Shown here: positions 1-45,297 of the stretch, one piece after another
How the letters are laid out: the number at the start of each line of letters is the position of its first letter
Position numbering within the stretch: position 1 is the stretch's first letter
NCBI GenBank assembly: GCA_001780895.1
Contig: MFJJ01000014.1
Span: forward strand, 1 to 45,297
Source of the DNA: Candidatus Gottesmanbacteria bacterium RIFCSPHIGHO2_01_FULL_46_14
Lineage (GTDB): Bacteria; Patescibacteriota; Microgenomatia; UBA10105; UBA927
DNA: 45,297 nt
Direction of reading: 5' to 3'
Position numbers and translations under genes: made by a program
Notes under the pieces: generated by a model
The model's input: only the letters and a program-made list of their open reading frames with translations
Database searches by the model: none
What the model was told of the DNA's origin: nothing

Positions 1-7
1 TTTTAAT

Positions 8-460
8 TTAGTATGGACGAATTCGTTCCTGCTTTTTCTGAGTTTGACGCCGGCGCCAGGCAGACCAATCTGAACCTTTCGGCGGAACCGGAAGTAATAC
101 TTTTCCGATTGTTTCATCTACTTTATCGAGGATATCACTGAATTTTTCCTGCCGGAGAATCCTCTCCAGAATCTTTTGATATCCCCGTCCACGATATTTT
201 ACCCATACACTTACGCTTGATACTGTAGGAAAACTCACTTTCAGTGTAGACTGGATAGTCCTATAATCAAATCCTTTAACCAACATGAGCGCGATCGAAA
301 GTCTCTTTGCAAGTACTATTCGTTCCGTAGGCGTGAGAAAATCCTCAAGGAATGCGGAAACATCGCTCTCGTTATTAAGCTCTGCAATTGTATGGAAGAA
401 TAAATCAAATATTCTTTTCTCTACTATAGAACTGACTCTTCGATTAGATACTTGTGCCAT
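8..460 (-). CDS. TrpR-related YerC/YecD-like helix-turn-helix DNA-binding protein (150 aa)
   Basis: ATG at 458-460. The segment FLEDFLTPTERIVLAKRLSIALMLVKGFDYRTIQSTLKVSFPTVSSVS fits the TrpR/YerC pattern (TP.E....A.R......L..G.sY..I.......S..T+SRV). The C-tail is basic. Recognition is from memory of the family; no search was run. Confidence 0.6.
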   Translation of the reverse strand: MAQVSNRRVSSIVEKRIFDLFFHTIAELNNESDVSAFLEDFLTPTERIVLAKRLSIALMLVKGFDYRTIQSTLKVSFPTVSSVSVWVKYRGRGYQKILERILRQEKFSDILDKVDETIGKVLLPVPPKGSDWSAWRRRQTQKKQERIRPY

Positions 461-461
461 A

Positions 462-483
462 TAAAATGATTCAAATCATTTTA
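462..483. promoter_or_regulatory. Perfect 22-bp palindrome TAAAATGATTCAAATCATTTTA (copy 1 of 3); candidate operator
   Basis: Read directly: 10-nt arms around a 2-nt centre (CA). It lies 1 nt upstream of the ATG of the YerC/TrpR-like gene and 1 nt after the TAA stop (485-487) of the preceding gene. The same 22-mer recurs at 10639-10660 and 19952-19973. Confidence 0.5.
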
Positions 484-484
484 A

Positions 485-1078
485 TTATTGTGTGATGATG
501 TGAATGCGGGCGTTGTCAACGTAGACGTCGTAGGCTAAGCTTGATTTAAGATACACTTGATAGAGCTTGTTACCTGGTTCGAGAGTAATCGTGGCTTCTT
601 TTCTGACAAGCCCCCCGCCTTCAAAATATACCTCGCTAAACCACACGTCGTGTTTATCGGTCGCGTTGAAAAGTTTGGCGTAGGTACGGCCATTTCCCGT
701 GGGGTTTCTCAAAAAAACTTCAAATGTCACGCGTTTGATTGAATCATAGAGCGCCGTATCAATGTAGACTTGGGCCCCATCAAGTGCCACATACTCGTTA
801 CTTTTTGTCGTCCCTGATCCCAAGGGGATATAGTATTCTTTCGCTTGAGAAATTGGACCCTGTATGAACGTGGGGAGAGTCGGTGCTGGAGTAAAAACGA
901 CGTATGGTGTTGGCCCCGATACAATCGGGGTTGGGGTACTGGTAGGCTGGGGATCGCGATAAGAAACAATAGGCTCTGATTTCCCTTGAGAAAAAATAAT
1001 AATATCAATCCATACCAAATTGATCGCAACGAGAAGCAAAATTGCCGTGAGCGCTCCAATGATAGGATTACGAAGCAT
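485..1078 (-). CDS. Hypothetical membrane-anchored extracytoplasmic protein with Pro/Thr-rich linker (197 aa)
   Basis: The tracked ORF start at 1093 is a TTG; the first ATG is at 1076-1078 (MLRNPIIGALTAILLLVAINLV = N-terminal TM). This is followed by a PQPTSTPTPIVSGPTPYVVFTPAPTLPT linker and a beta-rich C-terminal domain. I recognise no family. Confidence 0.55.
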   Translation of the reverse strand: MLRNPIIGALTAILLLVAINLVWIDIIIFSQGKSEPIVSYRDPQPTSTPTPIVSGPTPYVVFTPAPTLPTFIQGPISQAKEYYIPLGSGTTKSNEYVALDGAQVYIDTALYDSIKRVTFEVFLRNPTGNGRTYAKLFNATDKHDVWFSEVYFEGGGLVRKEATITLEPGNKLYQVYLKSSLAYDVYVDNARIHIITQ

Positions 1079-1970
1079 ATAGTTTTCGAACAAATCGTTT
1101 CCAAACTCTCGCGAGCGGATTTAGTTCTGTCTCAATCTCTACCGTTTTAGTCCAATATTCTATCTCTTTGCCTCTATCGTGAAGCTCTCGAGTTACGATG
1201 GGAAAGTTCAATTCAATATCGACGAATTTAGATCGCTCCCATAGCTTGGCAAACACAATAAAGGAATAGAATGCCTGAAGAATTGCCAGAACCAGTCCGT
1301 GCAGCCCGTCTTTATATCCGCTTTGAGCAAAAAAAATCTTAATAAAATCGGAAATCGGGAACCGCAATGCATCCATCCAGGAGATCTGGTACCCACTTTG
1401 GATGTGTTTGGCAACTTCGCTTTCGGTATAAATGGTATCCATTTTGCCGATAAATTGAGAAATAGATGAATAATTGTAGTGAATATACGGTTCGTTCAGT
1501 TCACCCGTTATCCCCACGACCTCCAAGTATTCATGGACATGTTTCCCGGGAAATTTTCCCGATCCTCTCCGAAATAATCTCAATTGCTTATCCGGCCACC
1601 AAAGACCATGACGAATCCAACGCCTAAAAATAATATTTTTCCTTGGGATCCAATATCCGGCGGTGTCGGTCGCACCAATAGCAATCTTTATCTCCGCTGC
1701 CAAACCCTCTGGTATTTCCTCGTCGCTATCAAGGGAAAGAATCCATTCGCTTTTTGCCTTCGTAAACCCAAAGTTTTTATTGACGTTTAACATTGGATTA
1801 TTTTCTTTTGTAAGTATTTTTGCCTTGAATTTATTTGCGATTGCCACGGTGTCATCAGTTGACTCATTGTCTATAACAATAATCTCGTCTGCCCATCGGA
1901 CGGAGGCGAGCGTCCTCGGGAGAGTTTGACTGGCATTAAGGGCAGAAATCACGACACTTATCGTCGCCAT
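1068..1970 (-). CDS. Glycosyltransferase family 2 (300 aa)
   Basis: The N-terminus ISVVISALNASQTLPRTLASV...IIVIDNESTDDT and the acidic motif LDSDEE are typical of GT-A/GT2. ATG at 1968-1970. It overlaps the upstream gene by 13 nt. Confidence 0.8.
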   Translation of the reverse strand: MATISVVISALNASQTLPRTLASVRWADEIIVIDNESTDDTVAIANKFKAKILTKENNPMLNVNKNFGFTKAKSEWILSLDSDEEIPEGLAAEIKIAIGATDTAGYWIPRKNIIFRRWIRHGLWWPDKQLRLFRRGSGKFPGKHVHEYLEVVGITGELNEPYIHYNYSSISQFIGKMDTIYTESEVAKHIQSGYQISWMDALRFPISDFIKIFFAQSGYKDGLHGLVLAILQAFYSFIVFAKLWERSKFVDIELNFPIVTRELHDRGKEIEYWTKTVEIETELNPLARVWKRFVRKLYAS

Positions 1971-3409
1971 AGTGGAAATTTTTCTAAAATTGAACTGATC
2001 CGAACACGCTCAAATCTCCAAAGAACACCCACATACAGTATAACACCGCCGATTCCCACAATGACCGTTGCAACAATATTTTTAGGGATAATGTGCAAAC
2101 TCCCAAAATACCATAGGAGCTGGACCGATACTGCCAGAATCGGGAAGCGGACACTGTGCCAAAAAGAAAACGGACAAATAGAACGAGCCAAATACACCAC
2201 GAGAACCAAGGTAGACGTGATCAATAGTAACGCCAGAGCAACTCCGTTAAATCCAAACATATTGACCAATAACATGGTCAAAATCCACGTTGAGGAAGTC
2301 CATAAAACCATGAGAATTAGTGTTATTTTGATTCGCCCCACGGCATTGAGCGCATTTGTGAGTGGAGTAGACAAACTTGCAATAGCAGAGGCCACGGCAA
2401 AGAGATAAAATGACAAGAGCGCCGGCTCCCACTTCTCGTACCGGGGAATAATGCTCACGAGGGGTGCGATTCCAAACAAAAGTCCGGCCATAATCGGGAA
2501 AATGCTAGCAGCCAATCCGAAGAGTGTTTTTTCGATAGCCCTTCCAAGCACTCCCACTTCATGCTGGAGTCGTGAAAATGTCGGGAAGGTCACGCGTATG
2601 ACGCTATCCATAATTAATCGGAGCGGTACTTCCGCCCATTTTTTTGCCCAACCTATGTATCCCACTTCGGTAAAGGTGAGTATTTTTCCCAGCATGACGG
2701 TCAGTAAATCATCTTTGACAAGTGCAAGGAGTGAGTTTGCTTGAAACGGTAAACCAAAACGAAGAAGTTTTCGCGCTGAAGCGCGATCTATTCCGAGAGA
2801 CGGTCGCCAGGGCGAAACAATATAAATTGCAACCAGCCCGATCACGGAGCGCATGAGTACGGCCCATGCAAAACTCATTGTTCCCAAGCCCTGCCACGCC
2901 AGAACGACGGCAGTAGCATAAAATCCAAGCGTTTCAACGATTTGTGGTATGACGAGCTTTTGAAAATCTAATTTTCGCTCCAGGATTACCGATGGGATGG
3001 TTTTGAGCGATGAAAGAAAAAATGCAACAATGAGTGATCGATACAACCACTGTCCATCCCCGTCGAGTCCATAAAATTTACCAATTACCGACGTAAGAAA
3101 AAACGCCAAAATAACAAGAACTACAACGAGCCCTTGTTGGATGGTAAACGTTGTCATCAGGTCACGATCGGTTACCGCTTCCTTTTTTTGAATGAGTGCA
3201 GCAGCAAGGCCTATATCAGAAAAATAATTGAGGAATGCAATAATAGCCGATACGACATAAAAAACCCCAAATGCCGCAGGGGACAAAAAAATAGTCAGGA
3301 GAAACGTTCCGCCGAAGGCAATAACCTGAAGAACAAATGTACGGGATGTCAGAGCTAAAATCCCTTTAATCGATTTTTGTTTAATAACTTCAAGCGATAC
3401 GTCTTCCAT
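1958..3409 (-). CDS. MOP-superfamily polysaccharide/oligosaccharide flippase (Wzx-like, 483 aa)
   Basis: About 12-14 hydrophobic segments. The N-terminus IKQKSIKGILALTSRTFVLQVIAFGGTFLLTIFLSPAAFGVFYVV...AALIQKKE is typical of Polysacc_synt family proteins. Confidence 0.75.
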   Translation of the reverse strand: MEDVSLEVIKQKSIKGILALTSRTFVLQVIAFGGTFLLTIFLSPAAFGVFYVVSAIIAFLNYFSDIGLAAALIQKKEAVTDRDLMTTFTIQQGLVVVLVILAFFLTSVIGKFYGLDGDGQWLYRSLIVAFFLSSLKTIPSVILERKLDFQKLVIPQIVETLGFYATAVVLAWQGLGTMSFAWAVLMRSVIGLVAIYIVSPWRPSLGIDRASARKLLRFGLPFQANSLLALVKDDLLTVMLGKILTFTEVGYIGWAKKWAEVPLRLIMDSVIRVTFPTFSRLQHEVGVLGRAIEKTLFGLAASIFPIMAGLLFGIAPLVSIIPRYEKWEPALLSFYLFAVASAIASLSTPLTNALNAVGRIKITLILMVLWTSSTWILTMLLVNMFGFNGVALALLLITSTLVLVVYLARSICPFSFWHSVRFPILAVSVQLLWYFGSLHIIPKNIVATVIVGIGGVILYVGVLWRFERVRISSILEKFPLWRR

Positions 3410-4139
3410 AAGAAAAATTCCTCCAAGGCCTCCTCACCAACAGTCTCCAAAGTCCTTCTACATCACCGCGGGCCGTATGAAGCACACGAACCGTGGATCC
3501 CGGATTATCTATCCAGGTGACGGGCTCATCATAGATCCTAAACCCGAGTTTTTCGGCAAGGATCAGAAACTCCGTATCAAAAAACCATTCATCGTCCTGC
3601 ACCCGGGGTATAAGAAAATCAACAGCACGGCGTGTTGCCGCTTTAAATCCGCACTGTGCGTCAGTAAAATGCACCCAAAACAAAAGCTTGATGAGCACGA
3701 TATATCCTTTCGATGTTATAGTTCTTAACATATTTCTTCCATAGACACGCGCGCCTTTGGCATTTCTCGATCCAATCGCCACGTCATAACCCCGGGCTAA
3801 TGCCCCGATGAGCGCTGGCAGATGTTTTAGATCAGTCGAAAGGTCTACATCCATATAGGCAACAAAATCCGTTTTTACCCGTGTCCATGCATATTTGACC
3901 GCGCGACCCCTCCCTTTTTCATCCAAATGAAGAGCAGTGATTCTTTTATTGTTGAGGCTCAAGTCACGGGCGATCGCGTAGGTACGATCTGTTGAAGCAT
4001 TATCCACAATACTCATCTGCCAATTGATCATTGCAAGATGTTTCTGTAAAAAATCTACGAGCGTAGTTATGTTCGTAGCAAGCTCCTTTTCTTCGTTGTA
4101 TACCGGAATTACGACATTAAGTGATTGCTTTTTTTTCAT
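3390..4139 (-). CDS. GT2 polyprenyl-phosphate sugar synthase-like (Dpm1/GtrB/CsbB type, 249 aa)
   Basis: Start trimmed to ATG 4137-4139 (MKKKQSLNVVIPVYNEEKE). Motifs: IVDNASTDRT, MDVDLSTD (DxD) and AQCGFKA, as in dolichyl/undecaprenyl-phosphate glycosyltransferases. Confidence 0.8.
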   Translation of the reverse strand: MKKKQSLNVVIPVYNEEKELATNITTLVDFLQKHLAMINWQMSIVDNASTDRTYAIARDLSLNNKRITALHLDEKGRGRAVKYAWTRVKTDFVAYMDVDLSTDLKHLPALIGALARGYDVAIGSRNAKGARVYGRNMLRTITSKGYIVLIKLLFWVHFTDAQCGFKAATRRAVDFLIPRVQDDEWFFDTEFLILAEKLGFRIYDEPVTWIDNPGSTVRVLHTARGDVEGLWRLLVRRPWRNFSYGRRIA

Positions 4140-5787
4140 GACGCGAAAACAAAAAGATACTATATAAAATTGAAAGCAATGAAACAACGTTCCCGACTAT
4201 CCGCACAGGCGTATCGGTAAATCGTGATTGAAAAAGATACGTCCCGGCCGGCAGAACAATCGTCGGCAATCCATGATCAAGAGCCGGCTCAATCTCTTTC
4301 CCTTCTATATAATATCGCCATCCCGGAAAATGGGCGCGATTGATGGTAACCATCTCTTGCTCCCGCACTGTTATCATTGCTTTTGTATATGTCTCCGTGT
4401 CTATCTCTGTTTCTACGGATCCGTTATTGGGTGTTTTAACAGTTGTTTTTGGAATCTCACCCGCGGCTCCTGGCTTGGTGACACTTGGTGGAAGATATTC
4501 GTCTGATATTTTCGAAACTCGAAACCTCAATTCTTCGTCAGTTTCAAATGCAGCGGGATCTCGAGTATATCCATATTGGGGCTCAAATAATTTCCCATTG
4601 ACGCCGACAATACCCAAAACTGCAATTAAAACAAAAATACCGCGCATCCATTGCTTTTGAACAAGCACAACACTTGCACCCGCAAACACCGAAAGGCCAA
4701 AAACGCTAAAAACCAACATGCGCCATGGATACTGGATAAATGACGCCTCAGGTACAATCTGCCAAACCCAACCCGACAGTGGTGTCATGAGAATAATGGA
4801 ACATACAAACAAAAAAAATACGGTTCTGAATATTATCCGGGTCTTTAAAGATACTCTCTTGCTAAAAACTATCAAAGCAATACCACCGAGAGCACCAAGG
4901 AGCAGATGCACTTTTCCGAGTTTAAAAGACATCCCCTCGATACATCCCGGCACCGATCCACCAAACCCCCAATCCGATTGCCACAGCTGACCTAAACAAA
5001 CAAAATGATCGCCCCAAAAGGCAGTTGTCCCAATTTGGCCGGCAACTGAAGTAAAACCCATTTCAAAAAATGCCGGTAACCAGAAAAACATAGTCAGTCC
5101 CAATCCAAAAAGAAGAAGCAAGACATAATTCCGAAATGTCACCATCGACCCCTTGCCAAACAACAACACTGCCAGCCCATACATACCAATGCCCAATGCC
5201 AGTCCTAAGGTGGTTATATATCCCATGATGGTGTGAGACAGGATAACGCCAGCTAGCCCCATACTACCCACAACGACACCGCCAAAACGGAAATTCTTTG
5301 AGGCCATCACGAGTCCCAAAAATATAATGGGGAGAAACATAAACATCCAAAATTCGCCGACAGCCCCACGAACGTAAATCTCTACCGCATGATAGGGTGC
5401 ATAAACATAGGCTACTGCAGCAACTAATCCAGCGAGGTTTCCAAAAAGGTATTGAACGAAAAGAAACATGGTGAGACCTGCACCGATAATTCCCAAAGCA
5501 AACATAAGTTTAGTTGCAGTAAGTCCAGACAGTCCAGCTGCATAGAGTGCTCCTCCAACGTAATATGGCAACGGGCCGTAAAAATTAAACAACGGGTATC
5601 CGTATCCATACCCTAAATCGGTAACCCAACGCACCGGAAACTGGCCGTTTCGAACCGCTCTTCCCATAACAACAACTCTTCCCACTTGCGTATCGTCATG
5701 CATGGGAAAAAATCCAGAATACAATAACGGTCGTACACTTACGAGTGTCACGCACAATAAAAACAGTCCAATGAGTGCTGATTTCAT
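4117..5787 (-). CDS. YfhO/PTPS-related-type GT-C-fold membrane protein (556 aa)
   Basis: More than 10 TM segments. There is an acidic motif after TM1 (FPMHDDTQVG) and GQFPVRW...YGYGYP. The C-terminal extracytoplasmic domain ends in HFPGWRYYIEGKEIEP...LPAGTYLFQSRF plus a terminal TM, which is YfhO-like. It is a paralogue of the next gene. Confidence 0.6.
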   Translation of the reverse strand: MKSALIGLFLLCVTLVSVRPLLYSGFFPMHDDTQVGRVVVMGRAVRNGQFPVRWVTDLGYGYGYPLFNFYGPLPYYVGGALYAAGLSGLTATKLMFALGIIGAGLTMFLFVQYLFGNLAGLVAAVAYVYAPYHAVEIYVRGAVGEFWMFMFLPIIFLGLVMASKNFRFGGVVVGSMGLAGVILSHTIMGYITTLGLALGIGMYGLAVLLFGKGSMVTFRNYVLLLLFGLGLTMFFWLPAFFEMGFTSVAGQIGTTAFWGDHFVCLGQLWQSDWGFGGSVPGCIEGMSFKLGKVHLLLGALGGIALIVFSKRVSLKTRIIFRTVFFLFVCSIILMTPLSGWVWQIVPEASFIQYPWRMLVFSVFGLSVFAGASVVLVQKQWMRGIFVLIAVLGIVGVNGKLFEPQYGYTRDPAAFETDEELRFRVSKISDEYLPPSVTKPGAAGEIPKTTVKTPNNGSVETEIDTETYTKAMITVREQEMVTINRAHFPGWRYYIEGKEIEPALDHGLPTIVLPAGTYLFQSRFTDTPVRIVGNVVSLLSILYSIFLFSRHEKKAIT

Positions 5788-7313
5788 ATTGTTCGTTTCC
5801 TCGTCAAACGTCGTCGGACGACAAATACACTATAGAGAATAATACTTGCAAGCGTTACGCTGTCGGCAACAAACCGTTCGGGCGTTTCACGAAATTCTGC
5901 AACAAAATGATGGGATCCTTTGGGTACGGCAACACGCATAAGTCCCCGGTCATTTCTCCAATCTAAAGGAGCGGGATGCCCGTCGACAGTCACTCCCCAT
6001 CCCGGATAATAAATCGTATTGAGTGCAATAATAGAATTCTCTTCAAGGGTCAGGTCTACATCTACGCGCTGCGTATTAACAATACGCTGCTCGATGGTAC
6101 CCCGTCCCTGAAATATTTCTATTCTATTGCTATTCCGTTCGCTTGACATGGCACCGACCCAACGGGGCATATACTCGTCTTTGACTGTCGTTGTCGCTTC
6201 ATTGGTTGTGTAGTAGCCTTCGGGACGGTCAACATAGGCAACACTACCAAGGATCGGCACGAGAGATACAACCCCAAGGATGACGTATACGCCCACCAGT
6301 TTATTTCTCGATGACTTCAAGTATTCAACGGAGCTCGCCACAAGCCAGGGTCCCGAGAGGAGGACGAGGGCAAGCATTCGAAACGGAAATTGAAATAGTG
6401 TCAAAAAAATATCCATATTCCAGAGTACCTCTGACCAGGGCGACGCAAGAAACAATCCGATAAAAAAACCTCCTGTATAAATACCGCGCGAAGAAAAATA
6501 CTTTCGTCTGCGCGACAGAAGGTACACGATAAGTCCCACAATAAACGGCAAACCGACGAGGGTTAAATTGTTTAAGGTCAAAAAATATTGACGGGGCTGG
6601 GATATGGTGAGCAAACTAAATTTTACCAAATCACGCTCAAGGAGCGCAGGAATCCAAAAAAATGCCGATAACCCGGCACCAAGAACAAGATAACCAAACC
6701 ATACCCAACGTCGGGAAAGAGTCAAATAGAGTGTAAAAAACATGACAAACAAAAGCGCCAAAGAATTGTGAGAAACTATAAGAAACGCAATGCTCAAGGG
6801 AAAAATCAATAAAAATCCTCCTTCGATAGTCCACATCGTCATTGCCGCCGCGGCAAAAGCCAGTATTTCTCCCACGGAACCCCGCGTATAGATATCAAAA
6901 GCCAGATAGGGAGCGGTCAAAAAACTAAACGTACCCACAAAGCTTGACGCCCGCGAAAAACTGCGCCTCAAGCTTGCAAACAAAAAAAGTGCCGCGCCAA
7001 TAACTGACGAAGCAAGAATAATTTTTACGGCACCAACAAACGAAAAGCCCAGCAGACGCAGAATTGATCCGATGTATAAAAATCCCGGATAGAGAAAATT
7101 GGCAACCGGGTATCCGTAGGAATAATTGAGTCGCCCGAGGAACCGCACGGGGAATTGTCCCTCAGCGAGACTTTGATAAAAAGCAGATAGTCGTATGACC
7201 ATCCATTCACCGTCATCGGATACATAAAACCCTCGTTTGAACAGCGGCCACAAAACGAGCATACTTACCGCAATAACAAGACAATGCCACCATACGTTTC
7301 TCTGTGTTTTCAT
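5784..7313 (-). CDS. YfhO/PTPS-related-type GT-C-fold membrane protein, tandem paralogue (509 aa)
   Basis: Start trimmed to ATG 7311-7313 (MKTQRNVWWHCLVIAV). Motifs are collinear with the neighbour: YVSDDGEWMV, GQFPVRF...YSYGYP, YYPGWGVTVDGHPAP...VPKGSHHFVAEF. There is an ATGA overlap with the downstream gene. Confidence 0.6.
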   Translation of the reverse strand: MKTQRNVWWHCLVIAVSMLVLWPLFKRGFYVSDDGEWMVIRLSAFYQSLAEGQFPVRFLGRLNYSYGYPVANFLYPGFLYIGSILRLLGFSFVGAVKIILASSVIGAALFLFASLRRSFSRASSFVGTFSFLTAPYLAFDIYTRGSVGEILAFAAAAMTMWTIEGGFLLIFPLSIAFLIVSHNSLALLFVMFFTLYLTLSRRWVWFGYLVLGAGLSAFFWIPALLERDLVKFSLLTISQPRQYFLTLNNLTLVGLPFIVGLIVYLLSRRRKYFSSRGIYTGGFFIGLFLASPWSEVLWNMDIFLTLFQFPFRMLALVLLSGPWLVASSVEYLKSSRNKLVGVYVILGVVSLVPILGSVAYVDRPEGYYTTNEATTTVKDEYMPRWVGAMSSERNSNRIEIFQGRGTIEQRIVNTQRVDVDLTLEENSIIALNTIYYPGWGVTVDGHPAPLDWRNDRGLMRVAVPKGSHHFVAEFRETPERFVADSVTLASIILYSVFVVRRRLTRKRTI

Positions 7314-7317
7314 AAAA

Positions 7318-8811
7318 TCAGAGTCTCGGAAGTGCGAGTTTATATAGCCTGAGGAATCGATCTTTACGGAGTCCCTTTTGCCAGGATCCCACGAGTTGGC
7401 CGAACCAATCCGGAGGTAGCAGACTTTGATTTGCAACCAGGTACGTGGGCTCTTCCCTTATTTTTTCTACTATAGAATCAGGCATTTTCTCAGGCAGCGG
7501 CCAAATTCCGACTATAGTAATATTGGGTCGATCGACAAGATACATTTCAATTGCGTATGGCAGGAGGCCAAATGTGCCTTCAGTAAATACCGTGATGTGC
7601 TGGTTTTGAGATTGTTCTAAAAGAAGCGCATTCACTTCGCGAATACCCCACCCCGCCGGCCAATCACTTATATACTGACCACGATCTGCCTGCGCAATCG
7701 GCGCATAGAGCGGATTAAACAAGAGATAATAAACAGCGATAAGGCTGGGGGCGAATAACCCTATAAAGAGAACCGCCCTCCATACCCTATTTGTTATTTT
7801 CTCAAAAAGCCATACGATGGTTACCGCTGCAGCGATCAACAGAGGCATTGCCAGAAATAACACAAACCGCGGATAAAGCACCCGTCCTGCCGCCGCAAGA
7901 CCAACGAGGGGTACGAGACACCACGCATAGAGAACCAAAAACTCCTTCCGGAATTTGGGCTCCATTGCCGGGGCAATCGCGGCAAAAAAAATTGGCCACG
8001 TAAGATAGGTAATAAGCCAGTCGAAAAGACCACGGAGATTTCCTTCGAGATGTTGTGTCGGGTGAATAATCCATTCACTAAACGAGTACACAAAAACGGT
8101 ATCTTTTTGCGCAACCATATGGAAAAACGGTGATAACCGCAGAACGCTATAGAGAAGCTGAGAAATAATGGCGGCAATCAACACAAAGCCAATCCATCGG
8201 GTAATTCTCTTAGGACTGTTCCAATCGAATAACAATAACGTTGTAGGGATAAGATATAAACTCAAAAAACCTGATGTTTTATTAAGCATCCCCGCTCCAA
8301 GAGTCATGCCGAAAATAAGTGCAATATCGAGCCTCGGGGATCGTGCGAGGCGTATAGCAAGATACAGATTCCATATAAAAAAAGTCGCGACCAAACTATC
8401 GTAGAGTGCCATGCGGTCGTATACGAGCGCAAATGGCGAGATCAGATAGAGAAGTGCGCTTGTCCAGGCTACTTCCTTTCTTTTGAATATCTCATAGCTC
8501 AGAACCCATATCCCGGCCATGCTCGCAGCTCCGGCTATAACCGAAGCAAATCGCCCCACAAACAATGGGTCAGCAGGAATGAGGCGAAAAAGTACCATCA
8601 CAACCCAGGTAAATAGCGGCTGTTTACCGTCGACAAGAGAAATAAAGCGCCAATTGGCGTCTTGTGCTCCTATCTGGCTCCATCGAATGTAAATAGCCTC
8701 ATCGGTGAATATGGGAATTTGTGTGAGGTTAACAAGCCTCGTGACTGCGTAGAAGGCAGCAAATAGGACAATCAGGAGGATCGTGAAAAAGAGCCCGCGA
8801 CCTCGTGCCAT
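7318..8811 (-). CDS. GT-C glycosyltransferase, ArnT/PMT (GT39/GT83)-like (497 aa)
   Basis: Start trimmed to ATG 8809-8811 (MARGRGLFFTILLIVLFAAFYAV). The motif IFTDEAIYIRW lies in the first loop (DE motif of ArnT/PMT_2 type), with about 11-12 TM segments and a C-terminal soluble domain. Confidence 0.7.
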   Translation of the reverse strand: MARGRGLFFTILLIVLFAAFYAVTRLVNLTQIPIFTDEAIYIRWSQIGAQDANWRFISLVDGKQPLFTWVVMVLFRLIPADPLFVGRFASVIAGAASMAGIWVLSYEIFKRKEVAWTSALLYLISPFALVYDRMALYDSLVATFFIWNLYLAIRLARSPRLDIALIFGMTLGAGMLNKTSGFLSLYLIPTTLLLFDWNSPKRITRWIGFVLIAAIISQLLYSVLRLSPFFHMVAQKDTVFVYSFSEWIIHPTQHLEGNLRGLFDWLITYLTWPIFFAAIAPAMEPKFRKEFLVLYAWCLVPLVGLAAAGRVLYPRFVLFLAMPLLIAAAVTIVWLFEKITNRVWRAVLFIGLFAPSLIAVYYLLFNPLYAPIAQADRGQYISDWPAGWGIREVNALLLEQSQNQHITVFTEGTFGLLPYAIEMYLVDRPNITIVGIWPLPEKMPDSIVEKIREEPTYLVANQSLLPPDWFGQLVGSWQKGLRKDRFLRLYKLALPRL

Positions 8812-9884
8812 ATACTGATTATAGCAGTAATACCAATGGGAATGAGGGTTAACCAGAGCTTGGCTTCGGGTGCCGGAGGGTCCCAGTTGCCGAGGTAAAG
8901 ATATGGAAGGTAACGCAGAAGCAAACCAATAGATACTCCGAGAGAAATAATAAACAGATTGCGCGACCGGGGCAGAAGCGCGACAAAGGGCATAATCCAA
9001 ACCCAATACCAGGGAAGAACTTCCCGATCACGAATGACAAAGAGAAGTCCGGCAAGCATGGCAAATAATGCCCATTTTCTGTTACCGAAAACAGGAAAGA
9101 GTGTAGCTGTCATTAGTTTGAGCCCAACAGAGGCGGCCAACGCAAGCCATGACCGATAGTACCATGCGACCATCGCAATCCCCATCATCACGATGTCGTT
9201 ATGCGGACTTACAACACTTTCTATTAAAATGAGCGGATTTAATGCAAAAATCGTCATACCTACGAACTTATTTTTATGATCCTCCCGGCCCAGTATTTTT
9301 CCAATCATGAATGTAGTTAGGAGGTAAAAGCTGGCAAACAGAAGCTTCATGTTCCACATAGTAAGGAGGAATACCCCAAATCCAAACAGATATGGCGGGA
9401 GTGACAACAAAATCCAAAGTGGCGTGTAGGCACTGGGCAGATGCGTCCAGCGCATGAACGATAACCATGGTTCAATCCCGGTAAGTTGCAACGGAATGAT
9501 GGTATAGGGATTGGTATGATAGACCAAAATTGTTTTTGCCGTAAACATATAATTATAGATGTCATAGGAAAATGCAGGATAGGAAAACAGGAGTATGGCG
9601 CTTATCGTGACGACCAGACGCCAAAAAAACACTTTGGTAAGTTTGCCTTGCCGTGCCAAACCAACTGCCCAAATATAAAGAACAGTCAGAGACGTTAACA
9701 AACCGACAAACAGCCCCGAGGATATGTCTCGGCGGAAATAGCCGATATTTTGAAACGACTTCTGAATAATCTGCCAAACGCTACTACGCGAAAGCGTTAA
9801 ATTAAGATCGACCTGGGTATAGGAATACAGAAAGATTTCCAAAGAAACGAGAATATACAGGAAAAACAATATTCGTTGTTTCAC
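8772..9884 (-). CDS. Polytopic membrane protein, GT87/DUF2029-like putative GT-C glycosyltransferase (370 aa)
   Basis: About 10 TM segments; SYPAFSYDIYNY and HLPSAYTPLW resemble the DUF2029/GT87 family. The proposed start is GTG at 9882-9884, forming a GTGA overlap with the stop of the upstream GT2. The tracked start at 9989 would lie inside that gene. The family call is tentative. Confidence 0.45.
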   Translation of the reverse strand: MKQRILFFLYILVSLEIFLYSYTQVDLNLTLSRSSVWQIIQKSFQNIGYFRRDISSGLFVGLLTSLTVLYIWAVGLARQGKLTKVFFWRLVVTISAILLFSYPAFSYDIYNYMFTAKTILVYHTNPYTIIPLQLTGIEPWLSFMRWTHLPSAYTPLWILLSLPPYLFGFGVFLLTMWNMKLLFASFYLLTTFMIGKILGREDHKNKFVGMTIFALNPLILIESVVSPHNDIVMMGIAMVAWYYRSWLALAASVGLKLMTATLFPVFGNRKWALFAMLAGLLFVIRDREVLPWYWVWIMPFVALLPRSRNLFIISLGVSIGLLLRYLPYLYLGNWDPPAPEAKLWLTLIPIGITAIISIWHEVAGSFSRSS

Positions 9885-10633
9885 TGGTAAACTCCCTTCC
9901 ACGCGTTTATCCGTATTGCAACAATATCGGTAAGTCCCTGCCATGAATCGACAATAGGATTGACTCTCCTGGTTTCCACATAATGCCATTCGACGGAGAC
10001 TTCACGGATTTTTAACCCCAGTCGTTTTGCAATGTACAAAAACTCGATATCAAATCCAGCCGTAACCATACTGCCGCTCACTTCATGCCCCGAACCATAC
10101 AGACTCAGGCGATCCAAAATCCTAATACCCTGCTCTCGTTTAAATGCTTTAAATCCGCACTGCGTATCGTTTATTCCCGATAACCCCAGAATAAAACTCC
10201 GAAGGATCATAAATCCCCGCGCCATAATACGGCGTAACAGCGGAGCGCCTTCCCGCCTGCTGCTTCGTGATCCAATGACCACATCAAATCCCCGCTCAAA
10301 CCAAGGGAAAATTTTTTCTACTTGCGACAGTGGTGTTGCCTGATCCAAATCGGAAAATAATACCAGTTCTCCCCGACTTGCCCGAACCCCGGTCGTAACG
10401 GTGGCAGCTTTCCCCTGATGCGGGTTATGGACAACGCTAAACCCGTGGTTTTGGCGTGAAAACTCGTCAATAAGCTGAGCAGTTCCGTCGGTACTCCCAT
10501 CATCAACAACAATCACTTCCCATGTATAGTGGACGCTCTCCAAGTAGTGAGACACTTTATCGAGCGCCCCAAGACGAATATTGGTTTCCTCATTAAATGC
10601 CGGAATGACGATGGATAAAAGAATAGGCTTCAT
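9881..10633 (-). CDS. GT2 polyprenyl-phosphate glycosyltransferase-like (Dpm1/ALG5 type, 250 aa)
   Basis: The tracked start at 10651 is TTG; the first ATG is at 10631-10633 (MKPILLSIVIPAFNEETNI). Motifs: VVDDGSTDGT, SDLDQATP, TQCGFKAF. Confidence 0.8.
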   Translation of the reverse strand: MKPILLSIVIPAFNEETNIRLGALDKVSHYLESVHYTWEVIVVDDGSTDGTAQLIDEFSRQNHGFSVVHNPHQGKAATVTTGVRASRGELVLFSDLDQATPLSQVEKIFPWFERGFDVVIGSRSSRREGAPLLRRIMARGFMILRSFILGLSGINDTQCGFKAFKREQGIRILDRLSLYGSGHEVSGSMVTAGFDIEFLYIAKRLGLKIREVSVEWHYVETRRVNPIVDSWQGLTDIVAIRINAWKGVYQ

Positions 10634-10638
10634 ATCAT

Positions 10639-10660
10639 TAAAATGATTCAAATCATTTTA
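10639..10660. promoter_or_regulatory. Perfect 22-bp palindrome TAAAATGATTCAAATCATTTTA (copy 2 of 3)
   Basis: Read directly. It lies in the 48-nt gap between the ArnT-like gene stop (10682) and ATG 10633 of the GT2 gene, 5 nt upstream of that ATG. Confidence 0.5.
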
Positions 10661-10681
10661 TAATTCATTTGAGATTTATTT

Positions 10682-12196
10682 CTACTCTTGATAATGAACA
10701 AGTTTATAAATGCGCACAAATGGTACGTCCCATGATCCTGCCACTTCCGCTCTTCCAAATCCTGCAATTTCCCAAAGCGGATGACCGAGGGGCTGACAAA
10801 GCGTATTATCACAGAGTACCAAGAGTTGATCTGTTATTGTTTTCCTCTCCGGGTCTTTCTGGGGAAACTCTATCGTTACGGGCGGATTTCCCCAAATTTC
10901 AAAAAAGTATCGGAACGCGTGATCGGAGTTTCTGTCGGCAAGGAGGGCAAAATTAAACGGCTTGCCTCCTGTTTTCTCGAACACCGCCTGGGCGATACGT
11001 TTGGATTGTTCAAGCTGATTATTTGGCGGAAATTGAAATGGTTGGCCCAACCAGTTAAACCACAAAAGAACAGCAAGAAGCCCGAGACCTGCAACAAGTC
11101 CGGCGCGCGTTTTACTGAGTAACGCTACAAGTAGTCCTGCGACTAAAAATGGCAGCGCAAAAAAAATACCGAGGTAATAATCATAGATTGGTCCCTTATA
11201 AAATCCAAACAGGATAATTACAACCGCGTACCATACAAGAAGAAGCTTGGCGGCAAGATTCTTCCGGAAAACTATGAGTGTACCCAGTCCAACAAAAATG
11301 AGAATCCGAATACTGATAAGCCAAAACGTCTTCGGCCAAAATCTTAGGATATTCCAAATTTCGGGTTGCGGTAGACGAATGACAAGCCGGCCAAATAATC
11401 GAAACGTTACTTCGTTCATAGTGCCAAAAAATTGGGCCAGAGAAAATCCCGTGTCCTTACCACTGCCAATATAACGAATGATCGTCTGGGTATTGGGGAA
11501 TCCTTTAAGGATTTCAAATGCGAGGAACGGACTAAATCCAGCAATTAAACCGCCGACCGCATAGAAATAATAACGGAGATTGGATTTTTGCCAACCAGTT
11601 AACGCGCACCAAACAATAACGACACCGATGAGAAATAAAAAGAGATAATGAAGCTGGAGTCCTATACCCAGGACAATCCCCACCCAGAAGAGAAGATATT
11701 TTTCTTTTTTTACCGTTGATCGCCAGAGCAGATAAATGAGAAGGGTCGAAAAAAACGGAACGACATTTGGGTTCCACGAAGAACGGGACATAGCAATAAC
11801 GAGCGGAGAAAGTGTATAGAGACTGGCCGCTGCCAATCCCGCCCGCGTACCAAAAAAATCCCGACCAACCAGATACATGAGATACACCGTGGCAACACCA
11901 AATAATGCAACCATGACAGCAGGCCCGGCCGGATCGAGATTCCAGAGCCATAAGAACGGCACCATGAAATAGTAATAAATAGGGCCTAAATAAAACCCGC
12001 CCACAGAAGCCGTGGGCCCGAGAAGTGTCAAATCGTGGTCGACAATCATGCGTTTGACGATGAGAACGTCGCGGCCTTCATCACCCAAAAACGTCATATA
12101 TTCTGAAATCCTATTGAGTCTTAAATAGGCTGCGACAAAAAGAATACCGATAAGGACGAGTGAAGGAAAATATCGACGAATCGTTACTTTTTCCAT
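10682..12196 (-). CDS. GT-C glycosyltransferase, ArnT/PMT_2-like (504 aa)
   Basis: Start trimmed to ATG 12194-12196 (MEKVTIRRYFPSLVLIGILFVAAYLRL). The first loop has FLGDEGRDVLIV (DE motif), with about 12 TM segments and a C-terminal soluble domain. It overlaps the GT2-GtrA gene by 13 nt. Confidence 0.7.
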   Translation of the reverse strand: MEKVTIRRYFPSLVLIGILFVAAYLRLNRISEYMTFLGDEGRDVLIVKRMIVDHDLTLLGPTASVGGFYLGPIYYYFMVPFLWLWNLDPAGPAVMVALFGVATVYLMYLVGRDFFGTRAGLAAASLYTLSPLVIAMSRSSWNPNVVPFFSTLLIYLLWRSTVKKEKYLLFWVGIVLGIGLQLHYLFLFLIGVVIVWCALTGWQKSNLRYYFYAVGGLIAGFSPFLAFEILKGFPNTQTIIRYIGSGKDTGFSLAQFFGTMNEVTFRLFGRLVIRLPQPEIWNILRFWPKTFWLISIRILIFVGLGTLIVFRKNLAAKLLLVWYAVVIILFGFYKGPIYDYYLGIFFALPFLVAGLLVALLSKTRAGLVAGLGLLAVLLWFNWLGQPFQFPPNNQLEQSKRIAQAVFEKTGGKPFNFALLADRNSDHAFRYFFEIWGNPPVTIEFPQKDPERKTITDQLLVLCDNTLCQPLGHPLWEIAGFGRAEVAGSWDVPFVRIYKLVHYQE

Positions 12197-13299
12197 ATTA
12201 CCTTGGAATACATCATATAGTTCCATGCAATTCCCACTATGGTGCCGAGAATGTAAAACAGTCGATATGAGCTGACACCGAACAGATATGATCCTATCCA
12301 AATAGTCGTTGCCTGGATAACCACCGCGCCAATAGAGGAAATATTAAACTGAACAAATTTTGCTGCGGTCCGTCGTTTTCCCCCGATTTTTCGTTCCCGA
12401 AATGTCCATGCGTTATTGAAGAAAAAATTTGAAATTATGGTGACCTCCGCTCCAACGACACTTCCGACGACCGGATGGAATCCAAACGCGACAAGCGCTT
12501 CGAGAATAACCGTGTTTATGACAAATCCGATCGTTCCGACGACAACAAACTTCCCAAATGACCCGGCAAACAACGGTCGCACTCGCTCGCGGCCAATGTA
12601 GAAAAAAATATTCTTGATATATTCCGATGGAGCGATTTTTGAATGCCCGTGCATTCGATCGGTAAAATGAATGGGGACCTCTCCAATACGTGCCCCATGA
12701 AGAATGGATTTGTGTAAAAACGCGATTTGAAATACATACCCGCTATAATTTTCGAGTTCGTCCTCGAGCATGCGAACATATTTGGGAGTATAGAGTCGAT
12801 ACCCCCCGGTCCAGTCATGAACATGAGTTTGTCCTAAACCAAAACGGACGATGCTATTGCCAATCACGCTATAAATCTTTCGGAGTACCGCCCAATTTTT
12901 CGGTATCGACCCCCCTGGAATATAGCGGCTCCCCACGACAAAGTCAGCGCCCTCTTCAAACTTTTTAAAGAAGGCAGGTAATGCTTTTGGATCGTGAGAC
13001 AGATCAGCATCCATTTGCACAATGACATCTGCCCCAAGCGTACCGATGGCATAGCGCATTCCCCTCAGGATCCCTTTTCCAAGCCCAAGTTTAGGACCAC
13101 TCGTCAAATAAACGTTTTTATGAGTTTTCTGATAAAAACCAACGACAGCAGCTGTCCCGTCGGGAGAGAAATCGTCGACAACAAGAATGAAAAAAGTATA
13201 TCCGGCTATCTGGCGACACACACCAAGAATCAGATCGAGCATCGGTACAATGTTTTCCCGCTCGTTATACGTGGGAAGAATGACGACAGCTTTTGGCAT
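12184..13299 (-). CDS. Fusion of a GT2 polyprenyl-phosphate sugar synthase (Dpm1/GtrB-like) with a C-terminal GtrA-like 4-TM domain (371 aa)
   Basis: The N-terminal half has VVILPTYNERENI, VVDDFSPDGT and MDADLSHDP. The C-terminal ~125 aa (FGKFVVVGTIGFVINTVILEALV...NFFFNNAWTFRE...YSKVIWKK) match the GtrA family signature. Confidence 0.8.
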   Translation of the reverse strand: MPKAVVILPTYNERENIVPMLDLILGVCRQIAGYTFFILVVDDFSPDGTAAVVGFYQKTHKNVYLTSGPKLGLGKGILRGMRYAIGTLGADVIVQMDADLSHDPKALPAFFKKFEEGADFVVGSRYIPGGSIPKNWAVLRKIYSVIGNSIVRFGLGQTHVHDWTGGYRLYTPKYVRMLEDELENYSGYVFQIAFLHKSILHGARIGEVPIHFTDRMHGHSKIAPSEYIKNIFFYIGRERVRPLFAGSFGKFVVVGTIGFVINTVILEALVAFGFHPVVGSVVGAEVTIISNFFFNNAWTFRERKIGGKRRTAAKFVQFNISSIGAVVIQATTIWIGSYLFGVSSYRLFYILGTIVGIAWNYMMYSKVIWKK

Positions 13300-13320
13300 T
13301 ATCCACTAAGTATACGATTC

Positions 13321-14277
13321 TTATACGCGCTCTCGCCAGTAGTTGAGGAGGTCTTCCATTGTTTTCTCAAACGGAACCGTCGGCTTCCATCCGGTTTTTT
13401 CGACGAATTTACTATTGTCCCCTACTAATACCGGTACGTCGGATGGGCGCATTCTGGAGGAATCCTGTTTGATGGCAACCTTGGCAGTGCTATATGATAA
13501 GAGTAAATTGAGCATGTCGCCGATTTTCGGAGCCTTACCGACGCAGATGTTGTAGACTTCGCCCGGCTCGCAGATTTCAACTGCCATCTTATACGCCCGC
13601 ACCATATCACGAACGTCCGTGTAGTCGCGTCTTGCTTCGAGGTTTCCGACCCAAACGATGGGCTGTTGCTTTCCTTTTTCGATAAGCGCTATTTGCTTGG
13701 CAAAATTCGACTCGGCAAATGTCTCCCCCCTCCTTGGCCCGGTATGATTAAACCCGCGGGTACGTACAATTCTCACTTTGTATGACTGGTAATATTGATA
13801 TCCCAAATAGTCCATCGCAACTTTGGAAACTGCATACGGCGAAAGCGGCCGCAGGGGATTAGTTTCATGAATGGGAATTTCGTTTTCATTTACCAATCCA
13901 TATTCTTCCGATGAACACGCTATTTGAACAACAGGATCAATGTCTGCTTGCCTGACTGCTTCAAATAAATTGGCAGAACCCACGATGTTTACTTCAAGCG
14001 TCACCGATGGTGATACCCAAGACGTAGGGACAAAGGATTGAGCGGCCAGGTGAAAAATATATTCAGGCTTAACCCGGGAGATTGTCGTATAGAGCGAATG
14101 GGAATCAAGCAGATCTGCATCTTCCAGATGTAATTGATTGGCGATGTGATCGATGTGGTCGCGTTTTGTCCGGGGTCTGCATATACCATAGACTTCGTAT
14201 CCTTCGGATAAGAGAAGCTCCGCCAGGTGACTTCCCACAAATCCTGCAATACCGGTAATAAGTGCTTTTTTTGCCAT
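13321..14277 (-). CDS. SDR of the GDP-mannose 4,6-dehydratase / GDP-6-deoxy-D-mannose reductase (GMD/RMD) family (318 aa)
   Basis: Motifs: ITGIAGFVGSHL Rossmann, PYAVSK (YxxxK), GFNHTGPRRGETF, FAKQIALIE and VGNLEARRDYTDVRD. The last two resemble RMD-type enzymes more than classical GMD. Confidence 0.7.
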   Translation of the reverse strand: MAKKALITGIAGFVGSHLAELLLSEGYEVYGICRPRTKRDHIDHIANQLHLEDADLLDSHSLYTTISRVKPEYIFHLAAQSFVPTSWVSPSVTLEVNIVGSANLFEAVRQADIDPVVQIACSSEEYGLVNENEIPIHETNPLRPLSPYAVSKVAMDYLGYQYYQSYKVRIVRTRGFNHTGPRRGETFAESNFAKQIALIEKGKQQPIVWVGNLEARRDYTDVRDMVRAYKMAVEICEPGEVYNICVGKAPKIGDMLNLLLSYSTAKVAIKQDSSRMRPSDVPVLVGDNSKFVEKTGWKPTVPFEKTMEDLLNYWRERV

Positions 14278-14278
14278 A

Positions 14279-15577
14279 CTACATCCTTCCTACACCATAG
14301 TACATGAATCCTAGGTTTTTGACACTAACCGGTTCATAGATATTTCTTCCGTCAAATATCACTCTTCCTTTCATTTCGCGGGCCAGCCGAACCAAATCAA
14401 GTTGTCGGAATTCATTCCATTCAGTCACCACAACAGCAGCATCCGCCCCATGTGCTGCGTCATAGGCGTTTTTTGCGTACTTTACGGTCCCGGGTAACAA
14501 AAGCTTTGCATTTTCCATCGCGACAGGATCATACGATATCACCGAAGCACCTTTGGCAAGTAATCCCTTGATAATCTCAATTGAGGGAGCTTCCCGCATA
14601 TCATCGGTATTGGGTTTAAAGGCGAGTCCCAACACTGCAATCGTTTTGCCTTTACAATTGCCTTTAAAGTGTTTACTAATTTTGTCTACAAAATGTCTCA
14701 TCATATATGTATTGACTGAATCAACTGCCTTAAGGAGCGCAAAGTCATAGTTATGCTCTGAGGCAATCGCGATTAATGCCTTGACGTCTTTGGGGAAACA
14801 GCTCCCGCCGTAGCCAACGCCCGGATACATAAAGCTTCTGCCGATTCGGTGATCTAAGCCGACTCCCTCCAATACTTTTTCGACATCGGCGCCCACTTTT
14901 TCTGCTATCAGCGCAATAGCATTGGCAAACGAAATTTTGGTCGATAGCATGGAGTTAGATGCGTATTTAATAAGCTCGGCTGTCTCAGGATTGCACAGTA
15001 CTTTTTCACCACTTATCGATGTGTGCAGCTCTAAAAGGAGCGCTTGGGCGCGTGTACTTGTCGTGCCAATAATAACGCGATCGGGATGGAGCGTATCGTC
15101 AATTGCCGTTCCCTCCCGCAAAAACTCCGGCACAGATGCTATAGCAAACGATGTCCCCTCGGGTTTATGACGGTTTAAAATATCGGTTACTTTCTTGTTT
15201 GTACCGGGCGGAACGGTGCTTTTTGTGGCGATAACTTTGTATCCTACCAATGATTTTCCGATTTTTTCGGTGGCATCAAAAACACTCGTAAGGTCCGCTT
15301 CACCATTTGTTTTTGGCGGAGTACCAACGCAGATAAACACAATTTCCGAAGGCTCAACTGCATCTGCAAAATCAAGGGTAAATATCAATCGACCCGCATC
15401 AACGTTTCGTTTCACCAACTCTTCAAGCCCGGGCTCATAAAACGGTGCGATTCCTTTTTTAAGCTTATCGATTTTTTCCTTGGTTCTCCCGACGACCCAA
15501 ACGGTGTTACCCAAATCGGCAAATACTGCCGCTGTAACAAGACCTACATATCCATGACCAATAAACGCAATAGTCAT
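14279..15577 (-). CDS. ugd: UDP-glucose 6-dehydrogenase (432 aa)
   Basis: Motifs: IAFIGHGYVGLVTA, the catalytic GGSCFPKDV, and LGLAFKPNTDDMREAP. Confidence 0.9.
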   Translation of the reverse strand: MTIAFIGHGYVGLVTAAVFADLGNTVWVVGRTKEKIDKLKKGIAPFYEPGLEELVKRNVDAGRLIFTLDFADAVEPSEIVFICVGTPPKTNGEADLTSVFDATEKIGKSLVGYKVIATKSTVPPGTNKKVTDILNRHKPEGTSFAIASVPEFLREGTAIDDTLHPDRVIIGTTSTRAQALLLELHTSISGEKVLCNPETAELIKYASNSMLSTKISFANAIALIAEKVGADVEKVLEGVGLDHRIGRSFMYPGVGYGGSCFPKDVKALIAIASEHNYDFALLKAVDSVNTYMMRHFVDKISKHFKGNCKGKTIAVLGLAFKPNTDDMREAPSIEIIKGLLAKGASVISYDPVAMENAKLLLPGTVKYAKNAYDAAHGADAAVVVTEWNEFRQLDLVRLAREMKGRVIFDGRNIYEPVSVKNLGFMYYGVGRM

Positions 15578-16422
15578 AAAACTTTTATTTTTTCCAGTCC
15601 TTCATCAAAAGAGTGCATTTGTACACCGAATTTTCCTATTTTATCACTTTTAAGTACGGCCCGCTTGGGTCGTGGTGCGCGTCCCCGAAAGTATTCTTCA
15701 AACGATGTTTTTTCAACGAGTGACGCATCCAAATCATATGCTGCTGCTATTTTTTTGGCCGCCTCGTATGGGGAAAGTGCCTGTGTTCCTACCACATGAT
15801 AGATACCGGAAGCATTTCTCTCTATCAGTTTTTCGATAGCAAAGGCAATATCATCGATAAATGTTGGCACAAAAAGCTGATCAGTCGGCGCCTGAATAGA
15901 TTCCTCTCCCGAAAGCCTACCTATAATTTTTTTTACAAAATCTGGTTTATCCGCGATTTTTCTGTATGGGTTTGCTATGCGGACAATAATCCCATCCTCT
16001 CCGACCCGCTTCTCGCCCTCATGCTTGGTTTTTGCGTACCAGCCCTGCGGATTGGGGAGATCTTCTTCAGAATATGTATCTTTTGTTCCGTCGAACACGT
16101 AGTCTGTGGATATATACAAAAGCCTTTTTCCCATTGTCTTACAAACAGAAACAATACGTTCTGTTGCGGTGACGTTGACAATCCAGGTCGGGCTTTTTTC
16201 GCCCAAAGCGGCTTCAGATTCTGCACCATCGACATCGGTCTTGGCGGCAAAATGAAAAACCCATGGTGCATCACTTTTTTTAATATGTTCCTCTACAGTG
16301 GATTTATTCGTGATATCGATGCCCGTATCGAGGCTCAAATCGGTAAATGAGTGACGCGGGAACAAAAGTTCAACAACACGGGAACCAACTAAACCAGATA
16401 ATCCAGTACCAATTATATTCAT
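15574..16422 (-). CDS. rfbD: dTDP-4-dehydrorhamnose reductase-like SDR (282 aa)
   Basis: Motifs: IGTGLSGLVGSRV, ISTDYVFDG and WYAKTKHEGE (YxxxK). It lies in an rml gene context. Confidence 0.7.
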   Translation of the reverse strand: MNIIGTGLSGLVGSRVVELLFPRHSFTDLSLDTGIDITNKSTVEEHIKKSDAPWVFHFAAKTDVDGAESEAALGEKSPTWIVNVTATERIVSVCKTMGKRLLYISTDYVFDGTKDTYSEEDLPNPQGWYAKTKHEGEKRVGEDGIIVRIANPYRKIADKPDFVKKIIGRLSGEESIQAPTDQLFVPTFIDDIAFAIEKLIERNASGIYHVVGTQALSPYEAAKKIAAAYDLDASLVEKTSFEEYFRGRAPRPKRAVLKSDKIGKFGVQMHSFDEGLEKIKVL

Positions 16423-16433
16423 AGGAGATAGTG

Positions 16434-16469
16434 AAGGCTGAGCCTTGAAGTACCCTAAGGCTCAGCCTT
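16434..16469 (-). other. Perfect 13-bp-stem / 10-nt-loop inverted repeat overlapping the rfbB stop codon
   Basis: Plus strand reads AAGGCTGAGCCTT (16434-16446), GAAGTACCCT, AAGGCTCAGCCTT (16457-16469). The TGA of rfbB is at 16462-16464. No U-tract follows on the mRNA strand (CACUAUCUCCUAUG). Confidence 0.6.
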
Positions 16470-17454
16470 TGTGTTTTCCGGGCCGAGCCTTAAGTGCTCT
16501 CCACCAAGACTCATTGTCTTTATACCATTGGACCGTTTTACTTAACCACGTATCAAAATCATGAGCCGGCTTCCAACTTAATTCTTTGTTGATTTTGCTC
16601 CAGTCCATTGCATAGCGCCTATCGTGGCCGGACCGATCGGTAACATACTCGATCATCGATTCGTCTTTACCTAAATATTTGATAATTTTTTTGATCACAC
16701 TAAGATTACTTATGTCACTCGTCATTCCACCAACACAGTATGTTTCTCCAATTTTCCCTTTTAAAAGCACTGCTTCAATAGCACGGCAATGATCTTCTAC
16801 ATAAAGCCAATCGCGTACGTACTTCCCGTCTCCGTAGACCGGAACTTTTTTGCCTTCCAGAAGATTGGTGATAGCCAAAGGAATAAGTTTTTCGGGAAAT
16901 TGGAAGGGGCCGAAGTTATTGGAACAGTTGGTAATCGTAATAGGCAAGCCGTACGTATGATAATACGCATTTACTAAATGATCTGACCCAGCTTTACTTG
17001 CTGAATATGGACTTCTGGGATCATATTTTGTTCGTTCACTAAATTTACCCGGACGCTCAAGCTCAAGCGATCCGAACACTTCATCGGTAGATATATGATG
17101 AAATCTCTTAATTTTGTTTTTTAAGGCAGATTCTAAAAGAACATGAGTACCAACAACATTTGTTTGCACAAAAGGAGAGGGGCCGGTAATCGATCGATCC
17201 ACATGGCTTTCTGCAGCAAAATGGATGACCATATCTATATTGTTCATGGCGCGGGCGACAACTTCAGCATCACAAATATCGCCATGAATAAACTTATAGG
17301 TAGAATTTTTTTCTACTTCTTTTAGATTCTCCAGATTTCCGGCATAGGTAAGTTTATCGAGGTTAACAACCAAATCCTCGGGATGCTGATTCATCCAGTA
17401 AAGAATAAAATTCGACCCGATAAATCCTGCGCCCCCAGTTACGAGAAGTTTCAT
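16462..17454 (-). CDS. rfbB: dTDP-glucose 4,6-dehydratase (330 aa)
   Basis: Motifs: MKLLVTGGAGFIGSNF, DKLTYAGN, ISTDEVFG, YSASKAGSDHLV. Confidence 0.9.
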   Translation of the reverse strand: MKLLVTGGAGFIGSNFILYWMNQHPEDLVVNLDKLTYAGNLENLKEVEKNSTYKFIHGDICDAEVVARAMNNIDMVIHFAAESHVDRSITGPSPFVQTNVVGTHVLLESALKNKIKRFHHISTDEVFGSLELERPGKFSERTKYDPRSPYSASKAGSDHLVNAYYHTYGLPITITNCSNNFGPFQFPEKLIPLAITNLLEGKKVPVYGDGKYVRDWLYVEDHCRAIEAVLLKGKIGETYCVGGMTSDISNLSVIKKIIKYLGKDESMIEYVTDRSGHDRRYAMDWSKINKELSWKPAHDFDTWLSKTVQWYKDNESWWRALKARPGKHKG

Positions 17455-17457
17455 AAA

Positions 17458-17931
17458 TTAAAAAATGTTTTTGTTGCTAATCGGTATTCCGCCAACCCAG
17501 TCATAACCAATCGTGGGATCATCATGAGGGAGTCTTCCCTCTTCTTCTTTGTTGTAGACGCCGCTCGTTACATAGATTAGGTCTGCCGGCCCTGCGAGAA
17601 CTTTAAGCCCATGAGCAACACCTGAAGGAATCTTGACAATCATATCTTGCCCTCCGTCGCCTAAAATAAATTCATCCAGCTCCTTGTGCGTTGCACTCGA
17701 AGCTCGGAGGTCATAGAGCACCACTTTAATTTTTCCATTGACGACATACCACCAGTCTATCTGCGTTTTGTGAATATGCCATGCTTTGACGACCCCAGGG
17801 TGCATGAGGGACCGCGAGAGCTGTCCAAATCCTTCTGAAAAAAAATGGTCGGACGCACGAATAATTTCTTCGAAAAATCCCCGTTCATCGGGGAAGCGGA
17901 CAAGGGGCTTCGTTATGACGCCATCGATCAT
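17458..17931 (-). CDS. rfbC: dTDP-4-dehydrorhamnose 3,5-epimerase-related cupin (short form, 157 aa)
   Basis: Motifs: DERGFFEE, QLSRSLMHPGVVKAWHIH, WYVVNGKIKVVLYDLR, IPSGVAHG. It sits between rfbA and rfbB. Confidence 0.7.
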   Translation of the reverse strand: MIDGVITKPLVRFPDERGFFEEIIRASDHFFSEGFGQLSRSLMHPGVVKAWHIHKTQIDWWYVVNGKIKVVLYDLRASSATHKELDEFILGDGGQDMIVKIPSGVAHGLKVLAGPADLIYVTSGVYNKEEEGRLPHDDPTIGYDWVGGIPISNKNIF

Positions 17932-18665
17932 AGCTGCCCTGCCTTTACCATCTTTGCGACATCATTATTGGCAGCAAGAAGTTCGTCGTAGGATGCGCCG
18001 GCATCAATCCACCAATCGATAATCTCGCAAAACAGCTTGCTCTCGGCGCGGTAGCAATTGTTTAAGTCCGTAACTTCCAGTTCTCCTTTGGCAGATGGTT
18101 TCAATGTCTTAATAAAATCGAATACCCGGTGGTCATACATGTAAATGCCGGTTTGGGCAATATCGCTCTTGGGATGCTCCGGCTTCTCTTCGATAGAGAG
18201 AACTTTTCCGCTTTTGTCCATCTCAATGACACCGTAATGACGCGAGTCGGTATCTTTATGAACACCAAATATCATTGCCCCATACTGCTTCTGTTCAAAT
18301 TTTTTCCTCGACGCTTCGAGGTTGAAATTAAAAATATTATCTCCTAACAGAACCAAAATGGATTCATTCCCCGCAAATTCCTGCGCAAGCGCAATAGCAT
18401 CAGAAATACCACCCTTGGGGTTATCCTGAATTGAGTACAAGAGCTTCAAACCAAATTCTTCGCCGTTTTTGAGAAGATTGGCAAAGTCGCCCGCATGATC
18501 TCCGCTGGTCGTCAGGAGAACCTCCGAAACGCCCGCCTTTTGCATCGCCTGCAAAGAGTAATAAATCATGGGCTGGTGATACACCGGAAGAAGGTGCTTA
18601 TTAGTAACGAGCGTAAGAGGTCTCAAGCGTGTAGCTAACCCTCCGGCTAAGATGACACCTTTCAT
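17928..18665 (-). CDS. rfbA: Glucose-1-phosphate thymidylyltransferase-like sugar nucleotidyltransferase (short form, 245 aa)
   Basis: Motifs: MKGVILAGGLATRLRPLT..NKHLLPV, LGDNIF, EKPEHPKS. It is the first gene of the rml block. Confidence 0.75.
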   Translation of the reverse strand: MKGVILAGGLATRLRPLTLVTNKHLLPVYHQPMIYYSLQAMQKAGVSEVLLTTSGDHAGDFANLLKNGEEFGLKLLYSIQDNPKGGISDAIALAQEFAGNESILVLLGDNIFNFNLEASRKKFEQKQYGAMIFGVHKDTDSRHYGVIEMDKSGKVLSIEEKPEHPKSDIAQTGIYMYDHRVFDFIKTLKPSAKGELEVTDLNNCYRAESKLFCEIIDWWIDAGASYDELLAANNDVAKMVKAGQL

Positions 18666-18668
18666 AGA

Positions 18669-18917
18669 TTATGGCCGCAGCACATTAACCAGAACGAGTA
18701 TTGCTACGGCGCCAACAAGCACGTATTCTATCACAACTTTCCTATGGAGATCGCCACTCGCGGCATGATGAACAATTCCCCATATAACGTAGGCAACAGC
18801 CGTAACAATCCCAATTCTTTGCTGCGCCGCTACATCTCCCCTGAGTATCACAAATGACGCAATCCCTCCGGCAAGAATCGAGACAAGCACAACATAATGG
18901 ACCATCTGTAATTTCAT
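18669..18917 (-). CDS. Small membrane protein (82 aa, 2-3 TM)
   Basis: Start trimmed to ATG 18915-18917, an ATGA overlap with the upstream stop. The sequence MKLQMVHYVVLVSILAGGIASFVIL...AVAILVLVNVLRP is hydrophobic. I recognise no family. Confidence 0.45.
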   Translation of the reverse strand: MKLQMVHYVVLVSILAGGIASFVILRGDVAAQQRIGIVTAVAYVIWGIVHHAASGDLHRKVVIEYVLVGAVAILVLVNVLRP

Positions 18918-19852
18918 AAAATACTCCCAGGCAACGATATTCCTACAAGTATAAGGAGTGCCGTAAAAAATAATATATGCGCGTGAGATCTCCCTGACAC
19001 CCGAACAATTCTTCTCTGATGGACAAACCACATATCCAGAGACAACAAACCAATGAGGAACCCGATAAAAATAAATGATATCCACTTATTGAGCGCTCCA
19101 AGATTGATCCAGGGATTCTGAACGACTTGCCCAAACTGGGCAAGGACAATCGGACCGAATGCAGAAGATCCCGCAGGTTCGTTGGTTGAAAATGCGACTT
19201 TCGTGATAGCGACCGGCTCCGTTGTGGGTTCCTGGGCAATAACTTCACGCACGAGGGGTTGCCGGACCGGAGCAGCCGCGACCGGCGCGCCGGCTGAAGC
19301 ACCAAACATTTGCACAACCAACGTGGTCTCTTCACCATTGAGCATGCCGTTGACGATTGCAAACCCGATATCTTTATAGCTGGGTTTTAACAGATTTTCT
19401 TTGTGAGACGTCGAAGCCATCCATGCATCAACGACACCACGGCTGTCGTTAAAATTTTTGGCGAGATTTTCGCCTGCGACCGTATATTTATACCCGGCGC
19501 CAACGATAAAGTCCCACGGAAGCTTCCCGTCCGGGCTCGTGTGTGCCCAATAATTTTTGGCAAACATGTCAGCTGCTTTGCCTGCCGCCGCTTGAGAGAG
19601 CTGGCCATTAAGCACGAGCGACGATAATCCCGCTTCCCGCCGCTTCTCATTGGTGAAAGACAATAACTGTTCAAGACGGATATCGGTCGCATACCCTAAC
19701 ACGTCCGGAATCCGCATAGTTCCAACCCACGTAACGATCTGGAACATCAAAAATGCGAATATATAGACGAGAAACGCATCAATATGGAGAGCTCGGGCAC
19801 GATGATTGTTCGTGTGGTGCGGCAAAAACGCGTGGACCAATAATGAAACCAT
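18914..19852 (-). CDS. CAP/SCP (PR-1/YkwD-like) domain protein with N- and C-terminal TM segments (312 aa)
   Basis: Motifs: NYWAHTSPDG, YTVAGENLAKNF, VDAWMASTSHKENLL. A GGAG lies 3 nt upstream of the ATG. Confidence 0.75.
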   Translation of the reverse strand: MVSLLVHAFLPHHTNNHRARALHIDAFLVYIFAFLMFQIVTWVGTMRIPDVLGYATDIRLEQLLSFTNEKRREAGLSSLVLNGQLSQAAAGKAADMFAKNYWAHTSPDGKLPWDFIVGAGYKYTVAGENLAKNFNDSRGVVDAWMASTSHKENLLKPSYKDIGFAIVNGMLNGEETTLVVQMFGASAGAPVAAAPVRQPLVREVIAQEPTTEPVAITKVAFSTNEPAGSSAFGPIVLAQFGQVVQNPWINLGALNKWISFIFIGFLIGLLSLDMWFVHQRRIVRVSGRSHAHILFFTALLILVGISLPGSIL

Positions 19853-19893
19853 ACTCCATTATGTACACGCACGGGGAAAAAATGCCAGTCGTG

Positions 19894-19913
19894 AAATCTA
19901 CTAAAATCTACTA
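19894..19913. repeat. Tandem direct repeat AAATCTACTA x2
   Basis: Read directly (19894-19903 and 19904-19913). It lies in the 5' region of the CAP-domain gene, between palindrome copy 3 and the ATG at 19852. Confidence 0.6.
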
Positions 19914-19921
19914 ATGAAGAA

Positions 19922-20521
19922 TTAACTAATAAAAAAGAATGCATCAATCATTAAAATGATTTGAATCATTTTAATATTCGGCAGGAAAGCTGTAGATTCC
20001 TCTTCGGCAATAGCTGTAACGACGAAGCGCTTTTGATCAAAAAACCCCGTACAGGTATAGAGCGTAATTCTGCGATCGTCGGTTGAGGCAAGAATATGGG
20101 TTTGATCGGGTGTTACTTCCTGAGTGTACTCAACAATAAACATCCGGCGTTCTCCATTGTTAAAGCCAATACTGATCGTTGCACCCGGTTTAATCCTGGT
20201 TAATCTTCCTAAAATATTTGGCCAATTGTGACCATAGAGGATGCTATTTCCCCGGTCTCCCGGTCTCGGAGTATTGGCAAGATACACGACTCCACGATTA
20301 CTCATTGGCCATGTATTATCAATTAACTCTTCGGAAATAATAGAGAGCGCAAGACCGAGATCTTCAATTTCTATCGACGTCGGAACAATCTCGGTCCTAT
20401 CCTTCGTCGCTGGCAACACCATCGCATTAAAGGCGAGTCTCGTTGGGCTATACCGCTGCCATATGAGATACCCTGCAGCCAAAATTGAAATGACCCCAAG
20501 GAAAAAAAAGAATCGGCTCAT
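19922..20521 (-). CDS. Sortase family transpeptidase (199 aa)
   Basis: N-terminal TM, His motif ILYGHNW, catalytic TLYTCTG (TLxTC), and the conserved Arg in KRFVVTA. Confidence 0.8.
   Translation of the reverse strand: MSRFFFFLGVISILAAGYLIWQRYSPTRLAFNAMVLPATKDRTEIVPTSIEIEDLGLALSIISEELIDNTWPMSNRGVVYLANTPRPGDRGNSILYGHNWPNILGRLTRIKPGATISIGFNNGERRMFIVEYTQEVTPDQTHILASTDDRRITLYTCTGFFDQKRFVVTAIAEEESTAFLPNIKMIQIILMIDAFFFIS
19950..19975. promoter_or_regulatory. Palindrome copy 3, extended to 26 bp: ATTAAAATGATTTGAATCATTTTAAT
   Basis: Read directly. It has the same arms as copies 1 and 2 with an inverted centre (TG). It lies inside the last codons of the sortase ORF and about 98 nt upstream of the CAP-domain gene ATG. 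Confidence 0.5.
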
Positions 20522-21060
20522 GAATTTTTTCTAAGAAGAACGCTCAAAAAAACCGAGGCAACACCAAAACCAGCGAGTGCATAGATCGTGAGAATATTGC
20601 CAGTTGTCGCAAGCCCCAACACATCTCCACCAGTTCCTGTGGAAGCTGCTAATATTTGTCCTCTACCCTGACAACTATATGAATTATTAAACGCTAGCCA
20701 TTCTCCTTCGGTGAGTCCCCAGAGCGCTCCGTTTGGCACAGATATCCACCCCTGATTTTTGAGAACCTGAATTTCGGCTTCGGTAAGAGAGGCTGCGTGC
20801 CACCAGTTGGTTTGTGTGCCGTCTCCATTATCCGCACAGAAACACTGCGTTGTGGTCCCTTCTGAAAGCGTATAGACCGTATCGCTTCCCATAAACGTCC
20901 CTCCGTTGCCCACAATACCATGTGTGCCTTCGCTGTAGCTTACCTTGACTGATCCCTGGGGATTAGAACAACTGGGGAAACTGGGCACGGTTTGGGCATA
21001 CGCCTTGGGCGTAATGGTGCCAACCAGAAGAAGCAAACTACCGAGAATTCCTGCCCTCAT
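20518..21060 (-). CDS. Secreted protein with C-terminal LPXTG-like sorting signal (LATTG + TM + RKNS), putative sortase substrate (180 aa)
   Basis: Start trimmed to ATG 21058-21060. Signal peptide: MRAGILGSLLLLVGTITPKAYA. C-terminus: LGLATTGNILTIYALAGFGVASVFLSVLLRKNS. There is an ATGA overlap with the sortase gene. Confidence 0.6.
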   Translation of the reverse strand: MRAGILGSLLLLVGTITPKAYAQTVPSFPSCSNPQGSVKVSYSEGTHGIVGNGGTFMGSDTVYTLSEGTTTQCFCADNGDGTQTNWWHAASLTEAEIQVLKNQGWISVPNGALWGLTEGEWLAFNNSYSCQGRGQILAASTGTGGDVLGLATTGNILTIYALAGFGVASVFLSVLLRKNS

Positions 21061-21068
21061 ATTTATTG

Positions 21069-22322
21069 TTATAGGATTATAACACGGCCAGTCAATCGGT
21101 GCAAGAATTTCTGGATTTTGAACCAAAACGACTCCTCTCGCTTAACTAGTGGCACAGTTATCTCTTGATTACCATCCCCGGCCTGCACCTGCTTTGTATC
21201 ATATCCCGGCGCTTGCACCGATATTGTGACTCTTTCGTCTAGGTACGGCAATACAAATTTTCCATCCCGTCCGCTGGTTGCGTAACGGTATGTGCTCGAA
21301 ATAATAGATTGTGCTATAGGTTGTCTAATTTCGTTGAGAATCGTTCCCCGAACGATTTTTGGTGTAAAAAAGAGCTTGAGCACTTGTACTGCAAGTCTGG
21401 CTTTACCGTCCCCTTCCCAAAGACGGGTTGATCCGCCGACACTGGTCCAATAGTTGATACCGATGACTTCAGGCACACCTGAAACTGCCCTAAGCGCTTC
21501 TCCTATCCATGCAGCTTGGGCTTCCTCGTTCATATTCCCATGGAGATCGGGTATTGGTACACCGAACTCACCGAGCACAATTTGGCCTCCACTCTGCTTG
21601 GCAAGCGCTATGATGTCTTCTTTGAGTTGCTTGGGACTGGCTACATAATGGTCTACGACAACCACACCGCCAAGTGCCTTCGTTGTCTCCGGATCCATAA
21701 TGAGCCGGGCTACATCACCATTCATCGAGAATAATCCCGACTCCACATTTTTACCTATCGCACTAAATCCATCCTTGGCAACCTGATGCAGCTCTTTCAG
21801 AAATACTTTGTGGCCCGCAACATCACCATTTCGCCTAGGGTCACCAGGACCGCCGTTTTCACACTCAGGACAAGGGGTAAAAATATCGCCATCGGCAAAT
21901 AAATCAGCATGGTTTCTTATAAACTCGGCAGTCTTTATCTTGTGCTCATCCCGGCTGATAGAAGCATATCCAAACCACTTCTCCCACCCGGAAAAGTTCC
22001 CGCGAAACCATACATTGAGACCGTACCTTCTGGCCGCACTCACCCAACGCTTCATGATTGGAACAAATTCCTCATCGTAGGGTGTGCCGATTGCTACATG
22101 CGTTGCCCCCGTCTCGGCAATTTGGCGCACTTGCCCGTCTATGACACGGTCATACGAGGGATCCTTGAGCTTCTCACGGCTTGGGTCTCGCGAATACTTC
22201 ATCGTATCAATTGACTGTATCACCCACCACGTTGATGCTTGCTCTTTCGCATTCGGTTTGCTGAACGCAAATGCAGCTATTCCTAAGACGGCACATACAG
22301 TGATGAATCGTTTTATACGCAT
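21069..22322 (-). CDS. Secreted putative glycoside hydrolase (TIM-barrel, clan GH-A-like) with C-terminal CarboxypepD_reg-like beta-sandwich (417 aa)
   Basis: Start trimmed to ATG 22320-22322 (MRIKRFITVCAVLGIAAFAF signal). Candidate catalytic Glu residues lie in CPECENGGPG and IVLGEFG. The C-terminus VRGTILNE...SGRDGKFVLPYL...VQAPGY resembles a carboxypeptidase-regulatory fold. The family call is tentative. Confidence 0.45.
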   Translation of the reverse strand: MRIKRFITVCAVLGIAAFAFSKPNAKEQASTWWVIQSIDTMKYSRDPSREKLKDPSYDRVIDGQVRQIAETGATHVAIGTPYDEEFVPIMKRWVSAARRYGLNVWFRGNFSGWEKWFGYASISRDEHKIKTAEFIRNHADLFADGDIFTPCPECENGGPGDPRRNGDVAGHKVFLKELHQVAKDGFSAIGKNVESGLFSMNGDVARLIMDPETTKALGGVVVVDHYVASPKQLKEDIIALAKQSGGQIVLGEFGVPIPDLHGNMNEEAQAAWIGEALRAVSGVPEVIGINYWTSVGGSTRLWEGDGKARLAVQVLKLFFTPKIVRGTILNEIRQPIAQSIISSTYRYATSGRDGKFVLPYLDERVTISVQAPGYDTKQVQAGDGNQEITVPLVKREESFWFKIQKFLHRLTGRVIIL

Positions 22323-22326
22323 AGGT

Positions 22327-23952
22327 TTATTTATGTTGTTTAAGGACGGGTTCTGTTTGGAGGGCTGGTAGCCACTCTGGGTGCAACTCATACACATCAG
22401 CGAATGGGTACTCTGCAACGCGTGTATACCGCTCAAGAAACGTAGGGACCACAGAAACTGCTTTCCAGGTAAGATCATTAACGTCATTTGTCCGCATCAC
22501 AATCCACCGAGCCCAACGATCAGGAGAAGTTGTTGCGCTTTCCCAATATGCTCCGGTTCCTTCATGGATAAAGCGCTTCATAGGAAGCCCCGAGGAAAAA
22601 ATAATTGCGTCATGGGACGCTGCAGAAATAAGAATGAATCCTTTCTCGCCTGTTGCATGCTCCTTGAGATACCCGGATACTTCCGATACATTCTTCTGGC
22701 TCGACCCAACTCTTGCATCATCAATCGTCACGGCATCTCCGTTGGCAAAGGCAAAAAAGAGCACGAACGTCAATAGTCCGATGATGACCCACCGCAGAGT
22801 CGCTGCACGATGGACAAGATACCCGATAAATATTGCAATCGACGGCATCATCATCACCCCGTATCGGGCATTAAACCATGTGTCCCCATTGATCCCCTGA
22901 ATAAAGAGAACTGAATGACCCAAATACAAAGCCAAAATATTAAAGAAAAATGGTGCAAAGAGCGCGGTACTCGCAATACGAACACCTGCCGGGATTTTCT
23001 TATCCGACCAGAGAACAACAGCACCAATCGCTCCCATAATAACTTGATACATGTAGGAGTTAAAAATAAGTGCGTACATATAGGTCTGAAATGAGAGCCA
23101 GAAATTTCCCTTTGTAATGAGATTGCCGGCTTGCTCTAGCTGTGCCTGTTGAGCACGGGCTGAAAAGGGGCCCAGAGCAAAGTAGAGAGGATCTTTGAAA
23201 ATCAGAAGGTTCCATAAAAGCCAGAGGGCGATCCCAAACGCAGCAAGCGTTCCAAAAAGAATCACCGTGCCTTCGGCCGTCTTATACCCACGCGTTCGAA
23301 TGGTACGGAAGAGAATCAGCCCTGACGCGACAAAAAGAAGAAACCATCCTTCATAGCGAACGAGGGTTGATAACATAATAAAGAATGCGGCATGGACGAG
23401 AGAAATAATAGAATTATCCCGGTGCCAGGAAACGAGCTTATAAATACCTACAGTCATCGTGGCAAGCAGCAGAAGCTCTGTCATTGCCGTTGACTGGAGA
23501 TACAGGACGTTGATATTTGCCACAAATACGACAACACCAAAAACGCTTCCCAACACACCGACGCCGAGTCGTTTTAAAAACAAATAGATGACGATTCCCG
23601 TTGCAACGAAGGAAACCATCGACAGCAGTGCGCCGGCAAGTCCCGAGTGCCACATAAAGTCATTCCAGATCGTCGGTACCATCAAAAGATGCGGCAGCGG
23701 TAACCACACCGATCCCAACTGTGCCAACCCCGGCTTTAGTCCTTCCACAACGCGTCTTCCGATGTCCAAATGCGACCTGGCATCGTTGTAGGCAAGTCCA
23801 AGTCCGTTGTTCAAATGCTGGACAAAGGTAAGCACGGATATTGCAACAAGCAACCCAAGGAGCAAAGGCAGTGCAAATCTCTCTATATACCCGTGCATTG
23901 ACTGAAGTCTGCGATTATCAATGCTAAATTCCAAGGTAAAAATATTTTTCAT
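22327..23952 (-). CDS. GT-C-fold membrane glycosyltransferase-like protein (GT39-like, 541 aa)
   Basis: About 12 TM segments. The first loop reads LAYNDARSHLDIGRRVVEGLKPGLAQLGSVWLPLPHLL, and there is a C-terminal soluble domain. Confidence 0.55.
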   Translation of the reverse strand: MKNIFTLEFSIDNRRLQSMHGYIERFALPLLLGLLVAISVLTFVQHLNNGLGLAYNDARSHLDIGRRVVEGLKPGLAQLGSVWLPLPHLLMVPTIWNDFMWHSGLAGALLSMVSFVATGIVIYLFLKRLGVGVLGSVFGVVVFVANINVLYLQSTAMTELLLLATMTVGIYKLVSWHRDNSIISLVHAAFFIMLSTLVRYEGWFLLFVASGLILFRTIRTRGYKTAEGTVILFGTLAAFGIALWLLWNLLIFKDPLYFALGPFSARAQQAQLEQAGNLITKGNFWLSFQTYMYALIFNSYMYQVIMGAIGAVVLWSDKKIPAGVRIASTALFAPFFFNILALYLGHSVLFIQGINGDTWFNARYGVMMMPSIAIFIGYLVHRAATLRWVIIGLLTFVLFFAFANGDAVTIDDARVGSSQKNVSEVSGYLKEHATGEKGFILISAASHDAIIFSSGLPMKRFIHEGTGAYWESATTSPDRWARWIVMRTNDVNDLTWKAVSVVPTFLERYTRVAEYPFADVYELHPEWLPALQTEPVLKQHK

Positions 23953-25514
23953 AGGTGCGTTTTTTTATTACCTCTTGTATACAAAAAGGCAAAATGAAAA
24001 CACAAAATAACCGCGATAAATATTGTTACGTATTGATAGTAATCCCAAGAACTCATGTATTTATATCCAATATCGTTATAGACAAATGCTTTGAGTTTGC
24101 CCGCATTAACAAATTGCGCATTTCTATCCCATGAATAAAGCTCGGGCTTACCCGATGCCTGCTCGAGTGCCAATATTTCAGATTGCGGCGGATTCCTATT
24201 TGAAGAAATTGCTCCGAGGGTATTGACTGCAATGGAATAAAATGAAACGAATAAAAATACAATGAGAAACGGAATATTTCTTCGGAGATAACTCAATGCT
24301 GCTCCGATCCATATCGACAGCATTGCAAACGTTGGGATAAGATAACGTCCCCCGAAAGCCCACCCTCCCGCAGGATCTCCCCACATTGAGTAAAGAACCA
24401 TATTTGCTCCCAAAATCGCTACCATCAAAGGAACATGGGGATTTTTTTGTTTATAAAGTATAATTACCCCAACAATTCCAAACAACATGACTGGAGCAAA
24501 GTACAAAAGACCCCGATCTCTGCTCACCGTTAGAATGGAAAATCCTCTCAGAAAGTTTCTCGATTGGAAAAAGGCCGTCGCAACTCTGTTTTCTGCTGTA
24601 GACGTAACAATACCTGCAGCCCTGTCGCTTTGCGCGTCTTCTATAAGTGTTCCGTCGGGATTGAGCGCTTTTACCTGTTTTAATGAACTTAAAAGCGTCA
24701 GAGGACTACCATAAGCGGCATTGTTGTACCAGAAGAAAAACACGAGAGGAGCGACCACTCCGACCACTGCCAATCCCGCCAACAGTCGAATTTGCACCAC
24801 TATTTTATCGTTGCTGGTCACTATCTTTATGGTCTCAAGTGCAGCGACAATTGCGAGCGGCATCATCATGATGATGTTTGGATAATCAAGAGGAAGTCCC
24901 AGTCCGATAGCAAGCCACACAAAAAACAGCCGCAACCAACTCCTATTCCCGACAAGCAACCAAAGGCTCACCAAAATTAAAAATAATGAAACATGATGTT
25001 GATAGAGCGATGATGCATATGCAAACGCCGGCGTACCGAACAGGAATAGGGCTGCTCCGATGGACGCTGCGACCGGATTTGCTCCCATTCGTATGGTTAT
25101 CGAGCGAATAAGCAACGTATTAAAAAGTGCAAACAAAGCAATTATCGCGTACGCCCCAACCTGTCCGTAACCAAACAGTCTTCCCAAGAGATATCCCGGA
25201 ACTATTAGAAATGACAATAGGGGAGCAAAAAGCGACACGAACTTTCCGTTCTTATACCCAAGATCCGGCGTAGAAAACTGCACAATGGAATGAGTGAATT
25301 CAACCGACTGATTCTCAATAAGCGATAACGTCAGTGCAAAACGCCCCCGCTCCGGAGATAATTCAAACGGTCCCTCATCTCCCCACTGTGACTCATTAAC
25401 CGTCTCGCTCGTCGGCGTCCCCGGAATTCCCCGTATCGAAACCGTCAAAACACTCACAATGAAAACAATAAACAATGCAATACCGAGCCTACTAAATAAT
25501 TTATAGTTTTTCAT
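23949..25514 (-). CDS. Polytopic membrane protein, probable GT-C-fold glycosyltransferase (521 aa)
   Basis: TM1 is followed by a long loop (ELSPERGRFALT...STPDLGYKNGKFVSLFAP), then about 11 TM segments. It has ATGA overlaps on both sides. The family is not identified. Confidence 0.45.
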   Translation of the reverse strand: MKNYKLFSRLGIALFIVFIVSVLTVSIRGIPGTPTSETVNESQWGDEGPFELSPERGRFALTLSLIENQSVEFTHSIVQFSTPDLGYKNGKFVSLFAPLLSFLIVPGYLLGRLFGYGQVGAYAIIALFALFNTLLIRSITIRMGANPVAASIGAALFLFGTPAFAYASSLYQHHVSLFLILVSLWLLVGNRSWLRLFFVWLAIGLGLPLDYPNIIMMMPLAIVAALETIKIVTSNDKIVVQIRLLAGLAVVGVVAPLVFFFWYNNAAYGSPLTLLSSLKQVKALNPDGTLIEDAQSDRAAGIVTSTAENRVATAFFQSRNFLRGFSILTVSRDRGLLYFAPVMLFGIVGVIILYKQKNPHVPLMVAILGANMVLYSMWGDPAGGWAFGGRYLIPTFAMLSIWIGAALSYLRRNIPFLIVFLFVSFYSIAVNTLGAISSNRNPPQSEILALEQASGKPELYSWDRNAQFVNAGKLKAFVYNDIGYKYMSSWDYYQYVTIFIAVILCFHFAFLYTRGNKKTHL

Positions 25515-26452
25515 ACTCTCGATAATTTTTGACCTTTATACAACACAACTCGTTTAGACGATTGCGAGATCGAAAAGCGTGATTTATATGTATGTTCATT
25601 ACTGTATACAATGCGAATAAAGAGAGTAATGACAATATAGGCAGGAGTTGAAAACGGGTTTCTTTTTAAGTACCTCAATAATGTTTTTAAAAAAATGGAA
25701 CGAGGTATCCTATATGCTTTGTCTATAAATTCACTTCCAAATATTTCCTTAAGTTTTTTTATTCCTGCTACGAATCTCGTACTCTGTTTTACATGTCCAT
25801 CAAAAAATTGTGGCGATCGAAAAAATACTCCCGCTTTATTCGCATAAACAAACGAAAATCCCTTTGTCTTGCATAAAAAATAAGAGTACGCATCCTCTGG
25901 ACAATCATCTACCCAACGCAGTAATTTGTAAAATGGCTTAGAAAATGCCCTTGCTCTTCCGTGACATAGATAAACGTTATTGCCATCCCGTATTAGTTTG
26001 TATATATGCTGTTTCATGTAGTGACTATTTGTGATAACTCGTTCAAGTATTGTTTGCGAGGGAAGCGGTACTGTTGAAGCACCAACAAGTCCAACCGCTC
26101 GATTACTACGAATAGGTTGCGTTATTCTATCCAAAAAATCAGACTCAACTGGTACAACATCCGCATCCAACACAACTAAAATATCCCCAAGTACGTGCGT
26201 CAATATTTCATTTTCTGTACGTACGACTCCTAGTCTCTTTTTTCTATCAATGACTTTAATTCGACTATCTCTAAACGACCTGACGCGACAGACAGTAGAG
26301 TCAGTGCTTCCATCAGAAATAACAACGATTTCACTGAGTCTCGTTTCCGTCGAGGTATCCGATAGTAAAGCCTTCAATAGGTGTTCTATGTTTGCTTCTT
26401 CGTTATACGCGGGAATACCAATGCTAACAGTTATTATTTTTTTATTTTCCAT
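25511..26452 (-). CDS. Glycosyltransferase family 2 (313 aa)
   Basis: Motifs: VSIGIPAYNEEANI, VISDGSTDST, VLDADVV. It is a paralogue of 33410..34312 and 32526..33413. Confidence 0.75.
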   Translation of the reverse strand: MENKKIITVSIGIPAYNEEANIEHLLKALLSDTSTETRLSEIVVISDGSTDSTVCRVRSFRDSRIKVIDRKKRLGVVRTENEILTHVLGDILVVLDADVVPVESDFLDRITQPIRSNRAVGLVGASTVPLPSQTILERVITNSHYMKQHIYKLIRDGNNVYLCHGRARAFSKPFYKLLRWVDDCPEDAYSYFLCKTKGFSFVYANKAGVFFRSPQFFDGHVKQSTRFVAGIKKLKEIFGSEFIDKAYRIPRSIFLKTLLRYLKRNPFSTPAYIVITLFIRIVYSNEHTYKSRFSISQSSKRVVLYKGQKLSRV

Positions 26453-27092
26453 ATCTTTTGCTTTGCAACAAGTAAAAATGATGATACGGATTTGCTTGAA
26501 GTCTCATATCAAACAAAACATTAAAACGAGAGTGCAATAATAAATCTCTGAATTTCCTCTCGCTAATTCCACTAGTACCAAGCTCCCAATAATGTTGACC
26601 GTCAAAAGCATGAGGCAGATGATAGAAAGGCAAAGAGATAATTCCTCTAAGTTGAGGCAGTAAAGATGCTTTTATAGCATAAGAAAAATGTATTCCCTTC
26701 TGTGGAATTGATAAAACTACGAATTTTGCTATTATTGATAGTCGCTTGAGACTTATGGCAGAATCCTTATATTTTATGTGTTCCAATACTTCGCAACACA
26801 CTACGCAATCGTACGTACGCCCTTTCGGAACATTCGGTAACACTTTGACAATGTCGGGCCTAAGTTTCCTATCAATATCCATCGTTATTACTTTATGACC
26901 AAGGTGTTTTAAGATAGCTGTAATGATTCCGTTTCCTATACCTATCTCAAGTATTGTTATTTTTTTCTTTCCGAGTTTGCGCGCAACATCGCTTACCATA
27001 CGGATTTGGTAATAATAAGAATGCCACCTCTGTTCATCGACGTAGCGATTGAATTCATAATGCGATTCATCTACTTGTTTTTTATATTTCAT
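26442..27092 (-). CDS. Class I SAM-dependent methyltransferase (216 aa)
   Basis: Motif I ILEIGIGNGIIT with downstream VITMDID and CCEVLEHI. Confidence 0.7.
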   Translation of the reverse strand: MKYKKQVDESHYEFNRYVDEQRWHSYYYQIRMVSDVARKLGKKKITILEIGIGNGIITAILKHLGHKVITMDIDRKLRPDIVKVLPNVPKGRTYDCVVCCEVLEHIKYKDSAISLKRLSIIAKFVVLSIPQKGIHFSYAIKASLLPQLRGIISLPFYHLPHAFDGQHYWELGTSGISERKFRDLLLHSRFNVLFDMRLQANPYHHFYLLQSKRYGK

Positions 27093-28387
27093 AAATTTTT
27101 AAATAATCGCTGTTGCTCCTCCCACAACTTCCAGGAACTACTCGTTGGAAGTGAAACAATGTCTTCAAGTGTTACTGCTTGATCTTTAGCGATATCTCTT
27201 TTGAGCATGAGGTCTTCGGCGAAGGCTATTGGAAGTAAATTCTCTTTTCTTGCAGTTTCTGCATTCTCGCACTCGCCATACACCGTAAAACCACCCATGC
27301 CATCGATAGTTTCACCGCTTTTGAGATCTTTTTTTGCAATCGTGACAACCTCAACATATGGTTTGTTTTTTGGAACGACAGCCCCATCACCAAAGATTAC
27401 AACTCTTGCAAGCGTCGTTGGTACTTCGAAATTACAGGTGTGGTAGGGCGTGTAGAAAAGATAGAGTGGCCCTTCGCCTATTTTATGAAGTGCCAAATAC
27501 TTCTTCTGAATCGGATCGTCTGTCGTTCCTAATACAAATACGCCGGATTTCGGCACGGTTCCAATGATGTAATCTACAAAACCCGGATTCTTGAGAATCT
27601 CTTCTGTCGGATATTGTTTTATAGCTTCTTCTAATGCTGTTCCCGCCGGTACAGTCGGTGCCCACATACCGCGCTTGGCAACACGAAATCCAGTTGCGTT
27701 TGCTACCACAGCCTGCTCAAATGATATTTTAGTTCCATCTGCAAACGAGGTAACCATGTGAGGCTTCTGCCCCCATTTTTCGGCAAACGCTTTCTGTGTT
27801 TCGGGAGTGCGATACGGATCTTGAAGCCCTTTTATATTTCCGCAAAAAACCGGAGTTAATCCAATTCCCCGAACAAATCTAAAGAGATTCATGGTAACTC
27901 CAGGCTGGTCCCCATCTGTATTTGTATAAATTACACCAGCTCGATCTGCGTAGACTTTAAGAATGGGACCCAAGGTTCCATCCAATTCCGCATTCATAAG
28001 AGCAACATGCTTTCTGTGCTTAAACGCTTCCAGAATAACTTCCAGCGCATAGTCAATCGTCCCGGTGACCTCGAGGATAATATCTATGTGTGAAGACCTA
28101 GCCAAAAGCATAGGATCCTCTGTGACGACATAGGTATTCTTTTCAATGGCACTATCGAGCTCCAGTTGTGAAGTAACAGTTTCTACTTGGCTCGCACCTG
28201 CGTCGAGATAGGCTTGTTTTGCTTTTTCTATGTGCCTGTTGGCAATGGCAACAAGCCGCATGCCTTTTGTATATTTGATAATTTGAAGTGCAATAGGCTT
28301 ACCCATAAACCCGGCACCAATCATCCCGACACGAATTGGGTTGCCTTCTGCTTCTCTTTTTTCTAGTGCGGTATCAACGAGAATCAT
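27089..28387 (-). CDS. NAD(P)-binding oxidoreductase with C-terminal SAF domain (homoserine-dehydrogenase-like, 432 aa)
   Basis: Start trimmed to ATG 28385-28387. Rossmann motif VGMIGAGFMGKPIA. The C-terminus AKKDLKSGETIDGMGGFTVYGE...LKRDIAKDQAVTLEDI is SAF-like. Confidence 0.55.
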   Translation of the reverse strand: MILVDTALEKREAEGNPIRVGMIGAGFMGKPIALQIIKYTKGMRLVAIANRHIEKAKQAYLDAGASQVETVTSQLELDSAIEKNTYVVTEDPMLLARSSHIDIILEVTGTIDYALEVILEAFKHRKHVALMNAELDGTLGPILKVYADRAGVIYTNTDGDQPGVTMNLFRFVRGIGLTPVFCGNIKGLQDPYRTPETQKAFAEKWGQKPHMVTSFADGTKISFEQAVVANATGFRVAKRGMWAPTVPAGTALEEAIKQYPTEEILKNPGFVDYIIGTVPKSGVFVLGTTDDPIQKKYLALHKIGEGPLYLFYTPYHTCNFEVPTTLARVVIFGDGAVVPKNKPYVEVVTIAKKDLKSGETIDGMGGFTVYGECENAETARKENLLPIAFAEDLMLKRDIAKDQAVTLEDIVSLPTSSSWKLWEEQQRLFKNL

Positions 28388-28907
28388 AATTTGGAAAATG
28401 AGCGTCTTTCTCTGATATCTTCGTAATTTCAATTGGCCATCGGATTCCAAACGCAGGGTCGTCATATCGAACACCTGCTCGTGATTCCTGTTTGTAAAAA
28501 GCAGTCATCATATACCGAACTTCCACGTCACTTGTTAATGTAATAAAACCATGAGCAAAACCCTCTGGAATATAAAGCCCTTTACAAGAATCGTCACTCA
28601 GTTCTGTACTAAACCATTTTTTGTATGTTGCAGAATTTTTTCGTAAGTCAATGATGACATCGTAGATTCTGCCTTTTGTTATATACATTAATTTACCCTC
28701 ATCATTCGGGGATTTTTGATAATGCATGCCGCGGAGCGTCCCTCGTTGTTTTGTGTATGACATGCTTGACTGTACAAAATCTGTCTTCACGCCGTGTGTT
28801 TTAAACTCACTCCTATCCCATGTTCTGGCAAAAAATCCCCGATCATCTTCTCGTTTTTCGGTTTCGATAATGTATGCGCCGGATAATGGTGTTTTTATAA
28901 ATTTCAT
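28374..28907 (-). CDS. NDP-4-dehydro-6-deoxyhexose 3,5-epimerase (canonical RmlC type, 177 aa)
   Basis: Start trimmed to ATG 28905-28907 (ATGA overlap). Motifs: DDRGFF, LRGMHYQ, GKLMYITKGRIYDVIIDLR, IPEGFAHGF. Confidence 0.8.
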   Translation of the reverse strand: MKFIKTPLSGAYIIETEKREDDRGFFARTWDRSEFKTHGVKTDFVQSSMSYTKQRGTLRGMHYQKSPNDEGKLMYITKGRIYDVIIDLRKNSATYKKWFSTELSDDSCKGLYIPEGFAHGFITLTSDVEVRYMMTAFYKQESRAGVRYDDPAFGIRWPIEITKISEKDAHFPNYDSR

Positions 28908-30127
28908 TGTATGGTTACTCTTGGAATTGCTGTTACAAATTTTCCTCCCCATTTGCGTACCGCCCGCATCTGTTCCATTACTTCTGTTTTTATATTCCAC
29001 GGTAAAATCAAAACGTAATCCGGGTGGGTCTTGGCAATTCTTTCCGGTTCATATATGGGTATTCGTACGCCCGGCAAAAAGTGCTTTTGCTTGTATGGAC
29101 TGGCATCGACGGTATAATCGATAAAGTCGGTTCGTACGCCGCAGTAGTTAAGAAACGTATTGCCTTTGGCAGGTGCACCGTAACCCACAATTGACTTACC
29201 ATTCTTTTTCGCTTCGATAAGAAATTTCAAAAACGCTTGTTTTGTTTTTTTAACCTTCTCTGAAAACTTCGTGTATGTTTCAGTTTTATGTAAGCCAAAT
29301 ACTATTTCTTTGCGAATCAATGCATCTATTCGCTTTGTCTTTTTTATGTCTTTATTTGCGCTATGACGGCCATAGATACGAAGAGACCCGCCATGTGTCG
29401 GGATTTCTTCAACGTCAAAAAGTGTCAGTCCGTGTTTGGCAAATACTTTTTGAACGGTCAGAAAAGAAAAATATGAATAGTGCTCGTGATAAATAGTATC
29501 GAACTGATTTTTTTCCATGAGTTTCATAAGATGCGGAAACTCCATAGTACATATTCCGTCTGACTTGAGAATTATTTTCATTCCTCCGACAAAGTCATTA
29601 AGATCAGGTACGTGAGCGAGGACATTGTTACCGATCAACAGATCTGCCTTTTTAAGCTTTCTTGCTGTATCGCGCCCGAAAAATTCTGTAACCGTACGAA
29701 TACCCTTTGCTCTGGCTGCAGCTGCCGTGTTCTTGGTTGGTTCGACTCCAAGAACGGGAATTCGTTTTTCTCTAAAATATTGCAGGAGATATCCATCATT
29801 TGATGCAAGCTCAATAACAAGATTTGATTTATTCAGACCAAACCGTTTGGTCATCGTCTCTACATAATCTTTTGCATGAGCAAGCCAGGAAGACGAATAC
29901 GAAGAAAAATATGCATAGGTATCTGTAAATATTTCTCCTTCTGTTCGGTGTTCGGGAAGTTGGACAAGCCAGCACTTCGTGCAGACAAACACGTGAAGTG
30001 GGTAAAACGACTCTCTGGTATCCTTCTCCGAAAACGGAATATAGTCATTTGCTACAGGAGAAAGCCCCAAATCCACAAAGGTTTGAGAAAGGCGTGCGTT
30101 GCAAAACCGGCATGTAAGTTGTTTCAT
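28904..30127 (-). CDS. NDP-hexose C-methyltransferase-type SAM methyltransferase with N-terminal 4-Cys zinc ribbon (407 aa)
   Basis: The tracked start is TTG; the ATG is at 30125-30127 (MKQLTCRFCNARL...VFVCTKCWLVQL). Methyltransferase core LVIELASNDGYLLQYF. The C-terminal domain is as in TylCIII-like C3-methyltransferases. Confidence 0.7.
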   Translation of the reverse strand: MKQLTCRFCNARLSQTFVDLGLSPVANDYIPFSEKDTRESFYPLHVFVCTKCWLVQLPEHRTEGEIFTDTYAYFSSYSSSWLAHAKDYVETMTKRFGLNKSNLVIELASNDGYLLQYFREKRIPVLGVEPTKNTAAAARAKGIRTVTEFFGRDTARKLKKADLLIGNNVLAHVPDLNDFVGGMKIILKSDGICTMEFPHLMKLMEKNQFDTIYHEHYSYFSFLTVQKVFAKHGLTLFDVEEIPTHGGSLRIYGRHSANKDIKKTKRIDALIRKEIVFGLHKTETYTKFSEKVKKTKQAFLKFLIEAKKNGKSIVGYGAPAKGNTFLNYCGVRTDFIDYTVDASPYKQKHFLPGVRIPIYEPERIAKTHPDYVLILPWNIKTEVMEQMRAVRKWGGKFVTAIPRVTIQ

Positions 30128-31140
30128 ACCCAAAGTAAATTTTCGTTTAATAGGCCTGTGCTTTTTAGATGGTCAATCATTTTAAGACGTGTATATTGTT
30201 CGGATAAGAATGTTTTCTTACTCATTTCGATCGATTTAAAAACCTCTTTTAACTCTCTTACACCTGTTTCGACATTACGAAGAGCTCTAAAGCCAAGAAC
30301 GCGCGCAATCTTATCAAAATTTACTCGGTAATTTCTCTTGTCAGCCCCTTGTTTATTGAGGGTTATCTTGGACACGTCAAAAACTTTTCCAATAATTTCG
30401 GCAATTTCTTTGATTTGGTAATTAGATCGTGTATCTCCGACGTTCATAATCTGACCGGAGACCTTCTCTTTTGGCGCTGTGAGAGCCAGAAGAAATGCTT
30501 GGCAAACATCCAGAATATGAACAAACGGTCGCCATGGTGTTCCGTCGCTGTCCATTTTCACTTCTTTGGTTGTCCATGCTAATCCCGCCAGATTATTGAC
30601 GGCCAAATCAAAACGAATTCGCGGCGACGGGCCATACACCGTCGCATTCCTGAAAATTATGGGAGTAAATATATCACTTGCTCTCGTTATCAGATATCGT
30701 TCATTAAGAACCTTCGATTTTGCATATGCAGTCAACGGATTGGTTGATGACGTTTCATCACTGACATTGTCCGATGCTCCATATACGCTACAGGAAGATG
30801 AATAAATAAATCTCGGAACTGCCGCCTTTATACATTGGTCGATCAAGTTGACGGTTCCTTTGTGATTAATTTCGTAGGTAAGTTCCGGATTGTTCTGACC
30901 CAGCGGATCGTTGGACAATTCAGCCAGATGAATAACTGCATCAAAGCCCGAAACATCCGAAACCGTAACTTGCCTAATGTCTTTTTTGATAAAAGACTTG
31001 AGTTTAAACGGCTTACCGTATAGCCAACCTTCGTTATAATATTCGGTATCTAGACCCGTGACCTTGTGGCCCGCCGCTATCAGCGCTTGCGCCATCTGAG
31101 TACCAATATATCCTCCTGAACCAGTGAGTAAAATGTTCAT
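30124..31140 (-). CDS. NAD-dependent epimerase/dehydratase family SDR (338 aa)
   Basis: Motifs: ILLTGSGGYIGTQM, SSSCSVYG, YAKSK (YxxxK). It is not the canonical RfbG-type CDP-glucose 4,6-dehydratase sequence as I remember it. Confidence 0.75.
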   Translation of the reverse strand: MNILLTGSGGYIGTQMAQALIAAGHKVTGLDTEYYNEGWLYGKPFKLKSFIKKDIRQVTVSDVSGFDAVIHLAELSNDPLGQNNPELTYEINHKGTVNLIDQCIKAAVPRFIYSSSCSVYGASDNVSDETSSTNPLTAYAKSKVLNERYLITRASDIFTPIIFRNATVYGPSPRIRFDLAVNNLAGLAWTTKEVKMDSDGTPWRPFVHILDVCQAFLLALTAPKEKVSGQIMNVGDTRSNYQIKEIAEIIGKVFDVSKITLNKQGADKRNYRVNFDKIARVLGFRALRNVETGVRELKEVFKSIEMSKKTFLSEQYTRLKMIDHLKSTGLLNENLLWV

Positions 31141-31142
31141 AG

Positions 31143-31712
31143 CTAATGCGTTTTTTCAAGGAAAAAAAGATTGTTATGCATAAACAGATATGAATTACTG
31201 TGTTCGACCTTAACAATTTTTAAACCGAATTTACGAAATAGCTCTACCCATTCCGCTTCGGTCTTATTGCTGTGCGGGTGACCGATAAACTCCTTGTTCA
31301 GTACACTGTCAATCACGTATGTATAAAATCTTTGGAATACGTTCGTAACGATATCTTCATAAATCACGAGACGCTTGGAAACTCTTGCCGCTTCAGCCAG
31401 AACCGCGCGTGGGTCCGGTGTATGATGAAGTACCGCAAACAAAATGCAGGCCGCAAACTGATTTTCTTGATATGGAAGATTCTTACCGTTATAGATATGC
31501 GATGGAGCAGTATAATAATAGCTTCTATTTTTGATATCCACCGGCTCCATGCGGTAGCCCAATCTGAGAAAAGCTTTTGTAAAAAGCCCGGTACCTGCTC
31601 CTAAATCCAGAATTGTTCCTTTTTTTGGTAAAAACGGAACGATCCTGGAAACCTCCCAATTAACGCGAGATCCAAATATCGTTTCTCCAATGATTGCTCT
31701 CAATTTTTTCAT
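31143..31712 (-). CDS. Class I SAM-dependent methyltransferase (189 aa)
   Basis: Motif I ILDLGAGTGLFT, with downstream AVLHHTPDP. Confidence 0.7.
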   Translation of the reverse strand: MKKLRAIIGETIFGSRVNWEVSRIVPFLPKKGTILDLGAGTGLFTKAFLRLGYRMEPVDIKNRSYYYTAPSHIYNGKNLPYQENQFAACILFAVLHHTPDPRAVLAEAARVSKRLVIYEDIVTNVFQRFYTYVIDSVLNKEFIGHPHSNKTEAEWVELFRKFGLKIVKVEHSNSYLFMHNNLFFLEKTH

Positions 31713-31716
31713 ATGA

Positions 31717-32493
31717 TCATTTCCAAACCTTCCACAGGGCTTTTCCTGACACCCATTGTTCTTCTAAAATCATTTTGTCTCTTAGCGTATCCATATTTTG
31801 CCAATAGCCGTCGTATTTAAATACACTAAGCTGACCTTCGTGCGCTAGGGTCTGAAGCGGTTCTTTCTCCCAGATCGTTGCATCCCCTTGGATATAATCA
31901 AATACCGATGGCTCAAGCACAAAATACCCACCATTTATCCATGCCCCATCTCCTTTGGGCTTTTCCTTAAAGGTCACTATTTTGGACTGATCCTCTGAAA
32001 GAGCAAAAGCTCCAAATCTACCCGGAGGCTGGACAGCAGTCATAGTTGCGAGTGTACCCTGCTTTTTATGAAATGCTATAAGCTCTGTTATATTAACGTC
32101 AGTCACACCATCTCCATAGGTAAAACAGAACGTTTCACTCCCTATGTATTCCTTAATTCTCTTAAGTCTTCCACCTGTCATGGTATCCTCCCCGGTCTCT
32201 ACGAGCGTTACGCGCCAAGGTTCTGCGCCATTTCTATGAATTTTTGTGTTGTGACTCGTCAGATCGAACGTCACATCAGAGCGATGAAGGTGATAATTGG
32301 CAAAATACTCTTTAATATAATGACTCTTATACCCACAACAAATGACAAAATCATTTATCCCATAGTGGGAATATATTCTCATGATATGCCAGAGCATGGG
32401 TTTGCCTCCAATTTCCACCATTGGCTTTGGCCGAACGCCTGTTTCCTCAGTAAGTCTTGTACCGAAACCACCTGCTAATATAACTGCTTTCAT
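31717..32493 (-). CDS. rfbF: Glucose-1-phosphate cytidylyltransferase (258 aa)
   Basis: MKAVILAGGFGTRLTEETGVRPKPMVEIGGKPMLWHIMRIYSHYGINDFVICCGYK and INGGYFVLEP are near-canonical for RfbF/DdhA. Confidence 0.85.
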   Translation of the reverse strand: MKAVILAGGFGTRLTEETGVRPKPMVEIGGKPMLWHIMRIYSHYGINDFVICCGYKSHYIKEYFANYHLHRSDVTFDLTSHNTKIHRNGAEPWRVTLVETGEDTMTGGRLKRIKEYIGSETFCFTYGDGVTDVNITELIAFHKKQGTLATMTAVQPPGRFGAFALSEDQSKIVTFKEKPKGDGAWINGGYFVLEPSVFDYIQGDATIWEKEPLQTLAHEGQLSVFKYDGYWQNMDTLRDKMILEEQWVSGKALWKVWK

Positions 32494-32499
32494 ATATGC

Positions 32500-32529
32500 A
32501 TTATAACTTATTATATAGGTCTATTTCAA
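32500..32529 (-). promoter_or_regulatory. Sigma70-like promoter candidate, TTGAAA-18-TATAAT, ending 6 nt before the rfbF ATG (leaderless mRNA candidate)
   Basis: Minus strand reads TTGAAA (32524-32529), an 18-nt spacer, TATAAT (32500-32505), GCATAT, then ATG (32491-32493). The -35 overlaps the TGA of the upstream GT2 gene. Confidence 0.4.
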
Positions 32530-33413
32530 CTCTTGGTTGAAATATTTACTTTCCATAATGGCGACCGCGCATCACTATCTCTCCTTTGTGTTAGCTTGGC
32601 ATACGCCAATATGCCTACATACAAAAAGACATGGATAGGATGAGTAACGAGTTCCTTGAGGATCGCTTTAAACTGAATAATCGTAGGCACCATATATTCT
32701 CTTGCAATCGACGTGTCAAAATATTGGCTCAGCTCCTCACTGGAATAAAGAAACCGTTGGCTCTGCCGAAGGTGTTCGCTCATGTGTTTAGGATTTTCGA
32801 TAAATACCCTTGCTTCTTTGACCCATACAAATTTGCCTCCCAGGCGTTTATTTTCAAAATATAGATACGCATCAGCGTTGACGATATTGTCCGGAACGGT
32901 CATTTTTTTGAAATGTTGTGTACGGAATGCGAGACAACGACCATTTGCCAGAAGATAGTTGTCGCCGCCTCTCCATGCAGTTCCTATAGTTGTAGTCCCG
33001 CGTAACCCAACATCAATAATCCGCTCAAATTGCGACTGCGCAGTCTCGGCGAGAACATTTGCACCAACCATCGTTACCTTTGGATTATCTTTAAACCGTT
33101 TCACTATCGCCGCAAGAGTTCCCTGGTCAAAACGAACATCATCGTGAGTAATAATGACAATATCTGTACGGATGTGTTCGACCATTTGTTTAACTTTATA
33201 CATCTGACTTCCTGGCTTTTTGTTCTCTACAAGTTTCACTCCTAAAGAGGAAAGATTGCGCTTTATTCCATCTGAAATAGGTTTCGAATCTGCGCGTACT
33301 ACTATCGAAAACGATCCGCACTGGCGACTTCGTCGAATACTTCGAATAGTTGATTGGAGAGATTTGCCTCCATAACAGGTTGGAATGGCTATGGTACAGG
33401 TAAGTTTTTTCAT
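32526..33413 (-). CDS. GT2-like glycosyltransferase (295 aa)
   Basis: Motifs: CTIAIPTCYGG and IITHDDV (acidic motif). It has the same length and C-terminal architecture as the two neighbouring-type GT2 genes but is more divergent. Confidence 0.55.
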   Translation of the reverse strand: MKKLTCTIAIPTCYGGKSLQSTIRSIRRSRQCGSFSIVVRADSKPISDGIKRNLSSLGVKLVENKKPGSQMYKVKQMVEHIRTDIVIITHDDVRFDQGTLAAIVKRFKDNPKVTMVGANVLAETAQSQFERIIDVGLRGTTTIGTAWRGGDNYLLANGRCLAFRTQHFKKMTVPDNIVNADAYLYFENKRLGGKFVWVKEARVFIENPKHMSEHLRQSQRFLYSSEELSQYFDTSIAREYMVPTIIQFKAILKELVTHPIHVFLYVGILAYAKLTQRRDSDARSPLWKVNISTKS

Positions 33414-34312
33414 AGTACGATCGCTTTTCTAGCAGATTGCGCCATCTCCCATTTTTTTGACCGTACCCCATTATCCCGTCGTGGGAATACCCTCACGAGA
33501 ACATTCAATACCACTGCTCCTGATGTATAGAATGGACTACGAATGAACGTTTTCGCCATACCCAACATCTTGTACTTCAAAGGAATTTCGTAAAGACTGT
33601 CGAGATTTTTCCCTAAATATTTGGTCGCCTTATATCGACGGTAAAATATTGCCCTGCTACTGAGAGACCAAAAATCGTGTAGCGTATCCGGAGCTCTATA
33701 CAAAATCTTAGCCTCATGCACGTACCGGAAAGCACCGAGCTGTTTTGCCTTTATATACAAATAGCCCTCATCCGTATTTAAGTCAGCGGGATACCTCACC
33801 GTTTGAGCCACAATTTTTCGCATAGCGGTAGACCCCCCCTGTAAGTTGTGTGGATGATCTCCATCATTAACATGGATTCTCGATTCTATCCAAAACAAGT
33901 CTGCAGCTCGAGAAATATTTCCGATCACCGAATCAGATACAACTGGTTCTATATGAAAAACAGCAATGCCTACGGTTGGATCTTTAAAAACATTGATGAT
34001 TTTTTCAATCGCGTGATTTTCTGCAATAACGTAATCTGCATCAAGAGTAATGAGTATGTCGCTTTTGTTCATTGAATAAATCTGATTGAGAGCAGACATT
34101 TTTCCATCGCGCTTTTTTTGTTCAATAACATGGGCTCCTGCTGACCGAGCTATTTTTGCGGTATCATCGGTACAACCACTACACACCACCACAATTTTTT
34201 CGATCGTAAAATTATTGCCTTTTTGTTTACGAACCGATGAGAGCAAATTCCCAATGTTAACAGCTTCATTATGTGCTGGAATGCCAATGGTGACTGTCAA
34301 TCGCTTTTTCAT
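33410..34312 (-). CDS. Glycosyltransferase family 2 (300 aa)
   Basis: Motifs: VTIGIPAHNEAVNI, VCSGCTDDT, TLDADYV. It has ATGA overlaps on both sides. Confidence 0.75.
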   Translation of the reverse strand: MKKRLTVTIGIPAHNEAVNIGNLLSSVRKQKGNNFTIEKIVVVCSGCTDDTAKIARSAGAHVIEQKKRDGKMSALNQIYSMNKSDILITLDADYVIAENHAIEKIINVFKDPTVGIAVFHIEPVVSDSVIGNISRAADLFWIESRIHVNDGDHPHNLQGGSTAMRKIVAQTVRYPADLNTDEGYLYIKAKQLGAFRYVHEAKILYRAPDTLHDFWSLSSRAIFYRRYKATKYLGKNLDSLYEIPLKYKMLGMAKTFIRSPFYTSGAVVLNVLVRVFPRRDNGVRSKKWEMAQSARKAIVL

Positions 34313-37300
34313 ACAGATGTCCTCCGGGCAATCGTGTACGCAAATACAGATTGTTTAGCGTTTGCAAGCTCGTCCATAACAACGTGATGCAATCGGTCAG
34401 CACTTTTTTCCCAACTAAAATTTTGTGCCCATTCAGTGGCATTTTTCGACCAAGCCCGACGGTCACCGGTACTCGTTATCATCCGCTCCATGGCTCCGAC
34501 AAATGAAAGGACATTTCGGGGCTGAACTAACAGTCCTGTCTTTTCATCGACGACCGAGTCCCGTAGCCCATAGACATTAGATGCGATGACGGGCGTACCG
34601 CAGGCATTCGCCTCAATAACCGTCAGTCCCCAGCCTTCAAATGAAGACGGCTGGATTGCCGCCCAATGCCGACTATAAAGCCGTACTTTTTCTTCCTCAT
34701 CTACTTTGCCCATAAATGAAACCGATGTTGTCAAATCAAACTCTTTTATTAATGCACGAAGTGCATCTATACTTTCTCCTTCTCCTGCAATGGTCATTCG
34801 TGCGGTCTGGTGAAACTTTCGTACTGTCGCAAAGGCACGTATCGCCACGTCGATATTTTTATATTGTTTGAGCCTTCCTAAATATAAAAATGAGGGAAAT
34901 GTGGTTTTTTTCGACTTGGTATTATAAAGAGACAAGTCAACTCCAGGGCTTACAATATCTATTCGTGCATCTTTCCCATACTGTAGATGAGCAAGTATTT
35001 CAGCCTTTGACGATTCGGAAACAGTAACGATTCTGGATCCTCTATAAACCAGAGGTGCAATTCTGGATTCTATAAACGCTGCGATAGAAGAGAATGGAAA
35101 TTTAAGATGCTCCCGAAATACCTGCTGGTGCACGTGATAAATAACCGTGATCGTGGGAATCCGGGCATAGAGCGGAGCAAAAAACGGAATTCCGTTTTGG
35201 CTATCGATAATAACGTCAAACTTACCCCTGAATCTAAAAACATAGTAAAGCATTGCCCACAGATAGACCGTATAAAATCCACCGCGACGCACAACCCGAA
35301 CTCCATCGATAACCTGGTTTCTGCTGTGTTTGCCATCATTGCCACAAAAGATGGTCACCTGGTTACCTGAAGCAACCCATCGCTTGGCAAGCTCGTGAAC
35401 GTAGACTTCCGCTCCTCCTGCCCATGTATGCCTCGTATCGCGCCAATTGAGAACCAAAATCCGAAGCGCAGCTCCTGCGGTGCGTTGTTTGGGAAATTCG
35501 GAGAACAACCCTAAAAAGTCACCGATGTTTCGAATAAAAACTCGTATCGGCTCGAGGAATACATGAGTAAAAGCTACCGCGTTTACAAATGCGAGAGAGG
35601 AAACAAGAAGAACATGCACAATTGCATCAAGTGATCCGTGACTCAACGTAATTCCCACTATTGCACCCGCACTTGCCACAAAACTCATCGCAGAAAATAC
35701 ATAGTTATGCCGAATCTGATGATACGTCACGATTGTTGATGCAACAGTAAAGAACGCATAAGCTATCGCGTACTCAGGGAGAAGATGGACAATGGAATTT
35801 GCACGCTCACCAAACAGCAGTGGCGCGGTAATATACCCATATACCCCAAAGGCTAAAACACCAATTCCTGAAGCGATCATAGTTAGTCCTAAAAGAATCC
35901 GGAACTGTCGCTTCCCTTTTCCTCCTTCTCCAACCCTTCTGCTCACCAAGGGAACGATAAACTGCGAAAATAGCGAACCAAAAAAGAAAATCATTTTCCC
36001 CGATAGGGACAACAGTGCATATTGTCCCGCCTCTATCGGCGTTACGAAGAGTCGGACCATGAGAAAATCAAGCCCCAAAAACGCAGCAGATGAAGAACGG
36101 ATCAGTATCGTCGAGGCAAAAAACCGCCTCGGAAATCCACCATCTTTCGGATCCACAACCCGCTTTTGATCTTGGCTGGAAAATCTTACCGATAACCATC
36201 GCACCACGGCAAAAGAACAAACAATTGATAAGGGAATAGCAGCATACACAAGAAGCGATATCCCAGTCTCGACACCCAAAATAGCAAACACGAGCTTTGA
36301 AATTGCTTCGGTAATAAGCACAACAGACACTAACGTAAACTGCTGGGAACCGCTCAAATATCCTCCGTCGACGGAAGCAAGCAAACCAACCATAACAACA
36401 GGCGTAAAAAGCACGATTGGTGCAAGCGAATTGAGATGAAGCACTGTTGAGATTACCGGAATCCCGCCAATCCAAATTCCTGTAGCAAACAGCGAAACAA
36501 CGAGAGCTTTATGGCGTACGGTTTTCCAAAATTCAGTAGCCGGACCATCATATCTGCCCATCAGATATGCACTTTTGTGAGTAACCGTCATTGAAACTGC
36601 ACTAAATGCTATCTGGGCGGCATAGAGAAGACTTCCGATAAGACCGATAACACCAAAATCCTCGAGGCTCAATTTTCTTCCCAGGTAGGCATTATAGACA
36701 AAATTAAGCAGATTTCCCAATACTGAAGCCGCGATCAAAAGGACCGCTGGTGACAAAACGGGAGCAAAATTCCAACGCCTGGCTGCTTTTGCAGATTTAG
36801 GAGCAACGGCAAAAATTTTCTTCTTTGCTTTGTCCAAGTGGAATCCGTGGTTTGTCTTTTCCCAGTAATGGGGCTTAACGATAAGCTGTACCATGGCAAT
36901 CGTTGCAGCGACAGATACCATCAACCAGTAAAACGGCACGAGAAAAACATACTTAATGACGCTCCAGTGTCCTGCCCGGGCAGCACCAATCATGTAGTAA
37001 TAGATAAACAGGAAGTTTCCGAACACCAGAGACGTGACGGCCATATAGAAAATGACCGTCGGATAGAGCGATTCGATCGTCGGACCGACAAACGCGTAGA
37101 GAGTAAAATACGAAATTGTGGCAAGCCACAAAAAAGGATTGATGAACATAAACGCGATCTTGCCCCCAATGGTCAATTGAAAATACAAAGCATGAATGCC
37201 GTGACGCGAAACAAAACGGAGAGGATAGCGCATATGGACTAGATACGTCTGGAGATACCCTTTGATCCATCGGGATCGTTGCCTCATCCAATTTCCGAAT

Positions 37301-38979
37301 TTGCTGGTTGCTTCCTCGAGGGTAATTGAGTCCATGACGGCAGTTTTGTATCCCGCGCTAAAGAGCCGTGAGCCCAAATCACAATCCTCCGTCACGTTAA
37401 ATGCATCCCATCCATGGAGATGACGGAGAATTTCGGTTCGGAAATGGTTGCTCGTCCCGCCAAGCGGGATACTGGTTTGGATAGACTGAAGTCCGGTAAG
37501 GACGACGTCAAACCAGAGTGAATATTCTGCAGTAAATAGCCTCGTGAGCAAGTTGTTGTGTGGATTGTAAAAATTGAGCTTTGCCTGAAGACAGACCGTC
37601 TTGGCAGGCACTCTACCGAATGCCAGAATTGCTTTTTTGAGTTGTTTGGGATCAGGTATATCTTCTGCATCGTAGACAACAACATAATCCCCTTTTGCAT
37701 ATGCCAACCCGTAATTACAAGCCTTTGGCTTGGTTTTGGGCGCTCCCTCAGGGACCACCAGAATCCGTACATAGTCAGGCAATGTCAGGTTAGAAACTTC
37801 ATCGATGGTCTCCTTGTCATCCTCCTCTAAAAGTAACATCACGTCGAGACGATTTTTAGGATAGTCAAGACTTTCGATCGCTTTTAAAAATTGAGGAACA
37901 ACATGGGCTTCGCGGTACAACGGACACAATATCGAGTACAATGGAAGAGACCTCTCATCGATATGTGATAATTCTGCCTCCGTTATACTGATATCCGGTG
38001 ACCGGTGGAGACTTCTGAGAACCAAAAAGAGAGTAAATAGCACGTCAACAAAATAGATTGTTGAAAGTATGCCAACGATGCCAATAGCTGTTGGTAGCGG
38101 GTGCAAAATAAGCCCTGCAACAACGAGAGTAATGGTCATCGCTATTGCGACTTGCTGCCAAAACAGAAATGTCTTGATTGCAGAAATTTGGTGCGGGAGT
38201 GTGGAATGGGTGATAAAGCGAGTGCGTTTGTGCGCAATGCCTGCGCCAATCATCGACCCCTCACTCTTGGGCGGAAGCGTGTAGATAGGTTTGACATTGA
38301 GCCAGGTGATGAGTGCACCACTTGCTATTTCCCAGGCAGTTTTGGTGAGATTGATCTTGGAAGCACCTTCTTGCCGCAACTCAAAGCTGATGTCAACTGA
38401 TCCGATACTATACCCTACCTCTCGGGCAGTGGACAGAAGCGGCAAATCAAACGCCCAGGGTCTAATAGAGTTCTCGTCAATGTGACCCAAGATGTCTTTG
38501 CGGAAGAGCTTTAATCCTGACTGGATATCTGTTGAAATACCAAACAATAGTTTTCCAAAAACAAACGCATTCGTGCGCGAAAGCACCCGCCTTAGACAGG
38601 ATCCCTTGTATTGTCTCCGGTTGGCAACGACTATGCCATGCTTTTGGGCTTTCTCGACCATAGCTGGAATTGCTTCCGGGGGATATTGCAAGTCTGCATC
38701 GATCATGACGATCCATTCACTTTTGGCTAATTTGGCCCCTTCGATAATGCTGTATGCTTTTCCTGCTTTACCACGCTTCGTATGAATCAGGATCGGGTAG
38801 TCCTTCGACAATCTCTCCATAACGGCGACTGACCCGTCGGTCGAATGATCATCAACAAAAATAATTTCATAGGAAATTTTTGCAGAAGCAAGGGATGCAT
38901 TGATCCGCTCGACCAGAGGAGTTAGTGTCAACTCTTCATTTCTGCCAGGAATGACGATCGATAAATTTTCTGGTTTCAT
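34309..38979 (-). CDS. 1556-aa four-module fusion: Dpm1-like GT2 / processive cellulose-chitin-synthase-like GT2 with TM bundle / 12-TM MOP(Wzx)-like module / GT4
   Basis: A single uninterrupted frame. Module 1: aa 5-230 (nt ~38290-38967), with IVIPGRNEE, FVDDHSTDGS, IDADLQ. Module 2: aa ~268-715 (nt ~36835-38178), with 2 TM, then YDAED, TEDCDLG, QRSRW, then ~4 TM. Module 3: aa ~738-1150 (nt ~35530-36768), with ~12 hydrophobic segments and LGRKLSLEDFGVIG, typical of Polysacc_synt flippases. Module 4: aa ~1172-1540 (nt ~34360-35466), with ILVLNWRD...GGAEVYVHELA and SFEGWGLTVIEANACGTPVIAS (GT4 EX7E region). Confidence 0.85.
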   Translation of the reverse strand: MKPENLSIVIPGRNEELTLTPLVERINASLASAKISYEIIFVDDHSTDGSVAVMERLSKDYPILIHTKRGKAGKAYSIIEGAKLAKSEWIVMIDADLQYPPEAIPAMVEKAQKHGIVVANRRQYKGSCLRRVLSRTNAFVFGKLLFGISTDIQSGLKLFRKDILGHIDENSIRPWAFDLPLLSTAREVGYSIGSVDISFELRQEGASKINLTKTAWEIASGALITWLNVKPIYTLPPKSEGSMIGAGIAHKRTRFITHSTLPHQISAIKTFLFWQQVAIAMTITLVVAGLILHPLPTAIGIVGILSTIYFVDVLFTLFLVLRSLHRSPDISITEAELSHIDERSLPLYSILCPLYREAHVVPQFLKAIESLDYPKNRLDVMLLLEEDDKETIDEVSNLTLPDYVRILVVPEGAPKTKPKACNYGLAYAKGDYVVVYDAEDIPDPKQLKKAILAFGRVPAKTVCLQAKLNFYNPHNNLLTRLFTAEYSLWFDVVLTGLQSIQTSIPLGGTSNHFRTEILRHLHGWDAFNVTEDCDLGSRLFSAGYKTAVMDSITLEEATSKFGNWMRQRSRWIKGYLQTYLVHMRYPLRFVSRHGIHALYFQLTIGGKIAFMFINPFLWLATISYFTLYAFVGPTIESLYPTVIFYMAVTSLVFGNFLFIYYYMIGAARAGHWSVIKYVFLVPFYWLMVSVAATIAMVQLIVKPHYWEKTNHGFHLDKAKKKIFAVAPKSAKAARRWNFAPVLSPAVLLIAASVLGNLLNFVYNAYLGRKLSLEDFGVIGLIGSLLYAAQIAFSAVSMTVTHKSAYLMGRYDGPATEFWKTVRHKALVVSLFATGIWIGGIPVISTVLHLNSLAPIVLFTPVVMVGLLASVDGGYLSGSQQFTLVSVVLITEAISKLVFAILGVETGISLLVYAAIPLSIVCSFAVVRWLSVRFSSQDQKRVVDPKDGGFPRRFFASTILIRSSSAAFLGLDFLMVRLFVTPIEAGQYALLSLSGKMIFFFGSLFSQFIVPLVSRRVGEGGKGKRQFRILLGLTMIASGIGVLAFGVYGYITAPLLFGERANSIVHLLPEYAIAYAFFTVASTIVTYHQIRHNYVFSAMSFVASAGAIVGITLSHGSLDAIVHVLLVSSLAFVNAVAFTHVFLEPIRVFIRNIGDFLGLFSEFPKQRTAGAALRILVLNWRDTRHTWAGGAEVYVHELAKRWVASGNQVTIFCGNDGKHSRNQVIDGVRVVRRGGFYTVYLWAMLYYVFRFRGKFDVIIDSQNGIPFFAPLYARIPTITVIYHVHQQVFREHLKFPFSSIAAFIESRIAPLVYRGSRIVTVSESSKAEILAHLQYGKDARIDIVSPGVDLSLYNTKSKKTTFPSFLYLGRLKQYKNIDVAIRAFATVRKFHQTARMTIAGEGESIDALRALIKEFDLTTSVSFMGKVDEEEKVRLYSRHWAAIQPSSFEGWGLTVIEANACGTPVIASNVYGLRDSVVDEKTGLLVQPRNVLSFVGAMERMITSTGDRRAWSKNATEWAQNFSWEKSADRLHHVVMDELANAKQSVFAYTIARRTSV

Positions 38980-39155
38980 GGCTTGAACTTCTGATTTTTC
39001 AAAAACGAATAGAAATCATTTTTTGCTATCCGATAGTATCTCCCAAAACGCACCGCAGAGAGTCTCCCGGAACGGATATATTCGTAGATCGTTAATGTGT
39101 TTAGCCTGAGTATCTTGGCTATTTCACTAACAGTGAGAAAAGGTGCGTCAAACAT
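38976..39155 (-). CDS. Small excisionase/MerR-type HTH DNA-binding protein (59 aa), absent from the supplied ORF track
   Basis: Hand translation from ATG 39153-39155 gives MFDAPFLTVSEIAKILRLNTLTIYEYIRSGRLSAVRFGRYYRIAKNDFYSFLKNQKFKP. The pattern LT..E.A..L.....T+Y.....G.L....+G+.+RI...D...+L is the HTH_17/excisionase signature. The TGA stop (38976-38978) overlaps the ATG (38977-38979) of the 1556-aa gene. Confidence 0.65.
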   Translation of the reverse strand: MFDAPFLTVSEIAKILRLNTLTIYEYIRSGRLSAVRFGRYYRIAKNDFYSFLKNQKFKP

Positions 39156-39222
39156 TTGGTAGATACGTCCGAACGAGGCAGGAGGCAGGTATTAACTTAT
39201 ATTGTTAAGTTATAGGTCAAAC

Positions 39223-39251
39223 ACAATACCATGGGGATGTTTATCTGTCAA
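39223..39251 (-). promoter_or_regulatory. Sigma70-like promoter candidate TTGACA-17-TATTGT upstream of the small HTH gene
   Basis: Minus strand reads TTGACA (39246-39251), a 17-nt spacer, TATTGT (39223-39228). The implied 5' UTR of ~60 nt contains the inverted repeat TAACTTA-N6-TAAGTTA (39193-39212). Confidence 0.3.
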
Positions 39252-39258
39252 TAAGTAT

Positions 39259-39588
39259 CTATTGAACAGGATAGTGGTGTTGGGTGACGTACGTTCCAAT
39301 CGGCTCGTCGTTAACCGGGACTTTGAGAAGCCATGAGAATGTATTTGCAATAGAGGCCCCTACCCGAAGTCCAGTATAGGATCCGGGTCCGGTAGCGACC
39401 CGAATGTCGGTAATATCGCCCATTTTGAGGCTATTTTTGGCTAAAAGTGATTCAATACCGGATAGTACCGCCGTCCCACTCCTTAACGGCGTCTCAACCG
39501 TAAGCTTCTCAATCCTACCCTCGACATCAAGGGTGATAACCGACTTCATCCGATCCGAGGTATCAATGGAGAGAATTACTGATTTCAT
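39259..39588 (-). CDS. tsaB: Truncated (N-terminal-domain-only) TsaB-like t6A protein (109 aa)
   Basis: Start trimmed to ATG 39586-39588 (ATGA overlap). Motifs: ILSIDTS and ATGPGSYTGLRVGASIAN (the TsaB GPGSFTGLRIG motif). The protein ends about 100 aa earlier than typical TsaB. Confidence 0.65.
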   Translation of the reverse strand: MKSVILSIDTSDRMKSVITLDVEGRIEKLTVETPLRSGTAVLSGIESLLAKNSLKMGDITDIRVATGPGSYTGLRVGASIANTFSWLLKVPVNDEPIGTYVTQHHYPVQ

Positions 39589-40166
39589 AGGTCTACCGCG
39601 CCCTGACGGATGATGCGATAGGGGTGGACGGAACAATCAACGACAGTTGAGGGTTGTTTTAGCGTACAGTCCCCTGGTACAACAAAATCAACCAGTTGCA
39701 GCAACTCCGGATCGAGATCGCTAAAACGATATGGCGTTTTTCCCCCATGAAAATTTGCTGATGGCCCGAGGATCGGCACCCCGACCCCTTCTATTACATA
39801 GAGAGCGTCTGGATGGTTAGGCATGCGAAGGCCGATCGTGTCGCCGTTACCCCGGATAGGGGAGTAGACGAGTTCTTTATTACATGGCACCACAATCGTC
39901 AACGCGCCAGGCCAATATGTATCCATTAAACGTCGCACAATTTTAGACGGGGAAAGAAAGTGGGCGAGTGCCATTTCTTTGGAAGACACCAATACCGGCG
40001 TTGCTTGTGTACGAGGACGCCTGCGAATTTCAAATAATCGATCTACTGCTTGGCAGTCATCGATCCGGCACCCTATACCGAAGGCAGTATCGGTTGGGTA
40101 AATAACAATCCCACCATTACTGAGGACTTCAATTGCCTTTTTGATATCTGATTTCATGATTTCCAT
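39585..40166 (-). CDS. tsaC: L-threonylcarbamoyladenylate synthase, YrdC/TsaC type (193 aa)
   Basis: Motifs: GGIVIYPTDTAFGIGC, YWPGALTIV, SANFHGG. The start is ATG 40164-40166 or 40155-40157; both overlap the tsaE 3' end. Confidence 0.8.
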   Translation of the reverse strand: MEIMKSDIKKAIEVLSNGGIVIYPTDTAFGIGCRIDDCQAVDRLFEIRRRPRTQATPVLVSSKEMALAHFLSPSKIVRRLMDTYWPGALTIVVPCNKELVYSPIRGNGDTIGLRMPNHPDALYVIEGVGVPILGPSANFHGGKTPYRFSDLDPELLQLVDFVVPGDCTLKQPSTVVDCSVHPYRIIRQGAVDL

Positions 40167-40566
40167 TTGGTAAAACCGAAAATGTGATATCAACTCTATC
40201 CTTGGGAAGCCAATTTCCCAGTTTTTCCGCCCACTCAATAACGACGATAGAATCCGGATCCGACAACATATCCGAGACACCTAACTCCGCGAGATCTTTC
40301 TCTTCTACCCGATAGAGATCCAGATGATAGAGAAATCCGGCAGAATCAGGAATATTGTAACGTCGCACAATGATAAATGTGGGAGAGAGCAGGCGAGAGG
40401 TAATTCCCAGACCTTTGGCAAATCCCTGCACAAACGTCGTTTTACCAGTGCCTAACTCACCATAAAAACAAAGAACGCGAGGGGATTTTAAATTATTTCC
40501 AATCTCCTCCCCCACTCCCGCAGTTTCTTGGGCGCTTTTGGTAATAATTTTATGAGAAAAATCCAT
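40129..40566 (-). CDS. tsaE: t6A ATPase TsaE (145 aa)
   Basis: Motifs: SAQETAGVGEEIG...VLCFYGELGTGKTTFVQGFAKGLGI, SPTFIIV, YHLDLYR. Confidence 0.85.
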   Translation of the reverse strand: MDFSHKIITKSAQETAGVGEEIGNNLKSPRVLCFYGELGTGKTTFVQGFAKGLGITSRLLSPTFIIVRRYNIPDSAGFLYHLDLYRVEEKDLAELGVSDMLSDPDSIVVIEWAEKLGNWLPKDRVDITFSVLPNGNHEIRYQKGN

Positions 40567-40871
40567 GAAAGGGTGGCTCCAATGCCATCAATTATAACAT
40601 CGCGCACTCTTCCTTCCCTTGTAGATACAAATGTCTGGTGAAATTCGTCGGTCGATGCGTAGGCGATGGTCAAAAAAAATGCAATCCATTTGTTCTTTAT
40701 TGCCCGGCAATAGAGGATAAAAAGAACGCCATATTCTATAACATGAAGCGTTTTGAAGAATAGAAAATTTATAATAAATCGCTCATCCACGCTAACCGAC
40801 TCGCGGCTGGAAAAAGCGAAGATAATCGCCATCCATATGATTGCAGGGAACCACAAACGAATGTATTTCAT
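40488..40871 (-). CDS. VanZ-like family membrane protein (127 aa)
   Basis: Start trimmed to ATG 40869-40871 (ATGA overlap). It has 4 TM segments, with the FKTLHVIEYGVL and STDEFHQTFVSTREGRVRDVIID motifs. Confidence 0.75.
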   Translation of the reverse strand: MKYIRLWFPAIIWMAIIFAFSSRESVSVDERFIINFLFFKTLHVIEYGVLFILYCRAIKNKWIAFFLTIAYASTDEFHQTFVSTREGRVRDVIIDGIGATLSWIFLIKLLPKAPKKLREWGRRLEII

Positions 40872-41650
40872 TGAAGCTTTCTTTTTTTCCAAACAAGCAC
40901 AATTGCTATGATAGCAAGCCCGATTGCTACAAGTAAGAGGGCAATGATAAGAGGCAGCACCGGTTTAATTCCCCCTGATGGTGTTGCTGCCGTCTCGGTA
41001 CCCAGTACGATTCCGGAAGGGCTTACCTCAATGGTTGGTGTTAATGAAATCTTCGGTGTTGGTGTTTTAGTAGGTGTTGATTTTTTTGTAGGTGAATGAA
41101 TGATAGTCGGGGTAAGAGTATTGGTTGCTTGTGGTGCCGGGGTCGGAGTTTTTGTAGGGGCCTGCGTAGCAGTTGGGCCGGAAATTGCCAGAGACACTTC
41201 GTTGGACCACGTTGCACTACCGCCGCCGGTATACCTGCCGACCTTAAATACATAATTGCCTGGACCAGAATATGCAGAGTCTGCCGGGTCCGGTTTCACT
41301 TTTAGTTTTCCGCTCCAACTACCCTCAAATAAATCATTCTCCCCTACTTTGAAATACTGCGTCTTATCATTTGACGTTCCGATCCACTGGCCTTGGTTGT
41401 TTTGCGTGAAACCAAAATAGTTTGTTCCGCTCGGATAAAATACTCCTCGCAAATATGAATCGCTACAACCGTCACACGAAAGAAATACATCCGCGTCTAC
41501 TTCCTGAGACTGATCGAGCGAGGATGGGACATTGCTCACAGAAATAGTGACGGCGTGGACGGGGCGTACGAACGCTACGAGCGAAATCAAGGCTAAGCCT
41601 TGAAATATTCTACTGAACGTGGAGGTAGAATGAGAGCGTACTATCGCCAT
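40868..41650 (-). CDS. Secreted surface protein: signal peptide, beta-rich domain, Pro/Thr-rich linker, C-terminal TM anchor (260 aa)
   Basis: ATG at 41648-41650. Signal peptide FSRIFQGLALISLVAFVRPVHA. Linker TATQAPTKTPTPAPQATNTLTPT...TPTKTPTPKISLTPT. C-terminus VLPLIIALLLVAIGLAIIAIVLVWKKRKLQ. Confidence 0.55.
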   Translation of the reverse strand: MAIVRSHSTSTFSRIFQGLALISLVAFVRPVHAVTISVSNVPSSLDQSQEVDADVFLSCDGCSDSYLRGVFYPSGTNYFGFTQNNQGQWIGTSNDKTQYFKVGENDLFEGSWSGKLKVKPDPADSAYSGPGNYVFKVGRYTGGGSATWSNEVSLAISGPTATQAPTKTPTPAPQATNTLTPTIIHSPTKKSTPTKTPTPKISLTPTIEVSPSGIVLGTETAATPSGGIKPVLPLIIALLLVAIGLAIIAIVLVWKKRKLQ

Positions 41651-42740
41651 GATCAATATACTTAATTTTGATAATACTACTTCCGCCGCAAGGTTGACTC
41701 GATGAGTACAGTGTACCGTCGGCGGGCGCCCTGATGACACTACTGGTATTTGACGTCATGTCAAAACCGGTATGGATGCCCCCCGAGTACGCATAGAGCC
41801 AGGGGTAGAGAGTTTTGCCGAATCGCTGCGTTATCCGGATTGGGCCCTCTAGCGGCCAATCCCAGGAACCACTGCCGAATGTTGCGTCAGAATTGGTCTG
41901 TTCGTCGTAGACGGATTTTGATGAAAGGTAACTGCCTGGATCTACCCATGAATTATTTTTACGCACTTCAAAGTGAAGATGGGCGCCCGTGGAACAGCCG
42001 GGATAGCCCGTATTGCCAACCAACGCAATCGGATCGCCTTTCTTAACCGGACCGACTCGCACTGCATCAACAAGCGCCCGTTCAATAGCCTGCTTTTCAG
42101 CCAGAGCTCCCGCAAGCAGTCGCTGATAGACCGACTCATCGTTTCTTGTTTGCTCAAGTAACGTTTGCTTTTCCCGTTTCTGGCGTTCCAGTTCACGGCT
42201 CTGGATCTCCAGTTCTTTTTGGAGCGATTCCTGTTCCAGTCTCTTGTCCTCGCGGAGATTTTTACGCTCACTAAAGTTATTTTGCGTGGCTTTTAACTGA
42301 AACAGAAGTTGCGCATCCTGTTTTTGGACGACCTCGACGTATTTTATGCGAGAGAGAAAATCGGAAAAATTCTGGCTTAAAAATACCGCACCAAACTGTG
42401 AAATTACTTTCCGCTTATAGGATTCCGGAATGCGGTGGAGGACGAGTTCGGATCTGCGATTTAACAGATCTTCCAACCGTTCTATTTCGTCAGCAAGCTG
42501 AACGATTTCAGTAGAAAGTTTGGCAATTGCAGATTGGATACTGGTGATCCGGAGGGTTGTTAATTGGATCTGAGAATTAATGAGCGAAATCTGCTTGGCA
42601 AGGCTGTTCTCTGTATTTTGAAGCTCACTAATCTTATTTTTAAGGTCTTCAATCGTTCTGTTGATGTCACTATCGGCGGCATAAACCCGGGACACAAATA
42701 ATGTGAAAAGGACTATTCCGATAACAAGTAATCGCTTCAT
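41610..42740 (-). CDS. Coiled-coil + M23 (LytM) metallopeptidase, EnvC/PcsB-like FtsEX partner candidate (376 aa)
   Basis: Signal peptide/TM, then ~190 aa of heptad-like Q/E/L/K-rich sequence. M23 motifs follow in non-canonical order: GDPIALVGNTGYPGCSTGAHLHFEV (aa ~235-259) comes before GIHTGFDM (aa 321-328) and LSFYLHVQ (C-terminus). Confidence 0.8.
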   Translation of the reverse strand: MKRLLVIGIVLFTLFVSRVYAADSDINRTIEDLKNKISELQNTENSLAKQISLINSQIQLTTLRITSIQSAIAKLSTEIVQLADEIERLEDLLNRRSELVLHRIPESYKRKVISQFGAVFLSQNFSDFLSRIKYVEVVQKQDAQLLFQLKATQNNFSERKNLREDKRLEQESLQKELEIQSRELERQKREKQTLLEQTRNDESVYQRLLAGALAEKQAIERALVDAVRVGPVKKGDPIALVGNTGYPGCSTGAHLHFEVRKNNSWVDPGSYLSSKSVYDEQTNSDATFGSGSWDWPLEGPIRITQRFGKTLYPWLYAYSGGIHTGFDMTSNTSSVIRAPADGTLYSSSQPCGGSSIIKIKYIDHGDSTLSFYLHVQ

Positions 42741-42747
42741 GCATGGG

Positions 42748-43656
42748 TTAAAACTTGAGATACCTGCCTACCGATACGGCACTTCCGATAATGCCAAGAA
42801 GAAACCCCGTAATAACGAGTATACCAAAAAGCCCGGCACCTGCAGCCAAAAATGTCGTCGATGTGGGATTGGATAAAACGATTACAAATACCGGAATTGC
42901 TTCCAAAAATGACAGCAGGACCGGCCGGAACCAGACGATAAGTCCCATAAGTACCACCCAGGCTGACGTTGCTCCCCAAATACCATATAGTGCCCCTTCC
43001 CAGAGAAACGGCAGGCGAATATACCAACTCGAGGCACCCACAAGTTTTAATATTTCAATTTCGTCACGGCGAAGGGCAATTTTCATACCGATCACCGTCA
43101 TGACGATAAGCAGTGCATCGACAGCAAGTAACCCGGCCAGAACGCCGCCGACAATCTTAATTGCATTGGACCAGGAAATGAGCGCATCAACGACGTCTTT
43201 TTGATAGACGACTTCCTCGATAATGTCACTTTTTTCATCGTATGTTGCGATTGTTTGAGCCAAATCGTCCAGATATTCCGGACCCGTTGCGGAAACCTCG
43301 AGGGACGCCGGAAGAATATCGGATGTCACCATCTCAAGAAGAAGTGGGTCGCTTTGAAAAAGCGTCCGGTAGGTCACAAGCGCTTCTTCTTTGGTTACAT
43401 ATCGCACCGAAGCAGTTTTTCCCGTTGCCTGGAGCGTTGAGGTGAGGCTGGTTGCATCCTCTTTTGTGGCTTTGTCCCGAAAGAAAACGGTAATTTGGGG
43501 TTTGCCTTCAAAATACTGCAATATGACGGCACTCGTTACCGTCGTGAGAAAGAAAAAACCGGTAAGGAGAAACGTAAGAAACATCGCCAAAATTGCCGCC
43601 ATTGCCTGATAAGGCGACCGTCTCATGTGCTGCCAAGCAGTTTTTAGCATTCTCAT
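42748..43656 (-). CDS. ftsX: Cell-division ABC transporter permease-like protein FtsX (302 aa)
   Basis: TM1, then an extracytoplasmic domain of ~110 aa (YFEGKPQITVFFRDKATKEDA...), then 3 C-terminal TM segments. There is an ATGA overlap with ftsE. Confidence 0.85.
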   Translation of the reverse strand: MRMLKTAWQHMRRSPYQAMAAILAMFLTFLLTGFFFLTTVTSAVILQYFEGKPQITVFFRDKATKEDATSLTSTLQATGKTASVRYVTKEEALVTYRTLFQSDPLLLEMVTSDILPASLEVSATGPEYLDDLAQTIATYDEKSDIIEEVVYQKDVVDALISWSNAIKIVGGVLAGLLAVDALLIVMTVIGMKIALRRDEIEILKLVGASSWYIRLPFLWEGALYGIWGATSAWVVLMGLIVWFRPVLLSFLEAIPVFVIVLSNPTSTTFLAAGAGLFGILVITGFLLGIIGSAVSVGRYLKF

Positions 43657-44348
43657 GTTTTTTTCTTCGATACGTGATAGCGGCCTTTAACCTCATCGCT
43701 ATGAATGGTTCCGTCGTCAAGCGTGAGGGTCCGTTTCTTGCGTTCGTTGACAATCCCGGCGTTGTGCGTAGCCATAATGACCGTTGTCCCAATACTGTTA
43801 ACTTCTTCCAGAATATCAAGAATTTCACCGGCGGTATCCGGATCAAGATTGCCCGTTGGTTCATCGGCCAAGAGTATTTTTGGTCCTCCGACAATAGCCC
43901 GGGCGATACTGACCCGCTGCTGTTCACCGGCGGATAATTGGAGCGGAAATTGACGATATTTGTCTTCGAGATTCACTAGCGACAGAATTTTCATCACGTC
44001 TTTGGCAATTTCTCCTTCAGCTTTGCCCAATACTTCCAAACCTACGGCCACATTTTCATACACGGTTCGATCGGCAAGTAGCTTAAAATCCTGATAGACC
44101 GTGCGTACACGCCGACGAAGATGGTGGATTTGATTAGCCGGAATGGAAGCGATTTTCCACTCGTCGACGAGGAGCGTCCCGCTCGTGGGTACAATATCAC
44201 GCATGATGAGCCTGAGCATGGTAGTTTTACCGGCACCAGAGGGGCCAATGAGGTACACAAATTCACCGTCCGCAATCTCTACGGTAATATCAGAAAGCGC
44301 TCCCCGGTGACCCGGGTAGTGTTTGGAAACATGGTCAAAACGAATCAT
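43653..44348 (-). CDS. ftsE: Cell-division ABC transporter ATPase FtsE (231 aa)
   Basis: Walker A GPSGAGKTT, signature LSAGEQQRVSIARA, Walker B ILLADEPTGNLD. Confidence 0.9.
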   Translation of the reverse strand: MIRFDHVSKHYPGHRGALSDITVEIADGEFVYLIGPSGAGKTTMLRLIMRDIVPTSGTLLVDEWKIASIPANQIHHLRRRVRTVYQDFKLLADRTVYENVAVGLEVLGKAEGEIAKDVMKILSLVNLEDKYRQFPLQLSAGEQQRVSIARAIVGGPKILLADEPTGNLDPDTAGEILDILEEVNSIGTTVIMATHNAGIVNERKKRTLTLDDGTIHSDEVKGRYHVSKKKT

Positions 44349-44360
44349 TGCGGGTACTGT

Positions 44361-44804
44361 CTACGGAAGAACTTCAACTTTACCAACATCCATGAGCCAA
44401 GAAGCTTTTTCCGCTGCAAATGTTTCTCCCCATACTTTTACGTTCTTTCCGACGTATTCATCTAAATTGACCACCGAAGAAACGAGGTAGGCTGTCTGTG
44501 ATTCGCCGCCCTCCCGCACTAATTTATGTGTTCCCTCTCCGTCAATACCACCTTTTTCCAAGCGGCCCTGGGCAGAATCTTTGAATGTTTTTTCATCCGA
44601 AATACCTGCAACAGTTTCAGTTTTTATGACTCCTTTAGACTGCCCGACTGTTCCCGTCCCGACACCCGATCGGCTCAAAAGATATCCGGTCCCAACGCCT
44701 AAGAGCACAAGAATTCCAAATACTAAAACGAACACTTTTGAAGAATTTTTCGGCGTTGGTTCCTCGAGGGGCTCGAGGGGAGATTGAGATTCAACTTGGT
44801 CCAT
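44361..44804 (-). CDS. Hypothetical N-terminally anchored extracytoplasmic protein (147 aa)
   Basis: An acidic N-terminus, one TM (VFVLVFGILVLLGVGTGYLL), and a soluble C-terminal domain. I recognise no family. Confidence 0.5.
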   Translation of the reverse strand: MDQVESQSPLEPLEEPTPKNSSKVFVLVFGILVLLGVGTGYLLSRSGVGTGTVGQSKGVIKTETVAGISDEKTFKDSAQGRLEKGGIDGEGTHKLVREGGESQTAYLVSSVVNLDEYVGKNVKVWGETFAAEKASWLMDVGKVEVLP

Positions 44805-44812
44805 ATATACGC

Positions 44813-44841
44813 ATTATGGATACTTATGATATTTTTTTCAA
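44813..44841 (-). promoter_or_regulatory. Sigma70-like promoter candidate TTGAAA-17-CATAAT, ending 8 nt before ATG 44804
   Basis: Minus strand reads TTGAAA (44836-44841), a 17-nt spacer, CATAAT (44813-44818), GCGTATAT, then ATG. The -35 lies inside the prfB 3' end. Confidence 0.35.
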
Positions 44842-45297
44842 GTATGCGATAACGAAGTCTTCAATATCGCCATCAAGTACTCGATCGGTATTGCTTGTTT
44901 CGTATTGCGTACGCAAATCTTTGACCATGTGATACGGATGGAGGACGTAGGAACGGATCTGATTGCCCCACCCCGGTGTTTTGTATACCCCACGAAGTGA
45001 TTTTTCGGTTTCGGCGCGCTTGGCTTCTTCAAGTTCCCAAAGTTTGGCGCGAAGAATCTTTAACGCGTAGTCTCTATTTTGCCCTTGGTAGCGCTGTGCT
45101 TGACTCGTCACGATAATACCGGTGGGTGTATGTTTCAGGCGCACGGCAGTTGAAACTTTATTGACGTTCTGCCCGCCTTTGCCGCCACTTCGGTAAAAAT
45201 CCCATTCCAGATCTTCCTCTTTAAGATCGACCACAGCCCTATCCTCAATAACCGGATATACCTCAACCATCGCAAACGACGTCTGGCGGAGATTATC
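44824..45297 (-). CDS. prfB: Peptide chain release factor 2, C-terminal part (gene continues past the window end)
   Basis: The frame is open to nt 45297 (DNLRQTSFAMVEVYP...). Motifs: SGGKGGQNVNKVSTAVRL (GGQ), IRSYVLHPYHMVKDLRT and VLDGDIEDFVIAYL, an RF2-type C-terminus. Confidence 0.85.
   Translation of the reverse strand, partial: DNLRQTSFAMVEVYPVIEDRAVVDLKEEDLEWDFYRSGGKGGQNVNKVSTAVRLKHTPTGIIVTSQAQRYQGQNRDYALKILRAKLWELEEAKRAETEKSLRGVYKTPGWGNQIRSYVLHPYHMVKDLRTQYETSNTDRVLDGDIEDFVIAYLKKIS

What the first reader, a model, noticed from the sequence alone, without database searches (positions are those of the whole stretch)
462..483. Perfect 22-bp palindrome present three times at operon breaks; copy 1 abuts the start codon of a YerC/TrpR-like regulator
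TAAAATGATT-CA-AATCATTTTA occurs at 462-483 and 10639-10660. With the centre inverted (TG) and arms extended to 26 bp, it also occurs at 19950-19975. Three identical 22-mers in 45 kb cannot be chance.

All three sit at rare interruptions of an otherwise gapless gene train. Copy 1 fills almost the whole 24-nt gap between a TAA stop and the ATG of the only classical transcription-factor-like gene in the window.

The dyad has 10-bp arms, a 2-nt centre and is nearly all A/T. That makes a poor RNA hairpin or terminator, but it has the geometry of a dimeric HTH operator. On the coding strand each copy begins with TAAAAT, a -10-like hexamer, so a bound protein would occlude the promoter or TSS.

My hypothesis (inference) is that the YerC/TrpR-like protein autoregulates and co-regulates the envelope-glycosylation and sortase operons through this site.
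Basis: partly seen in the sequence, partly recalled or inferred. Interest (0 to 1): 0.65.

Follow-up and report, generated by a model that had tools for sequence, protein, structure and literature searches.

The report
Palindromic binding sites of a YerC-like regulator
A perfect 22-bp palindrome repeated at gene junctions in a groundwater candidate-phyla (Microgenomates) bacterium is most likely the private DNA site of the small TrpR/YerC-type regulator encoded next to it, and nearly every relative of that regulator in this group carries its own version of the palindrome beside its gene.

Summary
TAAAATGATTNNAATCATTTTA occurs at 462-483, 10639-10660 and 19952-19973, against 0.01 expected by chance. 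A fourth copy is cut by the window start, and a fifth lies just beyond it.

Gene 8-460(-) is a YerC/YecD-type TrpR-family protein with a C-terminal extension. In 80 related loci from Microgenomates MAGs, 52 of 78 such genes have a long even-centred palindrome just upstream of the start codon. The sequence differs by subfamily and between paralogs in one genome. About two thirds also carry the same core just past their stop codon.

23 of 52 upstream sites overlap a strong sigma70-like promoter. Palindrome centres are 79% self-complementary and show no G·U bias. The window hairpins are weak as RNA.

The best reading is the cognate DNA operator of the YerC-like protein, with autoregulation plus further sites that gate units of the envelope-glycan cluster.

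- Promoter occlusion at copies 2 and 3 is not shown.
- Copy 3 lies downstream of the sortase gene, not upstream.
- Dispersed copies in relatives occupy all types of intergenic region, which hints at a boundary or roadblock role.

No binding or transcript data exist.

The parts
462..483 (.). Palindrome copy 1. It lies 1 nt after the TAA of the upstream 202-aa gene and 1 nt before the ATG of the YerC-like gene. It is the proposed autoregulatory operator.
   Evidence: the same position is conserved upstream of orthologues
8..460 (-). A 150-aa YerC/YecD-type TrpR-family protein. It has a TrpR-fold core at residues 11-104 and a C-terminal extension of about 45 aa predicted as two helices. It is the proposed binder of the palindrome.
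   Evidence: Pfam PF01371 E 4.6e-16; TIGR02531 45.7 bits against a cut-off of 42.2; PDB 3FRW/3G1C/3KOR; AlphaFold model plus Foldseek matches to TrpR, TMt 0.7-0.87
1..5 (.). Truncated edge of palindrome copy 4. The full copy starts 2 nt after the stop codon of the YerC-like gene, so the gene is bracketed by two exact copies.
   Evidence: L116 10456-10477, exact, in six contigs that carry the identical protein
10639..10660 (.). Palindrome copy 2. It lies 21 nt after the stop of a PMT_2 gene and 5 nt before the ATG (10633) of a GT2 gene that opens a 10-kb glycosylation unit. An extra ATGAT half-site follows at 10634-10638.
   Evidence: a palindrome 13 nt upstream of a GT2 gene also occurs in Collierbacteria L026
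19950..19975 (.). Palindrome copy 3 (26 bp; core 19952-19973; centre inverted). It overlaps the 3' end of the sortase ORF and lies 99 nt upstream of the CAP-domain gene that precedes the rmlACBD sugar-nucleotide genes. An extra ATGATT half-site follows at 19946-19951.
9881..10633 (-). GT2 glycosyltransferase, the first gene downstream of copy 2 and a candidate target.
   Evidence: Pfam PF00535 E 1.9e-27
18914..19852 (-). CAP-domain protein, the first gene downstream of copy 3 and a candidate target. It is followed by rmlA, rmlC, rmlB, rmlD, a UDP-glucose dehydrogenase, a dehydratase, a GT2-GtrA gene and a PMT_2 gene.
19922..20521 (-). Sortase gene, which lies upstream of copy 3. Its called ORF reads through the palindrome.
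   Evidence: Pfam PF04203 covers residues 50-170 of 199; sequence
475..504 (-). Weak promoter-like match TTCACA-18-AATGAT that overlaps copy 1. This is a consensus match only.
   Evidence: 9 of 12; the number of such matches in the region equals chance

Best explanation
The 22-bp dyad is effectively about 28 bp in relatives. It is the cognate double-stranded DNA site of the YerC/YecD-type TrpR-family protein encoded at 8-460(-), which would bind it as a symmetric dimer.

The copy that abuts the start codon of the gene is its autoregulatory operator. In many relatives this site overlaps the -10 element, the transcription start or the first transcribed bases of a canonical sigma70-type promoter.

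The other copies are further high-affinity sites for the same protein. They comprise one directly after the gene and three at unit boundaries of the surrounding envelope-glycan gene train. Through them the protein would gate transcription into the downstream unit, either by occluding weak internal promoters or by blocking elongating RNA polymerase.

Shown here:
- the repeats;
- the family assignment of the protein;
- the conserved, subfamily-specific pairing of gene and palindrome;
- the promoter overlap in relatives;
- the DNA-type symmetry.

Inferred:
- binding itself;
- repression rather than activation;
- the mode of action at copies 2-5;
- any ligand.
For: - **Chance is excluded.**
- **The protein is a family member.** It matches PF01371 and TIGR02531 above their cut-offs and has the TrpR fold.
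- **The palindrome is tied to the gene.** Of 78 related genes from Microgenomates MAGs, 52 have an even-centred palindrome with arms of 9 or more within 60 nt upstream. Perfect arms of 9 or more occur upstream of 38 of 76 such genes, against 6 of 501 other ORFs in the same loci.
- **The palindrome type tracks the protein.** It follows the protein subfamily. Two paralogs in one genome have two different palindromes, for example L058 and L065.
- **Unbiased scans recover the gene.** Exact scans of 185,579 genomes and of metagenomes for the window's 22-mer return mostly Microgenomates, and repeatedly land beside YerC-like genes. YerC-like is the only large cluster among 251 flanking proteins, with 33 members in 20 distinct groups.
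- **Promoter overlap.** 23 of 52 upstream sites have a -35 match of at least 5 of 6 at 16-19 nt from a -10. The palindrome centre lies -7 to +24 nt from the end of the -10 in 22 of them (+38 in the other). Only 5 of 47 downstream sites have such a promoter.
- **DNA-type symmetry.** The centre dinucleotide is self-complementary in 96 of 122 sites, and G·T mismatches (40) do not exceed A·C (32). The window hairpins are weak as RNA, at -5.6 and -6.5 kcal/mol with z about -0.9.
- **Copy number fits a regulon.** There are 3-7 exact copies per genome. Sites are sharply defined: 80 exact, 6 with one mismatch, 8 with two and none with three.
- **Conserved placement.** The murT-gatD and tsaC-tsaB-like junctions carry a site in different genomes. 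At murT-gatD the two genomes have different palindrome types.
- **Family precedent.** TrpR and HisR (B. subtilis YerC) bind lineage-specific palindromes of about 20 bp and often autoregulate (PMC9413887).
Against: - No binding, transcript-end or expression data exist. Only tiny SOLiD metatranscriptomes were found, with no coverage.
- In the window, the TAAAAT hexamer has no convincing -35. Across 38 sites of this type, -35 scores are the same in both orientations.
- About two thirds of the genes also carry the palindrome just after the stop codon, even when the next gene is convergent (29 of 42 co-directional, 18 of 30 convergent).
- Dispersed copies are not depleted from convergent intergenic regions (14 of 67 against a background of 15%). 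They also occur inside conserved operons such as rplW-rplB and sufS-sufU.
- The 5' and 3' copies share the inner 12 nt but often differ in the outer 5 nt per arm, while each stays symmetric. Symmetry fades gradually from position ±12 to ±15. A fixed protein footprint alone does not predict this.
- Copies 1, 2 and 5 leave only 1-6 nt before the next start codon.
Confidence: 0.6

Rival explanations
1. REPtron-like repeat system. The palindromes would be a self-propagating or domesticated repeat family. The YerC-like protein would be its keeper, recognising the repeats for copying, recombination or maintenance, as REP elements flank and co-vary with their RAYT transposase. On this reading they are not regulatory operators.
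For: - The gene is bracketed by two copies in about two thirds of loci.
- Each paralog has its own repeat family.
- Copies are near-identical.
- They sit in every kind of intergenic region at background proportions.
- A single gene-plus-palindrome unit (the GNAT gene) is present in the window lineage and L148 but absent in L159 and L177.
- sufU is bracketed in the same way.
Against: - There are only 3-7 exact copies per genome, not hundreds.
- Nothing beyond about 28 bp is repeated.
- The protein has only an HTH fold plus two helices, with no nuclease or recombinase domain.
- No partner gene is conserved nearby.
- Synteny is stable within subfamilies (recA, gyrA, glmS, secDF neighbours).
- Upstream sites coincide with promoters.
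- The same junctions are occupied in distant genomes by different palindrome types.
- No relatives occur in viral contigs.
- No rearrangement joints appear in four metagenome assemblies.
Confidence: 0.1
2. Chromosome-architecture sites. The protein would be a site-specific nucleoid or segregation factor, comparable to ParB-parS, SlmA-SBS, MatP-matS or KorB-OB. Its few near-perfect palindromic sites would simply be placed wherever non-coding DNA is available, with transcription effects secondary.
For: - Sites are few, near-consensus and perfectly symmetric.
- They show no preference for promoter-bearing intergenic regions.
- Sites lie at or near the protein's own gene, as parS does for parB.
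- Copies cluster locally, with five in 31 kb here.
Against: - The protein belongs to a family of ligand-controlled repressors (PMC9413887).
- Several paralogs with private sites occur per genome, which is unlike single-copy segregation systems.
- Upstream sites overlap promoters far more often than downstream sites do.
- Positions along whole chromosomes could not be examined.
Confidence: 0.08
3. RNA-level element. The palindrome would act as a hairpin in polycistronic mRNA, serving as a terminator, a processing or stability signal, or a translational-coupling device between a stop codon and the next start. Its link to the YerC-like gene would be incidental.
For: - Copies sit exactly between stop and start codons, with no room for a Shine-Dalgarno.
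- Some relatives' palindromes would form stable hairpins of -12 to -22 kcal/mol.
- Some sites are squeezed between convergent stop codons like bidirectional terminators.
- In about half of the promoter-bearing loci the whole palindrome would be transcribed.
Against: - The window hairpins do not differ from shuffled sequence.
- There is no GC-rich stem and no general U-tract.
- The loop positions are themselves self-complementary in 79% of sites, and G·U pairs show no excess over A·C.
- Structure alone does not explain identical sequence at all copies in a genome, or a sequence that co-varies with a DNA-binding paralog.
- No Rfam family matches.
Confidence: 0.06

Closest known systems
HisR (B. 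subtilis YerC) and E. coli TrpR: TrpR-family repressors with palindromic operators
   Same: - Same Pfam and NCBIfam family and the same fold.
- Dyad-symmetric operator of about 20 bp, with a lineage-specific consensus.
- Frequent autoregulation through a site upstream of the repressor gene (PMC9413887).
- Operator overlap with the promoter in many loci.
   Different: - The protein is about 148 aa, not under 110, with a conserved C-terminal extension.
- The site does not match the HisR consensus cacTTTAnnnnnnTAAAgtg or the TrpR consensus.
- Neither this window nor the loci examined around sites carry his or trp genes; the neighbours here are envelope-glycan genes.
- The dyad extends to about 28 bp.
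- A second copy follows the stop codon.
- Several paralogs with private sites occur per genome.
- Dispersed sites are not confined to 5' regions.
REP elements and their RAYT transposases (REPtrons)
   Same: The gene is flanked by its own palindromic repeat. The repeat family co-varies with the protein paralog. The same repeat is dispersed in intergenic regions.
   Different: - The protein is not an HUH/Y1 transposase.
- There are 3-7 copies, not hundreds.
- The palindromes are perfect and symmetric through the centre.
- There is no GTAG/CTAC signature.
- Upstream copies overlap promoters.
Auxiliary operators and DNA looping (lac O1-O2, gal OE-OI, deo)
   Same: Two like operators lie a few hundred bp apart, one at the promoter and one within or after the gene. 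Here the centres are 478 bp apart.
   Different: Here the second site lies just past the stop codon in most loci. Tetramerisation of the protein is unknown. Looping was not tested.
Roadblock repression by tightly bound repressors (LacI on the symmetric operator, CcpA and CodY sites inside operons)
   Same: Near-ideal symmetric sites lie between co-directional genes without a recognisable promoter.
   Different: No experimental evidence for elongation block exists here. Dedicated families of roadblock factors with private sites have not, to my knowledge, been described.

Membership tests
TrpR / YerC-YecD protein family (the 150-aa gene) | Matches the family profile above the curated cut-off | tested here: met
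   PF01371 scores 59.1 bits against a cut-off of 27. TIGR02531 yecD_yerC scores 45.7 against 42.2. TIGR01321 TrpR proper scores 21.5 against 67.25, which is not met.
TrpR / YerC-YecD protein family (the 150-aa gene) | TrpR six-helix fold with a helix-turn-helix | tested here: met
   In the AlphaFold model, residues 11-104 have pLDDT 86-92. Foldseek matches 3KOR, 3FRW, 3G1C, and 1TRO with other E. coli TrpR entries, at TMt 0.70-0.87.
TrpR / YerC-YecD protein family (the 150-aa gene) | Short single-domain protein of about 90-110 aa | tested here: not met
   The protein is 150 aa. Relatives are 144-153 aa, with about 45 extra C-terminal residues.
HisR (YerC) histidine regulon | Operator consensus cacTTTAnnnnnnTAAAgtg upstream of his or histidine-transport genes | tested here: not met
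   The site is TAAAATGATTNNAATCATTTTA. The neighbours are glycosyltransferase, rml and other envelope genes. The consensus is taken from PMC9413887.
Autoregulatory transcription-factor operator | Dyad site conserved upstream of orthologous regulator genes | tested here: met
   52 of 78 loci carry one. For perfect arms of 9 or more, the figures are 38 of 76 such genes against 6 of 501 control ORFs.
Autoregulatory transcription-factor operator | Site overlaps the core promoter or transcription start | tested here: inconclusive
   This is met in 23 of 52 relatives. In the window there are only weak 9-of-12 matches, at chance frequency. No -35 enrichment appears at 38 sites of the window's type.
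Autoregulatory transcription-factor operator | Specific binding by the regulator | not testable with these tools
   This needs EMSA, DAP-seq or ChIP.
Intrinsic (Rho-independent) terminator | Stable GC-rich hairpin followed by a U-tract | tested here: not met
   Free energies are -5.6 and -6.5 kcal/mol with z about -0.9. The terminator scan does not call these sites.
REP/RAYT (REPtron) | Flanked gene encodes an HUH/Y1 transposase, and repeats number in the hundreds | tested here: not met
   The only domain found is the TrpR-type HTH. There are 3-7 exact copies per genome. Flanking of the gene by the repeat is met.
Known RNA family | Match to an Rfam covariance model | tested here: not met
   No Rfam match reaches gathering score anywhere in the window.

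The most novel reading that the evidence does not exclude
Microgenomates may use families of extended YerC-like proteins as protein-dependent boundary elements. Each protein would have a private, near-perfect palindrome of about 28 bp. The sites would act as conditional roadblocks or insulators that punctuate promoter-poor, gapless gene trains and convergent gene ends. Each factor would bracket its own gene with its site. This would be a mode of operon punctuation distinct from both intrinsic and Rho-dependent termination, and from classical promoter operators.
Probability: 0.2. Interest if true: 0.8.

Novelty: new variant of a known kind. Interest (0 to 1): 0.6.

Why it matters
Almost nothing is known about how candidate-phyla-radiation bacteria control transcription. 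They have few regulators, very compact genomes and no genetic systems.

This result pairs one regulator family with its predicted sites across a whole superphylum-level group. The family is sizeable: 153 clusters at 50% identity match at E ≤ 1e-30. The pairing comes with natural specificity variants, because paralogs have different cores. That makes protein-DNA recognition, regulon content and operon architecture in these organisms directly testable in vitro and in heterologous hosts.

In this organism it points to coordinated control of a cell-envelope glycosylation cluster of more than 30 kb. The bracketed-gene architecture and the sites at convergent gene ends would, if functional, be an unusual use of a TrpR-type repressor.

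Tried and rejected
- **RNA evidence.** Searches for sequencing runs found only DNA metagenomes and three tiny SOLiD metatranscriptomes with no coverage. No transcript ends could be mapped.
- **Rearrangements.** Laying Logan contigs of four metagenomes on window 1-1500 showed only assembly breaks at the repeat. There were no inversion or deletion joints.
- **Known RNA genes.** Rfam and tRNA scans of the window found nothing.
- **TAAAAT as a -10 element.** I looked for a -35 at 16-18 nt from the hexamer. Across 38 non-redundant sites the mean score was 2.97 in the sense orientation and 2.84 in the antisense orientation, so this is not supported for the window's palindrome type.
- **RNA hairpin selection.** G·T mismatches (40) do not exceed A·C (32), so this is not supported.
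- **Long symmetric flanks as evidence for a hairpin.** Symmetry exceeds background only out to ±14, so the 32-38-bp palindromes are the tail of a graded edge.
- **A coherent regulon across genomes.** Apart from the YerC-like genes, flanking proteins form only small clusters.
- **Phage origin.** There are no relatives in IMG/VR.
- **A chance hit.** L128 (10776-11250) is an unrelated tandem repeat of about 123 nt in another organism.
- **Literature.** Searches found the HisR/YerC work but nothing on these palindromes in candidate-phyla bacteria.

Full report
**1. The observation**

The pattern TAAAATGATTNNAATCATTTTA occurs exactly at 462-483, 10639-10660 and 19952-19973. No further matches appear even with three mismatches allowed, and 0.01 are expected by chance. 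Copy 3 is a 26-bp perfect palindrome at 19950-19975. These are the only palindromes in the window with arms of 11 or more.

All genes run on the minus strand. On that strand:
- Copy 1 sits 1 nt after the TAA of a 202-aa gene and 1 nt before the ATG of the 150-aa gene 8-460.
- Copy 2 sits 21 nt after a PMT_2 gene and 5 nt before the ATG (10633) of a GT2 gene.
- Copy 3 overlaps the last 17 codons of the sortase ORF as called. It lies 99 nt before a CAP-domain gene that precedes rmlA/C/B/D and further sugar genes.

Contigs that carry the identical protein (LCAG01000006.1, MFJW01000011.1 and metagenome contigs) extend beyond the window start. They show that window bases 1-5 are the edge of a fourth exact copy, 2 nt after the gene's stop. 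A fifth copy with one mismatch overlaps the stop of the next gene (a GNAT acetyltransferase) and lies 6 nt before another GT2 gene. So five copies lie within 31 kb, all inside one large envelope-glycosylation cluster.

**2. The protein**

Gene 8-460(-) matches Pfam Trp_repressor (E 4.6e-16). It matches NCBIfam YerC/YecD above its cut-off, but not TrpR proper. Its closest solved relatives are the TrpR-like proteins 3FRW, 3G1C and 3KOR.

An AlphaFold model has a confident TrpR-type core at residues 11-104 and two lower-confidence C-terminal helices. The model superposes on YerC-like structures and on E. coli TrpR, including the operator complex.

The long form of about 148 aa is a sizeable family. 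A profile search finds 153 clusters at 50% identity with E ≤ 1e-30. None were found in viral contigs.

**3. The link between gene and palindrome**

An exact scan of one genome per species returned 35 loci, about half from Microgenomates-type MAGs: Collier-, Levy-, Gottesman- and Roizmanbacteria, with seven copies in one Collierbacteria contig. Three of these loci lie directly beside a YerC-like gene.

I then fetched 80 loci that encode relatives of the protein. Almost every one has a long even-centred palindrome just upstream of the start codon, but the sequence differs by lineage. Examples:
- TAAAATGATTnnAATCATTTTA
- TTTAATGATTTAAATCATTAAA
- TACGATGATACGTATCATCGTA
- TACCATGTTTTAAAACATGGTA
- TTCATTACTATATAGTAATGAA

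By a uniform criterion, 52 of 78 loci qualify. Perfect arms of 9 or more occur upstream of 38 of 76 of these genes, against 6 of 501 other ORFs in the same loci. The palindrome type follows the protein subfamily, and genomes with two paralogs have two different palindromes.

A metagenome scan for the window's 22-mer gave 59 more loci, 12 of them beside YerC-like genes. Among 251 proteins flanking sites of two palindrome types, the only large cluster is the YerC-like family, with 33 members in 20 distinct groups.

**4. Protein site on DNA, or RNA hairpin?**

The centre dinucleotide is self-complementary (TA, CG or AT) in 96 of 122 sites. A hairpin loop does not need this. G·T mismatches (40) do not exceed A·C (32).

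The window copies fold no better than shuffled sequence, at -5.6 and -6.5 kcal/mol. They lack a GC-rich stem and a U-tract. No Rfam family matches.

All copies in a genome share the same sequence. Real sites are sharply separated from background: 80 exact, 6 with one mismatch, 8 with two and none with three, with the mismatches in the outer three positions. Copy numbers are 3-7 exact per genome.

These features fit a tightly specified double-stranded binding site.

**5. Promoters**

These genomes have canonical promoters. In 23 of 52 upstream sites, a -35 hexamer matching TTGACA in at least 5 of 6 positions (mostly perfect) lies 16-19 nt from a -10. The palindrome centre is -7 to +24 nt from the end of the -10 in 22 of them (+38 in the other). 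For the TTTAAT type, the outer hexamer of the palindrome is itself the -10. For the ACTATATAGT type, the centre is the -10. Only 5 of 47 downstream sites have such a promoter. This is the classical layout of an autorepressor.

In the window itself the matches are weak (TTCACA-18-AATGAT, TAGAAA-18-TAAAAT and TCTACA-17-TAAAAT, each 9 of 12) and occur at chance frequency. Sites of the window's type elsewhere show no -35 enrichment.

**6. What a simple operator does not explain**

- **Bracketing.** In 47 of 72 loci a second palindrome lies -18 to +40 nt from the stop codon of the YerC-like gene. It is there whether the next gene is co-directional (29 of 42) or convergent (18 of 30).
- **Outer arms.** The two copies share the inner 12 nt in 47 of 48 loci. 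They differ in the outer 5 nt per arm in 27 of 48, and each remains symmetric.
- **Edge of the dyad.** Symmetry beyond the 22-mer is high at ±12 (0.70-0.91), lower at ±13 and ±14, and at background by ±15. The dyad is therefore about 28 bp with a graded edge.
- **Intergenic context.** Dispersed copies of a second type (TTYAATGATTTAAATCATTRAA; 72 sites, of which 67 have both neighbours called) lie in tandem (40), convergent (14) and divergent (13) intergenic regions. This matches the background of adjacent gene pairs.
- **Sites inside operons.** Sites of the window's type occur between rplW and rplB, on both sides of sufU, between murT and gatD, and between tsaC and a tsaB-like gene.
- **Conserved junctions.** The murT-gatD junction carries a different palindrome type in another genome. 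That argues for conserved function rather than random insertion.
- **Unit indel.** The GNAT gene plus one palindrome is present or absent as a unit between close relatives.
- **No rearrangements.** Metagenome assemblies break at the repeat but show no rearrangement joints.

**7. Interpretation**

The best-supported reading is that the palindrome is the cognate DNA site of the adjacent YerC-like protein. The 5' copy would be an autoregulatory operator. The other copies would be further sites through which the protein controls transcription into the next unit of the glycan cluster.

Binding, the sign of regulation and any ligand are inferred. The downstream copy, the near-ideal symmetry and the sites at promoter-less or convergent junctions suggest looping or roadblock and insulator action.

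I give lower weight to three rivals, for the reasons listed under each:
- a REP/RAYT-like repeat system;
- architectural sites;
- a pure RNA element.

**8. Comparison with what is known**

TrpR and HisR (B. subtilis YerC) bind palindromes of about 20 bp with lineage-specific consensus and often autoregulate. HisR was validated in vitro in Ruminococcus gnavus (PMC9413887).

The present proteins are members of the YerC/YecD family by profile and by fold. They form a longer subfamily, and their sites match neither the HisR nor the TrpR consensus. No histidine or tryptophan genes appear in this window or in the loci examined around sites. The bracketing, the multiple private paralog-site pairs and the distribution of sites have not been described in the literature I could search.

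I therefore class this as a new variant of a known kind.

**9.

- Right: the reality of the repeat, the family of the protein, the poor-terminator argument and the likely protein-site link.
- Incomplete: the number of copies.
- Wrong: that this is the only regulator-like gene in the window. A 59-aa HTH_17 ORF lies at 38976-39155.
- Wrong: the implication that the sortase gene is controlled from copy 3.
- Unproven: promoter occlusion at copies 2 and 3.

Noticed in passing
window 38976-39155 (-), with a promoter-like TTGACA (39246-39251) -17- TATTGT (39223-39228) upstream: A 59-aa ORF lies in the only long intergenic gap of the window (279 nt). It falls below the 60-aa ORF listing threshold. It is an HTH_17 (excisionase/MerR-like) DNA-binding protein, PF12728, E 3.7e-12. 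Its TGA overlaps the ATG of the 1556-aa multi-domain glycosyltransferase gene. This is a second regulator-like gene in the window.
   Followed up: partly
window 34309-38979 (-): A single 1556-aa ORF combines two GT2 domains with a GT4/GT1 domain. This is an unusually large fused glycosyltransferase.
   Followed up: no
window 10634-10638 and 19946-19951: Copies 2 and 3 are each followed at once by a third half-site (ATGAT / ATGATT). The right arm therefore forms a second, overlapping 16-bp quasi-palindrome, AATCATTTTAATGATT. The same occurs at L032 and L064. This suggests tandem or overlapping binding.
   Followed up: partly
L116 10456-10990 compared with L159 and L177: The GNAT acetyltransferase gene plus one palindrome is present between the YerC-like gene and the GT2 gene in the window lineage and in L148. 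It is absent as a unit in close relatives L159 and L177.
   Followed up: partly
L138 4617-5028, L141, L170, L179; L165 4933 and L175 3415: In related metagenome contigs the same 22-mer brackets the sufU/iscU-like gene on both sides. It also sits between ribosomal protein genes rplW and rplB, inside the S10 operon.
   Followed up: partly
L149 7966 and L226 6840: The murT-gatD junction carries a palindrome in two different genomes, but of two different types (TAAAATGATT... and TTCAATGATT...). Aminoacyl-tRNA synthetase genes (MetRS, GlyRS, SerRS, LysRS, GluRS) recur next to sites.
   Followed up: partly
L128 10660-11250: An array with a period of about 123 nt, whose unit ends in ...CAAATCATTTTA, produced a chance exact hit. 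It is an unrelated tandem repeat in a different organism.
   Followed up: partly
loci L037, L038, L040, L044-L047 and many others: Many MAGs titled 'uncultured Gammaproteobacteria' or 'Pseudomonadales' carry Microgenomates-type YerC-like genes, palindromes and gene content. Their taxonomic labels look wrong.
   Followed up: no
window 446-475, in runs X2 and X3: Public assemblies (Logan contigs) break exactly at the palindrome. They also yield a 555-nt contig bounded by two copies, so the repeat fragments short-read assemblies of this organism.
   Followed up: yes
window 458-484, 10631-10638; L116 10991-10999: Copies 1, 2 and 5 leave only 1-6 nt before the next start codon, with no Shine-Dalgarno sequence. 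Copy 4 is followed by a good AGGAG before a TTG start. How the former genes are translated is unclear.
   Followed up: no

Follow-up and report, generated by a model that had tools for sequence, protein, structure and literature searches.

Membrane-embedded processive GT2 synthases such as BcsA, class I hyaluronan synthase, PgaC/IcaA, NodC and, as a minimal form, PcManGT carry D, DxD, TED and QxxRW motifs, and are built with an N-terminal transmembrane (TM) hairpin and an interface helix that bears QxxRW. Three-part decoration systems, established or proposed, include GtrB/GtrA/GtrC, CsbB/GtcA/YfhO and GacI/GacK/GacL; in these and in AglD/AglR/AglS each part is a protein of its own, flipping usually falls to a small protein of the GtrA type, and no known system of this kind is joined to either a processive synthase or a GT4. 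GacK and archaeal AglR, both Wzx-type, have been proposed as flippases of monophosphate-linked sugars, and GT-Cs of the PMT_2/ArnT type transfer single sugars from polyprenyl-monophosphate donors. MprF, a lysyl-phosphatidylglycerol synthase fused to a flippase, makes and flips a lipid-linked product in one polypeptide, but its folds and chemistry are unrelated to those of the protein described here, for which it is an analogy only. In E. coli NfrB, a characterized exopolysaccharide synthase, a GT2 with DxD, TED and QxxRW motifs is under MshEN control (PMC8669469).

In the window, by which we mean the whole 45,297-nucleotide stretch of DNA analysed, from a Gottesmanbacteria genome of the Candidate Phyla Radiation (CPR), a single gene joins four modules (M1 to M4) that can be compared with these systems. 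M2 has the motifs, hairpin and interface helix (with QRSRW) of the processive synthases, and its fold fits BcsA and Cv-HAS over ~450 residues. Past QxxRW, however, it is much shorter than BcsA/HAS, with three helices followed by YWEKTxHG, and judging from the model the last TM pair of BcsA/HAS is missing; unlike those synthases, it has no PilZ domain and is fused to three further modules. The logic of NfrB, MshEN together with a DxD/TED/QxxRW GT2, recurs in non-CPR members of the M2 family, although MshEN is C-terminal in NfrB and N-terminal in the M2 relatives, NfrB and M2 are only 22% identical, and the window protein has no MshEN but M1 in that position. M1 matches the DPMS/GtrB-type GT2 of the three-part systems, to whose remaining parts the flippase-type M3, which is Wzx-type like GacK and AglR, and the PMT_2-type GT-C genes of the same array correspond. 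With Wzx/PST proteins (WzxE and MurJ are structural relatives) M3 shares the 12-TM MOP fold, N-in/C-in, and an N-terminal LGRxLxxExFG motif, but unlike them it is very divergent and lies between two glycosyltransferase domains, and a phosphoglycosyl transferase partner was not found among the window genes scanned.

A four-module fusion conserved across Microgenomates

The gene, its modules and its immediate neighbours are as follows.

38976..39155, minus strand: HTH_17 DNA-binding ORF, 59 aa (Pfam PF12728, E 4e-12)
34309..38979, minus strand: whole ORF M1-M2-M3-M4, 1556 aa, stop codon 34309-34311
38275..38979, minus strand: M1, aa 1-235, GT-A domain of the DPMS/GtrB/ArnC type (Pfam, PDB, Foldseek)
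36820..38274, minus strand: M2, aa 236-720, membrane-embedded processive-type GT2 (Pfam, Foldseek)
35509..36750, minus strand: M3, aa 744-1157, 12-TM MOP-superfamily module (AF2, Foldseek, orthologue Pfam)
35464..35508, minus strand: M3/M4 linker, aa 1158-1172
34312..35463, minus strand: M4, aa 1173-1556, GT4 (GT-B fold) glycosyltransferase (Pfam, PDB)
33410..34312, minus strand: GT2 gene downstream of the big ORF

Sequence inspection agrees with the original prediction that one uninterrupted frame joins the four modules: the ORF opens with ATG and has zero internal stops. Its ATG overlaps the stop of the HTH_17 ORF in an ATGA, and its own stop shares an ATGA with the start of the downstream GT2 gene, with which a long array of glycan genes on the same strand begins. 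Protein clusters drawn from NCBI, JGI, ENA and Logan assemblies, at least 120 in number and 1514-1607 aa long, span 98-100% of the query at 48-73% identity. Because these full-length orthologues come from independent Microgenomates assemblies, the mis-assembly that had been raised as a concern is excluded. The architecture recurs as a single ORF on large contigs, a 983-kb chromosome (L003) being the longest, and we conclude that the four-module fusion is real and conserved across Microgenomates.

Invariant in 120 orthologues are D44, D48, D94, D96, D437, E439, D440, E531, D532, Q567-W571, E1448 and E1456, and D43 is Asp in 117/120. The gene content 3' of the orthologues differs between genomes. 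Nor is the protein unique: hundreds of orthologues are present in public databases, under names no more specific than 'glycosyltransferase' or 'hypothetical protein'.

The modules and their topology

Pfam Glycos_transf_2 (PF00535) spans M1 aa 7-164 (E 4e-40), and the FVDDHSTDGS and IDADLQ motifs expected of a Dpm1/GtrB-like GT2 are present, as is DADLQYPP. PDB sequence matches are to 5mlz (E 4e-18), ArnC and GtrB, and Foldseek superposes 5mlz over 234 columns (rmsd 2.5). Judged by its sequence relatives, M1 is of the polyprenyl-phosphate glycosyltransferase type. The AlphaFold model gives it no TM helices of its own, and M1 and M2 are modelled together as a single confident body (pTM 0.86).

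Within M2 and its C-terminal linker, four features matter for what follows.

38005..38163, minus strand: TM hairpin, aa 273-325 (AF2 helices 273-292 and 294-325)
37267..37281, minus strand: QRSRW, aa 567-571, the Q(R/Q)xRW motif of processive GT2 synthases
36844..36876, minus strand: KPHYWEKTNHG, aa 702-712, an invariant motif closing stand-alone M2 proteins
36751..36843, minus strand: M2/M3 linker, aa 713-743, variable, gapped and of low conservation

M2 runs from the TM hairpin through a GT-A domain, the QRSRW interface helix and three C-terminal helices to YWEKTxHG. Glyco_tranf_2_3 and Glyco_trans_2_3 (PF13641, PF13632) span aa 348-630 in Pfam, the NCBIfam models PgaC_IcaA and CelA match partially, with scores far under all equivalog cut-offs, and Foldseek finds BcsA (E 2e-16), Cv-HAS and PcManGT. 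The motif set of a processive GT2 proved to be as described, with YDAED, TEDCDLG and QRSRW all present and their catalytic residues invariant; QRSRW, in AF2 helix 561-582, is unchanged in 120/120 orthologues. The hairpin is part of the M2 family and not of M1, and alignments with stand-alone M2 homologues start at about aa 262-275. At the other end P703, W706, E707, K708, T709, H711 and G712 are invariant, and a Paraconexibacter MshEN-GT2 protein that shares 51% identity with M2 ends directly after the equivalent of KPHYWEKTNHG, a motif that may be the counterpart of the gating loop.

Two plus about four TM helices had been counted in M2, but the AF2 secondary structure is a two-helix N-terminal hairpin plus three long C-terminal helices, whose loop charges fit two crossings and one non-crossing helix; for the TM count, even parity alone is supported. 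The M2/M3 linker (pLDDT <50) is predicted to be cytoplasmic because it is rich in Lys and Arg (mean K+R 8.6, measured over aa 701-744, a span containing the linker).

The N-terminus of M3 bears the motif YLGRKLSLEDFG. The window's own M3 sequence has zero matches in Pfam, NCBIfam or PDB, even at E<=10, so its proposed MOP/Wzx identity finds no support there but does in orthologues and in fold. Six rescanned orthologues match Polysacc_synt or Polysacc_synt_3 across almost the entire profile (best, P0079 to PF13440, E 4e-12, 46 bits where the cut-off is 23), and 16 of the 120 listed orthologues have a precomputed PF01943 or PF13440 match. The AlphaFold model (pLDDT 92.3, pTM 0.90) aligns full-length with MATE, MurJ and WzxE in Foldseek at TM-scores of 0.6-0.73, and alternating K+R loop counts support 12 TM helices, N-in/C-in. 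M3 can be assigned, through orthologue Pfam matches and modelled fold rather than the window sequence, to a divergent PST/Wzx type. Since it matches no PST profile itself, and an HMM built from it fails to detect the canonical Wzx of the island (1958-3409), its substrate could differ.

M4 contains Glyco_transf_4 (PF13439, aa 1188-1350) and Glycos_transf_1 (PF00534, aa 1357-1517), its PDB matches are sucrose-phosphate synthase, MshA, GlgA and WbaZ, and the EX7E pair foreseen for this GT4 is E1448...E1456. The linker peptides quoted for the 2/3 and 3/4 junctions are present and Met-free, in keeping with the absence of ATG there. All three catalytic domains can be cytoplasmic, as had been proposed: the M3 loop charges are N-in/C-in, and in a natural M1-M2-M4 fusion (L034) the 84-aa linker has no hydrophobic segment. 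The even TM parity behind that proposal is supported for M2 and for the 12 helices of M3, but the count of 2 + ~4 helices in M2 was not confirmed. The suggested sequence of flipping by M3 and then decoration by M4 does not fit the topology, because M4 is a nucleotide-sugar-dependent GT-B domain on the inner side of a MOP domain that itself ends inside. M1-M2-M4 fusions without M3 exist, which ties M4 to M2 or M1 regardless of flipping.

Variants and relatives in other genomes

The order seen here, though retained in at least 120 fused orthologues, is not universal. Related genomes have M2-M3-M4, M1-M2-M4, M1-M2 with a separate M3-M4, or M1-M2 alone, and in some of them M3 is missing, split off or placed after M4; the separate M3-M4 unit lies, for example, 3 kb from M1-M2 in L045. 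The fusion is modular, not obligatory.

M2, a minimal processive GT2 of the BcsA/hyaluronan-synthase type, is its old, widespread, ancestral core, with relatives in at least 598 stretches of GTDB species-representative genomes and 45-51% identity across phyla (Bacillota, Actinomycetota, Chloroflexota). Non-CPR relatives carry MshEN c-di-GMP receptor domains N-terminally (6/8 homologues scanned, two of those with six tandem copies), and in Microgenomates M1 is fused where MshEN stands in these relatives, with M3 and M4 appended C-terminally. In the three phyla named, a PMT_2-type GT-C adjoins M2 or is fused to it, often along with a DPMS-like GT2, as in a Sporolactobacillus operon whose overlapping ORFs encode MshEN-M2, then GT2+GtrA_DPMS_TM, then PMT_2. 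At least 12 loci have a GT-C immediately after M2, in four (L049, L050, L056 and L061) the two are fused, and a GT-C was found in the flank of 23/36 non-CPR M2 loci. In many M2 + GT-C loci the flank has no polyprenyl-phosphate GT2, and the donor branch is thus not always co-encoded.

The window has a relative of these GT-Cs.

22327..23952, minus strand: polytopic membrane protein, 541 aa, GT-C homologue (BLASTP)

Its product has zero Pfam matches of its own, but by BLASTP it resembles the M2-fused GT-C domain of L049 (27% identity over 310 aa, E 2e-21) and the GT-C of L065 (E 1e-11), and GT-Cs related to it accompany or are fused to M2 in other phyla. Other PMT_2 GT-Cs are encoded in the window too, as is GT2+GtrA in a gene of its own, and no initiating phosphoglycosyl transferase was found among the window genes scanned.

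Discussion

Our best explanation, a tentative one to which we give a probability of about 0.45, is that the gene specifies a modular machine for envelope glycans, made up of a backbone synthase and a branch for decoration with lipid-linked sugars. M2 would polymerise a beta-linked backbone from nucleotide sugar and extrude it through its own TM channel, while M1, held at the membrane by the hairpin of M2, would load a sugar onto polyprenyl phosphate. This lipid-linked sugar might be extended by M4 on the cytoplasmic face before M3 flips it, and the GT-Cs of the island, in particular the product of 22327-23952, could then move the sugar, extracellularly, to the extruded polymer or to another surface acceptor. 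That related genomes have these modules fused, side by side or in another arrangement argues, by Rosetta-stone reasoning, that M1-M4 act together, and the polyprenyl-phosphate GT2 and PMT_2-type GT-C linked with M2 relatives in other phyla point to M3 as a putative flippase of the lipid-linked sugar of a side branch, rather than another exporter of what M2 makes. Against this, PST/Wzx proteins classically flip diphosphate-linked oligosaccharides and not monophosphate sugars, and the canonical Wzx and the GT2+GtrA gene of the window could already supply flipping.

It is also conceivable, if unlikely, that the polyprenyl-phosphate sugar made by M1 is a primer, which M2 elongates and exports as a lipid-linked polymer, O-antigen-like and of the WbbF type, before a GT-C or ligase moves the chain to an acceptor, with M3 and M4 handling or extending the lipid-linked end. 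O-antigen assembly by the synthase route on a lipid primer is established, and M1 sits straight ahead of M2 in what is modelled as one rigid unit; Bacillota operons that pair M2 with a polyprenyl-phosphate GT2 and a GT-C, and the M2-GT-C fusions, would suit this scheme as well. But the GT-Cs that accompany M2 belong to the PMT_2/ArnT type, which so far as known transfers single sugars and not polymers, an adjacent polyprenyl-phosphate GT2 is often missing beside stand-alone MshEN-M2, and M3 is left without a necessary role. We think it rather improbable that the modules are four independent enzymes of one envelope-glycan pathway, fused for stoichiometry or co-localisation with no hand-over, with M3 as a conventional Wzx serving a distinct repeat-unit glycan made by M4 and neighbouring GT2s. 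The highly variable module content, the split versions, the differing downstream genes and the existence of M3-M4 as its own unit, including in L045, would all be expected then, but the same four modules recur together, fused or adjacent, in many Microgenomates lineages, the linkers are short, and a classical Wzx pathway needs the initiating phosphoglycosyl transferase missing among the window genes scanned.

A copolymer synthase in which M1 and M2 alternate sugars along a single chain, in the manner of the chondroitin or hyaluronan polymerases K4CP and PmHAS, with a third sugar from M4 and export or flipping of the product by M3, is a long shot. M1 does lack TM helices, and Foldseek aligns both GT-A domains of M1-M2 with the two domains of K4CP (2z86, ~640 columns), but that superposition is poor (rmsd ~18 A, TM-score 0.24), the nearest relatives of M1, both by sequence and by structure, are without exception polyprenyl-phosphate transferases, whose DADLQxPP motif it shares, and in other phyla M2 works without M1. 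That the long ORF is an artefact of mis-assembly, of sequencing error erasing stop codons or of a decaying pseudogene is barely credible: although a few relatives (L010, L012, L017) have overlapping split ORFs, possibly frameshifts, the many independent full-length orthologues, the invariant or nearly invariant catalytic motifs, the confident AlphaFold models and the single-ORF layout on long contigs all stand against it.

Our preferred reading, a backbone synthase with a decoration branch, draws on relatives that suggest a polysaccharide synthase fused to the supply machinery for the lipid-linked sugars that would decorate its product. The original prediction had found it unexpected that synthase-dependent and Wzx-dependent export should meet in one polypeptide; given the partners of the M2 relatives, that clash is probably gone, and if our reading is true, synthase and flippase would be two converging branches and not competing export routes.

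A conserved four-module polypeptide

The reading frame at 34309-38979 on the reverse strand opens with an ATG and continues uninterrupted for 1556 codons, and it encodes a polyprenyl-phosphate-type GT2 (M1, aa 1-235), a processive-type membrane GT2 (M2, aa 236-720), a 12-TM module (M3, aa 744-1157) and a GT4 (M4, aa 1173-1556).

Pfam matches in the protein
aa 7-164, GT2 domain (M1), PF00535, E 4e-40
aa 348-630, second GT2 (M2), Glyco_tranf_2_3/Glyco_trans_2_3 type
aa 1188-1350, Glyco_transf_4 (M4), PF13439, E 7e-20
aa 1357-1517, Glycos_transf_1 (M4), PF00534, E 1e-39

Against NCBIfam the protein gave only partial, sub-threshold matches, M2 to PgaC/IcaA and CelA and M4 to an MshA-like GT4. Every motif quoted in the original prediction was found in the protein, and the fusion in one reading frame that it described is borne out. 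The protein's own database cluster matches the whole query at 100% identity under the name 'hypothetical protein A2971_04390' (Candidatus Gottesmanbacteria), and a database search returned at least 120 further full-length clusters (1514-1607 aa, 48-73% identity, 98-100% query coverage) from NCBI, JGI, ENA and Logan assemblies, labelled Gottesman-, Woese-, Ames- or Levybacteria or Microgenomates. When 120 orthologues are aligned, the module junctions show a small number of gaps and every catalytic residue is fully or almost fully conserved (D44, D48, D94xD96, D437, E439/D440, E531/D532, QRSRW 567-571, G1368-R, K1374, E1448...E1456), with Asp at the position of D43 in 117. Because full-length orthologues are this numerous and their catalytic residues nearly invariant, we set aside mis-assembly, a frameshift or a pseudogene, and the probability that the protein is an artefact is negligible. 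Judged from this alignment, the three transferase domains (M1, M2 and M4) are selected for activity.

Two side observations concern composition and database labels. AT skew reaches +0.19 to +0.23 at window positions 35001-37000, the membrane-rich part of the ORF, and is about -0.1 across the 10 kb downstream; the jump probably reflects the codon composition of hydrophobic segments and not foreign origin. Many records that contain this CPR-type protein under the name of 'uncultured Gammaproteobacteria', 'Bdellovibrionales', 'Pseudomonadales' or 'Bacteroides sp.' (at loci L005-L007, L016, L019, L020, L022, L029-L033, L035 and others, and in the orthologue cluster P0087) probably carry wrong taxonomic labels on metagenome bins.

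The transferase modules

M1 has a GT-A fold with its DxD in a DADLQxPP context (IDADLQYPPE, aa 93-102), and DADLQYPP is the hallmark DxD context of the polyprenyl-phosphate GT2 family. D94, D96 and Y99 are invariant in the orthologues, as is P101 in alignments of 30 and 54 sequences. The nearest solved relatives by phmmer are Pyrococcus dolichyl-phosphate mannose synthase (5mlz, E 4e-18) and ArnC and GtrB (E 1e-12 to 1e-13), and Foldseek aligns the AlphaFold model of M1 with these structures at 2.3-2.5 Å over ~230 residues. M1 would make a polyprenyl-phosphate sugar. A helix at aa 211-227 follows the GT-A domain, and the only TM hairpin nearby, aa 273-325, is that of the M2 family: stand-alone M2 proteins contain it and align from ~aa 262-275 on, so that it belongs to M2 and is not a GtrB-like part of M1.

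M2 retains the complete D, DxD, TED, Q(R/Q)xRW set, with D437-A-E-D440, T530-E-D532 and Q567-R-S-R-W571 invariant or nearly so across the 120 orthologues. The best structural matches of its AlphaFold model (pLDDT 88) are E. coli and Rhodobacter BcsA (Foldseek E 2e-16, 451 columns, 4.5 Å), together with Chlorella-virus HAS (Cv-HAS; TM-score 0.57 per target), Xenopus hyaluronan synthase and PcManGT, a minimal cellulose-synthase-like enzyme. The ~450-column alignments to BcsA and Cv-HAS take in the membrane part, with the GT-A domain predicted to pack on TM and interface helices. M2 would both make and translocate a polymer, which is supported indirectly by the c-di-GMP receptor domains that its relatives share with exopolysaccharide synthases. 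After the last helix lies an invariant YWEKTxHG motif, which by position and sequence may be the counterpart of the BcsA/HAS gating loop (FxVTxK / WGTR type).

M4 is a generic GT4 (GT-B, retaining), with two Rossmann-like domains (Glyco_transf_4 and Glycos_transf_1) and an EX7E region whose E1448 and E1456 are invariant in the 120 orthologues.

M3 is a divergent MOP domain

M3 had been predicted to be a MOP/Wzx-type flippase module. Its fold and the profiles matched by its orthologues agree with this, while its own sequence in the window (aa ~740-1165) has no Pfam, NCBIfam or PDB sequence match, even at E<=10. The AlphaFold model (53 orthologues in the alignment; pLDDT 92.3, pTM 0.90) had 51 Foldseek matches in the PDB at E<=1e-3, over ~430 columns with TM-scores of 0.6-0.73, and the 50 listed are MATE, MurJ, WzxE or related MOP entries, save 5c6n, labelled merely 'protein A'. 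The PST profiles in question are PF01943, PF13440 and PF14667. Six orthologues, when rescanned, matched Polysacc_synt (PF01943) or Polysacc_synt_3 (PF13440) over nearly the full profile, at E 1.6e-5 to 2.3e-7 on the former, at or near the cut-off, and at E 7e-7 and 4e-12 on the latter, above the cut-off (46 bits for the best, against 23); a precomputed match to PF01943 or PF13440 is present in 16 of 120 listed orthologues. The modelled MOP fold and the orthologues' Pfam matches therefore class M3 as a very divergent MOP domain, probably of PST/Wzx type, one that would flip a polyprenyl-linked glycan. It is not a recent copy of the canonical Wzx encoded at 1958-3409 in the window's same-strand array of glycan genes (the island), since neither BLASTP nor hhalign nor an M3-derived HMM found similarity between the two.

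Membrane topology

The AlphaFold helices of M3 comprise 12 TM helices in two 6-TM lobes, of which the C-lobe alone is kept as a half module at locus L026. Mean K+R counts over 120 orthologues are 3.0, 1.0, 5.3, 3.0 and 1.8 in the even-numbered loops and at most 1.2 in the odd-numbered ones, and this alternation implies 12 crossings with the N- and C-termini inside; in MOP proteins both termini are cytoplasmic. The span aa 701-744, which includes the M2/M3 linker, has a mean K+R of 8.6. In the fused protein of the Gottesmanbacteria locus L034, M1-M2 is separated from M4 only by a linker of 84 residues that lacks hydrophobic segments (19-residue hydropathy of at most 0.45), which places the M2 C-terminus on the same side as a nucleotide-sugar-using GT4, that is, in the cytoplasm. 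The even TM parity proposed originally therefore holds, given this natural M2-GT4 fusion and the M3 loop charges. The count of '2 + ~4' helices for M2 is not supported by AlphaFold secondary structure and loop charges: the helices after that of QRSRW span 595-638, 641-668 and 672-701, with a basic turn at 664-677, which is compatible with two crossings, then a helix that does not cross, then YWEKTxHG. Taken with hydropathy, these data leave M2 at 2 or 4 crossings, and the M2-GT4 fusion settles the parity alone.

Modular variants among CPR relatives

Across GTDB species-representative genomes our scan turned up M2 relatives in at least 598 stretches; at 80 loci we located the four modules and checked the reading frames.

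Module architectures by locus
M1-M2-M3-M4, one ORF: L001-L007, L013, L021
M2-M3-M4: L009, L011, L016, L020
M1-M2-M4 without M3: L023, L024, L034; L022 with a degenerate remnant
M1-M2-halfM3-M4 (C-lobe only), then a separate complete M3: L026, 5923-11579
M1-M2 and M3-M4, adjacent genes: L029, L035
M1-M2 and M3-M4, ~3 kb apart: L045
M2 and M3, adjacent genes: L039, L041
M1-M2 alone: L025, L027, L028, L046

This mixture of fused, split and partial architectures indicates that M1-M4 are functionally linked and that fusion is not obligatory; M3 above all can be lost or split off. L026 also encodes two more M1-M2 paralogues, at 1-5434 on the opposite strand.

A synthase and GT-C unit outside the CPR

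Relatives of M2 outside the CPR (45-51% identity) occur in Chloroflexota, Actinomycetota, Bacillota, Aquificota and other phyla. Six of the eight such proteins scanned (L052, L063, L065, L066, L076, L080) begin with one to six tandem MshEN c-di-GMP receptor domains, two of them with six copies, and these MshEN-bearing relatives were found in Actinomycetota, Bacillota and Chloroflexota. Pfam detects no MshEN in the window protein, and M2 proteins of Ktedonobacteraceae have a C-terminal PMT_2 GT-C domain in place of MshEN. Fusions of MshEN with glycosyltransferases have been noted (PMC5013675), and E. coli NfrB is a DxD/TED/QxxRW GT2 exopolysaccharide synthase under MshEN control (PMC8669469); NfrB and M2 share only 22% identity, which rules out M2 as its orthologue. 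We found no published characterization of the MshEN-GT2 family related to M2.

Single-ORF M2-GT-C fusions in Ktedonobacteraceae/Chloroflexia, with a PMT_2-like C-terminus
L049 and L050, 5722-8634
L056, 5809-8817
L061, 4238-7243

At 12 or more loci, drawn from several phyla, a homologous GT-C comes immediately after M2; in the 4 just listed it is fused to M2, and 23 of 36 non-CPR loci have it in their flanks. As far as known, PMT_2-type GT-Cs transfer single sugars from polyprenyl-monophosphate donors at the outward-facing side of the membrane. A polyprenyl-phosphate-type GT2 accompanies M2 and the GT-C at L048, L063, L065, L071 and L076, and overlapping ORFs of a Sporolactobacillus operon encode, in order, MshEN-M2, a GT2 with a GtrA/DPMS transmembrane domain and a PMT_2 GT-C. 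The ancestral unit was most likely a minimal processive synthase (M2) with a PMT_2-type GT-C.

Gene neighbourhood in the window

Features around the four-module ORF
1958-3409, reverse, canonical Wzx as a separate gene (Polysacc_synt_3, E 7e-51), with no sequence relationship to M3
4117-5787, 5784-7436 and 23949-25514, reverse, polytopic membrane proteins of ~520-560 aa without a Pfam family
7318-9006 and 10682-12301, PMT_2 GT-Cs
12184-13299, reverse, DPMS-type GT2 fused to a GtrA/DPMS transmembrane domain
15574-18665 and 26442-32493, reverse, complete rmlABCD-type dTDP-rhamnose set and a second nucleotide-sugar branch
18914-21126, reverse, CAP/SCP-domain protein and sortase, mid-island
38976-39155, reverse, HTH_17 (excisionase-type helix-turn-helix) ORF, 59 aa, its stop codon overlapping the start codon of the large ORF (ATGA)
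39259-45270, reverse, upstream housekeeping genes: RF-1-domain protein, FtsE, FtsX, PcsB-like M23 peptidase, TsaE, Sua5, TsaB

The island holds, all on the same strand, two PMT_2 GT-Cs, the GT2+GtrA gene, five more GT2s, rmlABCD, sugar-modifying enzymes and the canonical Wzx. With the second DPMS-type GT2 at 12184-13299 it therefore has two candidate polyprenyl-phosphate-sugar synthases, and the ORF at 22327-23952 is a homologue of the M2-associated GT-C of other phyla (E 2e-21). Of the three-component set of polyprenyl-phosphate GT2, flippase and GT-C, the window encodes the GT-C alongside the GT2 and the flippase, and these would work together. The polytopic proteins without a Pfam family, two of which are mutually paralogous (25% identity, E 2e-46), are possible additional GT-C-like enzymes. 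The second nucleotide-sugar branch includes a sugar C-methyltransferase, a DRL-type oxidoreductase and two methyltransferases, which suggests an unusual methylated deoxysugar. The HTH_17 ORF may encode a regulator whose translation is coupled to that of the large ORF; in a Woesebacteria orthologue this position is taken by a response-regulator gene, and that orthologue is also first in a glycan operon, but there the gene content differs. Among the housekeeping genes the TsaB-like ORF is short, at 125 aa, and several ORFs overlap within 39259-40892; ambiguous start codons or a truncated gene may explain this.

A model for the polypeptide and its alternatives

We favour a model in which M2 makes a backbone polymer that M1, M3 and a GT-C decorate through a side branch. 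M2 would synthesize and extrude the backbone. M1, which occupies the N-terminal slot held by MshEN in non-CPR relatives and is modelled with M2 as one rigid body (AlphaFold pTM 0.86), would make a polyprenyl-phosphate sugar; M3 would flip that lipid-linked sugar, and the GT-C would add it to the polymer or to another surface acceptor. M4, on the cytoplasmic side, would perhaps extend the lipid-linked sugar before flipping, or prime. We put this decoration model at a probability of roughly 0.45, since all of its substrates and activities are inferred. With M2 as the extruder and M3 as the flippase of a side branch, synthase-dependent and Wzx-dependent export would no longer be in conflict, and the clash that the original prediction saw between them largely dissolves under a model derived from the M2-GT-C unit. 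The original prediction also had M4 act on a glycan that M3 had flipped; that order we correct, as a cytoplasmic M4 would have to act after flipping.

Other readings draw on the same evidence. M1 might instead supply the primer of a lipid-primed synthase, which we consider unlikely. It is a little harder to credit that the modules are independent enzymes, merely co-localised: they do occur as separate genes, and M3 can be missing, but the range of architectures speaks for a functional link. M3 might also act in series with M2 rather than on a side branch, such that the glycan of a chain begun on M1's polyprenyl-phosphate sugar travels down the synthase channel and the MOP domain, in place of the last TM pair of BcsA/HAS, handles the lipid-linked end. 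We regard this proposal as distinctly doubtful; if it were true, one polypeptide would perform a hybrid 'synthase + Wzx' export, possibly as the main envelope-polymer pathway of Microgenomates, and to our knowledge such a mode of polysaccharide export has no prior description. A two-site copolymer synthase, to be set against M1's likeness to DPMS, ArnC and GtrB, seems to us very improbable.

Significance

All four modules belong to known families, and the protein is already in public databases under uninformative names. We found no published description of the four-module protein for Microgenomates or Gottesmanbacteria glycosyltransferases, an absence from the literature that is weakly established. 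What is new is that a processive synthase and a MOP flippase domain are united in a conserved four-module protein, that this union has modular variants, and that it is tied to a cross-phylum synthase and GT-C unit, with MshEN on the synthase, which appears uncharacterized. As a Rosetta-stone fusion the protein joins four enzyme families and flags this unstudied unit of a minimal processive GT2 and a PMT_2-type GT-C, often with a polyprenyl-phosphate GT2, and cultured relatives that have it (Paenibacillus, Sporolactobacillus, Clostridium drakei) make it testable. If the decoration model is true, a polymer extruded by its synthase would receive its decoration in situ from a lipid-linked-sugar branch dedicated to that task, possibly a new principle. 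CPR/Patescibacteria are uncultured, with tiny genomes and cell envelopes that are almost unknown, and this four-enzyme polypeptide, which recurs in many of the Microgenomates lineages sampled, is a strong candidate for the maker of a major surface glycan and hence for a part in host attachment.
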